Part shown: positions 1-64,000 of the stretch, one piece after another
How positions within the stretch are numbered: the stretch's first letter is position 1
Layout of the letters: each line of letters opens with the position of its first letter
Source of the DNA: a virus
Strand: one strand, 5' to 3'
Virus record (IMG/VR): IMGVR_UViG_3300017987_000085
Location: 3,937 to 67,936 of that record
Length of the DNA: 64,000 nucleotides
The notes under the pieces: generated by a model
The model's database searches: none
What the model was told of the DNA's origin: nothing
What the model saw: the letters and a program-made list of their open reading frames with translations, nothing else
Position numbers and translations under genes: made by a program

Positions 1-176
1 GGCCGATCAGTTGCTATCCCTTGGTTCCGAAGGGGACGGCATCAACCTGATGGCGGAGCTGTTCGAAGGGGATGCATGACGCTCCGGCAAATTGGCGCAA
101 TTGCCGTGTATATCCTTGTGGTCTTCTTCATCGGGGTGGCAATGGCTCTAATGGAGAATCGAAACCGAGGTCGAAA

Positions 177-410
177 GTGAGCCTCCGGCCGGCGCTTGGT
201 CAGGTCATTCGTGAGGAGAGGCTACGCCAAGGCCTCACCCACGAAGCGTTGGGAGACAGCGGGGGCTTGGCTCGTGAGACTGTGCTCCGGACCGAAACAG
301 GCACAGAAGGGTTGAGGCTCGACACAGTGGAGAGCCTCGCAAGCGGTCTTGGTTTGCCGGTGTCGTTTCTGATTGCCAGAGCGGAAGCAAAAAGGGGTAG
401 CCATGGATAG
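177..410 (+). CDS. XRE-family HTH transcriptional regulator
   Basis: LGQVIREERLRQGLTHEALG...LARETVLRTETG...LDTVESLASGLG; GTG start after GAGG. Confidence 0.8.
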   Translation: MSLRPALGQVIREERLRQGLTHEALGDSGGLARETVLRTETGTEGLRLDTVESLASGLGLPVSFLIARAEAKRGSHG

Positions 411-573
411 AAGCGCCGAAGTATCAGTTCCGCGGCTCATGAAGGAGATGTCGATCCAGGTGACAGTGAAGGGGCGACGAAGGGCTTTGTTGAGATTGCG
501 GATTGCGCGACCGGTCTTCTGCTTGGCAGCGCATCTCGCCGGCTTGGCGCATGCTGAGTTGGTGAAGGAATGA
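403..573 (+). CDS. Hypothetical protein
   Basis: RBS AGGGG; overlaps upstream stop and downstream ATGA. Confidence 0.5.
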   Translation: MDRSAEVSVPRLMKEMSIQVTVKGRRRALLRLRIARPVFCLAAHLAGLAHAELVKE

Positions 574-1586
574 AGGTAGCAATTATCGCCGACGTCCGGG
601 GTTGGGCGTTGGACCACATCGCCCAGGGTATCCAAAAGCACAATCCAGACCCAGGCTTGACGATTGATATCTTCTATGAGCGTGAGCTTCGGGCTCGGCG
701 TTCAGAGATTGAGATGGTTGCCACGTACGATGTGCTCTATCCCTTCAGCCTCTTCCAGGCAAATTTTCTTCGTCGACAGCTGCCAGAGATCGATGGGCAG
801 TACATCACGACGGTGCATATGGGGCCGCTGGGGGGCAATGGCCGACCGGGTACGACGCCACCGGTAGATTGCTATGATCGCATCCTTTACGACGCTGTCA
901 AAGCAGCCAAACGATTGTCGACCGTTTCGCCACAGTTGCAGACCATCTGGCAGGCAGCCCGGCCGGAGACGGCATATCTCTGTGTTGGCGTTGAAGCATC
1001 AATCTTCTATCCAGTAGCGCGCAAGCCACAACACCGCGGAGCCCGGCCGCTGCGTATCGGTTGGGTTGGCAATCCTGGCAAGCCATACAAGCGCTTCGAG
1101 CTGGTAGAAGCCGCATCCGATCTGCCTGGCGTGGAGCTATGTCTCGCGGCATGGAGCAGCGGCTGGGGCAAACCACAGACGGCGGTGCCGCGCACCCTCG
1201 AGCAAATGGGGGATTTCTACCGGGGAATCGATGTGCTGTTGTGCATGAGTGACCACGAAGGGCTTCCGACACCAGCGGTCGAAGCAACAGCATGCGCAGT
1301 ACCGATTGTGTCAGTTGACGTTGGGATCATCCGAGATCTTGTCGATGACAGTGTGACGGGCTTTGTCGTTGAGCAAGACGCTGAGGTGGCGCGCGATCGT
1401 TTGGCTTGGCTGCGCGATCACGAAGCCGAGCGTTGTGCAATGGGGCAACGCATCTACGAACGCGGCAAGGCTCGCTATTGGCCAAACGTTGTGAGCGATT
1501 GGATTGAGTTCATCAAAGGGGGGGAGGTGCAACATGCTCGGTGTCCTATGTCAAGCGTGGCCGCCACCGACGTGGCAAGGGGCTAA
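570..1586 (+). CDS. Glycosyltransferase family 4 (GT-B)
   Basis: LRIGWVGN...K and FYRGIDVLLCMSDHEGLPTPAVEATACAVPIVSVDVG (E-x7-E motif). Confidence 0.9.
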   Translation: MKVAIIADVRGWALDHIAQGIQKHNPDPGLTIDIFYERELRARRSEIEMVATYDVLYPFSLFQANFLRRQLPEIDGQYITTVHMGPLGGNGRPGTTPPVDCYDRILYDAVKAAKRLSTVSPQLQTIWQAARPETAYLCVGVEASIFYPVARKPQHRGARPLRIGWVGNPGKPYKRFELVEAASDLPGVELCLAAWSSGWGKPQTAVPRTLEQMGDFYRGIDVLLCMSDHEGLPTPAVEATACAVPIVSVDVGIIRDLVDDSVTGFVVEQDAEVARDRLAWLRDHEAERCAMGQRIYERGKARYWPNVVSDWIEFIKGGEVQHARCPMSSVAATDVARG

Positions 1587-2550
1587 GGGTTGGCAGGCGG
1601 TTGTCACATACGAGCTCGTCAAAGCATTCTGTGATCTGGGGGTCGATGCGCAGCCGGTAGTCTGGGATGCAACATTGCCTGGGCGGCGGTATGCGTTGCC
1701 GGTGATGGACCATGCGATCGTCGTCACGGAACTGGCGCGAAAGGCTATTCAGGCCGATGGCGAGTATCGAGACGCTCTCCGGGCGAATGTTGACGGGAAG
1801 CTCTGCCTGTACATCGATGCACCGTTTGGCAAGTGGGATGGGTTCGATCTTGCCTTCACCGGCGAGAATTGGGGGCGGAATGAAGACGAGGGCTATCGTC
1901 GAGCACATTCCGAATTCGTGTGGGCTGGTTTTGGCTCGGACGAAGTGTTCCACCCAGCAAGACACCATGACGGTATTCGCCGGATCATCTCGCAGTACCC
2001 AGACATCACATTGCTTGGTCATTTCGAGAAAGAGTGGGAGATGGCTCAGCGGGTGATGATGCGTGTAGCCGAGGAAGACTGGGAGCATATTACGCTGTCG
2101 TATGTGGCGCCGTGGTCGGCAGGGGGATGGGTTGTTGCGCGTAAGACTGAAGATGCGCGTTCCGGCCAAGAGGGCGATCTGTGGACGCCAGTTGTCGGAG
2201 AGGGATGTACCAAGGAAATCTGGCGCAAGTGGGAGGGCGTTGGCCGCTATGAGCCGTACGGGGTGCTCCCGGAGATCTTTGCACAGGCCGATGTCTACCT
2301 TGACCTCCGTGGTGGCGCGCTGGATTTAACACGAATCGATGCAGCCTATGCTGGTCTGTCGGTTGTGGCCCATGCCAAGAACTGGCGAGATAGCATGCAT
2401 GGGCAGATTCCCGCGGTGGAGTGGAAGACGGAAGATGACCTGTACGACGTGCTGCAGGGACCGTTTGACCGCTGGCAGATTGCCACCGATGCCCGCGAGC
2501 ACACGTGGACGAAGGTAGCTCTGCGAATGATCGAGGCGCTGGAGGAGTAG
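1534..2550 (+). CDS. Divergent GT-B-like glycosyltransferase
   Basis: RBS GGAGGTG; GSDEVFHP, LPEIFAQADVYL, RIDAAYAGLSVV, REHTWTKVALRM resemble a GT-B C-terminal domain. Confidence 0.6.
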   Translation: MLGVLCQAWPPPTWQGAKGWQAVVTYELVKAFCDLGVDAQPVVWDATLPGRRYALPVMDHAIVVTELARKAIQADGEYRDALRANVDGKLCLYIDAPFGKWDGFDLAFTGENWGRNEDEGYRRAHSEFVWAGFGSDEVFHPARHHDGIRRIISQYPDITLLGHFEKEWEMAQRVMMRVAEEDWEHITLSYVAPWSAGGWVVARKTEDARSGQEGDLWTPVVGEGCTKEIWRKWEGVGRYEPYGVLPEIFAQADVYLDLRGGALDLTRIDAAYAGLSVVAHAKNWRDSMHGQIPAVEWKTEDDLYDVLQGPFDRWQIATDAREHTWTKVALRMIEALEE

Positions 2551-2975
2551 TGGGTGCATTCGCGGCGGCGGAGAAAGCACGCACGAAAGGCGTGAGCATT
2601 GGCGCGGGAACGTTGCTGTTCGGCACACTTGACAGCAACGTGCATCCCGAACTGATCACCATTGGCAAGGGCACGCTGATTGCCTCCAACGCTAATGTGC
2701 TTTGCCACGGCAGTGTCGAAGGATGGTTGCCTGTTACGGTCGGCGACTACTGTCACATTGGATGGGGAGCTCTGATCCTGCCAGGCGCTGTGATCGGCAA
2801 CAACTGTGTTATTGGTGCGCGCGCCGTGGTACCCAGAGCTCGGCCGATACCCGACAACTCTGTTGCAGTAGGGAATCCAGCGACGGTAGTCAAACAACGG
2901 GACCCTGAGGAGCTGGCGCGATTCAAGCGCAGGATGGAACAGCGGATCAAAGACGACGGAACCGGCGATGGATAG
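2550..2975 (+). CDS. Hexapeptide-repeat (LbetaH) acyltransferase
   Basis: VTVGDYCHIGWGALILPGAVIGNNCVIGARAVV...AVGNPA. Confidence 0.88.
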   Translation: MGAFAAAEKARTKGVSIGAGTLLFGTLDSNVHPELITIGKGTLIASNANVLCHGSVEGWLPVTVGDYCHIGWGALILPGAVIGNNCVIGARAVVPRARPIPDNSVAVGNPATVVKQRDPEELARFKRRMEQRIKDDGTGDG

Positions 2976-3438
2976 ACCATGGCTGGACGGTTGCCATGAC
3001 GGGCGGATGATCACGATGAAACAGGAGAAGCTGCGGGAAGCGGTTCGCGCCGAAGCGGAGAAACGTCGCCGGCGCGGTTCGCATATTGGCGAGAACACTC
3101 GATGCTGGGGCTACACCGACATTGTGTTCCCCGGCAAGGTGACGATCGGGCGGAACTGTGTCCTTGCCACGCGCTCGGCGGTGCTGACTCATGGCGTATT
3201 CGCCACGCTCGAGCGGGGTAAGCCGGTAATGATTGGCGACAACTGTTATCTCGGCTATGGTGCGATCGTCGTACCCGGGGTCATCATCGGTGACAACTGC
3301 GTCATCGGTGCTGGGGCGGTTGTGACGTCGGACATTCCATCGAACTCGATTGCTGTAGGGAATCCGGCACGGGTGATTGGCCAGCGGGATCCGGAGGAGC
3401 TCGCACTGTACATCGAAACCCGAGAAAGAGGAGACTGA
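2968..3438 (+). CDS. Hexapeptide-repeat acyltransferase, paralog 2 (start may be 3007)
   Basis: IGDNCYLGYGAIVVPGVIIGDNCVIGAGAVVTSDIPSNSIAVGNPA. Confidence 0.9.
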   Translation: MDRPWLDGCHDGRMITMKQEKLREAVRAEAEKRRRRGSHIGENTRCWGYTDIVFPGKVTIGRNCVLATRSAVLTHGVFATLERGKPVMIGDNCYLGYGAIVVPGVIIGDNCVIGAGAVVTSDIPSNSIAVGNPARVIGQRDPEELALYIETRERGD

Positions 3439-4100
3439 TGGTTACCAATGCAGATTGCAGAGAACGGATGAAGGATGTTGAGGCTGTCCGAGCAATAGCG
3501 GAGAAGCTGGTCGTGACGTTCGCCGGGCGACTGCCGGTAGCTGGTTGGTGTATGCATGGTGGCACAGCGCTCTCGGCTTATCTCGGCCGAGATAAGCCGG
3601 AAGGCGGCGTGGTGTTGCCCGGAGACAACGATATTGACGTCGGAATCCTCGCTGAGACGGTCTCTCCGGCGGCGCTGGTCGAGGCATTCGACGCAGCGGG
3701 ATTCAGGCACGGCTACTTCTTTCACGACAAGCTATTCCCGCAGGTTGGTGTGGTCCTTCGCTTCTTCTTCGACGGTGTTCCGGTCGATTGCTACTGGTTG
3801 TACAAGCGCGGACGGAAGCGCTGGTGGGTCACGGCGCCACGGGTGGCGCACGTACTTCCGGCGTATCTGTTTGAGCGGCTCGGGACGGCGACGTTCCTCG
3901 GCGTCGAGATGTCGGCGCCGGATCCGCTTGAGGCGTACGTCCACAACAAGTGGAAGCGCGTCGGCAATCGCTTCCCCGGTAAGAGCCAGGGTGGTGAATG
4001 CCTCGACTTTGATTGGGAGTGGCCGATCTACGATGACCAGGCAGCATTTCGTGAGGCGTACGAGCAACGAACAGGAGAGCCGTATCTGAGGAAGTTTTGA
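3438..4100 (+). CDS. LicD/fukutin-family nucleotidyltransferase-fold phosphotransferase
   Basis: GGTALSAY...LPGDNDIDVGI (GT-L...P-DxDxD), VPVDCY, C-terminal FLGVEMSAPDPLEAY. Confidence 0.8.
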   Translation: MVTNADCRERMKDVEAVRAIAEKLVVTFAGRLPVAGWCMHGGTALSAYLGRDKPEGGVVLPGDNDIDVGILAETVSPAALVEAFDAAGFRHGYFFHDKLFPQVGVVLRFFFDGVPVDCYWLYKRGRKRWWVTAPRVAHVLPAYLFERLGTATFLGVEMSAPDPLEAYVHNKWKRVGNRFPGKSQGGECLDFDWEWPIYDDQAAFREAYEQRTGEPYLRKF

Positions 4101-4112
4101 TAGGGGGTAGAG

Positions 4113-4451
4113 ATGGCAAGGTACTGGGCAGACGTGAAACAGCCGGCGAGTGGGATTCTGGGTAGCGCATCGGTCTGCGGGCCAGGTGAGGTAGATGAAA
4201 GTTCCGAAAGACATGTGTTCAAGACCTTTGTGGAGGCTCGTGGCGAGGACCATAATCTCGACCCGACTGCTGCAATGAGAAGAGCTTTGGCCGATGCGCA
4301 GGAACTCGCTGCGCAGATGAACGTTGCATTCTGCCGTGGATTGAACGGTGAGGGTGAGCCGGAGGAGTTGCCCCTCTTCGAACAGAATGCCTTTCAGGAC
4401 GGGAAGCTGGCCCGAGAACAGGGGGTGATGAACAGAGCCCAGACGAACTGA
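4113..4451 (+). CDS. Hypothetical protein
   Basis: RBS AGGGGG; fits operon spacing. Confidence 0.55.
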   Translation: MARYWADVKQPASGILGSASVCGPGEVDESSERHVFKTFVEARGEDHNLDPTAAMRRALADAQELAAQMNVAFCRGLNGEGEPEELPLFEQNAFQDGKLAREQGVMNRAQTN

Positions 4452-4531
4452 CGCACATGGCGGCTTGCTCGCGATGCCAACGATAGACCAAGACGCTGAA
4501 ACCTAGACACACACTGTATGGGGAGGAACGA

Positions 4532-5389
4532 ATGAGCAAGCGACTTGGTTTGCTGTTGGCTGTTTTCTTGATGGGCTTTGCGGTGTTCGCCGTGGCGACG
4601 CCCGCGGAGCTCGTGTTTGTGAACGTACCTTCCGGATCGGCGGAGGATGATGTCCTCAAGTTCCAGCCGATTCTCGACCATCTCTCTGAAGAACTTGGAA
4701 TCCCAATTCAGTACATCGTGGCAACGGACTATGCCTCGGTCCTTCAGGCAATGCTCTATGGCCATGCGGACATGGCGCGCGTCGGAGGATTCACCGCTAT
4801 TCAAGGTGAAGTGCTGTTCGGCGCATTCCCGATTGCCCGCGACATCAAGACCAACACGGGTCAGCCATATGACTACGCCTACGTATTGGCGCGCCCAGAG
4901 CTCGGCCTCGATCCTGAAACACTGACGCCAGAGGATCTGGTCGGTCTCACGATTGCCTATGTGAGTCCAACGTCGACCAGCGGATGCTTGGTGCCGAAGT
5001 GGGCGCTGATGGAGTTCGGGGTCGATGAAGCCGACTTTGCCGAGATCTTCTATGCAGGGTCGCATGATGCAGCGCTCCTAGCGCTCGCGAATGGTACGGT
5101 TGACCTGGCATGCTGCAACGGCTTCCGTCTTGGGAAGAACCTCGCAGCGGGAAACATCACGGAGAGCCAGTATGTGACTGTGCTGCAGTCGCTCCCAATG
5201 CCGACGAACCCGATCATTGTGCGCCCGGGGCTCGGTGAGGATTTCATTGCAGCGTTGACTGGTGCGTGGTTGACGGTGCCAGCGGAGGCTTGTGCTCCGT
5301 TCAAACTGGATGGATTTGCATCAGTGACACCCACGAGCTACGACATGATCCGCGAGCTGATCGAGACGTTTGACCTGGCGCCCGAGTAG
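4532..5389 (+). CDS. phnD: Phosphate/phosphite/phosphonate ABC transporter substrate-binding protein
   Basis: Signal peptide; ATDYASVLQAM..GHADMA, SPTSTSGCLVP, YAGSHDAALLALANGTVD. Confidence 0.92.
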   Translation: MSKRLGLLLAVFLMGFAVFAVATPAELVFVNVPSGSAEDDVLKFQPILDHLSEELGIPIQYIVATDYASVLQAMLYGHADMARVGGFTAIQGEVLFGAFPIARDIKTNTGQPYDYAYVLARPELGLDPETLTPEDLVGLTIAYVSPTSTSGCLVPKWALMEFGVDEADFAEIFYAGSHDAALLALANGTVDLACCNGFRLGKNLAAGNITESQYVTVLQSLPMPTNPIIVRPGLGEDFIAALTGAWLTVPAEACAPFKLDGFASVTPTSYDMIRELIETFDLAPE

Positions 5390-6191
5390 CGGCCTTGTCC
5401 GCTGGGTAGTTATCGTAGCGCTGATGGTCGCTGTCGGGCTCTGCATGGTCGAAACGCAGACCAGCCCCGCAGCGGCCGTCCGCGGCTTGCCGAACATGCT
5501 GCGGTATGTCCGCGGGATGTGGCCGCCGGCATGGGCTGCAATTCCGGGGCTGCTTAAGCCACTCCTCGAAAGCGTCGAGATCGCAGTCGTAGCAATTGCC
5601 TGGGCATCGCTAGGCGCGCTGATCCTAGGATTGCTTGCCGCCCGGAACATCAACTCGATCGGATGGCTCTACCAGTCGGTTCGGATCCTTCTGAATACCC
5701 TACGCGGCATCCCAGCGCTTCTGTATGCGCTGATCTTCGTGGCAATGGTTGGGCTGGGTCCGTTTCCCGGGGTGTTGGGGTTGGCGTGCCACTGCACGGG
5801 CTCTCTCGGTCGCTACTTCGCCGAGGCCTTCGAAACCTCGGATCCTGGATTGATTGAAGCAGGCAAGTCTGTTGGCGCACGGAAGGCACAGATCATCCTG
5901 CATTTTGTGCTACCGGATGTGTTGCCCTTGCTGATTGGCTACATCCTGTACTACTTCGAGTATTGCATCCGTACGTCGACGCTGCTTGGATTTGTCGGAG
6001 CCGGCGGCATCGGCGTGCCGCTCTTGGTGGCCTTGCGGCTATTCCGCACGCGTGAGGTAGCAGCAATCCTGATGTTGATCTTGGCGGCGGTGTTCACGCT
6101 GGACCGGGCCAGCGCGTTCATCCGAAGGCAAATCCTTGGGGGAGACCACACGTTGCATCGGCTCTCTCGATCCCGAAAGAAGGTGACGTGA
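5370..6191 (+). CDS. phnE: Phosphonate ABC transporter permease
   Basis: LRGIPALLYALIFVAMVGLGPFPGVLGL, EAA loop (IEAGKSVGA), FEYCIRTSTLLGFVGAGGIG. Confidence 0.92.
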   Translation: MTWRPSSGLVRWVVIVALMVAVGLCMVETQTSPAAAVRGLPNMLRYVRGMWPPAWAAIPGLLKPLLESVEIAVVAIAWASLGALILGLLAARNINSIGWLYQSVRILLNTLRGIPALLYALIFVAMVGLGPFPGVLGLACHCTGSLGRYFAEAFETSDPGLIEAGKSVGARKAQIILHFVLPDVLPLLIGYILYYFEYCIRTSTLLGFVGAGGIGVPLLVALRLFRTREVAAILMLILAAVFTLDRASAFIRRQILGGDHTLHRLSRSRKKVT

Positions 6192-6667
6192 TGTTAGAGC
6201 TTCTTGTGGGGCTTCCCGGTAGCGGGAAGTCGACCTATGCACGGCAAAAGCTGGCCGAAGCAGTGGCCAACGATCGGCCAGGCAGTGTCGCCGTCGTCTC
6301 GTTTGACGCCATCCGGCGCGAGGTGTTCGGCTGCGGATACGTGCCAGAAGTTCAAGAGTCGGTGTGCGTCCTCTTCAAGCAACAGCTTTCTCTCTTACTG
6401 GCTGGCCGACGGCGAGTGCTTGTCGACAACATGAACTTGCGTCGGGCGTTTCGCGATCGATGGGCGCAGATTGCCCGGCAGTATGGACATCAGGTCATCG
6501 TGACGGAGTTTCGGGGCGACCCCGAGGAATGTTGGCACCGGGTGCTTGTACGCGGGTTGCCGTTTCGCGGTGGTCGAGACGCTTTCGATCTGTTGGTTCA
6601 ACGCAGGGAAGAGGACCGCGCAGAACACGGAGCAAATGGTTCGGATCAGTGGTTTGAGGAGACCTAA
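6188..6667 (+). CDS. P-loop kinase (AAA_33 / polynucleotide-kinase-like)
   Basis: LLVGLPGSGKSTYAR, VVSFDAIR, VLVDNMNL, ECWHRVLVR lid; no ABC signature. Confidence 0.85.
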   Translation: MMLELLVGLPGSGKSTYARQKLAEAVANDRPGSVAVVSFDAIRREVFGCGYVPEVQESVCVLFKQQLSLLLAGRRRVLVDNMNLRRAFRDRWAQIARQYGHQVIVTEFRGDPEECWHRVLVRGLPFRGGRDAFDLLVQRREEDRAEHGANGSDQWFEET

Positions 6668-7365
6668 TGGATGCCGTAATCGTAGACGGGGGAGAGGCAA
6701 ATCGGCTGGTGGGGTATGCCCCGCCGAAGGGGCTTGTTCCGGCAGGTCCGAATGGCGAGACGCTCCTCGAGCTGTTGCTCGATCGAATGGCGGCCATCGG
6801 TGTGCGGCGCAAGCCGACGCTCATCCTTGGCTATCCATCGGCGAAGCGATTCTTGAGACATCCATCGGCGAAGCGCGTTGACGTGATGCTTGACTATGAA
6901 ATGGCCGGACCGTTGCCGGCGCTGGCGCAGGCGGCGAAGCGATTCGAATCGGCAGACGTGGTGATCACGACTGGCGATGCGTGGTTTTCATCGTTGGCTC
7001 AGCTTGGGATGACATCACTTCATGAAACGGAGGCCGAAGAAACGGTGCGCGTATTGACGGCGCCCGCGCAGTTGGGTCGGCCGCAGATCCTTTCTGCCGG
7101 CCAACGCAAGCCAATTCCGTACATCGGTCGGTTTGCCAAGGATGGGACCGTGTCGTATGCCGGCGCGCTACGTGTTGTGCGTTGTCCGGCGTACTGGCGG
7201 GGTGTCCGGGCTGGCGTCAACGCAGGGATGAAATGGATTGTCCGGCCGCTGCTCTACCTGCCGGCGGGGACGGTGAAGCTGTTGCCGGTGACAGGGGAGT
7301 GGGGACATGTCAATACGCCGGCAGATCTCGATCGGGTACGAGAGATGTGTAACGGGAGGAGGTGA
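6667..7365 (+). CDS. NTP-transferase (LicC/MobA/sugar-phosphate nucleotidyltransferase-like)
   Basis: AVIVDGGEANRL...PKGLVP...ETLLE, TTGD, WGHVNTPADL. Confidence 0.8.
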   Translation: MDAVIVDGGEANRLVGYAPPKGLVPAGPNGETLLELLLDRMAAIGVRRKPTLILGYPSAKRFLRHPSAKRVDVMLDYEMAGPLPALAQAAKRFESADVVITTGDAWFSSLAQLGMTSLHETEAEETVRVLTAPAQLGRPQILSAGQRKPIPYIGRFAKDGTVSYAGALRVVRCPAYWRGVRAGVNAGMKWIVRPLLYLPAGTVKLLPVTGEWGHVNTPADLDRVREMCNGRR

Positions 7366-7367
7366 AC

Positions 7368-7472
7368 ATGGCGACGAAATGTCCAGGAGGCAAGATTCGC
7401 AGTGGCGGAAAAGGTCGCGGCCTTGGAAAAGGTGGCGGTAGGGGACCAATCGGTCAACCGGGACCGAAGTAG
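7368..7472 (+). CDS. 34-aa Gly/Lys/Arg-rich micropeptide
   Basis: Strong RBS GGAGGAGGTGA; MATKCPGGKIRSGGKGRGLGKGGGRGPIGQPGPK; below ORF-track cutoff. Confidence 0.65.
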   Translation: MATKCPGGKIRSGGKGRGLGKGGGRGPIGQPGPK

Positions 7473-7511
7473 CGTTGTTGTGTGAATACGCAGCATTCTA
7501 CCTCTGGATGG

Positions 7512-7548
7512 ACAAAGGGCTCGCCTTCGGGTGAGCCCTTTGTTGTTG
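7512..7548 (+). terminator. Intrinsic terminator hairpin
   Basis: acaaagggctcgcc-ttcg-ggtgagccctttgt followed by tgttg. Confidence 0.7.
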
Positions 7549-7577
7549 TGTCCCTCGAGACAGAAGGGGGCCACACC

Positions 7578-8489
7578 ATGCGGATTCTCGTCACCGGCGG
7601 TGCCGGTTTCATCGGATCACACATTGTCGATGCCTATACCCGTGCAGGACACGAAGTGGCTGTGCTCGATGACCACTCCACTGGCAAGCCAGCCAATCTG
7701 AAGAAGGCAGCACAAAGCGGGTTGCTGACCGTGTTCGAAGGCGATGTCTGCGATGCAGGATTCGTCCGTGAGATCTTCGAAGCTTATCAACCCGAGGTTG
7801 TCAACCACCATGCAGCGCGTGTCGACGTTGCGTGGTGCGAAGAACACCCGGAGGAGACGCAAGCGACCAACGTCGACAGCATGGGCGTGCTTCTCTCTGC
7901 GGCGTCGACAGCGCCGGTGAAACGGTTCATCTTCGCAGGTTCAGTTGGGGCATACGGTGAATGCGATAAGCCAGCTATCGAGGATTGGCCATTGATGCCG
8001 GAAGGTGTCTACGGTTGTTCGAAAGCTGGCGCCGAAAGACGACTGACCGATGCAAGCATGCAGCAGACGCCCACTCGAATCATCCTCCGCTACGCCAACG
8101 TTTATGGTCCGCGTGCATCGAACGGTGTCGTGCTGGCTTTCGTGCGAAACTGGATGACGCAAGAGCGTCCGACGATCTATGGTGACGGTGAGCAGGTTCG
8201 TGACTTCGTCCATGTACGCGACGTGGCTCGCGCCAACCTGCTTGTGCTGGATCACCCGGAGTTGCCGGAAGGATCGCTCCGGATCTTCAACATCGCCTCG
8301 GGCCGTCCAGTAACGGTCAATAAGCTTTGGGCAATGGTCTCGGCGGAGCTCAAGGTAGCGAGATCGGCAGACATCGTGACCAGTCGCATCGATGCATCCC
8401 GCGCGGCCGAGGAGCTCGGATTCGAGCCGAGCGAGACGTTGCATTCAGGTGTGATTGAGTTGCTTGCACATTTCGCTGAGGATTTGTAG
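7578..8489 (+). CDS. NAD-dependent epimerase/dehydratase (GalE-like extended SDR)
   Basis: MRILVTGGAGFIGSH, YGCSK (YxxxK), LRYANVYGPR, IYGDGEQVRDFVHVRD. Confidence 0.93.
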   Translation: MRILVTGGAGFIGSHIVDAYTRAGHEVAVLDDHSTGKPANLKKAAQSGLLTVFEGDVCDAGFVREIFEAYQPEVVNHHAARVDVAWCEEHPEETQATNVDSMGVLLSAASTAPVKRFIFAGSVGAYGECDKPAIEDWPLMPEGVYGCSKAGAERRLTDASMQQTPTRIILRYANVYGPRASNGVVLAFVRNWMTQERPTIYGDGEQVRDFVHVRDVARANLLVLDHPELPEGSLRIFNIASGRPVTVNKLWAMVSAELKVARSADIVTSRIDASRAAEELGFEPSETLHSGVIELLAHFAEDL

Positions 8490-8498
8490 GGTGCATCC

Positions 8499-8891
8499 AT
8501 GAGGCAGGTCACGACAGAAGTCTGCGATCGCTGCAACCGGAAGCACGTTGTCGAGGAAAGGATCCTCTGTGATGCATGTAATGGGCTGATCTGTGCTACT
8601 GAACCGAAGGCAGTGGAATGGTTTGGGACTGGTCTGTACTCCGAGGTTCATGAGTACATGCCGCAACTTGACAGTCTTCCGCGGACGCCGATTACCGTGA
8701 CGTACGATCCGAAGCAATCCAATGCCATCTTCCAGTTCCATTTCTGCTGTCTCTCGCATATGCTGCTCTGGCTGCGCCATCTCCCTGAGGGCTACCTACC
8801 GGTAGACGAGATTCGGATCGAAGGCGTAGTCAATGCGTTTGCGCAGTTGCCTGTTCAAGAGATCCCCGATGTAGCCGTTGACGAAGAGTAG
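8499..8891 (+). CDS. Hypothetical Cys-rich protein
   Basis: CDRC and CDAC motifs; follows epimerase in operon. Confidence 0.55.
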   Translation: MRQVTTEVCDRCNRKHVVEERILCDACNGLICATEPKAVEWFGTGLYSEVHEYMPQLDSLPRTPITVTYDPKQSNAIFQFHFCCLSHMLLWLRHLPEGYLPVDEIRIEGVVNAFAQLPVQEIPDVAVDEE

Positions 8892-8918
8892 GCTGTGTTT
8901 GGCCTGCGGAATGCCCTC

Positions 8919-8948
8919 TTGACAAACATCAAACCTTTGATGTAGGAT
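8919..8948 (+). promoter_or_regulatory. sigma70-type promoter with palindromic operator in the spacer
   Basis: TTGACA-18-TAGGAT; perfect inverted repeat ACATCAAA-cc-TTTGATGT at 8926-8943. Confidence 0.7.
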
Positions 8949-9123
8949 GCGTTGCGCTCTTGGGCGTGGAGCAAGGGGAGAAAGGGAACAGATGGGCAAG
9001 ATGGCCTCACAAGCCGCAGCGAACCTGCGGGCGGAAATCACGCAGATCCTCGACACGGAACCCGACACACTGCATGCCTGGGTGTTGCGCGGTGTCTGAG
9101 GAGACGCACAGGGGGGGGATTGG

Positions 9124-9255
9124 GTGGCCCGGGACTTGCTTCTAGCAGCAGCGATCGCATGTTGTGCCATTACGGCAGTGGCAGTGCTTGCGATCGTGGG
9201 GCGTGCTTGGCGTCGACATAGGGGTACGGAATCGTTCGAGGATTGGTGGTACTAG
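9124..9255 (+). CDS. Small single-pass membrane protein
   Basis: VARDLLLAAAIACCAITAVAVLAIVGRAWRRHR after G-rich RBS. Confidence 0.4.
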   Translation: MARDLLLAAAIACCAITAVAVLAIVGRAWRRHRGTESFEDWWY

Positions 9256-9376
9256 CGATGTCCGTAGCAACGGCAGGCCAAACCTACAGCGAACGCATCG
9301 AGGTCGCGCGTTGAGCTCGACCGACAGCTCCTGGTCGAAGCGTTGATCCGTGGGCGGTTGCGGATGGGGAGGGTTT

Positions 9377-9775
9377 ATGACGAGAACTGAAATTCTGAAG
9401 TGGTTGCGGACAGACTATGACCCTGAGGATTCGCCTCTGGCGGAGAAGGAGAATGCATTCCGGCAGGGCTTGGCATTGATTCTCGAAGCTGTGTGCCCCA
9501 AAGCAGAGCCCGCGCTGTTGGAAAGGGTTAGGAATAAAGTACAGCCTACGTGGCCTGCGCCGTACAGGCTGCTGTGTCCTCCTCCAGCGGACTTGGAGAA
9601 TGCACTTCATGAGGCGCTGGCATTAATGATTGAGAGGTTGGACGGGAGCGATGGGTTGAATGGTACGGATACGTCCTTTTACTATTGCTTTGAGACGATT
9701 CACCATATTCGAACGAGCGGAACAAGGGCGGAAGAGCAGAAAAGAACAGGAAAGCACAATGAAGAAGATGCCTGA
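9377..9775 (+). CDS. Hypothetical protein
   Basis: RBS GGAGGG; ORF. Confidence 0.55.
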   Translation: MTRTEILKWLRTDYDPEDSPLAEKENAFRQGLALILEAVCPKAEPALLERVRNKVQPTWPAPYRLLCPPPADLENALHEALALMIERLDGSDGLNGTDTSFYYCFETIHHIRTSGTRAEEQKRTGKHNEEDA

Positions 9776-9941
9776 GGGGACGTCTGATACGAGCCGGATC
9801 CGTGTTGAAATCATCGCTACTGGCAAAGCAATCTACCCACAATCGTGGCCGAGAGAGTTGTTGCTGTGGACGACTGCCAACCATAGGATCCGTGCTTTTG
9901 CAAGGGGGCTTGAAAAGCGATTGAGGTGGTTGTGGTGGTAG
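9759..9941 (+). CDS. Hypothetical protein
   Basis: Fills the gap between coupled ORFs. Confidence 0.35.
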   Translation: MKKMPEGTSDTSRIRVEIIATGKAIYPQSWPRELLLWTTANHRIRAFARGLEKRLRWLWW

Positions 9942-10324
9942 AGAAATTCGATCCGGAGAGATTTCAGCTCAACGTTGGTGGTGAGGTAACGCCTGGATGG
10001 ACTGAAGTAGATCCTTCGGCATGGGAAGACCAGTGCGAGGCATGCGGAGCCAAGAGCGTATTCTTTGAGGCTTCGCTTCCCCTAGCTCTTCTCGAGGTTG
10101 CCCAGGAGGGCAGGGTCCGGGATCTTGTGATGGATGTACTGACAGACATGCTCGCTGATCAAGCTAAGGTACCGTGTTCCGAAGCATCAGTCAGAACCGT
10201 TGCTGAGAAACTCAATGAACGATTCAAGATCGAAGGAGTCTGGGCCATGGTGCCTTGGCGAATTCAGCTCTGTCCTGAATGCGGCGTAGTGTTTCACAAG
10301 CGTATTGAGGAACTGTATGACTAA
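9926..10324 (+). CDS. Hypothetical Zn-finger-like protein
   Basis: CEACG and CPECG pairs. Confidence 0.55.
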   Translation: MVVVVEKFDPERFQLNVGGEVTPGWTEVDPSAWEDQCEACGAKSVFFEASLPLALLEVAQEGRVRDLVMDVLTDMLADQAKVPCSEASVRTVAEKLNERFKIEGVWAMVPWRIQLCPECGVVFHKRIEELYD

Positions 10325-10508
10325 CTCGACCTACGGTGAACGCATCGAGGCCGCACGCAAGGAGAAGGGCTGGTCGCGTGTTGAGCTCGGCCGACGCGTC
10401 GACCGAACGCCGCAGGCGATCCACATGTGGGAACGCCAAGGCCGCATGCCCCACGTTGCAGTCCGGAGGAAGCTCGAGGAATTGCTGGGGGTGAAGCCTC
10501 CGAAGTAG
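10317..10508 (+). CDS. Cro/XRE-family HTH protein
   Basis: YGERIEAARKEKGWSRVELGRRVDRTPQAIHMWERQGRMP. Confidence 0.85.
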   Translation: MTNSTYGERIEAARKEKGWSRVELGRRVDRTPQAIHMWERQGRMPHVAVRRKLEELLGVKPPK

Positions 10509-10540
10509 GATGGTTCGTGGCGCCATACGCCACGGGGGAG

Positions 10541-11362
10541 ATGGAACATATGGGCACGAACGCCGGGATTGTCATCAACGTTTCGATTCCTTTGACGCTG
10601 TTCCCACAACGACTTGATCACCTGAAATGTGTTGTTGATGCTGTCTTGCCGCAAATGCAGCGCACGGATCGTCTTGTGTTTGTCGATGATAGAAGTTGCA
10701 AAGAGGTCCAGGAGTACCTGGCGTCCGTTGCGGCTGAGAGCCCGTTGCGGATCCAGGTGATCCATCGAGACCTCGCCTCCTTGCCCGAACGGTTGAGCGA
10801 GGATGGTCGACCCTGGCGGTTGGCCTCCTCGCGCAACCTGGGCGTTGCTAAGCTCGGAGATTGCGCGTTCTACGTGTTCCTCGATGCGGATTGCGTGCCG
10901 ATAGAAGGCTGGCTCGAAGCGTATCGGGAGATGCGAATGGCGCACCTCTTTAAGCTCCCGCGAGTAACGTTCGGTCAAACCCAACACCAAGGACTGACAC
11001 ATTCGGAAGGTTCTTACTTGGATCCGCGGCTTTGCGGCCGGGATCCCGGTGACATGGTCCGACGTTTGGTGGCGCTGTTTGAGCGTGGCGGCGGCGGAAA
11101 CATGGCGATTTGTCATTACGCTTGGGAGCAGACAGGTGGGTTCGATGAAGCATTTGACGGCGGGTTTGGCTATGAGGAGACGGAACTTGCGTGCCGAGCA
11201 TATGAACATGGCGGAGAGGTGCTGTACGTGCCGGATGCGAAGGTGCTGCATCTCTACCACTCTCGGACCAAGACACACTTCCACAACATGGAACGAAACC
11301 GGCGGTTATTCATGGTCAGGACGGGGTTGTCGGCGTTCGCACGGAACGTGACTCAAGCATGA
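10541..11362 (+). CDS. Glycosyltransferase family 2 (GT-A, GT7C-like C-terminus)
   Basis: VFVDDRS, SSRNLG, VFLDADC (DxD), GGFDEAFDGGFGYEETEL, VLHLYH. Confidence 0.9.
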   Translation: MEHMGTNAGIVINVSIPLTLFPQRLDHLKCVVDAVLPQMQRTDRLVFVDDRSCKEVQEYLASVAAESPLRIQVIHRDLASLPERLSEDGRPWRLASSRNLGVAKLGDCAFYVFLDADCVPIEGWLEAYREMRMAHLFKLPRVTFGQTQHQGLTHSEGSYLDPRLCGRDPGDMVRRLVALFERGGGGNMAICHYAWEQTGGFDEAFDGGFGYEETELACRAYEHGGEVLYVPDAKVLHLYHSRTKTHFHNMERNRRLFMVRTGLSAFARNVTQA

Positions 11363-11610
11363 CGCTCGAAGTCGGCTCGAGGGTTCTGACACCGAAAGGG
11401 CTTGGTGAGATCGTCGGGAAGGATCTTCCGGAGAGCGAGAGACTGTGGCGTTGGACCGTTCTCTTGGATGTGCCGTGGTGGGGCCGGCGGAAACTGTGTT
11501 TCTGGCCGAGAGAACTGAGACTGGAGGAAGTCAAGGAGGGGCGGCATGAACATCACGAAGGTGAAAGTGAAGGGCGCTCGGATCCACATCACGTGGATAA
11601 CGCCTTGTGA
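11359..11610 (+). CDS. Hypothetical protein (SH3/KOW-like N-terminus)
   Basis: LEVGSRVLTPKGLGEIVG; ATGA coupling. Confidence 0.45.
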   Translation: MTLEVGSRVLTPKGLGEIVGKDLPESERLWRWTVLLDVPWWGRRKLCFWPRELRLEEVKEGRHEHHEGESEGRSDPHHVDNAL

Positions 11611-12217
11611 GGGGTCAGGCGAACCGGACGAACACGAACTGCGTTCGAACGAAAGGCCAGCACAGCCATTCATCGATGCGATGCTTGGTCTGAGACAGGC
11701 GATCGTCGAAGAGGCGGAACTCCCAGAAGAGATGACAGAACAGATCACTCCGGTAGGCCTTAGCATCAAGCACTACGACGATGGGCGTATGGGCGCAGTG
11801 ATCTCGGGCACTCGGAAGCTGACCAACAGCAATTCGCCCTTGGTTCTCAACACGCCGCACAAACCAAGCGAAGGAGCCAATGAGACGGATCAGACCCCAT
11901 TGCTTGGTGAAGACACGACGGCCGCGGTCGACAAGGTCATCCATGAGGCGGTGAAGTACATCCAGGGGGAACGGGCGCCAAAGGATCAACAGTCGTTGCC
12001 TTTTGAAGAGAAGGCTTCGCCGAAGGATGAGATTCCGACGGTCGAAATCGATTTGGCTGCGAACTGTTCGGAGTGCGGTAAGCCAGGCGCAACACCGAGT
12101 GGCCTCTGTCTCGCATGCCTGGCAAAGAGGGTTGAAGCTCCATCAGAAGAGCCAGTTGGGGCGGCTGCGGCGTGGAAAGCAGACACGCTAATCAGTAGAA
12201 CGGGAGCGTTGCGGTGA
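11546..12217 (+). CDS. Hypothetical phage protein with C-terminal Zn-finger
   Basis: RBS AGGAGG; CSECG...CLAC. Confidence 0.65.
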   Translation: MNITKVKVKGARIHITWITPCEGSGEPDEHELRSNERPAQPFIDAMLGLRQAIVEEAELPEEMTEQITPVGLSIKHYDDGRMGAVISGTRKLTNSNSPLVLNTPHKPSEGANETDQTPLLGEDTTAAVDKVIHEAVKYIQGERAPKDQQSLPFEEKASPKDEIPTVEIDLAANCSECGKPGATPSGLCLACLAKRVEAPSEEPVGAAAAWKADTLISRTGALR

Positions 12218-12304
12218 GACCGCGTAACGCATATGCAATCCGAGACAGCGAGAGGAACCCCCTCTACGGAGGCCCGGAAGGGTGCGTCTTGTCATCCAGC
12301 AAGT

Positions 12305-12410
12305 GCGGTGGTATGAGAGGTTCCCCCATTGAGATTGCCGCTGTAAAACGAGGCGTCGGTACACGCCTACCGTTCTACGCAGCCGGAGTAGCGCCCGGCC
12401 AGCCGCCCCA
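12305..12410 (+). ncRNA. tRNA-like element 1 (acceptor stem + T-arm + CCA, non-canonical core)
   Basis: gcggtgg/cagccgc acceptor with one mismatch, T stem gccgg/ccggc, 3' c-CCA; internal long hairpin. Confidence 0.4.
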
Positions 12411-12509
12411 CAAACAAGGAGAAACCATGAAGGTACTGAGCGAACAACAGAGAGTTAGCTTTCGGAAAGTAGCGGATCGAAGAGTACATGCGGGACTAGG
12501 AGGAGGACT

Positions 12510-12965
12510 ATGAAGACGCTCGATCTTAAGCGGTGTGTGATGTGCGGATGGGTTGGGACAAGCGAACAGATGGCTAGTGGCAGTACATCGGAGTCGAAGG
12601 GGTATGATTTCTGCCCGGGTTGTGGGGCAGACGATTTCGAGGAGGTTATTGCTACCGGGACGCCAATCATCATTGAAACACGTTGCGGTGAAGCCAAGAG
12701 TGATTGGGGTGTATCTCTGAGCGGCAGCAGCCATCCAGACAAAGCAGATTATCTGGCGTGCGCAGACGCTACCCAGGCTCACTACTTTGCGGAACTGCTG
12801 TTGATCGCTCGGGGGGAACTCCTTGCAGAACGAGTGCTGCTGCACCTGCTATCTGCGACAACTCTGCTTGGTGAAGAGTCGGTAAAGATTCCAGTGCGTT
12901 TCAAGGATAAGCAGTTCGTTGTCTCAATGTTCGCGGAGTTGGCCAGTGAGGACGACGCGAGATGA
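12510..12965 (+). CDS. Hypothetical Zn-ribbon protein
   Basis: RBS GGAGGAGG; CVMCG...CPGCG. Confidence 0.6.
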   Translation: MKTLDLKRCVMCGWVGTSEQMASGSTSESKGYDFCPGCGADDFEEVIATGTPIIIETRCGEAKSDWGVSLSGSSHPDKADYLACADATQAHYFAELLLIARGELLAERVLLHLLSATTLLGEESVKIPVRFKDKQFVVSMFAELASEDDAR

Positions 12966-12984
12966 CCAACGGGGCGGCTGCGGC

Positions 12985-13164
12985 ATGAACAAGCAAGCCC
13001 AACGCAAGGTGAAGACGTGGTGCAGTCTGACGTTCACACCTAGCGCAATGCAGACATTCGGCACACGGTGGATGTATGCACGCTACGTCCGACGATTCCT
13101 TGCACGGCATCATCGCTATCCGTTGCCGCAGGACTGGCCTGGGAAGCGGCGGCGGGGGAAATGA
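12985..13164 (+). CDS. Small basic hypothetical protein
   Basis: ORF only. Confidence 0.35.
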   Translation: MNKQAQRKVKTWCSLTFTPSAMQTFGTRWMYARYVRRFLARHHRYPLPQDWPGKRRRGK

Positions 13165-13211
13165 AGGCGAGGAGCACGATTCGCTCCATGTTGAGTAAGT
13201 AGCGCCAAAAG

Positions 13212-13337
13212 GGTGGCTGTGGTGTGGAAGGACATGCAAGGGACGATGTTTGGTTGCCCACGAGCCAAACGGACCTGGCGAATCGTGGAAGGCCGTGCAC
13301 GGCAGTGCGTTAGCCGGGGCAGAGTCGGCCAGCCACC
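13212..13337 (+). ncRNA. tRNA-like element 2
   Basis: ggtggctg/cagccacc terminal stem, D-arm-like tggtgtggaaggacat, T-arm-like gccgg-ggcagag-tcggc; intergenic. Confidence 0.45.
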
Positions 13338-13358
13338 TAACGGCGCCGAAGGGAAGCA

Positions 13359-15017
13359 ATGAAGCGAACGACAACCCTTGACCATCTTGTAGACTGCCTC
13401 TTCGAGGCGTTCGATCCCCGATGGGTGGAGTCCTCAGCCCGACCGGATGTCCAGGCCGTGGTGGATGGCTTGCTTGATCTTGAGGTCAAGCAGATCTGGG
13501 ATGCGTCGAAGGGCGTCATCCGGACGCGACGGAAGCGCCGTCTCGGAATCCGCTTTCCCACGAGCTACGCGGTCAAGTACAAGCGGTGGATTCAGAGTCA
13601 TGTGGACGGTGTTCACGAGATTGCCCAGACATGGGTCGAGAACGATCTGGTGCCGGCACTCGAGGCTCATTTGCAGGAGCGTGGCGACGCACAGTCAAAC
13701 GTTGCTTCCTCACAAGTCGCGAAGCGAGACGCAGTAGACAAGATCAGCGACAAGCTCGATGAACTGAAGAATCTCTTCTATTCGTTGGCAACGGTAGATG
13801 CGCTACAGCAGCAGGTCGAGGACTACTCGCGGATGATGCTCGAGTACTCCAAGCGTAGCTGGGCTCGATCGATTCATCAGATTCGCAAGCTTGATCCGCT
13901 GACCAACGACGCGGCGCTTGAGGAGATTCTGAAAGCCCATGTCCATGAGAACGTCCGGCTGATCAAGTCGATCCCCGAGAAGTACTTCGGTGACGTCGAA
14001 CGTGTCGTGATGGATGGTGTCCGTAAGGGCAAGGGCATCAAGGAAATCACCGATGAGATTACGAAGGTGTATCCGTCGAAGACTGCCGGACTGATTGCCC
14101 GCGACCAATGCGGGTCGTTCTGTGGCGCATTGTCTCGGGAGCAGTTCAACCAGGCAGGGCTGAAGACCTACATCTGGCGGAACATGCAGGATGAGCGTGT
14201 TCGCGGTAACCCCATGGGGCGTTTTCCGAATGCGAAGCCAAGTCACTGGGACCGCGAGGGGAAGGTCTTCGCCTGGGATGAAGCAAACGGCGAAATTCCC
14301 AGCGATGGACATCCTGGCTTTCCGATTGCCTGCAGATGCTGGGCACAGGTCCAGGAGGAGGAAGCGCTTTACGATCCTGAGAACACTGTTCAGCCTGGGG
14401 AGTTCTACGATGAGCTGCCAGAATCGAAACTTCTCGTGCAACCTGGTAGGCCAACGCCGTCGAAACCGAAGAGCTCGGCGAGCCCTCGTTCAAAACCTGT
14501 TGAGAAAGATTCGCTCGAAACGGCAATTGCGCAAGCAACAGCTGATCTGCACCGGCCCAGCAAGCCGCGTGTACGGGAGAAGTGCTGGGTGATTGGTTCG
14601 GGAGGAGAGGTTCGCCTGACTAAGATCGGAGGAAAACACTCCATTGAGCATACGGCAGATGAAGTGCGCGTGATGAGGGATGCTATCTACGTGCATAATC
14701 ATCCGAGTGGTGTCTCTTTGTCGATTCAGGATGTCTATTTCGCGCAACGTGCTGGCATACGCGAGATTCGGGCAATCGGAAGCAAGTACAGCTACTCTGC
14801 CTGTTGGGAAGGGGAGATGCCATCGAAGTTCACCTGGGTAGCAACTGCGCAAGATATTGACCACGCACTGTACCGGAAATACCGAGTTTTGGTGAATAGC
14901 GGCAAGCTGCCGCCGGTGGAGGCGAGCATGCAACACCAACACGAACTGTGGACAGAGTTCGCAGAGAAGATGAAGGATCTAGGGCACAAGTTTGTCTACA
15001 GGAGGTGGCTGACATGA
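13359..15017 (+). CDS. Phage minor head protein (MuF/SPP1 gp7) with C-terminal JAB/MPN-like extension
   Basis: LIARDQ, YIWRNMQDERVR, HWDREGKVF, HPGFPIACRC; C-terminal VHNHPSGVSLSIQD. Confidence 0.88.
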   Translation: MKRTTTLDHLVDCLFEAFDPRWVESSARPDVQAVVDGLLDLEVKQIWDASKGVIRTRRKRRLGIRFPTSYAVKYKRWIQSHVDGVHEIAQTWVENDLVPALEAHLQERGDAQSNVASSQVAKRDAVDKISDKLDELKNLFYSLATVDALQQQVEDYSRMMLEYSKRSWARSIHQIRKLDPLTNDAALEEILKAHVHENVRLIKSIPEKYFGDVERVVMDGVRKGKGIKEITDEITKVYPSKTAGLIARDQCGSFCGALSREQFNQAGLKTYIWRNMQDERVRGNPMGRFPNAKPSHWDREGKVFAWDEANGEIPSDGHPGFPIACRCWAQVQEEEALYDPENTVQPGEFYDELPESKLLVQPGRPTPSKPKSSASPRSKPVEKDSLETAIAQATADLHRPSKPRVREKCWVIGSGGEVRLTKIGGKHSIEHTADEVRVMRDAIYVHNHPSGVSLSIQDVYFAQRAGIREIRAIGSKYSYSACWEGEMPSKFTWVATAQDIDHALYRKYRVLVNSGKLPPVEASMQHQHELWTEFAEKMKDLGHKFVYRRWLT

Positions 15018-15220
15018 ACGAAGGGTTTGCGCTCGACGATCAAGAAGTCAGTCGGTTGAAGTACAGCAGCGTGTGTTCGAAATGCAAACATTTGCGCGAG
15101 CTGTGGAGCTGCAAGGCATTCGATGAGATCCCTCTTGAGATCTGGAATGGCGAGAACGACCACACTGAGCCATACCCGGGAGACCACGGGATCCAGTTCG
15201 AGAAAGCGGAGAGTGAGTAA
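15014..15220 (+). CDS. Small Cys-rich protein coupled to MuF-JAB
   Basis: RBS AGGAGG; CSKCKH...CKAFDEIPLEIWNGENDHTEPYPGDHGIQFE. Confidence 0.7.
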   Translation: MNEGFALDDQEVSRLKYSSVCSKCKHLRELWSCKAFDEIPLEIWNGENDHTEPYPGDHGIQFEKAESE

Positions 15221-15396
15221 TGGATGCGTGGCTTCTTTTCCTGTGGGCGACTCCTGAGAGGGGTGCACGCCGCCGTGGCCAGGGGAAGCGATTCGATCCA
15301 GCCTACCGTTCGTCAAGGCATGTGGCGACGAAGGCCAAGAAGCAGAAGCGCAAGGCGGGGCAGGCTTCGAAACGACGGAATCGGAGGCGGAAGTGA
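15220..15396 (+). CDS. Small highly basic protein
   Basis: TAATG coupling; ends KAKKQKRKAGQASKRRNRRRK. Confidence 0.4.
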   Translation: MDAWLLFLWATPERGARRRGQGKRFDPAYRSSRHVATKAKKQKRKAGQASKRRNRRRK

Positions 15397-15580
15397 ATGC
15401 CACGGAGCAACTGTGTCGGCTGAGGCTCAGCCCCAGCGGCAACGAATCATGCGATCGCATCACGCTGGCTTGCGTCATCTGCGTGTGGAAGCTTGCTCGA
15501 GCGATGGGATTTACTCCGCTGGTACCGGATCCGTCCCCGCGGCTTGATCCTGTTCCCTGCGCGGAGTGGGTCGATGACGC

Positions 15581-16087
15581 GTGAAAGCCAAGGGCTACAT
15601 CGAGCAGATGCGCGGTGCTGAGCGGAAGGTAGGCTTCAGCGGGGCGGCTCATCAGTTGGTCTGCGACCTACTCTACGAAGTGAATGAGATTCGCCTTCAG
15701 CGCAATGCACGATCGCGTGATGCTATCGGCGCGATCTTCCGCGAGCAGGATCAGAAGTGGACGGCAATCTGCCGGTTGGACAAACGGCTGGATCCGGAGG
15801 GCTTCCGCCGACTGCTGAAACGCGAGTTTCTTGAGGTATGGGATCTGTGGCGCAGTTCGTCGCGGCCGCCAAAGGAGCCGACATTGCGAGAGGAGGAGAA
15901 TGGCCATCCAAGACCTGAAGAAGCTACTGAGGAGATACCGGTTCCGATACACGAGCGAGCGGGAGCTGCAAGACGGGATCGAGACAATGCTGACGCAGGA
16001 AGGGCTTCCATTCCAACGCGAAGCAAGCGTCGTCGGCGGGGCAATCGATTTCTTAGTTGGCTCCGTCGGGGTCGAAGTGAAGATTGA
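15581..16087 (+). CDS. Hypothetical protein
   Basis: GTGA coupling; C-terminus overlaps the next gene. Confidence 0.5.
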   Translation: MKAKGYIEQMRGAERKVGFSGAAHQLVCDLLYEVNEIRLQRNARSRDAIGAIFREQDQKWTAICRLDKRLDPEGFRRLLKREFLEVWDLWRSSSRPPKEPTLREEENGHPRPEEATEEIPVPIHERAGAARRDRDNADAGRASIPTRSKRRRRGNRFLSWLRRGRSED

Positions 16088-16121
16088 TGGCAGCACTGCA
16101 GATCTCATTCGACTACGATGA
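15900..16121 (+). pseudogene. Probably truncated PD-(D/E)xK nuclease
   Basis: RBS AGGAGG; ERELQDGI...FQRE...IDFLVGSVGVEVK, then stop at LIRLR where QxxxY would be expected. Confidence 0.55.
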
Positions 16122-16273
16122 GACCTTCGCTTCAATCCTCAAGGGGTTGTGGTGAAGCGCTGAGTGAACTCTCGCAACAGAAGGATTCTTTTGTTGCGAA
16201 AGACCCAAGGCGCGAGACACGTGATAGGGACAGGGTTTCCAGGTGATTCAATGGGCCAAACTGCAGCGATGGC

Positions 16274-16301
16274 TTGACCTCTTCGTGTGTATCTGTATAC
16301 T
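16274..16301 (+). promoter_or_regulatory. sigma70-type promoter
   Basis: TTGACC-16-TATACT in an AT-rich patch upstream of RBS and ORF 16337. Confidence 0.55.
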
Positions 16302-16336
16302 AATCTTAGTGTATAGAACCACAGAAGGGGGATGTC

Positions 16337-16552
16337 ATGACCACAGCAACGGTCGACCGCACGGAAACGCTTCGAGATCTCTATGTGCAACATCGACTCG
16401 ACGAGTTGTGTCATGGTGGCATTTCGCCGGCGGGATGTTTCTGGTGCGGTGGGCGGCACCCGAGTGACTGCTGTCCTCAGCAACGTGGGGAGATAACAGA
16501 GCTCTCCGATGCGCCGGGCATGCTGGTTGTGAGGCAACGCAGTTTCTTGTAG
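16337..16552 (+). CDS. Small Cys/His-rich hypothetical protein
   Basis: RBS AGGGGG; CFWCGGRHPSDCC. Confidence 0.55.
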   Translation: MTTATVDRTETLRDLYVQHRLDELCHGGISPAGCFWCGGRHPSDCCPQQRGEITELSDAPGMLVVRQRSFL

Positions 16553-16567
16553 CGAGGGAGGTCAGGG

Positions 16568-16759
16568 CTGAACGCAAGGGCGAACGAGACCAAGGTACAG
16601 AAGCGCCGGGATGGCCAATGCTTTACAGCCGTGCCGGCGTTTGTGCGTGATGACATGCGCCTTGAGGGCGGATCGCTCCTCAAGTGGACCCCCGTCGGAC
16701 CGGGGCGGTGGCAGATTGAGGTGTCGGGGTTTGAGGAGCCGAAGAGGGGGGGAGAATGA
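16568..16759 (+). CDS. AbrB/MazE/SpoVT-like DNA-binding protein (CTG start)
   Basis: RBS GGGAGGT; TKVQKRRDGQCFTAVPAFVRDDMRLEGGSLLKW; absent from the ORF track. Confidence 0.6.
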   Translation: MNARANETKVQKRRDGQCFTAVPAFVRDDMRLEGGSLLKWTPVGPGRWQIEVSGFEEPKRGGE

Positions 16760-16939
16760 ATCGTCGAAGGCGTAACCAGGTGCTACCTCTCAGTACGCCA
16801 TGGTGGTGGAGGGCGTGGCGAAGAAGCTGGTTTCGTAGCTTATGGTGGAGACATTGGGGCATCAGGAAGTATCGATTCACTCCCAGCATGGATCTAAGAA
16901 CACGCCACGATAACTAGAGAATCAGGGGAGGAGGAACAA

Positions 16940-17767
16940 GTGGGCAAGTATCCAGTAGGCACACTAACGCCAGCAGCCGAGCATCCCATCATCTATCGCG
17001 GCGACATGGTCCGGGCAATACGTGAGGATCGGAAGACGCAGACGCGGCGGCTCCGTGGGCTTCGCAAGATCAACGCGAGGCCAGACGAGTGGATGCTGGT
17101 AGAGGTTCGATCCGATGGTTCGTCAGCTGTGTTCGCGTGGAAGGGGTCCACGGCGGGGAATGTCGACGTCGCTGAGATCCGCTGCCCGTGGCACATCGGA
17201 GATCACTTGTGGGTCCGGGAGGCATGCCGCGCTGAGGAGCTAGAAACCGGGCAAGATGGAGTACGGTATCTGGCGGACGACCAATTCATCCCAATCCCCA
17301 ACAGTAAGGCTATAGCCGACGTCTGGGGTGACCTCTACTGGTACAGGGCAAAGAAACGTGAGGATGGTCTAGGCAAGGTTGTCCCTTCTATCCACATGCC
17401 CCGTTGGGCATCGCGAATCGATCTTGAGGTAACGGGCTTCTGGTATGAGCGGGTTCAGGACATCCATAAATTAGAGGCGGTTGAAGAGGGCGTGGAGTAT
17501 CGAGACGGATACTGGCTGGGTGGTATCCATCCTGTCAAGGGATCTCTGCAGCGTTGGTCAACAGCGCGACAGGCGTTTGCGAAGCTCAGGGATTCCATCC
17601 ACGAAACCCCACGTCCAATCAAGAAGCGCCGAGTGATCACCCACTACGTCTCCCATCCCTGGGAGAGCATCCAGGAGGACCGCACGTATCGGGGCAAGCC
17701 GTGGTACGTACGCGGGAACCCGTGGGTGTTGGCAACGACGTTCCGGCGGATTGAGGGAGGAGCATGA
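16940..17767 (+). CDS. Conserved phage protein, ASCH/PUA-like
   Basis: PIIYRGDMVRAIREDRKTQTRR, GDHLWVRE, PSIHMPRWASRIDLEV, NPWV. Confidence 0.75.
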   Translation: MGKYPVGTLTPAAEHPIIYRGDMVRAIREDRKTQTRRLRGLRKINARPDEWMLVEVRSDGSSAVFAWKGSTAGNVDVAEIRCPWHIGDHLWVREACRAEELETGQDGVRYLADDQFIPIPNSKAIADVWGDLYWYRAKKREDGLGKVVPSIHMPRWASRIDLEVTGFWYERVQDIHKLEAVEEGVEYRDGYWLGGIHPVKGSLQRWSTARQAFAKLRDSIHETPRPIKKRRVITHYVSHPWESIQEDRTYRGKPWYVRGNPWVLATTFRRIEGGA

Positions 17768-18195
17768 TCAAGACAAGTGGAGTCGTGAGGCAAGAGATTA
17801 CCTTGCAGACGCAGCCCGACATGAAGACATGCGGTCATGCATGCCTAGCCATGGTCCTGGCCGTACCGGTGGAGAGCATCATCGATCGCTACGGCGGGGA
17901 GGTGTTGTCTGTTCAAGAGATGTGCTCAGCGTTGGAGGAATGCGGCGTTACATGGGATCGGCTTGTGTTCGGTACGATCATGCACGCCGGTTGGTACATT
18001 TTGTCAGCGCCTAGCCTCAACATCCGTGCCGGTATGCACTATCTGATCATTCGCTTTGAACAAGACGGCACAATCGTGGTCTTCGATCCGGCGATGGGGA
18101 CGAAGTACCAGCCGGACGGTGGAGACCTAATCAGTTGGTCCGATGTGTTTCCATTCTTACCTGGAGGGCAACTTCCAGGAGGTGACGGAGAGTGA
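17764..18195 (+). CDS. Peptidase C39-like cysteine protease
   Basis: QTQ...TCGHACLAMVL, MHYLII, VFDP (Q-C-H-D). Confidence 0.7.
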   Translation: MIKTSGVVRQEITLQTQPDMKTCGHACLAMVLAVPVESIIDRYGGEVLSVQEMCSALEECGVTWDRLVFGTIMHAGWYILSAPSLNIRAGMHYLIIRFEQDGTIVVFDPAMGTKYQPDGGDLISWSDVFPFLPGGQLPGGDGE

Positions 18196-19574
18196 GTCTT
18201 ACCACGATCGAATGGGCAGACCGTACATGGAATCCAATCACAGGCTGCACGCCTGTCTCAGAGGGCTGTGCGCATTGCTATGCCGAGAGGATGGCGAAGC
18301 GGCTGAGAGGACGATACGGGTACCCGGCAGACGATCCGTTTCGAGTGACGCTACATCCTGATCGACTCGACGAGCCGTTACGCTGGCGAAAGCCATCGAT
18401 GGTATTTGTGTGCTCGATGGGGGATCTGTTCCACGAGGATGTGCCGGATGAGTTCATCGAGCAGGTCTTTGGCGTCATGGCGGCGATGTCCGAGCATGTC
18501 TTTCTTGTGCTAACCAAGCGACCCTTGCGCATGGCGGCATTCATGGAACGAGGATTCTCCTCAGAGATGGCAGTCGCCTACGAGGAGATCGGGCAGCGTG
18601 ATCTCCCGGAGACGATGCGAGAATACGCGCCGGGCGATTCGACGTTCCCGCTGGATCCAGAGCTTCCACTCCCGAACGTCTGGGCCGGGACATCGGTTGA
18701 GAACCAGGCGGCGGCTGACGAGCGGATACCTCATCTACTCCGGACACCTGCGGCAAAGCGGTTTCTGAGCTGCGAGCCGTTGCTGGGAGAGGTGGATATC
18801 GTCGCACCAATTGGCCGTGCGTTTGCGAGGGAATGTGGGATCGATCTTGTTTCGGCACGCCCTGTTGGTATGGCGGGGCATCACGGCATCGATGGGGCCA
18901 TCGTCGGCGGAGAATCCGGTCCAGGCGCACGTCCGATGCACCCTGACTGGCCGCGCAGGATAAGGGACGACTGCGTTGCAGCTGGCGTGCCCTTCTTCTT
19001 CAAGCAGTGGGGGGACAACCAAGGCCCCGGGTCGGGGCTCAAAGGACATCCATCATTCGAGGCTGGTTATCGCCCCGGCGCAAAAAAGGGAGGCCGTCTC
19101 CTCGACGGCCGCGAGTGGAACGAGATGCCGAGCCCTACTCGAATCGAAGGAGGAAGCGTGAAGACTACGGACCTACAGCGCGAGATGACCCCAAGTGAGA
19201 AAGAGATCTCTGCCGAGAAGAAGCGGATCGCGGAGTTGGAGGGGGCGTTGAAGAAGGCGGTGCAGGTTATCAAACAGTGGCACAACTTGCATGATCAGAA
19301 CGGGTTCGCTGCAATAAAAGCCCGGATCGCGGAGTTGGAGACGGCCTTACGCGGAATCGGGATCATCGCTCTCGACACCAACCAGAGCATAGAGACACAG
19401 TTGGACGCCATTGTGGATACGACGGAATCCGCTCTTGCCACAACAAGAGGGAAGGTCGCGATCGATCGGGAATTGCTGCATGAGGCATGGCTCTTCCTGG
19501 TATCTGGTGTCCCGTGTGATTCAGATGTGCGGGTCACGTGTAACCAGCTCGCGGCGCTGCTGAAGGAGGAGTGA
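18192..19574 (+). CDS. DUF5131 (phage Gp37/Gp68) family protein with fused C-terminal coiled-coil region
   Basis: TIEWADRTWNPITGCTPVSEGCAHCYAE, FVCSMGDLF, LTKRP, GGESG, PFFFKQWG. Confidence 0.9.
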   Translation: MSLTTIEWADRTWNPITGCTPVSEGCAHCYAERMAKRLRGRYGYPADDPFRVTLHPDRLDEPLRWRKPSMVFVCSMGDLFHEDVPDEFIEQVFGVMAAMSEHVFLVLTKRPLRMAAFMERGFSSEMAVAYEEIGQRDLPETMREYAPGDSTFPLDPELPLPNVWAGTSVENQAAADERIPHLLRTPAAKRFLSCEPLLGEVDIVAPIGRAFARECGIDLVSARPVGMAGHHGIDGAIVGGESGPGARPMHPDWPRRIRDDCVAAGVPFFFKQWGDNQGPGSGLKGHPSFEAGYRPGAKKGGRLLDGREWNEMPSPTRIEGGSVKTTDLQREMTPSEKEISAEKKRIAELEGALKKAVQVIKQWHNLHDQNGFAAIKARIAELETALRGIGIIALDTNQSIETQLDAIVDTTESALATTRGKVAIDRELLHEAWLFLVSGVPCDSDVRVTCNQLAALLKEE

Positions 19575-19641
19575 CATGGAGACCAACCGGAAGATCGCGC
19601 AGCGCTGGCGCTGTTCAAGAGCGGACCGAAGGAGGACAGCG

Positions 19642-20013
19642 ATGAATGACATGGTAAACGAGGAGATCAAGACGTGCCCAACATGCGGCAGGGGTGACGT
19701 ATGGCAAGAGGCGGTGAATCGAACGCAATACGCCTACGGCAAGGACTGCGAGGCGATTGACTATCTGTTGGCAGAGGTATCCGTATTGTTGCTGCCAGGA
19801 CAGAGCCGGCGACTGACAATCGAGGAATTGATCCGCACCAAGGATGCCCGCATCACGGAGCTGGAGGGCGAGAATGCGAGGCTGCGAGAGATGTTCAGAC
19901 CAGTGTCCGGCTCATGGTTTTGGAGAAACTGTCGTGCGAATCGCCGTCGCGAAGGTACGAAATGCTGTGCCACATGTCCGTTCCGAGAAGAGATTGAGAG
20001 GAGTGAGCGATGA
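19642..20013 (+). CDS. Hypothetical protein
   Basis: RBS AGGAGG; CPTCG; RITELE coiled coil. Confidence 0.55.
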   Translation: MNDMVNEEIKTCPTCGRGDVWQEAVNRTQYAYGKDCEAIDYLLAEVSVLLLPGQSRRLTIEELIRTKDARITELEGENARLREMFRPVSGSWFWRNCRANRRREGTKCCATCPFREEIERSER

Positions 20014-20213
20014 ACGAGATGATTCCTGTTGTGCGAATCACTCCAGGTTATGACCTGGAGGGGAGTCCGTACATCGTCGCGCTGTCACCACAACATTCGA
20101 TGGATCTACTGGCTCTGTTTGACGGCGCAGAGACAGGCGAATGGTACCGCTTCGAGTATGTACAGATGGCGAAGGATGAATATGATGCCCTGCCGGAGTT
20201 CACGGGGTTCTAG
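20010..20213 (+). CDS. Hypothetical micro-ORF
   Basis: GAGGAGTGAGCGATG start motif. Confidence 0.6.
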   Translation: MNEMIPVVRITPGYDLEGSPYIVALSPQHSMDLLALFDGAETGEWYRFEYVQMAKDEYDALPEFTGF

Positions 20214-20225
20214 AAGGAGTGAGCG

Positions 20226-20378
20226 ATGGAAGACGACTACCACTCAGACAGCACAGGCGCGATCTATTGTGACGGGTGCGGCCGTGTGATTGGATGCGTA
20301 TCTGTATCCCTGGACGGGCATTGCTACTGCCCTCAATGTGCGGAACGAATAGCCCCCGCCGAGGCAGGAGAGGAGTGA
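20226..20378 (+). CDS. 50-aa Zn-finger micro-ORF
   Basis: AGGAGTGAGCGATG start; CDGCG...CYCPQC; ends GEE*. Confidence 0.55.
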   Translation: MEDDYHSDSTGAIYCDGCGRVIGCVSVSLDGHCYCPQCAERIAPAEAGEE

Positions 20379-20381
20379 GCT

Positions 20382-20615
20382 ATGGCGAGCGAGAAGATCG
20401 AGCGAGGCAGAGAAATGGATCCAGAAATGAAGGCCCGGATAGACAGGATGGACTATGAGGCGATGCTGCGTTTGTGGCGAAATGCAGCGGCCGGGCATCC
20501 GATGTTCCAAGGTAAGGCGGGTCAGTACTTTGAGCAGCAAATGGCTGAGAAACGCGCTGAAGTCGGGAACGCTGCTCACGTAACTGCGAGCAAGAACATA
20601 GGATGGAGCGGATGA
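20382..20615 (+). CDS. Hypothetical phage protein
   Basis: IDRMDYEAMLRLWRNAAAGHPMFQG...HVTASKNIGW. Confidence 0.7.
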   Translation: MASEKIERGREMDPEMKARIDRMDYEAMLRLWRNAAAGHPMFQGKAGQYFEQQMAEKRAEVGNAAHVTASKNIGWSG

Positions 20616-20770
20616 GACAATGGTGGCGCAAGCAGGTAGGCAGGCCATTCTGGTTGTGGTTGTGGGAAGCGGAATGGATTCCCCTGGGCCGATTGGCACC
20701 GCATGTGCTGGGATTCTACCTCGGTTCCAAAGGACAGAGGATTAAGACCGCTGAACCAGGGGAGGAGTGA
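20612..20770 (+). CDS. 52-aa Trp-rich micro-ORF
   Basis: ATGA coupling; MRQWWRKQVGRPFWLWLWEAEWIPLG...PGEE*. Confidence 0.5.
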   Translation: MRQWWRKQVGRPFWLWLWEAEWIPLGRLAPHVLGFYLGSKGQRIKTAEPGEE

Positions 20771-20773
20771 GCG

Positions 20774-20938
20774 ATGAAGACATTCTACTGTTCTGCGTGC
20801 GGAGAAATCTCGCGAATTGAGAACGCGAAAGACGTTGTGTATACGCCAGGAGCACGGCACGCAACCAATTGCGAGCACTGCGACACTCGCTGGCTCTTGG
20901 GTATGGAATGCTGGGAAGAGGAGCCAGGAGAGGAGTGA
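20774..20938 (+). CDS. 54-aa Zn-ribbon micro-ORF
   Basis: Junction motif start; CSACG...CEHC; ends PGEE*. Confidence 0.55.
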   Translation: MKTFYCSACGEISRIENAKDVVYTPGARHATNCEHCDTRWLLGMECWEEEPGEE

Positions 20939-21015
20939 GGGAAAGTGCCATAGGGATCGACTGAACACCCTCACAAATCCCCGCTGACGCCTCCGCCGGA
21001 TCTCAGCACAGCTCC

Positions 21016-21042
21016 AAACGCCTCTTTCGGGGCGTTTTCTTG
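21016..21042 (+). terminator. Intrinsic terminator
   Basis: aaacgcct-ctttcg-gggcgttt then tcttg. Confidence 0.6.
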
Positions 21043-21065
21043 TTGGATGCATCGGAGGCGATCCG

Positions 21066-23009
21066 ATGCTCACATCCATTGATCAGGTCGAACAGTTGCG
21101 CGCGGGCTTGGATCCGTCGCAGAAAGAGCTGGCATTTGATGCCTACCGTCGTGCTCGAGCAGCACATGAAGCCGCCGGTTTCTCCGAAGCGGAGTGTGAT
21201 GAACGCGCAGGCACCATTGCGTTGTCGCGCATCGATGCGCGGCAAGAAGTAGTCGCAATCTGTGATTCGTTGTACGACGGCGAGTGGCCGCGGCCGGGAA
21301 AGGGCGCGCCGCACAATCCCTATGGCGGCTATGCATCGGTTGAGTATCCTGGCGGATGGCAGGGCTGGTCTGATGCGTGGCGTGTCTATATCGCAGGGAT
21401 CGAAGACGCAAAGGCTTTCCTTGATGTCAGTGAATGGATCTGGGCACTGCATGGGGCTCTGAACTACCAGACACCGCTTTGGGATCTTCCTGAGGTTGAG
21501 GCGCGTGAGGGCGCGCTTCCCGAGACACAGGTGCTCTCTACGCCAGCGGACCATGGCCTGAAGGCATGGAAAGACGTACCGGAGGGCGAGTCGCAGATCC
21601 GCTATGCCGCGCCGTCGGAGAACGATCTTGAAACGCTGTACCGCATCTACCAAGAAGAACGCAAGCGCAAGGAGATCGACAGCCTACTGGATTTCAGCCC
21701 TGAGGCGCTTCGCAAGCTGCTTGGCCATGAGGCACGTGCCGACGGCCGCGAAGTCCGGATTGATACGATCAGTGAGTTCAAGGTAGTTCGACACGACGCA
21801 GAAACCGGCTTGCTGACGCTCGATATTCCGATCATCCAATTCAAGGCATTGCCGTACCTCGATACCTCCGGCCAGGTGGTCTGGGAGGCGAAGCTTGCAA
21901 AGGACTTTGCCACGCCAGCGTATCTCTCGACGATTCCTGGCCGTCCCATCACGCGCACACACCCGACGGGCCGCGTGTTCGATGGTCTTGGTGTGCTTGA
22001 GGAGATGACGCCGGAGGAATCTGCCCAGCGAACCTTGGGGCTCCATCACCGTGACGATCGTGCCCACTGGGTCGAGGACGGGAAGGTTTGGTCGCGAGTG
22101 ACGTTGTTCGAGCCGAGCCTTGTGCAAGACGTGTTGTTGCGTAAGGAGCGCGAAGTATCCGTTGGCGTTCTAGCGGTGCCGGCTGACGAAGAAGGAGATG
22201 ACGCCTTTGGCCAGCACTACACGAAGCGCCAGACGCTGCCGGTTCATGATCACACAGCGTTCGTCCCGCGGGGACGATGCGGTCCGGAGTGTGCCGTAGT
22301 GCTCGACGGTGCGGTCCAAGTGAAGCCGAACAGGAGCACAGGAGGAACGATGGAGAAGAGCAAGCAGGACGGAGGACAGACGCCTCCGGGATCTTCGGCC
22401 GAAGAGCCCCGCGTGCTGCAGATTGCTGATGCAGCGGACGAGACCAAGAGTCTGACCATCACGCTCTGCCCGGATGTCAAAGAAGACGACGCGGCAACCT
22501 GGCAGACACGGATTGACGAGATTCTCCAGGCACGGATTGATGCCGAAGCAAAGATCGTCGACCTGAACAAGCAGATCGAACAGCTGACCGGAGCCAAGGA
22601 CGGTGCTGATAGTGAGCTCGAGACCCTTCGGCAGAAGGTGTCCGATCTGGAGACGGCACAAACGACACTCGACGACGGTCTCGACGAGCGAATGATTGCG
22701 TTGGCCGATGAGCGTGCCGTGATGATTGCGTTCATGGCTGACGCAGTGCCCGACTACGCCCATCAGGGCAAGTCGATCGCGCAGATGCGTCGCGATGCGC
22801 TCGAGGCGTACTTCGATGATCTTGACCTCAAAGGCAAGTCAGACGACTACATCGCTGGCCGATTCGAACAGCTGAAGGACTCATTGGCTGAGCCGGTTGG
22901 CGATCGCCAAATGCGTTCGACGAATGACGGAGACGACACGAAGGATGTGGATCCTCGCCAGAACCTGCACCGGGACCCGTCCAAGGCCGCCGCGCAGTCG
23001 ACGGGTTAG
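21066..23009 (+). CDS. Prohead protease/scaffold (DUF2213-like) with N-terminal extension; nested scaffold start at 22350
   Basis: GRPITRTHP, REVSVG, HDHTAFVPRGRCGPECAV, then acidic coiled coil and KSDDYIAGRF; in-frame RBS AGGAGG-ATG. Confidence 0.85.
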   Translation: MLTSIDQVEQLRAGLDPSQKELAFDAYRRARAAHEAAGFSEAECDERAGTIALSRIDARQEVVAICDSLYDGEWPRPGKGAPHNPYGGYASVEYPGGWQGWSDAWRVYIAGIEDAKAFLDVSEWIWALHGALNYQTPLWDLPEVEAREGALPETQVLSTPADHGLKAWKDVPEGESQIRYAAPSENDLETLYRIYQEERKRKEIDSLLDFSPEALRKLLGHEARADGREVRIDTISEFKVVRHDAETGLLTLDIPIIQFKALPYLDTSGQVVWEAKLAKDFATPAYLSTIPGRPITRTHPTGRVFDGLGVLEEMTPEESAQRTLGLHHRDDRAHWVEDGKVWSRVTLFEPSLVQDVLLRKEREVSVGVLAVPADEEGDDAFGQHYTKRQTLPVHDHTAFVPRGRCGPECAVVLDGAVQVKPNRSTGGTMEKSKQDGGQTPPGSSAEEPRVLQIADAADETKSLTITLCPDVKEDDAATWQTRIDEILQARIDAEAKIVDLNKQIEQLTGAKDGADSELETLRQKVSDLETAQTTLDDGLDERMIALADERAVMIAFMADAVPDYAHQGKSIAQMRRDALEAYFDDLDLKGKSDDYIAGRFEQLKDSLAEPVGDRQMRSTNDGDDTKDVDPRQNLHRDPSKAAAQSTG

Positions 23010-23035
23010 CGCGCCAGTAGAGGGGGATAGGAACG

Positions 23036-23512
23036 ATGAGCACGGGAGAGCGAATTCTCAAGAAAGGACGAATCCCGACAGGCAGCGCGGCCGGCGGCCT
23101 TACGTGGGGCCGATTCGCGGCTGAAGACACCGTTGAGTTCGGCGCACCGGTGGAGTATGGAACCGACACTGAACGCCAGATGAAGGCGTACGCCGGCCAA
23201 ACCTTTGCCGGGGTCGCAGTGTGGGACGAACTCCAACGCTTGCGATCGCGTGATGGTTCCGGCAATCCGGTGTGGCTCGAGAAGTATTACGACGGTGATT
23301 CAATCGCCGTTCGCCGGAAGGGGCCCGTTGTGGTCGAAGTTGGAGAAGCGATCGTTGCCGGAACTGATTCGGTGTACGTCTCGACAGACGGCAAGTTCTA
23401 CAAACAGGCCGGAGACGGCCGAACGCAGGTTACGAACGCCTCGTGGGGTTCGGACTCGCAGTCGGCTGATGACTTAACCCTGGCCGAGCTGATTCTTGAT
23501 CTGCCGGGATAG
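23036..23512 (+). CDS. Head decoration/cement protein
   Basis: Between scaffold and capsid; VEFGAPV, FAGVAV, YYDGDSIAVRRKGPVVV. Confidence 0.7.
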   Translation: MSTGERILKKGRIPTGSAAGGLTWGRFAAEDTVEFGAPVEYGTDTERQMKAYAGQTFAGVAVWDELQRLRSRDGSGNPVWLEKYYDGDSIAVRRKGPVVVEVGEAIVAGTDSVYVSTDGKFYKQAGDGRTQVTNASWGSDSQSADDLTLAELILDLPG

Positions 23513-23528
23513 GGGGAGGACAGACACA

Positions 23529-24443
23529 ATGCGAAACCTCAATACAGGAATTGCTCGACGCGCTGATTCTTTGGTCCTCCCGGAGGAGCTCCGCGCCATC
23601 GACACAACGCTTCGCGAAGGCGTCGACCTCGAGGCGATGATCGCGCGGCAGGTGCTGGGTCTGGAGACCAAGTACCATCCCGCGATTCAGGAAATCGAGT
23701 TCCAACGAGTCACTCGTGAAGGCGCGGCGCGCGTGTTCAATGCGCTGATGACAGACGACGTGCCCTACGTCGACCTGCACACCACGCCGCACACACACAA
23801 GATCAAGTCGCTCGTGATTGGCTTCCCGATCTACAAGCACGAGCGTGACGCGGCAGATCTGACCGGTAGGGACATCGTCGGCTCGAAGACCGTTGGCGTG
23901 CACCGCGCGGCGACGATTCTCGAGAACGACATCTTCTGGAACGGTCTTGACGCGAACAACATCCTGGGCGTGCTGTCCTACCCAGGCATCCAGACCTTCA
24001 CGGTGGCGCTGAATGCCGGAGCGACGTCTCGGAAGTGGGCTGACAAGACCGCAGCCGAGATCCTAACCGACATCACCGACGTGTGGGCGCTGGTGAATCT
24101 GCAGGACAACTACCACGCGTCGATGGCGGTGTTCAACACGACCGACACGAAGTACTTGCATCTGCCGTATTCGGCAACCGTGCCGACAACCGTGTGGCAG
24201 ATCGTCCAGAACGCAGGCTGGTTCTCGGCCGGTATGCTGACCTCGGAGAAGGTCCCATCGGGGACGTTCGTGGTGCTGCAGAACACGCGCGACGTGGGTG
24301 TCAACGCCCTGCCGCAGGATCTCACGCGGCAAACGCCGGTCCGGTTGGGATCGTTCAAGGAAGAGGTGGCGTTCGAGGAACGCTACGGTGGCGCGTTGGT
24401 GTATCGCCCGCTCGGGATCTGCGTTGCGACCGGTATCGCCTAG
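23529..24443 (+). CDS. Major capsid protein (DUF2184/HK97 fold)
   Basis: DDVPYVDL, ENDIFWNG...ILGVLSYP, WADKTAAEILTDI, RYGGALVYRPLG. Confidence 0.88.
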   Translation: MRNLNTGIARRADSLVLPEELRAIDTTLREGVDLEAMIARQVLGLETKYHPAIQEIEFQRVTREGAARVFNALMTDDVPYVDLHTTPHTHKIKSLVIGFPIYKHERDAADLTGRDIVGSKTVGVHRAATILENDIFWNGLDANNILGVLSYPGIQTFTVALNAGATSRKWADKTAAEILTDITDVWALVNLQDNYHASMAVFNTTDTKYLHLPYSATVPTTVWQIVQNAGWFSAGMLTSEKVPSGTFVVLQNTRDVGVNALPQDLTRQTPVRLGSFKEEVAFEERYGGALVYRPLGICVATGIA

Positions 24444-24493
24444 ACCAGAGGATTGCAATAGCACGCCTCAATCGGCAATGAGGGAGACGAGAC

Positions 24494-24703
24494 ATGTCGA
24501 AGGTCAAGGTGCACAGTGAGCACCATCAGATTCTCCGGTACGCAACAGGCCTCGATCTTACTCCGGGTGAGAATGAGGTCGAAGAGGAGCTCCTGAAGGC
24601 GACGGTTCAATCGACAGAAGACGCACCACTGTCGGTCCGAACGCTCTGCAAGCAGGGACTCCTCGAAATCCGGAGGCCACAGATGAGTGTGTCGAGACGC
24701 TAG
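24494..24703 (+). CDS. Small head-region hypothetical protein
   Basis: RBS; LDLTPGENEVEEE; similar to part of 26686-27069. Confidence 0.55.
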   Translation: MSKVKVHSEHHQILRYATGLDLTPGENEVEEELLKATVQSTEDAPLSVRTLCKQGLLEIRRPQMSVSRR

Positions 24704-24732
24704 ATTGGCTGATGAACCCAAAGATCTAACGA

Positions 24733-24762
24733 CGGGGCGGGTCCTGAACCCGCCCCGCTTCA
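24733..24762 (+). terminator. GC-rich hairpin after the capsid genes
   Basis: cggggcggg-t-cctga-acccgccccg; weak U tract. Confidence 0.45.
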
Positions 24763-24775
24763 TTGGGAGGCACCC

Positions 24776-25141
24776 GTGAGCTATACGTTCTGTCCAACAG
24801 CCTCCGACGTTCGCAATGTCCGGGCGTTTAAGATGAATGACACGGCGCTCGAGTATTACATCGATCTCGCCGAGACCTCGTCGTTTAACTTCTTGACTAG
24901 TTCGGCGATCCCTTCCGACACGGCACGCAAGCATCTCTGGGCACTGATGGCGGCGCATCTAGCCACGGTGATGCGAGAGCCGGAGCCGACAGCGGCGAAG
25001 TTCGGGAAGGTATCCGTTGAATGGCAGGGTATTCGTGGAGCCAGTGCTGCTGTTAGCGAGGATGAGTTGTCCTTCTCCTCTCCCGGGAAGGAATTCCTCC
25101 GGCGCTGGAAACGCTACAACCGCGGGAGAGTCTTGCGGTGA
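24776..25141 (+). CDS. Head-tail adaptor (DUF4054-like)
   Basis: ALMAAHLA, KFGKVSVEW, SSPGKEFLR; position. Confidence 0.7.
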   Translation: MSYTFCPTASDVRNVRAFKMNDTALEYYIDLAETSSFNFLTSSAIPSDTARKHLWALMAAHLATVMREPEPTAAKFGKVSVEWQGIRGASAAVSEDELSFSSPGKEFLRRWKRYNRGRVLR

Positions 25142-25695
25142 AGGTGACCGATACGAACTCCTTGCCCAAGATTGTGGCTTCGTTGCGCAGCATGGCCGAA
25201 CACGAAGTCGAGATTGGCATCTTCGGCGACCGGGCCGAGCAGCCCGTCGGCGATTCCAAGATCACCATGCGTGATCTTGCGGTGATCCTTCACGAGGGTT
25301 GCGATATCCGTGTGACGCCGAAGATGCGTGCGTACCTACACTACATGGGGTTGCACTTGAGCCCCGACACAACGCACATTCACATTCCACCACGGCCGTT
25401 CGTCGATCCGATTCTCGAGGATATTGAGATCGCGGGGGTGCGAATCATTCAAGCGGGGATCGACCAAGCAATTGCCAATCCTGGCATGAATCTTACCCAA
25501 GAGACATGGCACCGGGTTGGTCAGACTGTTATTGGCATGATGCGCAAGTCGATGATCGATCTGCGCGAACCGGCCAATCATCCGTTCACGATTCAGCAGA
25601 AGAAGTCAACGAATCCGTTGGTCGACCATGGCCACCTGCAACGCTCGGTCGTTGAAGAAGTGCGACACAAAGGTGTCGCGGCGGTGTCCCAATGA
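25138..25695 (+). CDS. Neck/virion morphogenesis protein
   Basis: VEIGIF, LHEG, IPPRPF, ANHPFTIQQKKSTNPLVDHGHLQRSV. Confidence 0.8.
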   Translation: MKVTDTNSLPKIVASLRSMAEHEVEIGIFGDRAEQPVGDSKITMRDLAVILHEGCDIRVTPKMRAYLHYMGLHLSPDTTHIHIPPRPFVDPILEDIEIAGVRIIQAGIDQAIANPGMNLTQETWHRVGQTVIGMMRKSMIDLREPANHPFTIQQKKSTNPLVDHGHLQRSVVEEVRHKGVAAVSQ

Positions 25696-26069
25696 GCGGT
25701 GGATTTCTCGGTTCTGCGATGCAAGCCGCGCTACTCCCATTCGAGGAGACCTTGACGCTTGATGCGACAACGAAACAGCGCAGTGGTGGCTACACCACAG
25801 AGGTAGCCGCGGATCCTGTGGCGTTCGATGGCGTGATTGTTGAGGCTGCGGTGTGGCAACAAATGATTGCCAGTGGTGGTGTGCTTTCCGCAACGCAGCC
25901 ATTGCTGGTCGTTGGCGCAGACACGCTCGATGCCAACGGAGACGCGCTTTCAATCACCAAGGATGCTCATATCACCAACGGCGCCGGCGAAGTCTACAAA
26001 GTGCTTCGGCGCGAGGTTGAGTCTGAGCGTTTCGGCCTGATGGTGTTCGAACTGACGGAGGAGCTGTGA
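25692..26069 (+). CDS. Head closure protein (putative)
   Basis: Size and position; GEVYKV. Confidence 0.6.
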   Translation: MSGGFLGSAMQAALLPFEETLTLDATTKQRSGGYTTEVAADPVAFDGVIVEAAVWQQMIASGGVLSATQPLLVVGADTLDANGDALSITKDAHITNGAGEVYKVLRREVESERFGLMVFELTEEL

Positions 26070-26689
26070 GCTTCGACCTGGTGGACTTGACCCCACTGGT
26101 ACAGCAGTTACTGTACGGCCGCACCGACCCCGCCGAGGATGCCTCTGGCGGGATCATGGGTGCATGCAGCTTGACTGAAGCACAGGTTGTGGCCGAGGAC
26201 GATATCGGTGACCGGCCGGAGGGGCTGTTCTTGACGTTTGCTCTACCCGAGGCCGGCGGTACGCCGTTGCGCGACCATCCTCACAATCCATATAAGCGCG
26301 TAGACCTGGATCCTGATGACGAGAATGGCTGTTTGCTTGTCCGCGAGAAAGTCTCGCGTCACACATTGCGTCTCTCGGTGCATGCCCCGGCGCGGACACA
26401 TGCATCCGAAGAGGTGTTTGCCGTGGCCAAACGTGCCCAACGCTACCTTGGAGCACAAGCCCAAGGGGAATTGAACTTGTTGGGTATGGACGCGCTGATT
26501 GTGGATCCAGGACAAGTCAGGGACGCCACGACACGCCTCAATCGCTCGATCGAACGAGTGGCCCGCTTTGAGGTACGCCTGCATGTCGGCGAGACCACTC
26601 AAACCGCGGCTGGGACGTTCGACAAGGTGACGTTCACATTGCAGAAGGGGAACGACGACGGGACGCAGGAATCGAAGGAGATCCCATGA
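26066..26689 (+). CDS. Tail terminator/neck protein (putative)
   Basis: Position; GDRPEGLFLTF, VRDAT...ERVARFEVRL. Confidence 0.6.
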   Translation: MSFDLVDLTPLVQQLLYGRTDPAEDASGGIMGACSLTEAQVVAEDDIGDRPEGLFLTFALPEAGGTPLRDHPHNPYKRVDLDPDDENGCLLVREKVSRHTLRLSVHAPARTHASEEVFAVAKRAQRYLGAQAQGELNLLGMDALIVDPGQVRDATTRLNRSIERVARFEVRLHVGETTQTAAGTFDKVTFTLQKGNDDGTQESKEIP

Positions 26690-27069
26690 GTTGGAAACGA
26701 CGTATCAGATCGACCTATCCCCACCCGACGAAGTATGGCGATCGCCTTCGTTTGGTGCCGGGGATCAACCGGGTAGAGGAAGAGCTCCTCGACACCTTGA
26801 GAAAAGAGGATCCGCGTTTCGCCAATCAGTTCGTCGCTGGCAAGCTCGTGGATGACGGATATCAGGTGGCGTGGATTAGCGGCTGCCTGTCAGAGGATCC
26901 CGATGGCCTCACAACGCTCGAAGTCAATGCCATTGGTGTTGAAGAAGCGCTGGCCTTGGTGGGGGAGTTCAAGAACGACAAAGCAGCCCTCTCTCAGTTG
27001 GCGACGTTGGCTGAAAAGGGCGGGATCTCGCGGGTGTTCCGTGAGGCGCTTGAGGGGGTGACGGCATGA
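26686..27069 (+). CDS. Hypothetical virion-region protein
   Basis: ATGA coupling on both sides. Confidence 0.6.
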   Translation: MSWKRRIRSTYPHPTKYGDRLRLVPGINRVEEELLDTLRKEDPRFANQFVAGKLVDDGYQVAWISGCLSEDPDGLTTLEVNAIGVEEALALVGEFKNDKAALSQLATLAEKGGISRVFREALEGVTA

Positions 27070-28172
27070 GCTTCGAACGCATTCATGTCTCTGTTGTCGA
27101 TCGAACCCGGCCGCTTGCGGAGACGCCGTTCAACATTCCGTTGATCCTCGGTACTTCCACTGACGAGGAAGCGGTCAAAGATACGCTGAAGGCCTACAGC
27201 TCAGACGATCTGACGGCGATTGCAGCGCACTTCCCGACAACCACGCCAGAGTACAAGTCGGCGGTTACGTTGCTGGCGCAGGATCCGCATCCGGAGACGT
27301 TCTACATCTACTCCAAGACGCGATCTGCGACGCCATTGGTGACAGATCTCTCTGACGCGCTGACCGAGGTCGTTGCTGCGTGTGAAGCCGGCGGGTACTC
27401 CTTGCCCTATTTCGTTGGACTGACAGAACACGAAGAAGTCGAAGGAGACCAAGCCGAGCTCGCAGATTCGGTATCAGCACGGATGATGTACCTGTTGCTC
27501 GCCAACCAAAGCGGGTTGACGTCTGCGGAATGCGTAGCCCAGTCACTCGCGATCAATTCCGATCGCGTGTTGCTCGTGGCGCACGATGATCCCGATAACG
27601 AACTGCCAGACGCGGGCCTGATGGGCCTGTGGGCCGGGAGTGAAGTCGGCAGCCTAACGCTGACCCACAAGCCGCTCAACTCTGTTGCTACGGCATATTG
27701 GAGCTCCGGAGATATGGTGACGTTCACTGCCAAGATGCACGCCGCCGGCGCGTGTATCCCGTACATCACCCAAGCCGGCGTGCCAATGACCATCGGTTCA
27801 GAAGGCACGAACGGAACCTTTGCCGATCTTCGTCGCTGCAAGGATTGGCTGAAGGTTCGGATGGAAGAGTCGATCCTCGGTCTACTTGTTCGCAATGCCA
27901 AGATCCCGCAGACCACCCATGGCCTGAACATGGTCCAAGGAGCGCTTGAGGGGGTCCTGAACCGCGCGCTTGAGAAGCAAATTGTGCAGCCGCGTGGTGG
28001 CTCCGGCGGACGCTGGGAGATCAGCATTCCAACGATGGAATGGCTCGCGGCGAACGATCCCAACGCTCTGGCCAACCGACACCTGAGAACGATTCGCGTG
28101 CGGGTGTGGCCGGTCGGTGCGTGGGAAGAGTTCACGGTCATCGTCTATCTGAGCTGGGAGCTCGCGAGCTAG
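27066..28172 (+). CDS. Tail sheath protein (DUF3383-like)
   Basis: FNIPLILG, FPTTTPEYKSA..LLAQDPHP, GSLTLTHK.L, DWLK.RM...KIPQT..G. Confidence 0.85.
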   Translation: MSFERIHVSVVDRTRPLAETPFNIPLILGTSTDEEAVKDTLKAYSSDDLTAIAAHFPTTTPEYKSAVTLLAQDPHPETFYIYSKTRSATPLVTDLSDALTEVVAACEAGGYSLPYFVGLTEHEEVEGDQAELADSVSARMMYLLLANQSGLTSAECVAQSLAINSDRVLLVAHDDPDNELPDAGLMGLWAGSEVGSLTLTHKPLNSVATAYWSSGDMVTFTAKMHAAGACIPYITQAGVPMTIGSEGTNGTFADLRRCKDWLKVRMEESILGLLVRNAKIPQTTHGLNMVQGALEGVLNRALEKQIVQPRGGSGGRWEISIPTMEWLAANDPNALANRHLRTIRVRVWPVGAWEEFTVIVYLSWELAS

Positions 28173-28183
28173 GAGGCTGAGCC

Positions 28184-28630
28184 ATGAGTGACATCTATGA
28201 TCCGCAGAAATTCACCTTCGTTGTCAACGGCCGGCACATCACGAAGTGGAAGAAGCTCCGTGGCGGCCGATCGCAGGATCGCGTCCATGGCTTTTCTACG
28301 GCCGATGGTCAATCCTATGCTGGTATTGACAGTTCGCAACTTGGATTCTTCGAATTGACGCTGCCGCATGTCAATCCTCACGCGGCATTCTTGACGAACC
28401 TCGAAGCGATGAAGGATCCGTTCCCGGTAGCGGCGATTGACAAGTCGCCCGGATCACCCAGAGGTGCACGAGGATCGCAATGCTTGGTGCGCAAGCTTGC
28501 CGACATGGAGCGCGGCAAGGCCGAGGAAGACACCGACGAGTCGTGGGAATTCTTGGTGCTTGACTTCACGTCTGGCTACCACGGAGACCCGACCGATGAT
28601 GAGACACCGCTGCCAACCACTGAAGGCTAG
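28184..28630 (+). CDS. Tail tube protein (DUF3277-like)
   Basis: YDPQKFTFVVNGRHIT, ADG, FELTL, ESWEF; follows sheath. Confidence 0.8.
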   Translation: MSDIYDPQKFTFVVNGRHITKWKKLRGGRSQDRVHGFSTADGQSYAGIDSSQLGFFELTLPHVNPHAAFLTNLEAMKDPFPVAAIDKSPGSPRGARGSQCLVRKLADMERGKAEEDTDESWEFLVLDFTSGYHGDPTDDETPLPTTEG

Positions 28631-28706
28631 GTAGCACAACGTAAGTGATTGATGCAGCCCGTCTCCACGGTGAGGGAGGCGGGTTGCTTCTCAATAGGAG
28701 GGGACC

Positions 28707-29096
28707 ATGACCGAGAACGAGAAGGCGCCAGTCACGCAGCCCGCAGTACAACCGAAACCCCCAGCACCCGCGCCTGACAACGACGTGTGGTACACCGATC
28801 TTGGAATGACGGCTGTCAAAGTCGGACCGAAGCACTGGGCGTTTCAGCAGGTGAATGGCGATTACCTGAAGACGGCACAGCACAAAGCTCGCAACCCGCG
28901 GACCGGCCAGACCGATGATCGACGGCTGTTCCGCGTGTGGTACGACGACGTTGTGCTTGGCGAGGCTGTGCTCGACGGCAAAGAGAACTGCACTGGCGTG
29001 AAGCCAGGAACAAGGATCCCGATCGAGCAACTCAATGCACCAGCATACAACGCCTTCGAGGCGGCCTTGACGTCGTTTCTGGGCTACCTCGACTGA
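28707..29096 (+). CDS. Tail assembly chaperone (G)
   Basis: Between tube and tape measure; RBS GGAGGG. Confidence 0.7.
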   Translation: MTENEKAPVTQPAVQPKPPAPAPDNDVWYTDLGMTAVKVGPKHWAFQQVNGDYLKTAQHKARNPRTGQTDDRRLFRVWYDDVVLGEAVLDGKENCTGVKPGTRIPIEQLNAPAYNAFEAALTSFLGYLD

Positions 29097-29361
29097 GCGG
29101 CTTCTCCGGGTTGGCATCATTGAATGCCTTGAACGGTGGGCACTCCTCTTCTCCGGTTATCTGACCTACGAATCACTGTGGGGGGCGCCGGAGGGGGGCA
29201 TGGTGCCGCTCGAGGCCGATGAGGTGCATCTCGCCTACGACGAGTGGGAGAGATTCCGCAATGCGGAGAAGGCGTGGAAGGAAAACGACGACAACGCAGG
29301 CATCACGTTTGATCCGGCACTCTACCGGATGCAGCGGTTAGAGGAGCTGGATGACGCATAG
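29077..29361 (+). CDS. Tail assembly chaperone frameshift extension (T part, +1 frame)
   Basis: 94-codon open frame with no start near its 5' end, entered at TTT-C 29076-29079; ends just before the TMP RBS. Confidence 0.6.
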   Translation, partial: FWATSTERLLRVGIIECLERWALLFSGYLTYESLWGAPEGGMVPLEADEVHLAYDEWERFRNAEKAWKENDDNAGITFDPALYRMQRLEELDDA

Positions 29362-29389
29362 GCCGTAGCTGGCCAGGGGAGAGGAACAC

Positions 29390-31681
29390 ATGAGCCGCCG
29401 CATCTCTGTCATCGTCGATGAACGCGGTGTCAACAAAGTCGCCAATTCCCTCAATCGCCTGAACACTATTGGCAACAAGACGGTCGGTGTTCTGCATCGG
29501 GTGATGTCCGGAGTGAAGAGCGTCGGCCAGTGGATCTATCGGTATCGCTATCGGATCACCGCGGCGTTCTCCGCTGCGATGTACGCCATTGGCCGGACGT
29601 ACATGTCCTTTGAGGACACGATGGTCCGAACCAAGGTGGCACTGCGTACCACCGACGCGGACCTCAAGTTGCTCGAAGAGACTGCTCTCAACATCGGCAA
29701 GACGACATCCTATTCAGCAGGGGAAGCCGCCGAGGGAATGAAGATCCTCGGCCGTGCTGGCATGGCCACGAAGGACATCATTGCGTCCATCGCGCCGGTA
29801 CTCGATCTCTCCTACGTCGCAGAGATTGATCTCGGTGAAGCAGCTGAGAAGACGGCCCACATCCTCCAGATGTGGAACATGGAGGCCTCTGAAGCGACAC
29901 GCATTGCTGATGTGCTTGCAATGTCGGAGCAGGTTGCCACCGGTTCGATTCTCGAAACGGCAGACGCTCTCAAGTTTGCAGGTATCGGTGCTGCCAAAGC
30001 GGGCATTTCCTTCGAAGAGACCACGGGAATGATTCTCGAGCTTGCCAAGGGCGGAATCCTCGGTTCAATGGCCGGCCGATCGTTGCGAATGAGCTTCATC
30101 CGGTTCGAGCGGATCAAGACTGGCCAGACCGCGAAGTTGATGACCCAGACATTTGAGCGCCTTGGTCCGGCAGTCAATCAGGCTGTGCGGGCTGTTCAGA
30201 AGGGGCAGATGGGTTTCGTCGAGTTCGTTGGTGTACTGACTAGGGCTGGTGCCACGCTCGGCGATATGGCGAACATCTTCGAGGCGCAGGCAGCCCCGGC
30301 GATGCTGCAGCTCGGCCAAGCCACTGGAGAGAGCTACCAGAAAGTCGTCAACGTACTTGTCGAATCCGGCGGCTACGCGAAGGATGCTGCAGCTGAGATC
30401 GCCGGCACGTTGACGGCAACGGTCAAGAAAATCAAGGCTTCGCTTGGTGTGATAGCAATCGAGCTCGGTTCGACCGTTGCGCCGGATCTTAAGGATTGGC
30501 TGAACAACACACTGCACCCGTGGATCAATGATGTGACCGAAGCCTGGAACACCGGTGGCGACACGTGGCAGGAGAAGCTACGTAGTGTCTGGGATGGCAA
30601 ACTGAAGCCGGAGTTTGAGCGCGGGCTCGCATCGCTTGGCGACTTGATCGCAAAATGGACACCGAAGCTTGCTGAGGGTATCGGTAATCTAGCTGCAGAT
30701 CTTGTTCCTTCATTGGTTAAGGGAACGGCTGCGGGTATTGGGAAACTGACTGCGCAATCATGGTCTGGCTGGAGCGCACTCGGTGATTGGATGATGGCGC
30801 ACACGACCGGCTTCTTCGCCACGACGATTCCGAACGCGGCCAAGGGGGCTGCACGTGCTGTAGCCAACGGAGTGATCGGTGACTTAAATGCCTTGCCTGG
30901 CGTGAATATTCCCTCTTTGGGCAAAGACCCCAAGGCGGGTCATGCAGGTCAGGGCACTGCAGGGACGCTCGCCGGTATGGGCATTCTCCCGCCGGGCTGG
31001 ACGCCGACACTAACCTCTCAACCTAGGGAAAGTGTTACCGAACACGCGCGTGGCCAAATGGAGTTCTTCAACGTCTCCGAGATGGTCAGCATGTTTTCTC
31101 AAGAATTCGGACCGAGTGAGCAACTCGATGCGCTTCTCAAAATTGCTGACAATACAGAGGGGGATGCGGCCTCTGGAGGGTCTTCCCCAGCTTGGTTAAG
31201 TAGTTTGGTGGACAAGATGGGGCTTTCAGATCCACTAGGAAGCGTCCTTGGCCCAATTGGTGACACGCTCCTGTCATATGTAACGGATCCCATTGTCAGC
31301 GCGCTTGACAAGCATCTGGGTCCTACTACAACACGACTGCAGAAGCTTGCCGATCGAGCGCTCCGCGTGTTGGATGTGCCGCTAGGGGCGCTGAACATGG
31401 CGTTGGATGGGATCCTAATGTTACTCGGTCAGGACTACACCTCCGGCCGTCTGACGAACGAAGGTGCCTACCAGTACGCCTACGCGCCAGCCGGTGGTGG
31501 AAGTCTCTCTGCAAGCAGTGCGCTGCAGGTTGGCAGCATGCATTTCCACGGTGTGTCTGGTGGAGAGGATGCTGGACATCAAGCTGTTCATGAGATTGCC
31601 CAGTACGAAGGCCTCGCCTCGCGCCAACAGGCTCGCAGCCTTCGGCGAGGCATGGTGAAGAGCGAAGCCCAGGAGCGCTGA
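29390..31681 (+). CDS. Tail tape measure protein (TP901 family)
   Basis: FEDTMVR, IGKTTSYSAGEAAEGMKILGRAG, GILGSMAGRSLR. Confidence 0.93.
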   Translation: MSRRISVIVDERGVNKVANSLNRLNTIGNKTVGVLHRVMSGVKSVGQWIYRYRYRITAAFSAAMYAIGRTYMSFEDTMVRTKVALRTTDADLKLLEETALNIGKTTSYSAGEAAEGMKILGRAGMATKDIIASIAPVLDLSYVAEIDLGEAAEKTAHILQMWNMEASEATRIADVLAMSEQVATGSILETADALKFAGIGAAKAGISFEETTGMILELAKGGILGSMAGRSLRMSFIRFERIKTGQTAKLMTQTFERLGPAVNQAVRAVQKGQMGFVEFVGVLTRAGATLGDMANIFEAQAAPAMLQLGQATGESYQKVVNVLVESGGYAKDAAAEIAGTLTATVKKIKASLGVIAIELGSTVAPDLKDWLNNTLHPWINDVTEAWNTGGDTWQEKLRSVWDGKLKPEFERGLASLGDLIAKWTPKLAEGIGNLAADLVPSLVKGTAAGIGKLTAQSWSGWSALGDWMMAHTTGFFATTIPNAAKGAARAVANGVIGDLNALPGVNIPSLGKDPKAGHAGQGTAGTLAGMGILPPGWTPTLTSQPRESVTEHARGQMEFFNVSEMVSMFSQEFGPSEQLDALLKIADNTEGDAASGGSSPAWLSSLVDKMGLSDPLGSVLGPIGDTLLSYVTDPIVSALDKHLGPTTTRLQKLADRALRVLDVPLGALNMALDGILMLLGQDYTSGRLTNEGAYQYAYAPAGGGSLSASSALQVGSMHFHGVSGGEDAGHQAVHEIAQYEGLASRQQARSLRRGMVKSEAQER

Positions 31682-32667
31682 TGCCACACAACGCAATGAT
31701 TCGAGATGAACAAAGCGGTGAAACGTTGCTTCTGTGGGCGGTGACGTCGGAATCGCCTCGGTTCACTAACCAGATTACCGGTGAGCCGATCGACACGAAG
31801 AAGACGGGAGGTCACCTCAATGCTCGCGTACTTGCCGATCACATTCACCACGAACCACTTGAATTCACAGCCATTGTCGATCTTACTGGCGGGCCGGGCG
31901 GTGTAGAAGGTGCCGTCGGTGGCCCCGGCTACGACGTGGAGCAGCTTAACAAACTGACAGACTTCTCCAACCGGCATACGACCTTTTCCTATACTTCCTA
32001 CACTCTAATTGGCGACTCCCCACGAGGGGAGAATGTGCGGCCGGGACTGACGTACCCGTTTCTTGGATTGGCCGAATTTCGTGCAATCAAAGCAGCTGGC
32101 GGCAAAGGCGAAAACATCATCGGGGCAACGGTCAAGTTCCAGTCGGTGGTTATCACCTATGGCGGCCAAGCAATCACGGATCCAGACGTCGCATACGGCA
32201 ACACCGATGAAAGAGACCTCTCAATAGAGTTTGGACTAGAGCGTGGGTACGGTCGTCTTGGTGCTCTGCTGGGAGCGTTTGTCGGGTCCTCGATTGGCGG
32301 TCCAATCGGCACATTGATTGGTGCCGCAATTGGCACAGCGGTAGGCACTGTTGTAGGGGCGTTGGTTGTTCAAACCGGTTCTGTTCCCCGACAGCTGTTC
32401 ACTACAGAGATCGATGGGATCCCGTTCGATTTCGAACTCCGTTCGAACCCGGATCACGGCATCGTGACGTTCTCAATGAGCTACGAAGGCACGGACTTGG
32501 TCCGTGAGCAGCGCGTGATGTACGGGATGAACCTGCTTTCTGGTGTGACACATCGCATCGTTCATGGTCTCCATATCGTGCCGCTCGATCCCTCCGGAAG
32601 TACTGACGAAGTGACCTGCGAGAACCTCGGCCGAACTGTACATCTGCTGGTCTTCCAGGAGGACTAG
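31681..32667 (+). CDS. Baseplate Dit-like protein fused via a glycine zipper to a baseplate-plug-like domain
   Basis: ESPRFTNQITGEPID...LADHIHHEP; QLFTTEIDGIPFDFELRSN...VMYGMNLL. Confidence 0.7.
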   Translation: MPHNAMIRDEQSGETLLLWAVTSESPRFTNQITGEPIDTKKTGGHLNARVLADHIHHEPLEFTAIVDLTGGPGGVEGAVGGPGYDVEQLNKLTDFSNRHTTFSYTSYTLIGDSPRGENVRPGLTYPFLGLAEFRAIKAAGGKGENIIGATVKFQSVVITYGGQAITDPDVAYGNTDERDLSIEFGLERGYGRLGALLGAFVGSSIGGPIGTLIGAAIGTAVGTVVGALVVQTGSVPRQLFTTEIDGIPFDFELRSNPDHGIVTFSMSYEGTDLVREQRVMYGMNLLSGVTHRIVHGLHIVPLDPSGSTDEVTCENLGRTVHLLVFQED

Positions 32668-32668
32668 G

Positions 32669-33583
32669 GTGGCCAAGAAAATTGCAGAGTTTCAATCTGA
32701 GGGTGGTGGCTGGCGGATTAAGGTGACAACGGCTGGCGGCACGGAGTTCTATTCTCGCGATGAACGCCAGCCAAACCGTGGCTATGGTACTCCGGAAGGA
32801 CGTTACCTGATTCGATTTCGCATTCCGTTTGACATCTCTCCCGACAACGACCTCGGCGAGATTCGCTTGTACAACTTGGACAAGGCCTCCGTGAAGCAGT
32901 TCAAGCGTGGCGAGCTATTGAAGCTCGAGGCGGGCTATCACCCATTCGAGAAGCACAAAGAGCTCGTGCTCAACGGCACGATCGAGGACCTCGTGGTTGA
33001 GGAGCTTTCGAAGACAACGCGCATGCTGACGGTCTACGTTGGCGACACCACCGACATCTGGCCCGTGGCGACAGCCACGAAGGGCTATGCGCCGGGGATC
33101 AAGCCGAGCGTGATTGCGGCAGACTTGGCGAACACCATCGGTCTCGACATTGGCAAGATCGACCCCAAGGTTGACCCACCGTATGCCAAACGAGGCCTGG
33201 CGTTGGTCGGCGCGACACGCCCGATGTTCGAACTGCTAGCACGAGACATGCAGTCTGTGGTTTACGTGGCCCGCCGGAAGCTCTACGTGTTGCCGCCGGA
33301 TCAGGGCGTGTGCTCTGGCGTGGTGCTCTCCGGAGACAACGGACTTCTCTCCGCCAAACCAGCGATGGAGGTCTCGGCTGATATGCGATACGTCCACTCG
33401 ATCGAGTCGGGCGAGAAGCCACAGGTGCATCAGGTGCAGGCGCTGTTGACTCCGAAGCTATGGTCCAATCGAACCTTCGAAATCGATGCGGATGATCTGC
33501 CCGGGACATGGCGTACGATTGCCGGCGATCACTCAGCCGATGGTCGCTCGTTCTTGACCACGGTCCGGGTGGCAAAGGGATAG
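32669..33583 (+). CDS. Baseplate hub protein
   Basis: IRFRIPF, EIRLYNL, LKLEAGY, NGLLS, LLTPKL. Confidence 0.8.
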   Translation: MAKKIAEFQSEGGGWRIKVTTAGGTEFYSRDERQPNRGYGTPEGRYLIRFRIPFDISPDNDLGEIRLYNLDKASVKQFKRGELLKLEAGYHPFEKHKELVLNGTIEDLVVEELSKTTRMLTVYVGDTTDIWPVATATKGYAPGIKPSVIAADLANTIGLDIGKIDPKVDPPYAKRGLALVGATRPMFELLARDMQSVVYVARRKLYVLPPDQGVCSGVVLSGDNGLLSAKPAMEVSADMRYVHSIESGEKPQVHQVQALLTPKLWSNRTFEIDADDLPGTWRTIAGDHSADGRSFLTTVRVAKG

Positions 33584-33586
33584 ACA

Positions 33587-34306
33587 ATGTCCACACACGA
33601 GGAAAACACTGCAGTCTTGCTTCGCCAGTTGCTGGAGGCCCGTCTTGAGCAGGTTCATACGTGGTTGCCGGCCAAGCTGATTGAGTTCGACCACACGACG
33701 CTTCGCGCGACAGTCCAGGCAACACTACTCAAGGTGATGGGGCCGCCGGAGAATCAGACGAAGCTTGAGTTCCCGACGATCTTCGAAGCCGATGTGCTGA
33801 CAATCAAGACGCACACCTTCGGCATGCGTGCTCCGTATGAGGTAGACGATCCAATCTGTCTTGGCTTCTACGAACGTTCGACCGAGGAGATTCTGACCGA
33901 CATCGAGCAACGTGATCCGAAGTTCTCGCGCAAGCACCATCTCACGGATGCATTGGTCGTACGTGGTCGGATGACAGATGACGAAGGCACAGACCGACCC
34001 TTCCCCGATTGTTGGCTAGACGAGTGGATTTTCTTCCACCGGGACAAGCCGGGAACGTGCATCCGGATGCTGCCGGATGGTGCGGTGGTTGTGCAAGTCG
34101 ACGACTCCGCGAAATGCTACATCGGATCAGGGACGGAGGGTTGTGAGCCCGGCGACGTAGCCGTCGACTACGCGATTCTTGGCACACGCCACCGCGCGTG
34201 GGCTGAGGCTCATGTGCACGGTGATGTAGAGCCTGGCGGTGGTGTGAGTGGACCGCCAACAGTAGCCCCGCCGGCAACAAGCGAGCATGTGCTGATCGGA
34301 GAATAG
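33587..34306 (+). CDS. Baseplate spike (Gp138-like/gpV)
   Basis: VHTWLPAKLIEFD, GFYERS, RKHHLTDALV; C-terminal HVHGDVEPGGGVSGPP metal tip. Confidence 0.85.
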   Translation: MSTHEENTAVLLRQLLEARLEQVHTWLPAKLIEFDHTTLRATVQATLLKVMGPPENQTKLEFPTIFEADVLTIKTHTFGMRAPYEVDDPICLGFYERSTEEILTDIEQRDPKFSRKHHLTDALVVRGRMTDDEGTDRPFPDCWLDEWIFFHRDKPGTCIRMLPDGAVVVQVDDSAKCYIGSGTEGCEPGDVAVDYAILGTRHRAWAEAHVHGDVEPGGGVSGPPTVAPPATSEHVLIGE

Positions 34307-34705
34307 ATGCCGACAACCTATCCAACGACTTCGTTCAAACTGATGACGCTCACGCAGCCCGGCACGTTGGGGCCGGTGTACGACCTGGACCTCGGAGAGG
34401 ACGGCGGCCCTCAGCTGGTGGAGGACTCCCAGGAACTCGCTCAATCGATTGCGCTGCGTCTACGCATGATCCGTGGCGAGGCATGGGAAGAACCGGATTG
34501 CGGTCTACCGTGGTTCGATTTCCTCGGCGCCAAGCCGGGCAACCTCAGCCTCCTTCGGCACGAGATTCTCCTCGAGCTCCGCAAGGATGAGCGCATTGTA
34601 CAGGTTGATTCGCTGATCATTACAGAGGATCCGCAGCAGCGCGCAGTGACCATCAAGGCGGCAGTCCGCGGTGTTGACGGTTCGACGATTCGGGTGGAGG
34701 TATAG
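34307..34705 (+). CDS. Baseplate wedge protein (gp25/W-like)
   Basis: LAQSIALRLRMIRGEAW...GLPWFDFLG. Confidence 0.8.
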   Translation: MPTTYPTTSFKLMTLTQPGTLGPVYDLDLGEDGGPQLVEDSQELAQSIALRLRMIRGEAWEEPDCGLPWFDFLGAKPGNLSLLRHEILLELRKDERIVQVDSLIITEDPQQRAVTIKAAVRGVDGSTIRVEV

Positions 34706-36418
34706 ATGAGCGACCTTACGGCAACAATCAATGATGAGACGTTTGGCATCCTCGAGACAGGCTTCCGCCGACCGAGCGTAGTCGATCTCCTCCAACAGCT
34801 TCGCATTGATGCCGCTGATGAGTCGTTCTCGTTTGGCCCGAATGCTGATCTCCGTGCGCATTCTCCGCTTGGACGATTTCTGGCCGCGATTTCCAAGCAG
34901 GAAGACCGTGATTGGAAACAGCTTGAGGCTTACTACTACGCCGGCTTCATTCCAACGGGGACCGGCGCTTCTTTGTCGAGCAAATGTGCCGAGATGGGTA
35001 TCGCCAAGACCGCAGCCACCAAGGCGTGGACTGTTCTCACCATTCTCGGCAGCGCCGGTACGGTGATTCCGGCGGAGGATCGTTGGCAGGCATCGAGCGG
35101 CGTACTGTTTGAAACGCTGAGCCAGGTCGTGATCGGTGCCCGCGGAATCGCTGATGTGAAGGTCGAAGCAGTCGTTGCCGGCGCCGACGGGAACGTTGCA
35201 GCCGAAACGATTGCCACACAGGTCAATCCAATCTCCGGCGTAACCTCTGGATCGAATACCTACGATCCAGGCACAACACGGATTCTTGGATCGAATGACC
35301 AAGGCCGGATTGCGTTGGCCGCCGATGGTAGCAAGAACGACTACCAGCTCGTGCGGGTGGCGGATATTGCCCATCCGTACTGCTTGGACGATCTGATTGT
35401 GAAGGTGGCCAACGACGCCGAACCGACACCGTTCACTGCGCTGTTCAACTTCCATCTCGAGGTGCTCGATCACGCAACGGGAGAACTGCTGGGTCGGACC
35501 GAGACGCAGACGTTCGAACTTGAGGCTGGCGTATCCCAGACCTGTCAATTCACTAGTGAAGCGATCGACATCTCTGGATGCAGCAGCACCTACATCCGGA
35601 TTGTGTTTGCCAATGAACAGACGAGCGAGGCGATCCTCGGTCTGTCCTACGATGACGCCAACCAGTATCAGTCTGGCGCGCTGTATCTGAACGTAGTCGA
35701 GCAGTCAGGATATGACGTTGTGATGTCGTTGATCTCGCGGCTTCCCGGCGCAGCAACCGGTGGTGATGACGGCGAGACAGACACCGAACTTCGGGTCCGG
35801 TATCTGTTGTCTTCGGCCACGTTTGGTGATGCCACAGCCGAAGCAGTTCGGTCGCAGCTCTACCGGGTGACTGGCGTCAAGGCGGTCACGATCCGGCAAA
35901 ACCGGATGGATTCCGAAGTCGACGGCATGAATCCTCACTCGATCGAAGCGACGGTGTACGGCGGGGATCCAGACGACATTGGTGCAGCGCTCGAAGCCTC
36001 GGTGCCTGTTGGCTGTGAGACGCTTGGGGATTCAGCGGTCACGATCCGCGATACTGTTGGCCAAGCCCACGTATATCGCTACAACAAGACGACGCGGGTG
36101 CCAATCTACGTCGACATCACGCTTACCGTCGATGGTTCATTCTCGCACGCGCTAGGATTGGCCGAGATTCGCGATGCTTTGGCCGGCTACATCGGCGGGG
36201 TGGACTCCGATGGGACGTTCCACATTGGGCTTGTCCCGGCAGATGATGTGATCTATCGACGTGTCATTGCGTTGGTCATGGCCACGGCCGGCGTGGTTGA
36301 CGCTTCGGTGACGATTGACACCGCTGACGATCCGGTTGGCACAGCGAACCTGACGATTGATCCGGGAGAGATTGCTGAGACGAAGCTTGAGTACATTGAC
36401 ATTGAGGTTTCCGCATGA
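34706..36418 (+). CDS. Baseplate J protein with internal insertion domain
   Basis: GILETGFRRP, TGTGASL, GADGNVAA, ATGGDDGETDTELRVR, MNPHSIEATVYGG. Confidence 0.9.
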   Translation: MSDLTATINDETFGILETGFRRPSVVDLLQQLRIDAADESFSFGPNADLRAHSPLGRFLAAISKQEDRDWKQLEAYYYAGFIPTGTGASLSSKCAEMGIAKTAATKAWTVLTILGSAGTVIPAEDRWQASSGVLFETLSQVVIGARGIADVKVEAVVAGADGNVAAETIATQVNPISGVTSGSNTYDPGTTRILGSNDQGRIALAADGSKNDYQLVRVADIAHPYCLDDLIVKVANDAEPTPFTALFNFHLEVLDHATGELLGRTETQTFELEAGVSQTCQFTSEAIDISGCSSTYIRIVFANEQTSEAILGLSYDDANQYQSGALYLNVVEQSGYDVVMSLISRLPGAATGGDDGETDTELRVRYLLSSATFGDATAEAVRSQLYRVTGVKAVTIRQNRMDSEVDGMNPHSIEATVYGGDPDDIGAALEASVPVGCETLGDSAVTIRDTVGQAHVYRYNKTTRVPIYVDITLTVDGSFSHALGLAEIRDALAGYIGGVDSDGTFHIGLVPADDVIYRRVIALVMATAGVVDASVTIDTADDPVGTANLTIDPGEIAETKLEYIDIEVSA

Positions 36419-37140
36419 GCGGGACGCTCGATCGACTGCTGACACAGGATTCGCTCTGTCACTACTACAACACCGAGCGCTCTGGCGGGGTGGCGAAACT
36501 GTTCTATCCCTACGCTCAAGCGGCCGACCGCCGACAATCGATTCTCGAGGCTATTTACGAACAGCACTATCTTGAGACCGCTGTGGGTTATTCGTTGGAT
36601 CTAATCGGGCGAGCCATAGCCCTGGGACGGCTTGAAGACGAGATCGACACCGCCTATCGTCGACGCCTCCGCCTTGAGTACATGATCCTCACAAGCTCGG
36701 GCACGCTGGAGCAGGTCCGGGCGATTCTTGCGGAAGCGCTGGGAATTGAGCCGGGAACGATCCTGATCTACTACAACGAGTCACCATCACAGGTGCTTTC
36801 TGATCTGCCGTATTTCGTCGAGATCTCGATCGTCCATTCCGCTCTGTTGTTGGATGAAGACCGGCCATGGTTCAAGTTCTCCGATGATTCAGAGACGCGC
36901 GCCGAAGCCAGCGAACAAGGATTCAATACGGGCCAATGGCTGGGGCGATCGACCACCAAGGCAGAGTGGCTCGTTGAGCTGAATGCACTACTAGAGCGTA
37001 TTCTCGCAACAGGCGTGCAGTACGTTATCGCCGGCCACGGTGGTTTCCGATTCAGCCTGGAATCCGCCGCACGAACCGATGATTCCGATCGCGGCTTCGA
37101 CCGTGGTTCATGGCGTGGCGTGTTCAAAGACGACGAGTAG
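36415..37140 (+). CDS. Baseplate wedge protein I (DUF2612-like)
   Basis: LETAVGYSLDLIG...DTAYRRRL...SGT. Confidence 0.8.
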   Translation: MSGTLDRLLTQDSLCHYYNTERSGGVAKLFYPYAQAADRRQSILEAIYEQHYLETAVGYSLDLIGRAIALGRLEDEIDTAYRRRLRLEYMILTSSGTLEQVRAILAEALGIEPGTILIYYNESPSQVLSDLPYFVEISIVHSALLLDEDRPWFKFSDDSETRAEASEQGFNTGQWLGRSTTKAEWLVELNALLERILATGVQYVIAGHGGFRFSLESAARTDDSDRGFDRGSWRGVFKDDE

Positions 37141-37170
37141 TAAGGGGACCTCGCAGATGAGGGGGACAAC

Positions 37171-37824
37171 GTGAGCAATCATCCGTTCGGTTTTATGGAA
37201 CACCATTTCTCAGAATGGGCGGCCATCGGGACAGAGACCCCGGAAGGTTCCCGCGATTTCCTCGCCGGCCAAGAGCCGACGGAGAAGGAATTCGACTACC
37301 TGTTTGACCAGATTCACAAGTTCGCTGACGAAATCCTAACGAAGATTCGTGACTATGTCATGCCGCAGCGCTTCTTCCCGGAGTCGATCTCGCTGGTTGG
37401 GGCAGATTCCGGAACCGAGAATGTGTTGACCACGGCGGATAGCCGACGGCTGGCAGTCGTCAAGCTGGCTGCGGCCAGCTACGAACAGTGCCGGGTGACG
37501 GCTCGTGTGCTGAAGGACAACACGATCTCGACGCCAGAGGAAACCAAGGTGGTGTTGTACTGGTCAACAGCTGCCACGGCATCGAAGACCGCTGAGCTGC
37601 GCGTGAAGTACAAGGCGCTCGGCGCCGGAGATGTTGTCACTGGAAGCGCTTCGACGATTTCGAAGCAAGCAGCAGACTCCGCTGTACAGAACGGCCTCGT
37701 AACTACAACGATCGACCTTCCAGTCCTAACGCTCGGCGATCTGTTGTTGCTCGAGATCGGGCACGACGGTACGGCTGACGACATCGATAACGACATCTGC
37801 ATCCACATGATCGAGGTGATCTAG
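37171..37824 (+). CDS. Tail fibre-proximal structural protein
   Basis: WAAIG...FLAGQEP..KEFDYLF anchor-like N-terminus; position. Confidence 0.6.
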   Translation: MSNHPFGFMEHHFSEWAAIGTETPEGSRDFLAGQEPTEKEFDYLFDQIHKFADEILTKIRDYVMPQRFFPESISLVGADSGTENVLTTADSRRLAVVKLAAASYEQCRVTARVLKDNTISTPEETKVVLYWSTAATASKTAELRVKYKALGAGDVVTGSASTISKQAADSAVQNGLVTTTIDLPVLTLGDLLLLEIGHDGTADDIDNDICIHMIEVI

Positions 37825-37825
37825 C

Positions 37826-38245
37826 ATGGGATCCGAATGGCGTGATCGTATGAATCTGATCATCGATGGTACCTACGGGGATCGACCAGAGGCCTCTGCC
37901 GATCTTGAAGGCGTGTTCTACTACGTGACCAGCGGCGAGACGCACCTCGGGAAGTTCTACCGCTGCAAAAGCAGTGCCTGGGTGCTGATTCCATTGCATG
38001 AATGGCTCGCAACGGCTGACCATGATCATGATTCGGACTACGCGCCAACACCTCACAACAACGAGCATCACAGCGAGGCCTACATCACAGCGTATGACGA
38101 TGACGATACGGACCGTGCATCAGCTGTCGGTGCGGAGCACAGCGTCAAGGCCAAGACGGCCGCTCTTGCTGACAACTCAACACTACTTAGTAGCTACACC
38201 GCTATGCAGCTGATGCTGATGGGCGGCTTGGTCTTCGGAAACTAG
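37826..38245 (+). CDS. Tail fibre-related protein
   Basis: GTYGDRP...FYYVT, HDHDSDY knot-like motif. Confidence 0.55.
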   Translation: MGSEWRDRMNLIIDGTYGDRPEASADLEGVFYYVTSGETHLGKFYRCKSSAWVLIPLHEWLATADHDHDSDYAPTPHNNEHHSEAYITAYDDDDTDRASAVGAEHSVKAKTAALADNSTLLSSYTAMQLMLMGGLVFGN

Positions 38246-38253
38246 GGGGAGCC

Positions 38254-38562
38254 ATGAGCTTTGGCAATTTCGTACAGGGTCACAATGTAGTCGCGAATGG
38301 GAATTCCCTCGCGATCAAACCGGCCGGAGACGAGAAGTGGATGATCCAGGGCGTCTATTTTGGAACTAACGGTGTAGCTGGCGACGTCAAAGTCATCCGG
38401 ACAGATGGTTCGAATGAGATCGAAGTCGAATCGTCTGATGCGGACGCCACGGGCTACCTTGGCATGCGGTGGATTGCCTCAGCCACGTACTGGTGGTTGA
38501 TCAAGAATGAATCCGGTGTGTCGTTGAAGTTTGCCTACGACGCCGTCGTTGTTGAGGTCTAG
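38254..38562 (+). CDS. Small beta-rich structural protein
   Basis: RBS GGGGAG; tail region. Confidence 0.55.
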   Translation: MSFGNFVQGHNVVANGNSLAIKPAGDEKWMIQGVYFGTNGVAGDVKVIRTDGSNEIEVESSDADATGYLGMRWIASATYWWLIKNESGVSLKFAYDAVVVEV

Positions 38563-38571
38563 GGCGATCTC

Positions 38572-39342
38572 ATGACGCAACGAAATCTACGCAGTCCGCA
38601 GGTCCAAATCGAGAATACGGCGGTTTCCGGCTGGGCAGTACGCGCTGAGCTCGACACAACGTGGGCCACTGGTTCGACGTACTCGTTGTCCGTAAACGCT
38701 GACGAGCTGTGCATTGTCTGCGCTATCGGGCAATACGGTGACAGCGATCCTCGTTTCGTTCTGCCGTACTGCGATGATGGGTGTTATGCCCAAATCGTTG
38801 CTACCGGGAAATCGATGGGGGCATCTATACCAGGATACTGGCGCCCTCAAGCAATACACATTCTCGCTGCAGGAGAGTTGAAGTTCCTGAACTTCGGGAG
38901 TGGCTCCGGAAAACTGGTTGGCTGCATCCTGACGCCTACACTAACTGGAGGATCAACGAGCCAGTGCTTGACGCAGGAACAGATGCCCGCAAATGAGTTG
39001 AGCATTACCGGAGCGGCTATCGCTTACGAGCTTGTCGAGGGAGCAAATCTTGTCAATGATTCTCTGGTCTCTCTCCCGGCCCATGCGTTGATCGTTGCAG
39101 AAGGCACAGACGAGCTGACGCACATCCCGGCAGGAAGTGCGCTGTCTCTTGATCCCGGGAATACTGCAGCCTATACCGTGCTGTGGGGTGTCCGGACAAG
39201 TGTTGGAAATCCATCTCAATATCGTGAGGCATGTGTAGCGAAGGTCACCACGGCAGGTTTATTCAACATCAACCAAGGGGCTCAGCAGTCGCCGTACTTT
39301 GCTCTCAAGACACGAGCCAGCTCACTGTTGCTTAGCGGATAA
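38572..39342 (+). CDS. Putative receptor-binding/tail protein
   Basis: Tail region; locally lower GC. Confidence 0.55.
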   Translation: MTQRNLRSPQVQIENTAVSGWAVRAELDTTWATGSTYSLSVNADELCIVCAIGQYGDSDPRFVLPYCDDGCYAQIVATGKSMGASIPGYWRPQAIHILAAGELKFLNFGSGSGKLVGCILTPTLTGGSTSQCLTQEQMPANELSITGAAIAYELVEGANLVNDSLVSLPAHALIVAEGTDELTHIPAGSALSLDPGNTAAYTVLWGVRTSVGNPSQYREACVAKVTTAGLFNINQGAQQSPYFALKTRASSLLLSG

Positions 39343-39352
39343 GGGCTAGCCG

Positions 39353-41245
39353 ATGTCTGTTATCGACATTGGTCCTGCGTGTATAAACAGAGCTAGCGAC
39401 TTCTCTGGCAATAACACATACATTCAGACTGACAATCCAGCCAATGCAGCTGGGACCATCACCTCGGTTGAGATCTATGTCAACGCAAACATGTTCGGTG
39501 TCAAAGTTGCTATCTTTTCTGAGGGTGCGACTGGCTACTTCACTGCTCAGGACAGCGAATCAATCGGTAATCTGGTGGCTGGCAAGCAAACGGTCGAAGT
39601 CTCGCTTTCTGTCAATGAAGGGGAATTCATTGGCCTCTATTTTGGAAACGGGAAGATAGAGCGGACGCTGGGTGCGGTTCTGTCTGGTTACTACCTTAGC
39701 GGCGACGAGACAGCGTGCTCCAACAAGAAGTTCAACGCGTATACTTCAGTGCTCAGTATCTATGGCACTGGGACTACTCCGAATATCGCCCCTACGGCTC
39801 CAACATCTCTTTGTTGTGAAGGCGAGACTGATCCAACTAGCGTCACTGATCTAACGCCGGAATTGGACGCGATTCTCAATGATCCAGATTCTGGCGATTA
39901 CCTCGATGCTGTCGAGATCCACGTGGGTACGACCAACGACCCGGAGAATTCTCCAAACAAGTGGGATTCCGGAACGATTACGCTGGATCCGGACATCGAG
40001 GAGGGCAACCGCTGCAGCAGTATCCCCTACGCTGGGAGCGCCATCTCGCAACTCGGCGAGACGTTCTACTGGTGCATTCGGGCTCGCGATGACGATGGGG
40101 AGTGGGGACCGTTCTCTGCTGCAGCTCAGTTCACGATGGCGCCGAAAGAAGTTGGTGTCTCTGATACCGGCTCTGGCATGGAAGCCGTGTCTGCCCAGGT
40201 TGCGCTAACGGTAGCCGAAACGGGAACGGGGGCAGATGCTATTGCGACCTTGTTAGGTCGTATTGCGATCGCTGAAACAGGATCCGGCGCGGATGCAGTT
40301 TCTGCAATCAATGCGTTCATCTCTGCCGTGGATGCAGGTTCTGGATCGGAGTCTCTCGTCGCAGTGGTTACCGTATCGATCGCTGAAACAGGATCCGGCG
40401 CGGACACCGTTTCTCATTACCGCCTTCTTCTCGAGCAGGACAATGCCTCTGGCGCAGATATCGTGGCCGCAGTCAGGGCTTTGCTTTCCATTGCTGATGT
40501 GGCTGCAGGCAACGATGTGTCTACCATCAAGGCAACGATCTCCATCGCTGACACGGCCGAAGGGGCTGACGTTGTGTCCCTTCGGGCGCAACTCGTGATC
40601 GCTGACACGGCAACCGGTGTTGATGCGTTCGCCGCGCAGGCAACGATCTCCATCGCTGACACGGCAACCGGTGTTGATGCGTTCCATGCCATCCAGGCAT
40701 TGCTGGCTATCACTGACGTTGCTGTCGGCACCGATGCGCTCGCCGGAGTACAAGTCCGCGTCGGCATTGCTGACACGGCCGAAGGGGCTGACGTTGTCCA
40801 ACCGCCCCGCGTGGAACTCACCATCTCTGATAGTGGGGAGGGAAGCGAGATTACAACTGTCACGGTGCGCATGACGCTCATCGATACAGGCGCCGGAGAT
40901 GAATCCCTGTCTGTCACAGCTCGCGTCCAGTTGTTGGATTCTGGTGTCGGGGTTGACGCGATCGCAGAGCTGCTTTCGGCGGTCACGATCGCCGATGCAG
41001 GTGTTGCTGGGGAGATCCTTGAGATCCTTGTTGGCCTTGGAATTGCCGATGCAGGCGCCGGGACGGACTTGCTGAGCCTTGTCCAAAGCGCGATTGCGAT
41101 CGCCGACGCAGGAACAGGAGCTGATGCAGTCACTACTAAGGAGTGGTCACCGACAGTCTCGATCGAGATTGAGTACGCCAAGGGGATAACTGACGTCGCC
41201 TACGACGAAGGAGACAGCGAAGCAACCTACAAACTGAACGAGTAA
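39353..41245 (+). CDS. Tail/appendage protein: N-terminal beta domain, FN3-like domain, tandem IxDxGxGxD repeats
   Basis: NIAPTAPTSL, FYWCIRARDDDGEWGPFS, repeats of period 18-19 aa. Confidence 0.7.
   Translation: MSVIDIGPACINRASDFSGNNTYIQTDNPANAAGTITSVEIYVNANMFGVKVAIFSEGATGYFTAQDSESIGNLVAGKQTVEVSLSVNEGEFIGLYFGNGKIERTLGAVLSGYYLSGDETACSNKKFNAYTSVLSIYGTGTTPNIAPTAPTSLCCEGETDPTSVTDLTPELDAILNDPDSGDYLDAVEIHVGTTNDPENSPNKWDSGTITLDPDIEEGNRCSSIPYAGSAISQLGETFYWCIRARDDDGEWGPFSAAAQFTMAPKEVGVSDTGSGMEAVSAQVALTVAETGTGADAIATLLGRIAIAETGSGADAVSAINAFISAVDAGSGSESLVAVVTVSIAETGSGADTVSHYRLLLEQDNASGADIVAAVRALLSIADVAAGNDVSTIKATISIADTAEGADVVSLRAQLVIADTATGVDAFAAQATISIADTATGVDAFHAIQALLAITDVAVGTDALAGVQVRVGIADTAEGADVVQPPRVELTISDSGEGSEITTVTVRMTLIDTGAGDESLSVTARVQLLDSGVGVDAIAELLSAVTIADAGVAGEILEILVGLGIADAGAGTDLLSLVQSAIAIADAGTGADAVTTKEWSPTVSIEIEYAKGITDVAYDEGDSEATYKLNE
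40141..41140 (+). repeat. Coding tandem repeat (54-57 bp period) with near-identical copies
   Basis: atcgctgaaacaggatccggcgcgga x2; atcgctgacacggcaaccggtgttgatgcgttc x2; gctgacacggccgaaggggctgacgttgt x2. Confidence 0.8.
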
Positions 41246-41266
41246 ATGCAGTAGGGGAGGGAACAG

Positions 41267-41959
41267 ATGAGCATTGAGACACCGCAGACCAGAACCGTTG
41301 CCGATGCTGTCCGCTGGTCGCCACGTTGGTCGACCCAGAAATTCGAGAACTCCGAAGCGCGCAGACGAAACACAGTGTCCTTGGCTGGGCAGTTCAAGCA
41401 GTTCGAGGACGGTCGAATCACCTGGCGAGGTCAGCTGATGCGCTGGGGCGACCTGGTTTCCGCGTGGGCCAAACGCCATGGCTGTACGATCGAGCAAGCA
41501 GCCTATGCGTGGCTTCCTCGAGAGTTTAAACTCGACTTCGCCCGCAGAATGCGCTTCGCCTACGCCGTGGACGAGTTTGCACCGAACTCGCTTGTCAACG
41601 CTGGCATCAACGAGTTCTGGACATTGATCGCTGGATCTGGCGGCACGGCATTCACCAATGCCAATGCAGCGATCGGTGTGGGGATCTCGAGCGATGCCAC
41701 TACTGCAGGCATGACCGATCTCCAAGGCGGTTCGAAAACACGTTCTGGCATGGAGGCAGGCTACCCGACCTACGGCACAAGCCAAAAGGCCACGTGGGAA
41801 GCGGAATTCACTGGCGACGAGGCCAATCATGCCTGGGCCGAACACGCAGTGTTCAACGCGACCGAAAACGGTGACATGGCCAACCGCAAAGTCGAGGATG
41901 AGGGCACGAAGACCTCCGGCCAAGTCTGGGTCGAGGATCACGAGATTACGCTTTCCTAG
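41267..41959 (+). CDS. Phage structural protein (fibre-base-like C-terminal domain)
   Basis: NSLVNAG...AAIGVG...TDLQG...EANHAWAEHAVFN...MANRKV. Confidence 0.65.
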   Translation: MSIETPQTRTVADAVRWSPRWSTQKFENSEARRRNTVSLAGQFKQFEDGRITWRGQLMRWGDLVSAWAKRHGCTIEQAAYAWLPREFKLDFARRMRFAYAVDEFAPNSLVNAGINEFWTLIAGSGGTAFTNANAAIGVGISSDATTAGMTDLQGGSKTRSGMEAGYPTYGTSQKATWEAEFTGDEANHAWAEHAVFNATENGDMANRKVEDEGTKTSGQVWVEDHEITLS

Positions 41960-41967
41960 GAGGATTC

Positions 41968-42204
41968 ATGCCCAAGGACAAGAACCGTGCACCGGGATAT
42001 GCAGACTGTCCGGGTTGTGTCGGGGTCGACCGCGATGGCAAGACTTGCGCTCCGGGCAATCTCTCTTATTGTACGGCCTGCCAGGCGAATGTGTCGGGGT
42101 GGTCTCCAGGCGAATGTGTCGGGTGCCTGCAGCTTGTCGATGACAAACCGTGCGCCTCTGGCAATGCAAAAAGATGTGCTGTGGCGTGGTTTCGCAATCG
42201 GTAG
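41968..42204 (+). CDS. Cys-rich small protein
   Basis: RBS AGGAGG; CPGC, CTAC, CVGC. Confidence 0.5.
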   Translation: MPKDKNRAPGYADCPGCVGVDRDGKTCAPGNLSYCTACQANVSGWSPGECVGCLQLVDDKPCASGNAKRCAVAWFRNR

Positions 42205-42207
42205 CTC

Positions 42208-42675
42208 ATGAGCTCGGAAACGATTGCACCGAAACAACCAAGCGAGATCAAACCAGTGACCGTCGACTTCTCCGAGATCATTGGAGAAGGCGACGCCTTG
42301 TCGAGCGTTGGGGCGACGGTCTACGCATGGGACGATCGGGATCAAGTCTCGCTTTCGCTCGATCTCGACAGTACCTATTCCACTGCGGCTACAGCTGTGG
42401 TGCAACTGCTGGACACCGATGGCGAGCAACTGGTCTCTCAAGAGCTCAGTCTCCATGCAGCCCTGACGCTTCTGCAGATCATCGCCGACAATGAATCCGC
42501 ATGGGTCGAGAGTGAGGATCTGGTGGTCTCCGGGCTTGGCTGGGCCGACGGTAGTTGCTACTTCAAGATCTCCGGTGGTGTCACGGGCCATACATACAAG
42601 ATCACCTTGCTCGGCGCAACAGACGACGGCTACAAGCCGGAGCAGGAAGTGATCGTTTCGGTGGTGAGTCTATGA
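42208..42675 (+). CDS. Fibre-tail adaptor-like protein
   Basis: PKQPSEIKPVTVDFS...ISGGVTGHTYKIT...G. Confidence 0.65.
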   Translation: MSSETIAPKQPSEIKPVTVDFSEIIGEGDALSSVGATVYAWDDRDQVSLSLDLDSTYSTAATAVVQLLDTDGEQLVSQELSLHAALTLLQIIADNESAWVESEDLVVSGLGWADGSCYFKISGGVTGHTYKITLLGATDDGYKPEQEVIVSVVSL

Positions 42676-43025
42676 CCGGCCAGCCCTCGATTGAGGATAT
42701 CCCTGGATTCGGTCTACTCAAGGACTTCCTTGATGTACGTTTCGGCCGTTTGGACGATCGGATCTCCACTGTTGCCAATGAAACGCATGAGCTCAAGGAG
42801 TCCGTCGACGGCCTTGTGGAATGCGTTTCCACTGGCAATGGTCAGCCGGCGCTCAAGATGCAGGTCAGCGAGAATACTGAGTTCCGCATCGAATTCGAGC
42901 AGGAGAGGAAACGCACCCGCAATCAGCGGCGAACCGCGTTCTACAGCTTCGTCGTCTCCGCATTGTTGCTTGGTGTGAGCATTGGCCTCGCTTACGCGCG
43001 CAGCATTCCTATGAGCGGCGGCTGA
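42672..43025 (+). CDS. Coiled-coil protein with C-terminal TM helix (holin/XhlA-like)
   Basis: TGNGQPAL...then FYSFVVSALLLGVSIGLAY. Confidence 0.6.
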   Translation: MTGQPSIEDIPGFGLLKDFLDVRFGRLDDRISTVANETHELKESVDGLVECVSTGNGQPALKMQVSENTEFRIEFEQERKRTRNQRRTAFYSFVVSALLLGVSIGLAYARSIPMSGG

Positions 43026-43089
43026 TAAGCACCTGAGACTAGCGCTTGCTTCTGGCTTCTCAAAGGCTTGCGCGGGGGGAGAGGAACAA

Positions 43090-43956
43090 ATGAAGACAAA
43101 GGTTGCAATTCTAGGCCTTGTGCTGTTTTTGACCATCAGTGGATGTTCTCTTCTGCATCAACCGCCAGACCCGATTCAGTTTGTCTTCTCAGCCTATGGC
43201 CAGGCTTGGGGAACTGTGATTACAGCACGCCCGGCTTTGGAGGATGGCGGGCTGGCTGTTGCAATTGCGGTCAATGAAACATGCTGGATTGACTGGGGCG
43301 ATGGATCTGCGCGCGAGAACCTATCCACCACTCGCGGGCAACACGTCTACCGCTACGAAGGCTCCTATACCGTGACGGTATCGGCTGACGATCGCCAATC
43401 GACAGGCACCATTGTGGTCGAGAATCATCATCCTGTCTCATACGGTCCATTCGTTCTCCAGGCGTCTGAGGGGTGGGGGCTTGGATGGCGGGAGATCGTC
43501 ACGTTCGATTTCCGCGAGCAAGACAAAGGGTGCCTCGGCTCCGGTACTGCGCCCGAGCACTACGGCATAAGAGATCCTGATGGAGACCCTGTGCTGATTC
43601 GCTTGACAGTTTCTGGACCAGATGGTCACGGCAACATCGTCGACTACTCCGTCTACACGCAATGGGGAGATTATGTCTCGGGTGCATTCGTCAAAGCTGA
43701 CTTCCTTTATCCCTGGATTGGATGGTGGGCAGTTGATCCGTTGGCGCCGGTGTTCCCGCGGGGTCCTGGATATGGCTTCCTGGCGTTTGTGAGACCTCAG
43801 GGCTGCGGTGATCCGCCCCCAGTGATTCCGCCGGGCACAGAGAGCTTTGGCACGCTGGTATACACAATTGAACTGATCGACCTATGGATGCGCGAAGAAG
43901 ATGCCGTAACCACAACATGGAGTGGATATCTCTCTTCTTCGCCAATCTGTCATTAA
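43090..43956 (+). CDS. Lipoprotein with PKD-like domain
   Basis: Lipobox ISGC; IDWGDGS...HVYRYEGSYTVTV; DPDGD. Confidence 0.75.
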   Translation: MKTKVAILGLVLFLTISGCSLLHQPPDPIQFVFSAYGQAWGTVITARPALEDGGLAVAIAVNETCWIDWGDGSARENLSTTRGQHVYRYEGSYTVTVSADDRQSTGTIVVENHHPVSYGPFVLQASEGWGLGWREIVTFDFREQDKGCLGSGTAPEHYGIRDPDGDPVLIRLTVSGPDGHGNIVDYSVYTQWGDYVSGAFVKADFLYPWIGWWAVDPLAPVFPRGPGYGFLAFVRPQGCGDPPPVIPPGTESFGTLVYTIELIDLWMREEDAVTTTWSGYLSSSPICH

Positions 43957-43978
43957 ACCAAGCAAAGGAGGATGTACT

Positions 43979-44554
43979 ATGAAGAGAGCACTTGTTTTGT
44001 CGCTAGTGATTCTGATTGGCCTTGCGATCGCTGGCTTCTGCCAGGTTGGAGCATGGAGCGCTGGTCAACTCTACGGCGGTCCGGGAGGATTGTTTTTCAA
44101 CGGTGATGCCACCGTGGTGGACGGTCATCCGGACTTCGATCTATGCCTCGGCGGCAACGGCCGGTATCTTGATCTTGGTGTAAGCGTTCGTGATTGCCTG
44201 ACCGCTCCATATCTGCATGGGTTCGCTATCTACAGTGACCGGTGGGGTAATAGCCGGTCCATTGGATTTGCGGCGGGTTTATTGACAACGTTCACCCCGT
44301 TCGCCGATGTTCAAACAGCTGGTCTGACCTGGTCACCGCCCTTCCGTCTCGCCGACTTCGAACTGTTCACTCGACTCGAGATGGAACTCGCCGCATGGCT
44401 TGATCTTGTCTCAGATCTGAGCGTCTATGCCGAGTTCAGCATCGTTCCGGTGTGGAACGGTGATGCGTTTACCACGGGGACACGCTGGGCGTTTGGATTC
44501 AGCTATCAATGGACCGACGCTTTCGTTCCGCGGGAACCAACGACCGAGTTCTAG
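43979..44554 (+). CDS. Secreted, possibly beta-barrel envelope protein
   Basis: Signal peptide MKRALVLSLVILIGLAIAGFC; alternating strands such as RWAFGFSYQW. Confidence 0.6.
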   Translation: MKRALVLSLVILIGLAIAGFCQVGAWSAGQLYGGPGGLFFNGDATVVDGHPDFDLCLGGNGRYLDLGVSVRDCLTAPYLHGFAIYSDRWGNSRSIGFAAGLLTTFTPFADVQTAGLTWSPPFRLADFELFTRLEMELAAWLDLVSDLSVYAEFSIVPVWNGDAFTTGTRWAFGFSYQWTDAFVPREPTTEF

Positions 44555-44567
44555 CGCAGAGGAAGTG

Positions 44568-44601
44568 GGGGCATGGGCGCATTCCGTGCCCCTTCTTCTT
44601 T
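44568..44601 (+). terminator. Intrinsic terminator
   Basis: ggggcatgg-gcgcatt-ccgtgcccc followed by ttcttcttt. Confidence 0.55.
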
Positions 44602-44618
44602 GAGCAGAGGAGGTAACG

Positions 44619-44915
44619 ATGAAGCCCACGATGCTCAAGGGGGTTGTGAATCTGATTCGTTTGGCGATCGATCGGATCAAGCAACCAGCTACTCAAACGA
44701 CGGCCAAGGCAATCGAAGCAGCAGGCGGGCGGAAGTTCTTCTACGGCGGATGGTTGATTCCTGTCTGGATTCTCGCAACGTTCCTGCTGCACATGCCGGA
44801 CGTACTGATCCTCGCCGGCGCTGGAGGGATTGGTTTTGCTATCGGCTGGGAAGGGGCTCGAGATCTTCGTGCTGTTGGACATGCTGAGGCCGAGATTCAA
44901 GATGAGGCGGGGTAG
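44619..44915 (+). CDS. Small two-TM membrane protein (holin candidate)
   Basis: RBS GGAGGT; GGRKF followed by two hydrophobic segments. Confidence 0.55.
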   Translation: MKPTMLKGVVNLIRLAIDRIKQPATQTTAKAIEAAGGRKFFYGGWLIPVWILATFLLHMPDVLILAGAGGIGFAIGWEGARDLRAVGHAEAEIQDEAG

Positions 44916-44987
44916 CATGTCTCACCGGACGTGTTTAGTACGTCGTAACGGTTCCCTCGCTACCCCGCTTTGACCTGGAGGGCGTTC

Positions 44988-45497
44988 ATGACCTACCAAC
45001 AAGCATATGAGGAGCATGGCAGCATCAAACGCGCTGCGGCTGCTTTCAACATTCCCTATACCACGTTCCACAATCGTCTCAAGAAAGAGAAAGCAGGACA
45101 ACAGGTGCCTCCTATAGAACGTGGGGCCTTGACGCCAAAGCAAACACACCGTTCCAAACGTCCGCGTGTAGCCGCGCTTTCAGAGCGCGAGTTGCTGGCC
45201 ACGCATGATCCGTACGAGAAGGCTCGTGTGAACATGGAGCAGGTTCCCTCCTTCATCGATTCAGGCGCGTTCGTCAAGGATTACGAGATGCGCAAGGCGA
45301 TCGGGCTATCTGGAGATTCTCAACTCTTCCGTGAACTCGCGGAAGATCCAGAGATGGGGCTACTTTGCTATCAGTTTGTCATGGGTAAAGGGAACAAGGA
45401 AACGATCTACTGGACAGACCCAGAGACGAAGACCCGCGTGCTTGAGGAACGCCCGCTGATCGCACGCGACATCCTGCCGAGCATGGAGGAGGATTAG
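44988..45497 (+). CDS. HTH-containing protein (Psq/Fis-like N-terminus)
   Basis: HGSIKRAAAAFNIPYTTFHNRL. Confidence 0.7.
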   Translation: MTYQQAYEEHGSIKRAAAAFNIPYTTFHNRLKKEKAGQQVPPIERGALTPKQTHRSKRPRVAALSERELLATHDPYEKARVNMEQVPSFIDSGAFVKDYEMRKAIGLSGDSQLFRELAEDPEMGLLCYQFVMGKGNKETIYWTDPETKTRVLEERPLIARDILPSMEED

Positions 45498-45498
45498 T

Positions 45499-46563
45499 AT
45501 GCCCGCGAAAAGAACCACATCGGAATCGGAGGCGGACATCCTCGAACAGCACGATCCTAGCCCGTCTACCGTCTCGCTACGCAAGCAACTTCAAGCAGCC
45601 CTTCGTGACAACAACCGATTGAAGAAGCAAGTTGGCGATGACGAACGCCTATTCGAAGCGATTCGGGATTCCATTCCGCTGCTCGATCCCTATCGGCATG
45701 TCCCGATCCGGACGCCAAAGAACGCCAAGAATCGCCTTGAGGCCACGCTTGTCCTCTGCGATGCACATTCAGAGGAGACCGTTGATCCGGAAGAGATCGA
45801 AGGGTTGGCGGAGTACGATTGGGCAACGTTCGAACACCGGATGAAGCTCGCCGGTGACAAGGTTGTTCGCCTCATTCGAGATCTCCGGCACACAGCGCAG
45901 ATTGACGTACTGCACGTATGGTTGCTTGGCGATTGGTTCCTCGGGCAGATTCATCCTGACGAAATGGCGTGGGGGTCAAGCATGCCGTTGCCTTCAGCGT
46001 TGCCCCGTGCGTCCATCGTGGTAGGCGATGCGCTCCTCCGGCTGGCACCGCATTTTGGCGAGATGCACGTGGTGGGGTTGTGTGGCAACCACGGCCGTTC
46101 GACCACGAAGCCCGTGACCAAGATGAGCGCTGACCGTAACTGGGACTACTCGTTGTACCTGATTGCCGAAGCCCTGACCCAGCGCGAGAGCCGCATTGAC
46201 TGGACTATCCCCCGATCCCGCGCGAAAGTGGTCGACGTGTTCGGTTGGAAGAATCTGTTGACGCATGGAGACATTTGTAAGCGCACCCATACCGTGAGCT
46301 ACTTCGGGATTATCAACGGCATACTGAAGGAGCACGACACCCGTCGGCGAACCGACGAGGACTTTGACTATGCCTGGATGGGCCACTGGCATCACCGGGG
46401 GTTGCTCGAGAATACCGTGAGGATCTGCCCGCCGATCATCGGGCACAATCAGTTCGCACAGTATGAGATGCACCAACGCTCGCCTGCTGGTGCGTTGTTG
46501 ACGCTGTTTTCAAAGCGGCACGGTCCCGTGAGTGAGTGGCCAATCAATCTCGAGACGAACTGA
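45499..46563 (+). CDS. Calcineurin-like metallophosphoesterase
   Basis: CDAH, LGD, GNHG, THGD, MGHWH motifs. Confidence 0.88.
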   Translation: MPAKRTTSESEADILEQHDPSPSTVSLRKQLQAALRDNNRLKKQVGDDERLFEAIRDSIPLLDPYRHVPIRTPKNAKNRLEATLVLCDAHSEETVDPEEIEGLAEYDWATFEHRMKLAGDKVVRLIRDLRHTAQIDVLHVWLLGDWFLGQIHPDEMAWGSSMPLPSALPRASIVVGDALLRLAPHFGEMHVVGLCGNHGRSTTKPVTKMSADRNWDYSLYLIAEALTQRESRIDWTIPRSRAKVVDVFGWKNLLTHGDICKRTHTVSYFGIINGILKEHDTRRRTDEDFDYAWMGHWHHRGLLENTVRICPPIIGHNQFAQYEMHQRSPAGALLTLFSKRHGPVSEWPINLETN

Positions 46564-46656
46564 TCTGTAGTTGTTGAGTGGCGTATACCTTCTTCTTGGT
46601 TGCGGAAGAGTGCTTTCCGCCCGCAGGCTCGTACGCGAGCCATGACCGACCTCAAG

Positions 46657-46692
46657 GGGGACGGACGGTCCGCCCAGCCGCTCCGTCCCCCG
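46657..46692. terminator. Hairpin between convergent operons
   Basis: ggggacgga...tccgtcccc. Confidence 0.45.
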
Positions 46693-46706
46693 ACGCAGGA
46701 CAATCC

Positions 46707-46859
46707 CTAATCACCTTTGTCTCCATCCTTTTCCATCCGTGCTTTGAGCGCCTGTCGAATCGCGTCGGTCTTGTTGGACTGAGCCTCCAGGTACTCGATA
46801 ACCGCGGCGTCGGTGTCGGTGTTGAGCATGATACTGAATTGCCTGCGATCGGCGGGCAT
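46707..46859 (-). CDS. Ribbon-helix-helix-like DNA-binding protein
   Basis: RBS GGAGGTG; RQFSIMLNTDTDAAVIEYLEAQSNKTDAIRQALK. Confidence 0.7.
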   Translation of the reverse strand: MPADRRQFSIMLNTDTDAAVIEYLEAQSNKTDAIRQALKARMEKDGDKGD

Positions 46860-47353
46860 TAGGACACCTCCTTCAATGCTGCCTGCAGCGCTTCGCGAAA
46901 CCCGAACCAATCAACCGGCTCGCGAGGCGTATCCCAATTTGGATCCTCGTCCGGTCCCGCGACGAAATGCTGAGGCCACTCCTCGATGGAGCCGTCAGTG
47001 CCGAGCCTGATGCTCTCCAGATTCGCGCAGTGTTCTGCGACCATTTCGCCCAACGTGCCGCATGGGGAACCGTCGCATCCTGTAACCTCCAACCTATCCC
47101 ATGTTAGGGCGTCGTCAGTCCCAACATAGGATCCGCCGTGACTGTCAACGATGTAGTAGACGTGATCGGGCTCAATGTGGATCAAGCCTCGGATATCCTC
47201 AACGCCCTCCGGTAGCTCATCGACACCCAGTTCGTAAATCTCGTCATACTCCCACACGTCGGAGACATCATCATAAATCTCGTCTCCACGCACCGCATCC
47301 CATTCGCCGAAGCCGCGTTCGCCTCGCCCGCTCAGATACACTGGTCGGATCAT
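46859..47353 (-). CDS. Highly acidic hypothetical protein
   Basis: RBS AGGAGG; DEIYDDVSDVWEYDEIYELGVDELPEGVED. Confidence 0.65.
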   Translation of the reverse strand: MIRPVYLSGRGERGFGEWDAVRGDEIYDDVSDVWEYDEIYELGVDELPEGVEDIRGLIHIEPDHVYYIVDSHGGSYVGTDDALTWDRLEVTGCDGSPCGTLGEMVAEHCANLESIRLGTDGSIEEWPQHFVAGPDEDPNWDTPREPVDWFGFREALQAALKEVS

Positions 47354-47646
47354 TTGGCTGCCTCCTTGCTGTGTGTGTACGCCAGAGCCCACTGCTCGAC
47401 ATCGGCAGGGTCCAATTCGATCGGGCCATAAAATGCCCCCATGCAGGGTTCCGTTTTGGCTACATACTGCTTATGGTATGCCACGATCGCGTGTGCGAGA
47501 ACCTGATTTTTGCAGGCTTCCTCTGCCGTAATTCGGCAATCAATATAGTCGTCCTTGCTCATTGGCTGGACGGCTTGAGTCAAAGCTACGTCGAATACGT
47601 CTCCTGTTCGGGTAGCACTGGCAAGCTGGTATTCTTGGGTCTGCAT
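47350..47646 (-). CDS. Hypothetical protein, first gene of the leftward operon
   Basis: RBS AAGGAGG downstream of a strong promoter. Confidence 0.65.
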   Translation of the reverse strand: MQTQEYQLASATRTGDVFDVALTQAVQPMSKDDYIDCRITAEEACKNQVLAHAIVAYHKQYVAKTEPCMGAFYGPIELDPADVEQWALAYTHSKEAAK

Positions 47647-47676
47647 CGTTTGCCTCCTTGTGGCTATCTGATATCG

Positions 47677-47705
47677 TATACTACACTACTAGTATCGTAT
47701 TGTCA
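47677..47705 (-). promoter_or_regulatory. Leftward sigma70 promoter with ATACGATA direct repeats
   Basis: Minus strand TTGACA-17-TAGTAT; atacgata right after the -35 and overlapping the -10. Confidence 0.7.
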
Positions 47706-47732
47706 AGAAGGGCGAGAGGAGACATCCGTCAC

Positions 47733-47803
47733 GTTTTCGAGTGATCGGATATTCTGACATTCTGGCTTTCTAACGTTGTTCTGTTCCGCCTTTTCGCTAT
47801 ACT
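47733..47803 (+). promoter_or_regulatory. parC-like 8-bp iterons overlapping the parA promoter
   Basis: gttttcga gtgatcgg atattctg acattctg gctttcta acgttgtt ctgttccg; TATACT at 47798. Confidence 0.55.
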
Positions 47804-47810
47804 GCTGTCC

Positions 47811-48596
47811 ATGGGCATGCAGGTCATTGCGGTGGCGAATCAGAAAGGCGGGGTGGCAAAGACGACAACCGTTGCATCGTTGGCGGCAGCCTGGGCGGCG
47901 ATGGGTCACCGTGTGCTGGCGATCGATCTGGATCCTCAGACTTCACTTACGGCAGCCACGCTTGGGGAAAGCTACGCAACGGGCCGCGAAGCCACACCAA
48001 CGGCCTTCGATGCCCTCCAGGGCACAGAGTCGCTTCAATCGTGCCTGTGTGCTGCCTCAGAGGGGTTCTCCGTCACTATCGGGTCTTACAATCTGGTCGG
48101 CGCAGAGAAACTCTTCGGGGAGGATCACCCCGAGATGCGTCTCCGTGACGTGCTCGACCCGGTCCAGAGTGAATTCGATCTCGTGTTGATTGATTGCCCG
48201 CCAGGCCTCGGGATCCTAATGCTCAACGCCCTCACGGCAGCCAATCATGTGCTGATCCCCGTGGCGCCGCGCTACTTCGACATGCGCGGTCTGGCTTTCC
48301 TCCTTGACACGATTGACCGTGTGCGAGAGGCGTTCAACCCAGAGCTCGCGATCCTTGGGATCCTTCCGACCATCGTTCGCCGGCGATCGCGGCACAAGCG
48401 TCAGGTGATCGGCATCCTCCAAGATAGGTTCGGTGACTTACTCCTCGATCCCTCGATCCCAGAAACGGTCCGCTTCTGGGAAGCGCCAAGTTCACTCTCC
48501 TCAATCCTCACGTACGAACCCGACTCACTCGGCGCCCGGGCGTATCGCCAGGTAGCTAAGGAGGTGCTCGAGCGTGTCTCAGTCGTCACGAGATGA
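47811..48596 (+). CDS. parA: ParA/Soj family partition ATPase
   Basis: IAVANQKGGVAKTTT, IDLDPQ, VLIDCPPGLG, NALTAA. Confidence 0.95.
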   Translation: MGMQVIAVANQKGGVAKTTTVASLAAAWAAMGHRVLAIDLDPQTSLTAATLGESYATGREATPTAFDALQGTESLQSCLCAASEGFSVTIGSYNLVGAEKLFGEDHPEMRLRDVLDPVQSEFDLVLIDCPPGLGILMLNALTAANHVLIPVAPRYFDMRGLAFLLDTIDRVREAFNPELAILGILPTIVRRRSRHKRQVIGILQDRFGDLLLDPSIPETVRFWEAPSSLSSILTYEPDSLGARAYRQVAKEVLERVSVVTR

Positions 48597-48600
48597 CACC

Positions 48601-48927
48601 GTGAATCGTAAGGGCGTCGACGTCCTGTTTGGTACTCGACAAGACGGAATATCTGAATCCCGATCTGTTCGAAAAGCTGAACCCCCCTCTACCCGAAAAA
48701 CAGAATCTCCGAATGTGCGAAAAGCTGAAAAGGAGAAAGACGCCTTCTACCTACTCAGCTCGACGATCGACACGATCGAGACACTCCGGCAAGCACTTCG
48801 CCGTGAGCATGGTCTATCTCGTCGTGCAGCCTCCAAGTCTTCCGTCGTCGACGCGGCAATCCATCTGATTGCCAACCAATCTGCCGCACTGGCTGCCTGG
48901 CTCAAAGATCATTCCACGGCTGATTGA
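48601..48927 (+). CDS. Small partition adaptor (ParG/RHH-like centromere-binding protein)
   Basis: After parA; RKGVDVLFG activator-like N-terminus; KDAFYLLSSTIDTIE...KSSVVDAAI. Confidence 0.7.
   Translation: MNRKGVDVLFGTRQDGISESRSVRKAEPPSTRKTESPNVRKAEKEKDAFYLLSSTIDTIETLRQALRREHGLSRRAASKSSVVDAAIHLIANQSAALAAWLKDHSTAD
48645..48740 (+). repeat. 12 x 8-bp periodic array (NNGAANNN) inside the adaptor gene
   Basis: cggaatat ctgaatcc cgatctgt tcgaaaag ctgaaccc ccctctac ccgaaaaa cagaatct ccgaatgt gcgaaaag ctgaaaag gagaaaga. Confidence 0.7.
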
Positions 48928-48967
48928 CTGGCTGTTCCTACTGTCCTATACTCCATGAGCTTCGAAA

Positions 48968-49528
48968 GTGAGCCTGGGCATGGTGGCGGACAAACTGAAG
49001 GATCTCATCAACGACGACGACCAGCTCCGTATGTCGTATTGGGAACTACAGAAACGTGTCAAGCTCATCACGACTGATCCTCGATTCGATACCCTTGCTC
49101 CTCGTTGGTTCGATCGCAGCGGAGCACACGGCGCATGGCAAGTCTACGCCGCCGGCCGCACGATCCTGCTCCGATTGCAGGAGATTGAGAGTGATGGCTG
49201 TTCAATCAATGCGGCACTCCAGCAACTTCTTGCAGAGATCCTCGAGTCTGCTTCCGCGGAAGAGGAGATCCCAGAATCATCTTCCCCGCAGTCCTCCGGC
49301 CCTGCTGCAGTCATGCTACAAGTGGAGCTTGACACGCTCCGGAGCGAACGGGATGACCTGCGCGGGCAACGCGACGATCTTCGCTTCGAACGCGATCGTC
49401 TCCTTGGGGTTATCGAATCGATGACGTTGGCGCTTCCGCGACCAAAGGATGTTTCTTCGATCGACGCAGAATCCGAGCCCACAAGACCCAAGCGCCGTCT
49501 GTTTGATCGTCTCCTCCACCGTGACTAG
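48968..49528 (+). CDS. Plasmid-type DNA-binding/coiled-coil protein
   Basis: ERDDLRGQRDDLRFERDRL...LALP...KRRLFDRLL C-terminus. Confidence 0.6.
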   Translation: MSLGMVADKLKDLINDDDQLRMSYWELQKRVKLITTDPRFDTLAPRWFDRSGAHGAWQVYAAGRTILLRLQEIESDGCSINAALQQLLAEILESASAEEEIPESSSPQSSGPAAVMLQVELDTLRSERDDLRGQRDDLRFERDRLLGVIESMTLALPRPKDVSSIDAESEPTRPKRRLFDRLLHRD

Positions 49529-49582
49529 CATGCAGTAGTCCTCCCGAGCTATACTCACTTCCCGGAAACTAGGAGGTGGGTC

Positions 49583-49876
49583 ATGAACGACAAGGACATG
49601 GTACGGCAAGCATCGACCCCTACAGAAGCTAGTGGGTTCAGCGTTGGCTCTTTCTTCACCGCCATTGCATCCCTCTTGGTCTTGTTTTCCCAGCCTACGC
49701 TGGGTCTCGTGCTGGCTGTTTTGGCAATCACTCTCGCAGCCTTTGGTCTACGCCATCCCAACGGTAGATGGATGGCGGGAGTTGGATTGTCTCTGGGCTT
49801 GGTACATGTCGTGTTGTGGGTCTTTTTTGTAGGCGGGTTGATGCTGACAATGATCAATTGGGAGACTCTAGGCTGA
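49583..49876 (+). CDS. Small membrane protein (DUF4190-like)
   Basis: RBS AGGAGG; hydrophobic helices; NGRWMAGVGLSLG. Confidence 0.7.
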   Translation: MNDKDMVRQASTPTEASGFSVGSFFTAIASLLVLFSQPTLGLVLAVLAITLAAFGLRHPNGRWMAGVGLSLGLVHVVLWVFFVGGLMLTMINWETLG

Positions 49877-49919
49877 AGTCGCCATATCTACACTTCTTGT
49901 CTAGGCTTTGGCGCCATTG

Positions 49920-49954
49920 TTGACATTTGGTCGTCTACATGTATACTGGTAGAC
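49920..49954 (+). promoter_or_regulatory. sigma70 promoter with 22-bp imperfect palindrome
   Basis: TTGACA-16-TATACT; GTCTAC-at-GTATAC-tg-GTAGAC. Confidence 0.7.
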
Positions 49955-50167
49955 ATGCCTCAAGGGGAGAATGGAACGAATGAGCAACAGGCGAGGAGCA
50001 CCACTATCCGTGTATCGCGCGATGTCCACGATGTGCTTTGGGACTTCGCGCGTTCTCGCAGGCTTCCACTGAAAGCGGTTGCGGAGACGGCAATCCTCAC
50101 GTACGTAGAGTCTAATGAATCCTCTGTAGTACTTTCCAAGCAATCATCGCCCTGTTCGGGGAGATGA
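49955..50167 (+). CDS. Ribbon-helix-helix regulator
   Basis: STTIRVSRDVHDVLWDFARSRRLPLKAVAETAI. Confidence 0.7.
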   Translation: MPQGENGTNEQQARSTTIRVSRDVHDVLWDFARSRRLPLKAVAETAILTYVESNESSVVLSKQSSPCSGR

Positions 50168-50213
50168 GGGGGCAAAGGAAGACTGCAGATGGCCAAGCAA
50201 GGAAGGAGAGTCT

Positions 50214-51260
50214 ATGGGCGAGCAAGATCGAATACCCCCCTCAGTAGTGACACCAGAGGCACAGGACATGGCGCAACGACACGGGGCCCCGCCGGAGGAA
50301 CCATCCCGAGAACCCTCTGCTGAGGTTATGCGAGAGGAGAATCAGGCGGATGAGGAAAGGGTACAGCAACCTGAGGCAGCGCAACCCGGGACTGAACTAG
50401 ACGAGTCAGCCCTTACGCCGACGTCAACAGATGGTGAAGTCGTGCCGGAGCCATCACGGTCGCTACCTGCAAACCAACAGGGACCTACCGGCACTGCGGT
50501 TGCCACGGAGGCACCGCCTCCGCCGAAGGGTACCCAGTTCATCGACGAAGGGGATGTGTGGCTCGCTCGGGTTACTTTCTCCGGCAAGCTAGGCCGTTTC
50601 ATTGATGAACTCACCGGGGAAGAGGAGAAAGAGTTCGCTGTTGTCCCCCTGCTCGTTTCGAAGTCTCGTGTCTACTTCTACGACGCGAGGCGCGATCCGG
50701 ACGAATTCGGCGAGGCGGTAATCCTCTGCAAGAGCTCCAACGCGATGGAGCCAACAGATAGCCATCCAAAGCTCTGGACAGTTCATGGCGTATCACCGGC
50801 GACGGTCTGCATGGATTGTCCTTTCTCGCAATGGGGTCCGAACAAAGAACGCCCGAAGTGTCGGCTAAGCTACAACTTCCTGTGCGTGAAGCCGGGAGAG
50901 ACGGAGCCGTTCCGGATCTCTTTCCACAGCACTTCGACTCGAGCCGTTCGTCAGTTGCTTTCGCAGATCAAGCGATCCCGTCGGCCGATGTTTTCCTATA
51001 TCCAGCGCTTACGCGCCGAAGAGCAAAAAGGCCCAGAGGGTACGTACTACTCGTTGGCTCTCGGGACACCAGAATGGATTCCCGACACCGATCTTGGGCT
51101 GTACGACGATCTCTACGACGAGATCATGCGGTATGGCGATGCAGATGTTATTGATCTGCTAGGTGGGGGGCGCACGATTCAAGCATCAGCAGGCACGTCA
51201 TCCAACGGCAAGTCTTCACCGGCCCCACAACCGCGCAGCACCGAAGAGGTGCCCTTCTAG
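50214..51260 (+). CDS. Putative ssDNA-binding/recombination protein
   Basis: Cys cluster C..CMDCPFSQWG..KCR; acidic tail ending EEVPF; disordered N-terminus. Confidence 0.55.
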   Translation: MGEQDRIPPSVVTPEAQDMAQRHGAPPEEPSREPSAEVMREENQADEERVQQPEAAQPGTELDESALTPTSTDGEVVPEPSRSLPANQQGPTGTAVATEAPPPPKGTQFIDEGDVWLARVTFSGKLGRFIDELTGEEEKEFAVVPLLVSKSRVYFYDARRDPDEFGEAVILCKSSNAMEPTDSHPKLWTVHGVSPATVCMDCPFSQWGPNKERPKCRLSYNFLCVKPGETEPFRISFHSTSTRAVRQLLSQIKRSRRPMFSYIQRLRAEEQKGPEGTYYSLALGTPEWIPDTDLGLYDDLYDEIMRYGDADVIDLLGGGRTIQASAGTSSNGKSSPAPQPRSTEEVPF

Positions 51261-51291
51261 GCGACTATAGGCATCAGGGGAGGAGGAACAG

Positions 51292-51639
51292 ATGGGCAAT
51301 GCAACCTGCTGCAACGAAGCGGTGGTTTCTTTTGGCGATCCAGGGATTGAGCTTGGTCTGTTCAAGGGCACCGTCACAGCGTTACTGCATTCTCGGCGTA
51401 TTGTCGGCCCCGGAGATCGGATTCATGCATCTCAGTTGGGGTTGAACCTAATCGTGGATCATGTCACGCCTATGACTGTAGCTGACGCTTCAAAGCATCA
51501 TTGCTCAATGGGGTTCGCAACGGCAGAAGCCTTTCTCTTGGATTGGCGAGCTCGTCATCCACACCGATCAAGTCTTGAGCGCATTGCCTACCTGATTGCT
51601 TTCCATCGTGCACCATCGATCGAGGAGCTTCCTGCATGA
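51292..51639 (+). CDS. ASCH-like domain protein
   Basis: GTVTALLHSRRIVGPGDRI...GFATAEAFLLDWRARHP...YLIAF. Confidence 0.55.
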   Translation: MGNATCCNEAVVSFGDPGIELGLFKGTVTALLHSRRIVGPGDRIHASQLGLNLIVDHVTPMTVADASKHHCSMGFATAEAFLLDWRARHPHRSSLERIAYLIAFHRAPSIEELPA

Positions 51640-51863
51640 CCATCACCTACAAAGTCTACTATGTCGACCGCGCGCAACAGGAGCACGATCTGGCGCGCTA
51701 CATTGCCAATCGAGAACTCGATCCACATCGTGATGAAGATCGTGAAGAGATCGTGACGTTCATCGAATCGACGATTGGGCAGCGCGAAGCGGAGGCATGG
51801 CTGCACTACGCGCCAGCCTTGGACGACAACGGCCTCGCAGAGACCGGAAGAGAGGAGGACTGA
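51636..51863 (+). CDS. Hypothetical protein
   Basis: ATGA/TGATG coupling. Confidence 0.55.
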   Translation: MTITYKVYYVDRAQQEHDLARYIANRELDPHRDEDREEIVTFIESTIGQREAEAWLHYAPALDDNGLAETGREED

Positions 51864-52213
51864 TGGGCTACCGACGAATCACGACTGAGGTCGACGTCTA
51901 CTCGTGCGAACACTGCGGGTGGGTTGGCCCGGATCCAAACGCAAAGAAGGTTCCGAAGCTAGAAGAAGGCCAGATGGGACGATTGGCGCTAGGATCTCGC
52001 GAGGGGCGAGCATACCTGCGCTATGATTGTCCTCTGTGCAAGGCACCGATTCGGCCGTCTCCACCGGTTGAGCTTCTTCGGGTAGCGTCGGTCGACGAGC
52101 TGCTCAACAGCAACGGATCGTCCTCACGGCGACATGCGCCGCAGGGCTCAGCGAACACCGACCCTGCGCCTGAGCCGGTTAGTAGTCCAGGCGTAGAGGA
52201 CGGCGAGGACTAG
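51863..52213 (+). CDS. Zn-ribbon hypothetical protein
   Basis: CEHCG...CPLC; RBS GAGGAGG. Confidence 0.55.
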   Translation: MGYRRITTEVDVYSCEHCGWVGPDPNAKKVPKLEEGQMGRLALGSREGRAYLRYDCPLCKAPIRPSPPVELLRVASVDELLNSNGSSSRRHAPQGSANTDPAPEPVSSPGVEDGED

Positions 52214-52252
52214 ACTATGGGAGCCGCAAGCCACCTACTCTACACCCGTCGA

Positions 52253-52365
52253 GCAGGGCTCCGATCGAATGGTTTTGCGGCTCTTCTGCAGGGGAAGGAT
52301 TTCAGGCTGAACGGAATCGAACCCCATGTTCAGCTTCCGGAGTTCGATTCTCCGGCTCTGCACCA
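52253..52365 (+). ncRNA. tRNA-like element 3 (113 nt, canonical T-arm and A-CCA end)
   Basis: gcagggc/gctctgc acceptor, cggag-TTCGATT-ctccg T-arm, ACCA; extra stem gctgaac/gttcagc; no clean anticodon arm. Confidence 0.6.
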
Positions 52366-52534
52366 GCGACCCACCGTATTTCAGAACCAAAGGAAGGTGA
52401 TACGAGCTACCAGATCTCGCGAAAAGGCTAGACGTTGCAGCGGTGGGTCGCTTTGCAACGCCTCAGTCAATGGAGCCAGACATCGGCAAAGCAGGCCTCT
52501 TGTTTTGATGCAATTCTGCAACTATACTAAGGCC

Positions 52535-52804
52535 ATGGTTTTTGGAAAGGACTTGCAGAAAGCACGCCAAGCATGTCAGTTGTCCGTCGGTCAAGTTGCT
52601 CGATCGATCGGCAAAGACAGGACGACCATTTGGCGATGGGAGAATGGAGTCACGTCTCCAACGCTGGATGATTTATCCGCATTGCTGAAGGCGTTCCCTG
52701 CCATCGCGTTTACTCCATTGCGAATCACACGAGGACTACACATCTGCTCGCTTGAGACATGTCCGGGGTATGTTCCCGACCAACGCGCACATGAGTTGAA
52801 CTAG
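52535..52804 (+). CDS. Cro/XRE HTH regulator (probably leaderless)
   Basis: FGKDLQKARQACQLSVGQVARSIGKDRTTIWRWENGVTSP; TATACT 6 nt upstream. Confidence 0.85.
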   Translation: MVFGKDLQKARQACQLSVGQVARSIGKDRTTIWRWENGVTSPTLDDLSALLKAFPAIAFTPLRITRGLHICSLETCPGYVPDQRAHELN

Positions 52805-52812
52805 GGGAGCAA

Positions 52813-53163
52813 TTGGAGAACATCAGATTGGAAGTGCCCGTCCTAGCACCCAAGGCACAGCAGGCAATTTCGGATTTGGCTAATGCGTGCAACTGCCAAC
52901 CAGAGCTGGTGGAGCACTGGCTCCGCCCGCTGCTTACAGGCCTGACGCTAGATGACGTTGCGTTCATGGCTGCAGTCAATACATCGTTCCAAGGCAAGGT
53001 CTCAATCACACTCAACGGCGTGGGCCACATCGAGCACTTTGGCACAACCATTGATGGCCCCCGAGTCTTGGCTCTGATGGGGTGGCAGGACTGTGTACCT
53101 CAAAGCACTGGAGAGAAAGCTCGCTGCATCCGCCTTGTTGGAAAGCGAGCACAACTACTGTAG
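52813..53163 (+). CDS. Hypothetical protein
   Basis: RBS GGGGAG, TTG start. Confidence 0.5.
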   Translation: MENIRLEVPVLAPKAQQAISDLANACNCQPELVEHWLRPLLTGLTLDDVAFMAAVNTSFQGKVSITLNGVGHIEHFGTTIDGPRVLALMGWQDCVPQSTGEKARCIRLVGKRAQLL

Positions 53164-53177
53164 AATGCGTTGATTCT

Positions 53178-53233
53178 GAGGGTCACGAAACTCGTCTCTC
53201 ACCGAGAGGGTCACGAAACTCGTCTCTCACCGA
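53178..53233 (+). repeat. Perfect 28-bp tandem duplication
   Basis: gagggtcacgaaactcgtctctcaccga x2. Confidence 0.9.
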
Positions 53234-53271
53234 GCAACAACGGTGAGGGCGTTTTGCTTGAAGGAGGAACA

Positions 53272-53832
53272 ATGAGAAACGTCATAGTGGCAATTCTACT
53301 GGTTGGATTGATCAGTTGCATGGCTGTGGCTACCATCCCTGGCTGGAATCGATCTGAGCTCATACAGTTTATCCGTGATGAGATGACCCCACTCGAACAC
53401 CTTCTTAAGCCAGGCGATGTCTTTGACTATGATCACCTGATCTTTGGCTCGTGCTATCTGAACGATACCTGGGAAGAAGTCGTCTGCGTGCCATTGACCA
53501 ATGAATCCACGTCCTACAAGGAAGCCATCGCACTGGGAGATCAGTACCTGTGGTCAGAGGTGGCCCCACTCATGCTGTACGGGTTCTACGTTCTGCCCCC
53601 AGTGGAAGCATTCCACAGCTTTGAAGCGAACACGCCATATCTTGCACGCGCAAGTGGTTGGGGAGAGGCAGAGTATGTGGACCAGAACGGCGCGTTTGTG
53701 CGAACACTACAAATCACGTGGGCTCGCCCGACAGGCTCGTACGCCTACGTCACCATGATGCCTCACGGCGGCATGTCCAATATCGTGTTCCACATGACAA
53801 CGAGCGGATGCGCAACGACGAACCAGAATTAG
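53272..53832 (+). CDS. Secreted hypothetical protein (moron-like)
   Basis: RBS AAGGAGG; signal peptide MRNVIVAILLVGLISCMAVA; downstream hairpin gaccgggtg/cacccggtc. Confidence 0.7.
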   Translation: MRNVIVAILLVGLISCMAVATIPGWNRSELIQFIRDEMTPLEHLLKPGDVFDYDHLIFGSCYLNDTWEEVVCVPLTNESTSYKEAIALGDQYLWSEVAPLMLYGFYVLPPVEAFHSFEANTPYLARASGWGEAEYVDQNGAFVRTLQITWARPTGSYAYVTMMPHGGMSNIVFHMTTSGCATTNQN

Positions 53833-54251
53833 CCCCAGCAAAGCTGGGGAGACCGGGTGCTGCCAACACCCGGTCGGAACAAATGAGCACAGTGACTCGA
53901 AAGTCACCATACCGGCACGGGCAGTATACCGACATGCTCTGCGGGCGACAAGAGACCAACACTTGACGCCCGCGGGGTGTGTCGAGTAGAGTGTGATATC
54001 CGTCACACTGGACGGTACGCAACAGGGGAAAAGGAACAATATGGGCATGCGGCATTCTTTGCTAGGGATGACAGCAGGTTGGCACCTGCATGAAGACAAA
54101 GACTCCCTGGCAGAGGGAGAAGTTGGGGAAGGTTCTCTCGGGCAGCAACTGAGAGGCCCGGTTGCTTTGAGAGTGTCAGCTCGGTTGGCGACCGAGGAGA
54201 CGTGTCCATGATAGGTCACGTCCCGGGCAATGTCAAGTAGAGGAGGTCCGG

Positions 54252-55457
54252 GTGGGTGAGTACGAGGGCGCGCGCGTCACAGATGGTCGTATGCCTCCTT
54301 TTGCATGGCAGGAGAAAGAAGCCTTGCGTCTAATGCGGGATTTCCTGGCAGGAAAAGCGCTAGCTGCCACACGACTGCTCTACGATGTCCTCACAGAGAT
54401 CGTCAGTGATCATAAGTGGAACGATACCGTCAACACCACCCAGCTTCCCGGCGGAGCAAAAACCATTCTTAGCTACTCCGGTCTTACGCACGAAGCGTAC
54501 CGAGCCGGCCGCAACGGCCTACGGATCCTTCGCCTTGTCGAGGTTACTGAGAACCGCAATGATCAAGGACACCGCACAGGACACACCATTCGTCTCCTAC
54601 GTTGCCCGATGCGACCAGAGAAGACAAAGGGCGTCAAAACCCAGTCCCTAAAGGAGCTTTCCCTAATGTTTGATTTCCTAATTGGGGAATCCCTAATTGA
54701 GCCTTCCCCAATTGCGGAAGTCCCAATTGGGGTTTCGGACATTCAAGTAGTAGAAGAAGTTGGGGTTGTAGAAGAATCTCAACCTGTAGAAGAAGTACTT
54801 CTTTCCTCGGGCGGGAGCCCGAGGCCTAAGCGCGAACCCGCCAAACGAATGAAGAAAGAAGACCTCAATCGCCTCACCGAACACTACGCAGCCATTCGCG
54901 GAGCTCGACCGCAGGGTAACGCGTGGAAACCGATTCAGCAGGGGTTCCGGCAAATGGTGGCTGTTGAGGGCTACACGGTTGAGCAGGTCATCGGCTGCAT
55001 GGACCGGATCGTCAAACTGGGCTGGACGTGGACGATCAACACGGTGCGCACCTGGATTGCGGATTTCGCCGCTGGAACGATGCCGACAAAGGGTCTCGAG
55101 GCACACCACGAACCATCGCAACTGCAGCCGGGCACCAGCCGCGGGCACGATTACTACCTCGGCACGGGAGGGTGCCGTCTATCGCCGCCGGGTCCCCCGC
55201 CGACACGGGACGAAGCGGCCGGAGTGATCTGGGATCAGGCAATGGAGGCAGCTCGAGATGAGCTATCGTTCTCCGAGTACGAGACGTGGTTCAACGAGGT
55301 GACACCGGTTGGCGTGGAGAACGGGCACCTACGGGTAGCGGTGCCGGATCCGTTTACGAAGGGTGGTATCGAGCGACGATATCGGGGACTGGTCGAAGAG
55401 CTTGTCACGAAGGTTCGTGGTGAGCCGACAGAGCTGATAATCGAGGTGGCGGAATGA
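54252..55457 (+). CDS. Replication initiator with C-terminal DnaA N-terminal-like domain
   Basis: N-terminal wHTH-like region, internal iterons, IWDQAMEAARDELSFSEYETWF...LRVAVPDPFTKGGIERRY. Confidence 0.8.
   Translation: MGEYEGARVTDGRMPPFAWQEKEALRLMRDFLAGKALAATRLLYDVLTEIVSDHKWNDTVNTTQLPGGAKTILSYSGLTHEAYRAGRNGLRILRLVEVTENRNDQGHRTGHTIRLLRCPMRPEKTKGVKTQSLKELSLMFDFLIGESLIEPSPIAEVPIGVSDIQVVEEVGVVEESQPVEEVLLSSGGSPRPKREPAKRMKKEDLNRLTEHYAAIRGARPQGNAWKPIQQGFRQMVAVEGYTVEQVIGCMDRIVKLGWTWTINTVRTWIADFAAGTMPTKGLEAHHEPSQLQPGTSRGHDYYLGTGGCRLSPPGPPPTRDEAAGVIWDQAMEAARDELSFSEYETWFNEVTPVGVENGHLRVAVPDPFTKGGIERRYRGLVEELVTKVRGEPTELIIEVAE
54646..54794 (+). repeat. Putative replication origin: 6 x 15-bp iterons plus 3 x GTAGAAGAA at 18-bp period
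   Basis: ccctaaaggagcttt ccctaatgtttgatt tcctaattggggaat ccctaattgagcctt ccccaattgcggaag tcccaattggggttt. Confidence 0.7.
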
Positions 55458-55651
55458 GCCGACGACGGAAAGCCATGACGGCCACGGCACAGGTTTTCGA
55501 GTTCATGGCGACGCGGTTGAACTACACGACGGAGCAGATTACCGAGGCAGCGAAGATCTGGAACGCGCGGATTCAAGCAGGCAAGGCAAAGCAAGCAGTC
55601 ACGCAGCTCGACATGATCGAGGCGTTGGAGGGAATCATTGAAGGTTTTTGA
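55454..55651 (+). CDS. Hypothetical protein
   Basis: ATGA coupling to the initiator. Confidence 0.55.
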   Translation: MSRRRKAMTATAQVFEFMATRLNYTTEQITEAAKIWNARIQAGKAKQAVTQLDMIEALEGIIEGF

Positions 55652-55859
55652 TGGGTTGAGTGCGCGAGGGGAAAAGTGGCTTGAGAGCGTGATCAATGAT
55701 TCAGAAGCAAGAAGGGAAGCTTTGAGTGAGTTTAGGGATATTATGGAGCAAGGCGGGGACATCAGGGATCTCGCGCTATGTCGGAATCCGGAATGGGTTC
55801 TCTTACATACGTATCTACTACTCAAAGAGATTGCCGAGTTGGAGAAGTGTCAGTCATGA
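55638..55859 (+). CDS. Hypothetical protein
   Basis: RBS GGAGGG, TTG start. Confidence 0.45.
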   Translation: MKVFDGLSARGEKWLESVINDSEARREALSEFRDIMEQGGDIRDLALCRNPEWVLLHTYLLLKEIAELEKCQS

Positions 55860-55973
55860 GAGGAGACAACTACGGAACATCGGTAACGCGCCAACCGTAA
55901 GGCGCGGGGGGACAGGAACAGATGGGCAGGATCGATATCCCTGCTCAAGGTCTAACAAGCCAAAGGAGGACCG

Positions 55974-57113
55974 ATGAGCGAACAATCCGCAGCCGTGGTT
56001 GATCGATCAGCAACGGCAACCAGCCAACTTGTCAAGTCTGTTGACGAACTGTTGGGGCTCATTCCACAACTGGAGAAGACAGACGAGTTTCATGTACTGT
56101 CAGTGGCGGAAGAATCGGATTTGGCGCGGTTCGATCTTCAGTGCCGGATCTTCGCCAAGCATGGACGAAAGCATGAACTGAAAGACTACCTGTCCGAGTA
56201 CAACCGCCTCGCGGCGCGCAACGGATGGCGGACGATTGAGTACACCAGTCATGCGCACCACATGGCGGACGTCGGCAAACGCTTCCTCGAATCGGAGAAC
56301 TGCACACGAGCCAATCAGAAACGGGCCGGTAAGTCGGCACGGATGACGGAGGACTTCTGGGCACTACCCAAGTCCTACTTCACCGAGGCGTTGGCTGCGG
56401 GTGACAAGTTCTTCGTGGCGCTCGACATGGCGCAGGAGAAGCTTGAGGCACACGTTCGGGATCCGAAGGTGCCGCGGTACACCATCTCGGAGTTCCGCGC
56501 AGCTATTTCCCCGCCGACGAAGTCGTCTTCTCAGACAACGAAGAACGGGCCCCAAACTGTCCGACGCTCGGACAATTCTAGCGAATCTTCGCAGAATTCC
56601 CCAGAGCCGCCAGAATCGGTCGATGACTCTCAGACCCCTTCAGAGCCCATCGATCCTGTAACGGAGCTCTTCGGCCGCGCGCGCGAGGAGCTTGGCGAAG
56701 AACGTCTACAGGAGACGCTCGAGAGGGCTATAACAGGAGTGGGAGAGCCGGAGCCGGCAATTGATGTAGAGGGCGGCGAAGTGGAGGAAGAAGAACTGCC
56801 GACGTCGCAACGAACGTGCTATGGCTGCAGACAGTGCCACGAGGTGCCGATCGGCCAGCGGTTGTCTCTGGCAGAAGTTGATGCAGAAGAGCAGGTCACT
56901 GAAATGCTCGGTCTGTTCGTGCCGTGCCCGGCGTGGTACTGCGCGAAGACACGGCAACTGCTCTCCGTCCATGTTCAACGGCACACGTATGCGCAGTCGG
57001 TTGCGGCGGATTGCGGAGCCTTCGAACTACGCGAGACCGATGAGGACCCCGACGAGCAAACCGAAGGCGGCGAAGAACACGTATCGGTGGACGCGCTCAT
57101 GGGAGAGGGGTGA
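55974..57113 (+). CDS. Hypothetical phage protein with C-terminal Cys cluster
   Basis: RBS AAGGAGG; CYGCRQC...C..YC. Confidence 0.7.
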   Translation: MSEQSAAVVDRSATATSQLVKSVDELLGLIPQLEKTDEFHVLSVAEESDLARFDLQCRIFAKHGRKHELKDYLSEYNRLAARNGWRTIEYTSHAHHMADVGKRFLESENCTRANQKRAGKSARMTEDFWALPKSYFTEALAAGDKFFVALDMAQEKLEAHVRDPKVPRYTISEFRAAISPPTKSSSQTTKNGPQTVRRSDNSSESSQNSPEPPESVDDSQTPSEPIDPVTELFGRAREELGEERLQETLERAITGVGEPEPAIDVEGGEVEEEELPTSQRTCYGCRQCHEVPIGQRLSLAEVDAEEQVTEMLGLFVPCPAWYCAKTRQLLSVHVQRHTYAQSVAADCGAFELRETDEDPDEQTEGGEEHVSVDALMGEG

Positions 57114-57120
57114 GCCTGCG

Positions 57121-57594
57121 ATGGGCGCCGCATCTACATTCGCAACGATACCGAAACCAAAGAGCCCGCTCGAGGCGCTGTTTCTGCTTGCCGTCCGTGC
57201 GCATCGAGTGCCACAGCCTGTGGAGGAGTACCGGTTTGCGGCCATGCAGGTTGGGGGGCCTGGCCGAGGCCTGCGTAGGCGTCTTGCGGCAGCGAGGCTT
57301 CGGGATTGGCGGTTTGACTTCGCTTGGCCGTCGGTCAAGGTCGCTGTGGAATGTGAAGGTGGCATCTGGAACCGAGGGCGACACACTCGCGCCCTCGGAT
57401 ACACCGGCGACTGTGAAAAGTACAACGCCGCGGCAGCGCTCGGATGGACTGTGATCCGCGTGACGAGTTCGATGCTCGCCAGGGATCCGCATAGCGTGTG
57501 TAAGACTCTGCGGCAGATGCTCAAGGAAAGGGGCTATTGTGACCAAAGCAAAAGGGTTGGTGTTGCGGGAGAGACCTACGGAGACGCCGCTTGA
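57121..57594 (+). CDS. DUF559/Vsr-like PD-(D/E)xK endonuclease
   Basis: EYRF...WRFDFAWP..KVAVECEGGIW..GRH...DCEKYNAA..LGW. Confidence 0.85.
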   Translation: MGAASTFATIPKPKSPLEALFLLAVRAHRVPQPVEEYRFAAMQVGGPGRGLRRRLAAARLRDWRFDFAWPSVKVAVECEGGIWNRGRHTRALGYTGDCEKYNAAAALGWTVIRVTSSMLARDPHSVCKTLRQMLKERGYCDQSKRVGVAGETYGDAA

Positions 57595-57991
57595 TCTTCG
57601 ACGCATTGCGCCTGAAGTGGTTCACAGCGCAGAGAGAGAGTTGCTAGATGGCGACGAAGAGGTCGTGCAGACCAAGGAACCGAAGGGAATCCGTGCCCCC
57701 GCGCGGGCACGAAGAAAGCGCGCCGTGTTCAGGTTCTCCACACCCGGACGGGTGTGTGGGTGAGAGGGTGAATCTCGTCATGGAGGAGGCGCGGAAATGA
57801 CAAAGGGTTTGCCGATTCGAATTCGCCGTGTTTCCAATGATGGGTTTGTGGTTGAGGTGGATACAACAGGGGGTCACGTTGGGTTCGCTGGCGCTAGCGT
57901 CTTGGGCGAGATCGCAGGAAGCAGCGTTCGAAACGATAGAGCCGTTGCTGGATTACCTTCGACAGTACTTCGGTGATGAGGAGGCAAGCGA

Positions 57992-58999
57992 ATGAATCTC
58001 GTCATCGCAACGCCGATTCGGGACCGTGCATGGGCATTGCCGTCATGGTGGACGCATGTGGTGGCTGCGAGTAGCAACGCAGTCAGGAGTGGAGACGACA
58101 TCCAGTTCCTCTTCCTCGAGAATGATTCCGTAGACGGAACATTGGAAAAGCTCCAAGAGATTGGCGAAGACGATCCGGACGTACGGGTGCTCAAGCACGA
58201 CTTCGGCTACGCGCACTACCGCGCGCCGCGGGGATCCGATCCGGTGAACACCAAGAATGACAAGAGCGAGCTGGCGCAGCTTCGGAATATGCTTGTCGAT
58301 GCGTTCCTCGAGACCGATGCGGACTATCTCGTGATGTGGGACTCCGATGTTTGGATGCCGCTTGATGCGATCTCGGCGCATCCACGATCGCTCGTGTCAG
58401 TGATGGAAGCTCATCCGGAGATCGGCACGCTCTGTGCTGATGTTCAGCACCCACATTGCGGAGGCCGGTATCACAACGGGATGGTGCTGAACAGCCTGGG
58501 CCAGCTCAATCATCCCGATCGAACGCGATCGATCCCACCAAACGCTGCGCTTGATGTGTGGTGTGAGAAGAAGGGGGCTCTCTTCCGGCCACAGCGGTCC
58601 CTGCTTCTTTGCTGGGATCAGCGCGCCGCGCGCTATAGTGATCTCATTCCCGAAACGCTTTACCTCGCTGAAGTAGCGACTACTGGCGGCGGCGGCGCAG
58701 CGATTCTCCGGAGATCGGTCTTTGAGGAACCAATTGGTGCGCGGTATGCGGCACACATTCTTGGCGAGGATGTCAATCTCTGCCGGACGATTCACAACGC
58801 GGGCCAGAAGGTGGCCTTGTACTCGGGTATTCGCGGCTTGCACCTCTCGCGCAAGCTCTTTGACGAAGTAGGTGGAGAGATCGGGCTTGAACCGGAAGAA
58901 CCGGACCTGCCATCGCCTTACATATCGGGCAAAACTCTCTTCGGTGTGTGGGTCGAGGATTGGAAGAGGGAGAGAAGATGCGCTCAGAGCATAAGCTAA
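57992..58999 (+). CDS. GT-A fold glycosyltransferase (family 2-like)
   Basis: IATPIRDRAW, LENDSVDGT, LAQLRN, DYLVMWDSD, GEDVNLC. Confidence 0.8.
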   Translation: MNLVIATPIRDRAWALPSWWTHVVAASSNAVRSGDDIQFLFLENDSVDGTLEKLQEIGEDDPDVRVLKHDFGYAHYRAPRGSDPVNTKNDKSELAQLRNMLVDAFLETDADYLVMWDSDVWMPLDAISAHPRSLVSVMEAHPEIGTLCADVQHPHCGGRYHNGMVLNSLGQLNHPDRTRSIPPNAALDVWCEKKGALFRPQRSLLLCWDQRAARYSDLIPETLYLAEVATTGGGGAAILRRSVFEEPIGARYAAHILGEDVNLCRTIHNAGQKVALYSGIRGLHLSRKLFDEVGGEIGLEPEEPDLPSPYISGKTLFGVWVEDWKRERRCAQSIS

Positions 59000-59085
59000 A
59001 AAGGAAGGGGGTCGCCATGTGACGCACTCAAAGGGATAGCGCTATCCGCCGGCTGCTGCTTTTGAGCTTGCGCGGTGGCCGGCAG

Positions 59086-59114
59086 TTGACACGCGGCCAA
59101 ACGATGGCTAAGGT
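59086..59114 (+). promoter_or_regulatory. sigma70-type promoter
   Basis: TTGACA-17-TAAGGT. Confidence 0.5.
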
Positions 59115-59168
59115 GGGGCACAGCGACAAGGAAGCATCTCCGGGTGGGAGATGGGGGGAGAGGAACAC

Positions 59169-59690
59169 GTGAGCACCGGCGATCCCGTTCGCCATGGGCG
59201 CTTTCATCGTTCAGTCCGTGATCTCATCGCGGCTGCTGGTGCGTGTGATGAGAGGGCAATGGTCGATCTTCTCCGGATGATCGATGATGATCTGAAGCGT
59301 GTTCTTGCGGCGAATCTCAACAACGTAGGGTTGCTCGAGGAAACGCTGCAGGATGTGCATGTCCGGATCTTCATCTATCTGCGCCACCAACGCTTTTCCC
59401 TTCCAGACGATGCGACCGATGCAACCTGCCGTGAGTTCCTGCGCCGTTGGGCAACCAATGGGGCACGGAACTGGGCTCGGCATGTGAATCGTTATGGCTT
59501 AGTCACAACACAAGGGCGTTACACGGTGCCCGGATGGGCGATGCCGACGCCACCTCCACGTCGACCGATTGCACCTGTGATGTCGATCGAGGGCGACTTC
59601 GAAGGTCTTGAAGGTGAAGGGTCTGAGGATCGCCTCGACCGTATGGCGTTCCGTGCTAGGCGGGCACATGGGTCGGCGAAGGTGACGTAA
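59169..59690 (+). CDS. ECF-type sigma factor region-2-only protein
   Basis: DLIAAAGACDERAMVDLL...LEETLQDVHVRIF...F...FLRRWATNGARN; no region-4 HTH before the stop. Confidence 0.7.
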   Translation: MSTGDPVRHGRFHRSVRDLIAAAGACDERAMVDLLRMIDDDLKRVLAANLNNVGLLEETLQDVHVRIFIYLRHQRFSLPDDATDATCREFLRRWATNGARNWARHVNRYGLVTTQGRYTVPGWAMPTPPPRRPIAPVMSIEGDFEGLEGEGSEDRLDRMAFRARRAHGSAKVT

Positions 59691-61069
59691 TGCGATCGAC
59701 GGTCGAAAGCAGTGCAGCACGCGAGGAATTCAGGCGAGAACTACACCAGATGATCGACGAGGAGGGCCCAGACTACGCCGAGCTCTGCGGTATTCCGCTT
59801 TCAGATGTGTTTGATGCTTTGATCGAGACGTATACGCCACAGGGCAATGAGGGGGCGCTGGCCGAGCTGTGGGGATGCACACCGATGGTTGCATTCGAAA
59901 GGATCCGGGTGGATCTGCCGCGGTTGCTCAATCGCCTGCCGCGGTTACTGAGCGCATTGACTCGGGCAGCAGGAGTGCCACCCGAGGTGCTGATGAAGGG
60001 GGCAACAACGATGAATGAAACACAGCGCAACGATCTCGTTCGCAGTGCGCTGACGAAGATCGACGAGATTCGAGATTCGATACCGGCGTCTGAGATTCTC
60101 GTGGAGTTCACGGGGTCAGTGGAAAGCCTTGTCTTGCTCCACCTTGTGAAGCGGACATACCACAACCGGATCCGAATGGGGTTGCTGTTCCTGGCGCGTC
60201 TTGATTCAGCGTGGGCGCCCGTGGGGGACTATCTCGAGGAGACAACGCAGATGTTCGGGCTGACGCCGATTGAGCCGCACAACGAACAGGCATTCCAGAC
60301 GCGGGTGTGGACGGCAGACTCCAAGTTCTTGGAAGCGGTTCGCGAGAGGGTTGGTCCCGGGAAGGATGGCGAAGGCTACCGAGTGGTCCTTCGTGCGACG
60401 AAGCGCGATCGTGTGCTTGACTCTGGCGAAACGTTCAATGCTGACGGTATGGAGACACGGATTGTGCTCGGAGATTGGCCGGCGGAGGGTTTCCTCGCCT
60501 ATGCCGATTGGCACCAGCTGGTATTGCTCGATGCTGCGAAGACGGCGTTACGTTACGATCAACGGGTTGTAGCAGCTCGGACGCTAGATGGCATTGAGCC
60601 ATTCGTTGCGGCGTGGCCATGGGACAAGGATGTGCCAACAAACGCCGAGTCGTTGATCGAGCAGACAACGGAAGCCCCACGGCTGCCGGGAGAGTTGGTG
60701 CTGCTTGGTCTGCCGGCGCGATCGCAGGTTCTACATGAGCGTTATCAAGAGCTCATAGCGATGGCGTCTATGGAGAATGACTCAGTGCCTTTGGTGTTGG
60801 CTGATGCCATTCGCGTGATCGGTCGCTTCATCGCAGCGTTCATCGGCGAGACTGATCCATTTCCTGAATTACCAGTGGATCTGACTAAGGAGAGCCCGAC
60901 CGACGTCGAGACGTCTGAGCCGGAAGTCGAGGAAGCAATTGCAGAGCCCACGGACAGCACCTACGGCTATACCCGAGACAGCAACGGGCGCTGGCGCAAG
61001 GATGGTGCCTACGTTGCAGCCAGCAAGGTGCCAGAGGGCGTCAAGCAGACGCTAGGAGGCAAGTCATGA
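59690..61069 (+). CDS. Sigma region-4-like N-terminus fused to a degenerate PP-loop (PAPS-reductase-like) domain; possible internal start at 60011
   Basis: EEFRRELHQMIDE...ALAELWGCTPMVAFERIR; ILVEFTGSVESLVLLHLV. Confidence 0.55.
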   Translation: MRSTVESSAAREEFRRELHQMIDEEGPDYAELCGIPLSDVFDALIETYTPQGNEGALAELWGCTPMVAFERIRVDLPRLLNRLPRLLSALTRAAGVPPEVLMKGATTMNETQRNDLVRSALTKIDEIRDSIPASEILVEFTGSVESLVLLHLVKRTYHNRIRMGLLFLARLDSAWAPVGDYLEETTQMFGLTPIEPHNEQAFQTRVWTADSKFLEAVRERVGPGKDGEGYRVVLRATKRDRVLDSGETFNADGMETRIVLGDWPAEGFLAYADWHQLVLLDAAKTALRYDQRVVAARTLDGIEPFVAAWPWDKDVPTNAESLIEQTTEAPRLPGELVLLGLPARSQVLHERYQELIAMASMENDSVPLVLADAIRVIGRFIAAFIGETDPFPELPVDLTKESPTDVETSEPEVEEAIAEPTDSTYGYTRDSNGRWRKDGAYVAASKVPEGVKQTLGGKS

Positions 61070-61239
61070 GATTCTCGATTCTCGGGCTTGTCTTGCTTCT
61101 CTGGTTTTGGCCGAGTTGGATTGTAGCGTTCCTCTGTCGCTACGGCGGCGGCTCGTGGAAGGGATCGGTTCTCTTCGGCCTCCTTTGGCCGATTGCGCTC
61201 ACGATCGAGGGCGTCAAGGTATGGCGACGTCGGCGATGA
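61066..61239 (+). CDS. Small membrane protein
   Basis: RBS AGGAGG; MRFSILGLVLLLWFWPSWIVAFL...LFGLLWPIAL. Confidence 0.55.
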   Translation: MRFSILGLVLLLWFWPSWIVAFLCRYGGGSWKGSVLFGLLWPIALTIEGVKVWRRRR

Positions 61240-61409
61240 AGCTGCTGTTGATCCGCTGTCAGAAGTGCGGCACTGAATCGTGGACTCAGGAGAAGCCCCG
61301 ACGTGGTTGGCGGTGCTCGTGCGGATCCAAAGAGGGCTGGGTGGTCAGTCTGGCGAGGCGGGCGTTGAGGAATCTGCGAATTGGTGGTGGCCAGGAAAGA
61401 GTGTTATGA
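61236..61409 (+). CDS. Small Zn-ribbon protein
   Basis: CQKCG...CSCGS; ATGA coupling. Confidence 0.45.
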   Translation: MKLLLIRCQKCGTESWTQEKPRRGWRCSCGSKEGWVVSLARRALRNLRIGGGQERVL

Positions 61410-61736
61410 GATACTTGAGATGGCACTTTCCCATTGTACGGCTTCTCGATAGAGTTCGTCTTCAGTTGGCAAGTCGACACGTTCTCGCTGTGTTTGTGCC
61501 CGGCAGATCAGATCGAGCAAACGTGATACAGAGATGCAGAACTCGGCCGCCCATTCATCGAGTCGTTTGGCTGATGAATTGCTTCGGGTTCGTAGTTGGG
61601 TTCGTTTGTATCGTGGAACTGCAAGCCATTCTTGCCAGCAGTCCATGGTGGGAGATATCCAATCAGAGCCGATGTACAACTTTTCGGCACGAATTCGGTC
61701 GTAGATGTGTTCCGCAAGCCCGGTGATGTTTGACAT
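61404..61736 (-). CDS. Hypothetical protein with its own consensus promoter
   Basis: RBS TAAGGAGGT; TTGACA-17-TATAAT upstream. Confidence 0.7.
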   Translation of the reverse strand: MSNITGLAEHIYDRIRAEKLYIGSDWISPTMDCWQEWLAVPRYKRTQLRTRSNSSAKRLDEWAAEFCISVSRLLDLICRAQTQRERVDLPTEDELYREAVQWESAISSIS

Positions 61737-61755
61737 GATAACCTCCTTACAATGT

Positions 61756-61818
61756 ATTATAGGTGTCCATGCTCGGATTGTCAAGACTCTTGACAATGTT
61801 GGGATGAGCTAATACAAT
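61756..61818. promoter_or_regulatory. Back-to-back divergent sigma70 promoters
   Basis: Left TTGACA-17-TATAAT; right TTGACA-17-TACAAT; -35 boxes form palindrome ATTGTCAAG-act-CTTGACAAT. Confidence 0.85.
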
Positions 61819-61840
61819 ATGTGTATAAAGGAGGGTTAGA

Positions 61841-62245
61841 ATGAAACTTCTCACGCAGGAGGTACTGAAAAAGTTCGCCAAGTTTGGACCCTACTCGCAG
61901 GACGGGAAAGGAAACGATGCGGAGATTCTCGTCAAGTTTTTCACGCCGGACAGCTCGTGGTCATGGTTCGTGCTTGAGGCAGAACAGGTGCCGTGTGACA
62001 TCGAGGGTGGATACGACCTCGACTTATTCGGGATTGTCCGAAGCCATATGGAGACGGTGTACGGACACTTTTCATTCCGCGAGCTTGAAGCAGTGCGTGG
62101 TCCGCTTGGGCTGCGAATCGAGCGCGATCGGCACTTCCACATCAAAACGGTTGGTGAACTGCGACAGTCGACGGAGATTCCATCGGGTGCCTTGGACTGG
62201 TTAGACAAGAGGACAGTCGAAGAAACTACGGAGGTGGCATTGTGA
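61841..62245 (+). CDS. DUF2958 domain protein
   Basis: VKFFTPDSSWSWFVLE...LFG...GHFSFRELEAVRGPLGLRIERDRHF. Confidence 0.85.
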   Translation: MKLLTQEVLKKFAKFGPYSQDGKGNDAEILVKFFTPDSSWSWFVLEAEQVPCDIEGGYDLDLFGIVRSHMETVYGHFSFRELEAVRGPLGLRIERDRHFHIKTVGELRQSTEIPSGALDWLDKRTVEETTEVAL

Positions 62246-62679
62246 AGGAACCTTGTTTGTCTGTGAAGCAACCGTATGCATGGGCGATAGTAGCTGGTTT
62301 GAAGGATATTGAGAATCGGAATTGGCGGACAAGCTACCGAGGCGTGTTGGCCATTCACGCTTCGTCTCGCTTTGCGAGCGCGGAGGGTATCGATGAAGTT
62401 CGGCGACGTGCTAAGGAAGCGGGGATTGAGATGCCGCAAATTGAGCATATGCCACGCCAGGGGGTTATTGGAACGGTTGAAGCGGTTGCTGTCGTGTCTC
62501 CTGATCAGACGGATTCTGTCTGGGCAGATCCGGATGCGGTGGCTTGCTTCGTTTTGCGCAATCCGCGCGAAACGACATTTCGTCCTATACGAGGCAGGCC
62601 AGGAATCTTCGATGCTCGGGAACCAAAGCTGCGCCGAGCGTTGAAAACGTCTGAATGCCTCAATCAGCTAGCCGGATGA
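62242..62679 (+). CDS. ASCH domain protein
   Basis: LSVKQPYAWAIVAGLKDIENRNWRTSYRGVLAIHAS...RGRPGIF. Confidence 0.9.
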   Translation: MKEPCLSVKQPYAWAIVAGLKDIENRNWRTSYRGVLAIHASSRFASAEGIDEVRRRAKEAGIEMPQIEHMPRQGVIGTVEAVAVVSPDQTDSVWADPDAVACFVLRNPRETTFRPIRGRPGIFDAREPKLRRALKTSECLNQLAG

Positions 62680-63359
62680 GCGATCGATCGAAACTGGCTG
62701 CGGCGCGCGGCGTCCTGAAGTGGCTGAAGGGGCAGACATGTTGTGTGGGCCTCGCTTTTTCAGGCGGAAAGGATTCGTTGTGTTCTCTAGATTTGCTGAT
62801 CAAGGAAGGATTTAAGGTTGTTCCATACTATCTGTACAGGGTGGCGGGTCTTGAGATCACAAATCGCCTGTGTGCTTTGGCAGAAGTTCGATATGGCGTC
62901 GAGGTTGTCAGATTGTCCCACTTTGATTTGGCGCATCGTTACCGCAATGCCGTCCTGCAGCCCCATTGGGTAGAATTGGACGGCGTGGTGCCCGCGTTGA
63001 ATATGAGGGCGATCGATGACTATATGAGGTCAACGTATGACCTTGAGTGGCTGGTGTATGGATGGCGGCGATCGGATTCGCTTTCTCGTGGTCTTACATT
63101 AGCGAGTAATCATGGGATGGACCCTGCGGGTGGGCGTGTTTTCCCGCTTGCGCGGTGGAACCGCCAGGATGTACTTGCCTACCTGAAGTTGGTCGGCATT
63201 CCGCAACCGCCGTCATTTGGATTGAATGAGCAGGGCGGAGTGGACTTTCGGCCAGTTGCGCTTGCTTATCTAAAGGAGAGATTTCCCAATGACTACGCCA
63301 AAATCAAAGAGTGTTTCCCCTTTGTCGAAACGCAGACCGGACGAGCTCCAACCATTTGA
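62676..63359 (+). CDS. PAPS-reductase-family (PP-loop) protein
   Basis: LAFSGGKDSLCSLDL, YGWRRSDSLSR, VFPLARW, YLKERFPNDY. Confidence 0.85.
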   Translation: MSDRSKLAAARGVLKWLKGQTCCVGLAFSGGKDSLCSLDLLIKEGFKVVPYYLYRVAGLEITNRLCALAEVRYGVEVVRLSHFDLAHRYRNAVLQPHWVELDGVVPALNMRAIDDYMRSTYDLEWLVYGWRRSDSLSRGLTLASNHGMDPAGGRVFPLARWNRQDVLAYLKLVGIPQPPSFGLNEQGGVDFRPVALAYLKERFPNDYAKIKECFPFVETQTGRAPTI

Positions 63360-64000
63360 AGTTGAGACTGTGCATCGGAGCGCGATCACTCCGGATGAAC
63401 GAAACCCGAGACAATTGGATTCCTACGCCCGGAAGCGACTCCATTCGGATCTGGATCGATTCAAGTTGGTCGACCTGATCATTGCGAATCGTCGAACAGG
63501 GAAGGTGGTGGGCGGGCACCAGCGTTTGGAGTGGCTTGACCGGCAGCATCAGGACGAGGATTACGATCTCAAGGTTGCGTGGATTGACTTACCAGACGAG
63601 GATGCCGCTGAGTTGATGATCATCCTGAACAACCGAGCAGCGATGGGGGACTGGGACACTTTGGAATTGGAGCGTCTCGTTGCTTCGTTGGATGTCGATC
63701 CGGTGAAGGATTTGAAGTTTGCACCACTCGATGTAGAAGCGTTGATGCCTGGTCTGGGTTCGTTTGATGAATTGCCCGACGCAATCGCTGACGATGTTGG
63801 AAAGATCAAGGAGATCAAAGAGGCTAACCGAGAGAGGAGGCGGGAAGGCAAAGAGAAGAAGCAGCGAGAGGCAGATTCAGAGACCTATGTCGTTGCTTGC
63901 TTTGACGATCGACCAACCAAGAATCGATTGTTGGCGTTTCTGAATTTGCCGGATGACGAACGCTATATCGATGGATCTCTTCTGCTTGATGCAATAGGCA
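63289..64000 (+). CDS. ParB/Srx-like N-terminal domain protein (3' partial)
   Basis: TVHRSAITPDERNPR...L..FKLVDLIIANRRTGKVVGGHQRL...LNN..AMGDWD; open to the window end. Confidence 0.8.
   Translation, partial: MTTPKSKSVSPLSKRRPDELQPFEVETVHRSAITPDERNPRQLDSYARKRLHSDLDRFKLVDLIIANRRTGKVVGGHQRLEWLDRQHQDEDYDLKVAWIDLPDEDAAELMIILNNRAAMGDWDTLELERLVASLDVDPVKDLKFAPLDVEALMPGLGSFDELPDAIADDVGKIKEIKEANRERRREGKEKKQREADSETYVVACFDDRPTKNRLLAFLNLPDDERYIDGSLLLDAIG

Follow-up and report, generated by a model that had tools for sequence, protein, structure and literature searches.

Between its portal and MuF genes, a myovirus-like phage carries a cassette which, at a probability of about one half, is best read as a pathway for import of a small phosphorus compound, its nucleotidyl activation and its LicD-type transfer onto an acetylated glycan. 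PhnD and PhnE would import a small organophosphonate or phosphate ester, powered by a PhnC-type ATPase of the host, and a nucleotidyltransferase would join the imported compound to a nucleoside monophosphate, presumably CMP. A LicD/FKRP-type enzyme would then move the phospho(no) group onto a hydroxyl of a sugar chain that the GT4, GT-B-like and GT2 transferases nearby, together with a GalE-like epimerase, build or modify; the acceptor may be a virion protein or a precursor of the host envelope. Two acetyltransferases appear to have been added in the lineage of the window (the whole analysed stretch of 64,000 nucleotides), and an AAA_33 kinase would be an accessory of the same lineage. Uptake, activation and glycan attachment of a small phosphorus compound are known in bacteria and in a phage seem to be new: in line with the original proposal, literature searches found such a set for bacteria and none for a phage. 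The features of the window are as follows.

72-410, + strand: Xre-type HTH protein, immediately before the cassette (HTH_31, 8.3e-8)
570-1586, + strand: GT4-family glycosyltransferase (Glycos_transf_1, 6.5e-14)
1534-2550, + strand: conserved, probable GT-B-fold glycosyltransferase; ORF open from 1504
2505-2975, + strand: hexapeptide-repeat acetyltransferase 1 (Hexapep, 3.6e-10); start uncertain, 2505 or about 2550
2968-3438, + strand: hexapeptide-repeat acetyltransferase 2 (Hexapep, 9.5e-14)
3438-4100, + strand: predicted LicD/FKRP-superfamily nucleotidyltransferase-fold phosphotransferase, soluble, 220 aa (from its family and an AF2 model)
4113-4451, + strand: doubtful ORF within the 431 nt that separate LicD and PhnD (without a Pfam, NCBIfam or PHROG match)
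4532-5389, + strand: PhnD-family substrate-binding protein with an N-terminal signal or anchor segment (PF12974 Phosphonate-bd, 3e-45)
5370-6191, + strand: PhnE-type ABC permease, single copy (TIGR01097, 240.5 bits vs cut-off 216.7)
6188-6667, + strand: small PNK-like P-loop kinase, accessory (AAA_33, 1.6e-17; phrog_505 polynucleotide kinase, 3.9e-17)
6667-7365, + strand: nucleotidyltransferase of a rare family, 232 aa (NTP_transf_3, 5.5e-8, 33.6 bits vs cut-off 27)
7482-8489, + strand: GalE-like NAD-dependent sugar-nucleotide epimerase (Epimerase, 5e-56; PDB 4zrm, UDP-glucose 4-epimerase, 7.5e-46)
8499-8891, + strand: small Cys-rich protein, conserved, function not assigned (no family match)
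10427-11362, + strand: GT2-family glycosyltransferase (Glycos_transf_2, 1e-5; Glyco_transf_7C, 2.7e-6)
13359-15017, + strand: MuF-like head morphogenesis gene, downstream boundary of the insertion (Phage_Mu_F, 1.9e-12; phrog_324, 8.3e-47)

The source contig (C9) is approximately 68 kb long and falls in a 2.6 Mb metagenome-assembled bin, 88% complete, with no host DNA flanking it. Genes for MuF, head protease, major head protein, tail sheath, tape measure, baseplate and portal confirm the phage origin first suggested for this DNA. The assignment of the phage to a host comes from binning alone. Carriers of the cassette form a small clade of myovirus-like, uncultured tailed phages. The cassette follows the portal gene, its upstream bound just outside the window, both here and in four related phages (L007, L008, L009 and L035), and in L037 MuF comes directly after the portal gene. 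The cluster had been placed just upstream of MuF; MuF does lie downstream, but 4.9 kb beyond the epimerase, the last gene then counted, with seven ORFs in between. One of these is the GT2 gene, probably the distal part of the cassette. Homologues of the Xre-type protein occupy the same position in L007 (78% identity) and L008 (63%), and none was detected in L009.

All larger ORFs of the proposed same-strand run were found on the + strand where they had been placed, and Pfam or NCBIfam models back the calls of GT4, two hexapeptide acetyltransferases, PhnD, PhnE, AAA_33 kinase, NTP_transf_3 and GalE-like epimerase. Successive ORFs overlap or almost touch (-53, -46, -8, -1, -20, -4 and -1 nt), as expected of a largely translationally coupled run, and GGAG-like sites precede most junctions. 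Compared with the L008 homologues, 11 genes have dN/dS values of 0.07-0.16 (dS was saturated for a twelfth); the genes are thus under purifying selection and are not chance ORFs. Two smaller ORFs listed in the original prediction, the hypothetical ORF 4113-4451 and the 44-aa micropeptide 7307-7441, are unsupported as genes because neither has a counterpart in any related locus; the LicD-PhnD spacer measures 431 nt in the window vs about 120-135 nt in L007 and L008.

In divergent relatives, metagenome loci of 35-85% identity, the LicD-type enzyme stays together with PhnD, PhnE and the nucleotidyltransferase as a conserved and tightly packed unit. Six of the seven loci with downstream sequence have a PhnD gene that follows the LicD-like gene at 750 nt or less, the exception being L012 (two further loci ended too early to be counted), and PhnE is followed by the nucleotidyltransferase, with overlapping stops and starts, in all three loci that reach far enough (35-68% identity). 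The proposed co-occurrence of phnDE with licD and the nucleotidyltransferase gene therefore extends to related phages. The small kinase does not share in this conservation. It is found in the window and L008 and is missing from L009 and L010, that is, from two of the four cassettes covering its position, and it is therefore an accessory and not a stand-in for LicA; its PDB matches are 9drz (1.7e-6) and T4 PNK (0.0045). Thus, of the four steps originally thought to be rebuilt here, the importer, nucleotidyltransferase and LicD-type unit stands, and the kinase in place of LicA was wrong as a core feature. A substrate with phosphorus already on it would suit a route that needs no kinase.

PhnD scores 143.6 bits with TIGR01098 (cut-off 112) and stays under the cut-off of TIGR03431. 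Its best PDB match is PtxB (5lv1, 1.7e-24), and its best solved relatives, PtxB and picocyanobacterial PhnD, bind phosphite or phosphate. Residues Y47, S127, T128, S129 and H157 (E. coli numbering) are kept. Unlike PtxB, which binds phosphite, and marine PhnD, the protein lacks their aromatic cap, having Asn or Asp at that column (Asn226 in the window); the roles of the phosphoryl-binding and cap residues follow excerpts of PMC12718374. It also differs from E. coli PhnD in having Phe in place of the amine-binding Glu177, which, like the ligands of its best solved relatives, speaks against the import-and-transfer reading. PhnE has six hydrophobic windows and is the best-conserved protein of the two most divergent cassettes containing it (67% in L009, 64% in L010); its identity to the PhnE proteins of the bin is only 32-36%. 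As none of the 59 ABC-ATPase matches in that bin falls on C9, a PhnC-type subunit would have to come from the host, a need that the original proposal did not mention; both points count against the import-and-transfer reading. In neither the phage nor the bin did a PEP mutase score above the cut-off, and a phosphonate would therefore have to be imported.

The nucleotidyltransferase belongs to a family with only six representatives at E<=1e-30 among 1.84 billion entries. Of 10 family members, 9-10 conserve the motifs GG-x-A-T/N-R-L...PPK and TTGD, which are kept wherever LicD and PhnDE are present. The PDB profile matches, all confined to the shared N-terminal half, are the GlmU N-terminal domain (4.5e-8), ST0452 (9.1e-8), HddC (2.3e-6), LicC (2.2e-4) and PntC (0.082), and distant library matches are HddC-, ManC-, AglF- and archaeal GlmU-like, also IPCT-like. 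Structural neighbours in the Atlas, at TM 0.81-0.84, are LicC-like (0.83/0.81) and IPCT-like, and they include inositol-phosphate cytidylyltransferase fusions as well as aminotransferase fusions; the AF2 model (pLDDT 40.6) was unusable. CMP, the nucleotide to which LicC and PntC join their substrates, is presumed here by analogy.

The LicD-like protein matches no Pfam, NCBIfam or PHROG model by its own sequence, and the original label holds at the level of the superfamily, to which its 15-member family and an AF2 model (pLDDT 83) point. D63, D65, D67 and D117 are invariant in the family; seven of the 15 members, the window copy not among them, have a Pfam LicD match at E<=1, the strongest at 1.4e-6, and a search with the family profile found a LicD-annotated protein (8.1e-7). 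A PDB profile search gave two weak matches, with FKRP second (E 0.14). In structure comparison FKRP came first in both Foldseek (2.7e-7) and VIA (Z 15.4, rmsd 3.2 over 166 residues). LnuA (Z 12.8) and ANT(2'')-Ia (Z 11.2-11.7) are close behind in VIA, which, together with the missing Pfam LicD match of the window protein, would suit an ANT/Lnu-like nucleotidyltransferase that adenylylates a small molecule, a reading that would void the LicD pathway logic. We consider it very improbable, given the top rank of FKRP by both methods, sequence links that lead only to LicD and FKRP, and the three-Asp DxDxD motif, which aligns with DYDVD of FKRP. The top BFVD matches of the model are LicD proteins of giant viruses, and the best 10 comprise five named LicD family, two LicD-glycosyltransferase fusions and three without a name.

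Less probable than the import-and-transfer pathway, though deserving serious attention, is that two unrelated functions lie side by side: an ordinary acetylated glycan, for which the nucleotidyltransferase makes an NDP-sugar used by the glycosyltransferases and epimerase while the LicD-like enzyme uses a host-made donor, and PhnD and PhnE as an auxiliary pair that boosts uptake of phosphate, phosphite or phosphonate during infection. The closest sequence relatives of the nucleotidyltransferase are mostly sugar-1-phosphate enzymes; L035, which has no LicD or PhnDE, still has its homologue next to the epimerase, and in L009 the nucleotidyltransferase and epimerase genes overlap, so that the enzyme might serve sugar activation, and a sugar-1-phosphate is a possible substrate. 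The L035 homologue has, however, lost both nucleotide-binding motifs, and UDP-sugars for GalE-type enzymes come from any host. As to scavenging, the closeness of PhnD to PtxB and picocyanobacterial PhnD speaks for it, and viral phnD and phnE are given as phosphorus auxiliary metabolic genes in a groundwater virome (excerpts of PMC11310336). Against it stand the replaced aromatic cap and the position of PhnD and PhnE: in loci with as little as 35-50% identity they still have the LicD-like gene on one side and the nucleotidyltransferase on the other, with ORFs that overlap or nearly touch, a place that a free-standing auxiliary gene is not expected to hold. Moreover, searches of the phage and of the 88%-complete bin gave no C-P lyase PhnJ and no phosphonatase above the cut-off, and a phosphonate could therefore not be a phosphorus source there.

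Hypermodification of phage DNA, with the glycosyltransferases, the PNK-like kinase and the nucleotidyltransferase-fold enzyme decorating a modified base before packaging, has very little probability. The cassette does sit among packaging and head genes, its enzymes are soluble except for PhnD and PhnE, the window has a PNK-like kinase, and the 30 language-model neighbours of ORF 1534-2550 include one DNA alpha-glucosyltransferase cluster. Yet the kinase is absent from two of the four cassettes, and we know of no LicD enzymes or sugar O-acetyltransferases in DNA modification. Nor was a thymidylate-synthase homologue detected in the contig or bin; the known routes to glycosylated DNA rely on one to produce the hydroxylated or hydroxymethylated base (PMC13326640).

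Returning to the glycan of the import-and-transfer pathway, the GT4 protein is 79% identical to its homologue in L007, 69% in L008, 52% in L009 and 40% in L035. ORF 1504-2550, which probably starts at 1534, has no Pfam, NCBIfam or PHROG match and is conserved in L007, L008 and L009 (dN/dS 0.14). Its original GT-B-like label is backed by language-model neighbours, a lead only: the ESM Atlas contains the sequence starting from residue 11, the clusters closest to it are named GT4 (score 0.97), and the protein is probably a GT-B-fold glycosyltransferase. Acetyltransferase 1 resembles WbbJ (4.2e-16, under the cut-off), and acetyltransferase 2 resembles several sugar O-acetyltransferase models (1e-17 to 1e-20, all under the cut-off); both are absent from L009. 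The epimerase, conserved in L008, L009 and L035, likely starts at 7578. The GT2 protein recurs in L008 (65%) and in L035 (43%, where MuF comes straight after it), and in both phages the homologue of the small Cys-rich protein (76% and 38%, respectively) adjoins it.

Between the portal gene, which lies upstream of the window, and the MuF gene, the phage carries a run of plus-strand genes encoding PhnD and PhnE, a LicD-like protein, a 232-aa nucleotidyltransferase and glycan-related proteins. We give a probability of about 0.5 to the reading that this phage cassette serves the import of a small compound, its nucleotidyl activation and its LicD-type transfer to an acetylated glycan. The gene run was confirmed as originally predicted, and its ORFs and families largely match those named at the time.

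Genes of the cassette and the MuF gene that follows it (window coordinates)
570-1586, plus strand, GT4 glycosyltransferase
1534-2550, plus strand, conserved protein with no Pfam, NCBIfam or PHROG match
2505-2975 and 2968-3438, plus strand, two hexapeptide acetyltransferases
3438-4100, plus strand, LicD-like ORF (family profile and AF2 model)
4532-5389, plus strand, PhnD (PF12974, 3e-45; TIGR01098 over its cut-off)
5370-6191, plus strand, PhnE (TIGR01097, 240.5 bits, cut-off 216.7)
6188-6667, plus strand, AAA_33 kinase
6667-7365, plus strand, NTP_transf_3 enzyme (the nucleotidyltransferase)
7482-8489, plus strand, GalE-like epimerase
8499-8891, conserved Cys-rich protein, with homologues in loci L008 and L035
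10427-11362, GT2 glycosyltransferase, with homologues in loci L008 and L035
13359 (start), MuF

For the conserved protein at 1534-2550 the language-model neighbours were named GT4, which is taken as a lead only. At the junctions the cassette genes overlap by 1-53 nt or are separated by short gaps, and GGAG-like sites precede most of the starts. In comparison with the cassette of the metagenome locus L008, dN/dS was 0.07-0.16 for 11 genes, and dS was saturated for the 12th. Two ORFs previously included in the run, a micropeptide of 44 aa (7307-7441) and a hypothetical ORF (4113-4451), have a counterpart in no relative and are not counted as genes here. The cassette had been placed at 570-8489; the run within these limits holds, but its end has to be moved, as the genes for the Cys-rich protein and the GT2 lie beyond it. 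Scanning for promoters and terminators gave fewer sites than in shuffled sequences.

The window (bases 3938-67937 of the 67,942-bp contig C9; GC 57.4%) belongs to a contig that is phage throughout, from end to end. The upstream 3.9 kb of C9 encodes a small HTH protein, a 580-aa protein with weak matches to large terminases (8dgc, E 0.0038) and the portal, whose four-homologue profile matches the Pam3 portal (8hds, 1.2e-6). The head and tail genes within the window are those for MuF, head protease, major head protein, tail sheath, tape measure and baseplate. There are no tRNAs and no flanking host genes on C9. The same nucleotidyltransferase protein occurs on another contig, of 68,108 bp, and in L008 homologues of the genes at the right end of the window directly precede the terminase genes. 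Taken together with the end-to-end phage content, this indicates that C9 is probably a whole, circularly permuted phage genome. The sequence is present in four DNA runs from three studies, labelled as sediment and seawater metagenomes, all of them possible sources of this DNA.

Contig C9 was binned to a 2.6-Mb MAG (129 contigs, 88% complete, 6% contamination), binning being the only link between the two. No match to window 1-9000 was found by megablast among 50,697 phage records, and pattern scans of IMG/VR with PhnD, the nucleotidyltransferase alignment, the LicD alignment and the single portal gave no relatives. Scans of GTDB species genomes with the LicD and PhnD alignments gave no matches, and the LicD profile was found in none of the other 77 genomes of the order to which the bin belongs. 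A cyanophage identity, prompted by hits to PtxB and Pam3, was dropped since no Photo_RC was detected in the bin. LpxC was likewise not detected in the whole-genome search. A six-frame search with PF12804 missed the C9 nucleotidyltransferase, although a direct scan of the protein gives 33.6 bits, and the whole-genome absences are therefore weaker than those from direct scans; this applies to thymidylate synthase, tyrosine integrase (on C9), PEP mutase, PhnJ, phosphonatase, LicD, LpxC and the photosynthetic reaction centre, and absences from the bin are further limited by its completeness of 88%.

One metagenome scan with the LicD alignment yielded nine loci. The predicted co-occurrence of PhnD with the LicD-like gene was borne out: PhnD follows within 750 nt downstream in six (L007, L008, L009, L010, L011 and L014) of the seven loci with downstream sequence, L013 and L015 not being counted because their sequence ends before the PhnD position. 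The seventh, L012, has no PhnD after the LicD-like gene, and lectin-like and PKD-domain genes are found there instead.

Cassette contents of metagenome loci with PhnD downstream of the LicD-like gene (identity to the window)
L008, whole cassette (61-84%)
L009, GT4, GT-B-like, LicD, PhnD, PhnE, nucleotidyltransferase and epimerase (47-67%), without acetyltransferases and kinase
L010, LicD, PhnD, PhnE and nucleotidyltransferase (35-64%), without kinase
L014, two LicD paralogues and a rhamnosyltransferase-like gene ahead of PhnD

These contents point to the importer, the nucleotidyltransferase and LicD as the conserved core, and to the kinase and the acetyltransferases as lineage additions. The position of the cassette is also shared, as it comes after the portal gene in the window, L007 (portal 82% identical), L008 (65%) and L009 (43%). 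In L035, a 71-kb IMG/VR contig with a portal of 40% identity, a different cassette occupies the same place (L035:11333-20556). Its genes are those for GT4, GT2, a GT4-like protein, a polysaccharide pyruvyl transferase and a hexapeptide transferase; after ORFs without assignment there follow a nucleotidyltransferase homologue (hhalign 98.8%, E 1.4e-16), epimerase, the Cys-rich protein, GT2 and MuF. No LicD, PhnD or PhnE was found in the L035 cassette, the LicD profile showed no relation by hhalign to two unassigned ORFs of L035, and the nucleotidyltransferase homologue there is without both nucleotide-binding motifs. Comparison of the L035 and window cassettes suggests swappable modules for anionic decoration. 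In L037 (portal 24%) MuF comes directly after the portal. Compared with each other, the window, L007-L009, L035 and L037 point to the portal-MuF junction as a variable glycan-gene locus in this clade. If so, the junction would be a site of variable glycan decoration, with the LicD-PhnDE version in the window, L008 and L009 (L007 matches as far as its contig reaches), a pyruvyltransferase version in L035 and an empty junction in L037.

The LicD label holds at the level of the LicD/FKRP superfamily, where it is supported by the family profile and the model, and fails when the sequence is searched singly by HMM. Alone, the protein encoded at 3438-4100 has no match in Pfam, NCBIfam, PHROGs or PDB sequences; in Pfam there was none at E<=0.01 and none at E<=1, and the whole-genome PF04991 search was also empty. 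The family is small, with 14 relatives in 5.8 billion proteins (18 with a profile). D63, D65, D67 and D117 are invariant in its 15-row alignment, and seven of the 15 members match Pfam LicD (PF04991) at E<=1, the best at 1.4e-6. The family profile reaches a protein named 'phosphorylcholine metabolism protein LicD' by its source (8.1e-7), and FKRP is one of its two weak PDB hits (E 0.14), with DxDxD aligned to the DYDVD of FKRP. The AF2 model (pLDDT 83, pTM 0.80) led to the same protein, FKRP being ranked first by Foldseek (2.7e-7) and superposed by VIA-align over residues 297-486 with Z 15.4 (rmsd 3.2, 166 residues, 22% identity). Among the first ten matches in the viral models of BFVD (best E 5.2e-8, TM 0.58/0.60), five are named LicD family proteins from giant viruses, two are LicD-glycosyltransferase fusions and three are unnamed. 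From the alignment and the model, which combine the fold of the FKRP catalytic domain with the DxDxD metal site, the product is filed in the LicD/FKRP superfamily as a predicted transferase.

The nucleotidyltransferase is also a member of a small family, with three proteins, that of the window included, in a word-indexed search and six representatives at E<=1e-30 among 1.84 billion. It matches NTP_transf_3 (PF12804) with 33.6 bits at a cut-off of 27. The nucleotide-binding signature of LicC/PntC-type cytidylyltransferases is G-x-G-T-R...P-K; in the phage family GG-x-A-T/N-R-L...PPK and TTGD are kept in 9-10 of ten aligned proteins. Thus both the NTP_transf_3 domain and the nucleotide-binding signature of LicC/PntC-type enzymes are found here. 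In the PDB profile ranking, GlmU (4.5e-8), ST0452 (9.1e-8) and HddC (2.3e-6) come ahead of LicC (2.2e-4) and PntC (0.082), all of these matches being limited to the common N-terminal half. Weak library hits are mixed, including HddC-, ManC-, AglF- and archaeal GlmU-like as well as inositol-phosphate cytidylyltransferase-like proteins. Our own AF2 model, made from a three-sequence alignment, had a pLDDT of 40.6 and was kept out of the fold searches. For the ESM Atlas model (pTM 0.81) the nearest neighbours, at TM 0.81-0.84, are nucleotidyltransferase-aminotransferase fusions and a 238-aa protein of the 'phosphocholine cytidylyltransferase family' (TM 0.83/0.81); others are fusions to CDP-alcohol phosphatidyltransferase or inositol-phosphate kinase domains. 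As a lead from this predicted structure, the enzyme may belong to the small phospho-alcohol branch of the fold.

The N-terminal segment of PhnD is hydrophobic and has no lipobox cysteine, and PhnE has six hydrophobic windows. PhnD scores 154.9 bits with PF12974 (cut-off 27) and 143.6 with the TIGR01098 subfamily (cut-off 112.05), and stays below the cut-off of the PhnD equivalog TIGR03431 (157.3 against 261.1). None of the 59 PhnC-model matches in the bin is on C9, and in L008, L009 and L010 PhnE is followed immediately by the kinase or the nucleotidyltransferase gene. The pair does not make up a complete PhnCDE-type importer, since the permease gene has no companion gene for a cognate ATP-binding subunit. 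A separate phnD-phnC-phnE-phnE locus is present in the bin on another contig (G000:C6:15157-19536). Recent capture of phnDE from the binned genome was considered and dropped, because identity between the phage PhnE and the PhnE proteins of the bin is no more than 32-36% and tblastn detected no similarity of the phage PhnD to the bin. As a separate matter, the bin carries this phn locus, yet PhnJ was not detected there, nor phosphonatase or PEP mutase over the cut-off. The situation resembles the paradox of picocyanobacteria that have a phn transporter but no route for phosphonate catabolism, as described in the available part of PMC10284923.

The solved structures nearest to PhnD are PtxB (1.7e-24) and picocyanobacterial PhnD (2.1e-21), followed by ArrX, HtxB, E. 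coli PhnD (3e-12) and GpxB (9lf9, 1.6e-9). The roles of the pocket residues, namely those for the phosphoryl group, the amine (Glu177, Asp205) and the tyrosine cap, follow the available part of PMC12718374. In the numbering of E. coli K-12 PhnD, the phosphoryl-binding Y47, S127, T128, S129 and H157 are kept in all four phage PhnDs. The column of the PtxB/marine-PhnD tyrosine cap, which is also that of E. coli Asp205, has Asn in two and Asp in two of the four, and the Glu177 column has Phe in 4/4, followed by an invariant Arg. The 2-AEP amine-binding pair of E. coli PhnD, Glu177 and Asp205, is thus not kept in the phage proteins. Judged from the alignment, the steric cap restricting PtxB to small ligands is absent from phage PhnD, and the predicted pocket differs from that of the AEP-binding E. 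coli protein.

According to the proposed mechanism, PhnD and PhnE, powered by a host PhnC-type ATPase, would import a small compound already carrying phosphorus. The nucleotidyltransferase would activate the imported compound, and the LicD-type enzyme would move it to a sugar of a glycan built by the GT4, GT-B-like and GT2 enzymes. GalE would provide the sugar epimer and, in the lineage of the window, the two acetyltransferases would O-acetylate the glycan. That some cassettes do without a kinase speaks for a phosphonate or phosphate ester as the compound rather than an unphosphorylated alcohol. The searches for PEP mutase, the C-P lyase PhnJ and phosphonatase gave nothing over the cut-off in the phage or in the bin (88% complete), the best PEP_mutase match in the whole bin, on another contig, having 22.4 bits against a cut-off of 31.5. 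Within the limits of such a bin, this suggests that phosphonate is neither made nor used as food there.

By hydrophobicity, all transferases of the cassette are soluble and it encodes no membrane protein besides PhnD and PhnE, hence probably no flippase, polymerase or initiating transferase. Soluble transferases and the lack of export machinery point to an acceptor that is either cytoplasmic, that is, virion proteins, or a host lipid-linked precursor. Because the cassette lies in the head module, a virion protein is the likelier of the two; no Ser/Thr-rich tails were seen in the structural proteins. A bolder proposal is that the phages decorate their own particles, with the soluble glycosyltransferases, the acetyltransferases and the LicD-type enzyme, all encoded among the head genes, building a glycan on a virion protein and capping it with a phosphonate or phosphoester. 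This compound would be scavenged from the surroundings by the phage's own PhnD and PhnE, the host ATPase being hijacked, and relatives such as L035 would swap the module for pyruvylation. This we consider speculative and rather improbable.

Another explanation is that an ordinary glycan cassette happens to stand beside a phosphorus-uptake pair of auxiliary metabolic genes (AMGs), PhnD and PhnE. The sequence relatives of the nucleotidyltransferase are mainly sugar-1-phosphate enzymes, and in L035 its homologue stands beside an epimerase without LicD or PhnDE. In addition, relatives of PhnD bind phosphite or phosphate, and viral phnD and phnE are listed as AMGs in the part of PMC11310336 available. 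However, PhnD and PhnE are sandwiched in operon-like fashion in divergent loci, and this explanation seems possible but somewhat unlikely. It is very improbable that the cassette hypermodifies phage DNA, since the glycosyl-DNA routes known from the available part of PMC13326640 need a thymidylate-synthase homologue and none was detected in the whole-genome search. The 220-aa LicD-like protein might instead be an enzyme of the ANT/Lnu type, as the runners-up to FKRP in VIA-align were LnuA (Z 12.8) and ANT(2'') (Z 11.2-11.7), but all sequence links go to LicD and we hold this to be highly unlikely.

The reading of the cassette as a route of import, activation and transfer invites comparison with the lic pathway, in which LicB is the choline permease, LicA the choline kinase, LicC the CTP:phosphocholine cytidylyltransferase and LicD the phosphocholine transferase (PMC6697681, available part). 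Common to both would be the import of a small head group, its activation with a nucleotide and its transfer onto a glycan by a LicD-family enzyme, and the phage has both an enzyme of the LicD superfamily and an NTP_transf_3 enzyme of LicC size. In contrast, the phage importer is a PhnD/PhnE ABC half-system and not a LicB-type permease, there is no LicA of the choline-kinase fold, and the only kinase is AAA_33/PNK-like and missing in two of four cassettes (L009 and L010). Pfam and NCBIfam scans found neither LicB-type permease nor LicA families among the cassette ORFs. The genes are, moreover, phage-borne and lie inside a head-gene module. Of the lic-like pathway in the original prediction, with PhnDE as importer and the AAA_33 kinase in the place of LicA, the logic of import, activation and transfer is retained; without LicB and LicA, and with a kinase that is not universal, the cassette is not a lic operon.

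Pnt (phosphonyl tailoring) clusters combine Ppm-Ppd-AEPT with the AEP cytidylyltransferase PntC (PMC6697681 and PMC8942020, available parts), Ppm being PEP mutase and AEP 2-aminoethylphosphonate. The phage cassette resembles them in nucleotidyl activation without a kinase, in the presumed hand-over to a glycan and in the LicC-like size and fold of the enzyme. It differs in that no PEP mutase or other biosynthetic gene is among its ORFs, an importer standing in their place, and PntC (6pd1) matches the phage nucleotidyltransferase profile weakly (E 0.082). The cassette thus follows lic/Pnt logic yet belongs to neither, having no LicB, no LicA and no Ppm. FKRP and fukutin, the CDP-ribitol:ribitol-phosphate transferases (6kal, 6kam), are the best structural match of the 220-aa protein and have DxDxD in common with it, but the phage protein is prokaryotic-viral and consists of the catalytic domain only, with no stem domain. 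The PhnT-family importers include PhnCDE for 2-AEP, PtxABC for phosphite, picocyanobacterial PhnD1 and GpxABCD for glycerol-1/3-phosphate (PMC12718374, available part). Phage PhnD and PhnE share family membership and the phosphoryl head-group residues with them, and differ in having no ATPase gene, a single permease gene, Asn/Asp for the tyrosine cap and Phe at the Glu177 column with the invariant Arg beside it. This combination in the tail pocket matches no characterised member aligned, GpxB not being among those aligned.

Among viruses, one giant-virus MAG (n = 1) has an AEP pathway next to amino-sugar genes, and no Ppm is reported from 364 huge-phage genomes (both PMC8942020, available part). 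Viral phnD and phnE have been counted as phosphorus AMGs in a virome survey (PMC11310336, available part). Thus phnD/phnE, LicD-family genes and one phosphonoglycan-like cluster are each carried by viruses, but none of the precedents in the available parts of PMC11310336 and PMC8942020 joins importer, nucleotidyltransferase and LicD in one tailed-phage operon. No description of a phage operon joining these parts was found in the literature searched, the coverage of which is incomplete.

If the proposed route is correct, the phage would have a full pathway for salvaging a head group that bears phosphorus and attaching it, and surface tailoring of the lic/Pnt type would reach beyond bacteria into tailed phages. 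Viral phnD and phnE, which are scored as phosphorus-acquisition AMGs (PMC11310336, available part), would also gain a definite role other than nutrition. The PhnD-PhnE pair without ATPase would then be a testable example of a virus that supplies its own specificity components to an ABC motor of the host. Indeed, recombinant proteins allow each step to be tested, although phage and host are both uncultured.

Several other features of the genome are worth recording. A ParA/AAA_31 partition ATPase is encoded at 47811-48596 (1.1e-45), and the whole-genome search detected no tyrosine integrase on C9; persistence as a plasmid-like prophage and a strictly lytic life are both possible. An ASCH-domain ORF followed by a PAPS_reduct-domain ORF (62242-63359) lies near the right end of the genome, and in L008 nothing equivalent to the region of approximately 61.4-64 kb is present between the homologous genes and terS. 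Another weak GT2/GT21-like ORF (57992-58999) stands well apart from the cassette, in a region of genes for replication and regulation. The 401-aa protein at 54252-55457 has a C-terminal domain like the N-terminal domain of DnaA (1.2e-8) and is without a PHROG match. Of the 647-aa protein at 21066-23009, only residues 228-632 match head maturation protease families, the N-terminal 230 residues having no assignment. Finally, another contig of the bin codes, at G000:C45:15746-16111, for a segment with 63% identity to 123 residues of MuF, which suggests a second related phage or prophage fragment in the same bin.
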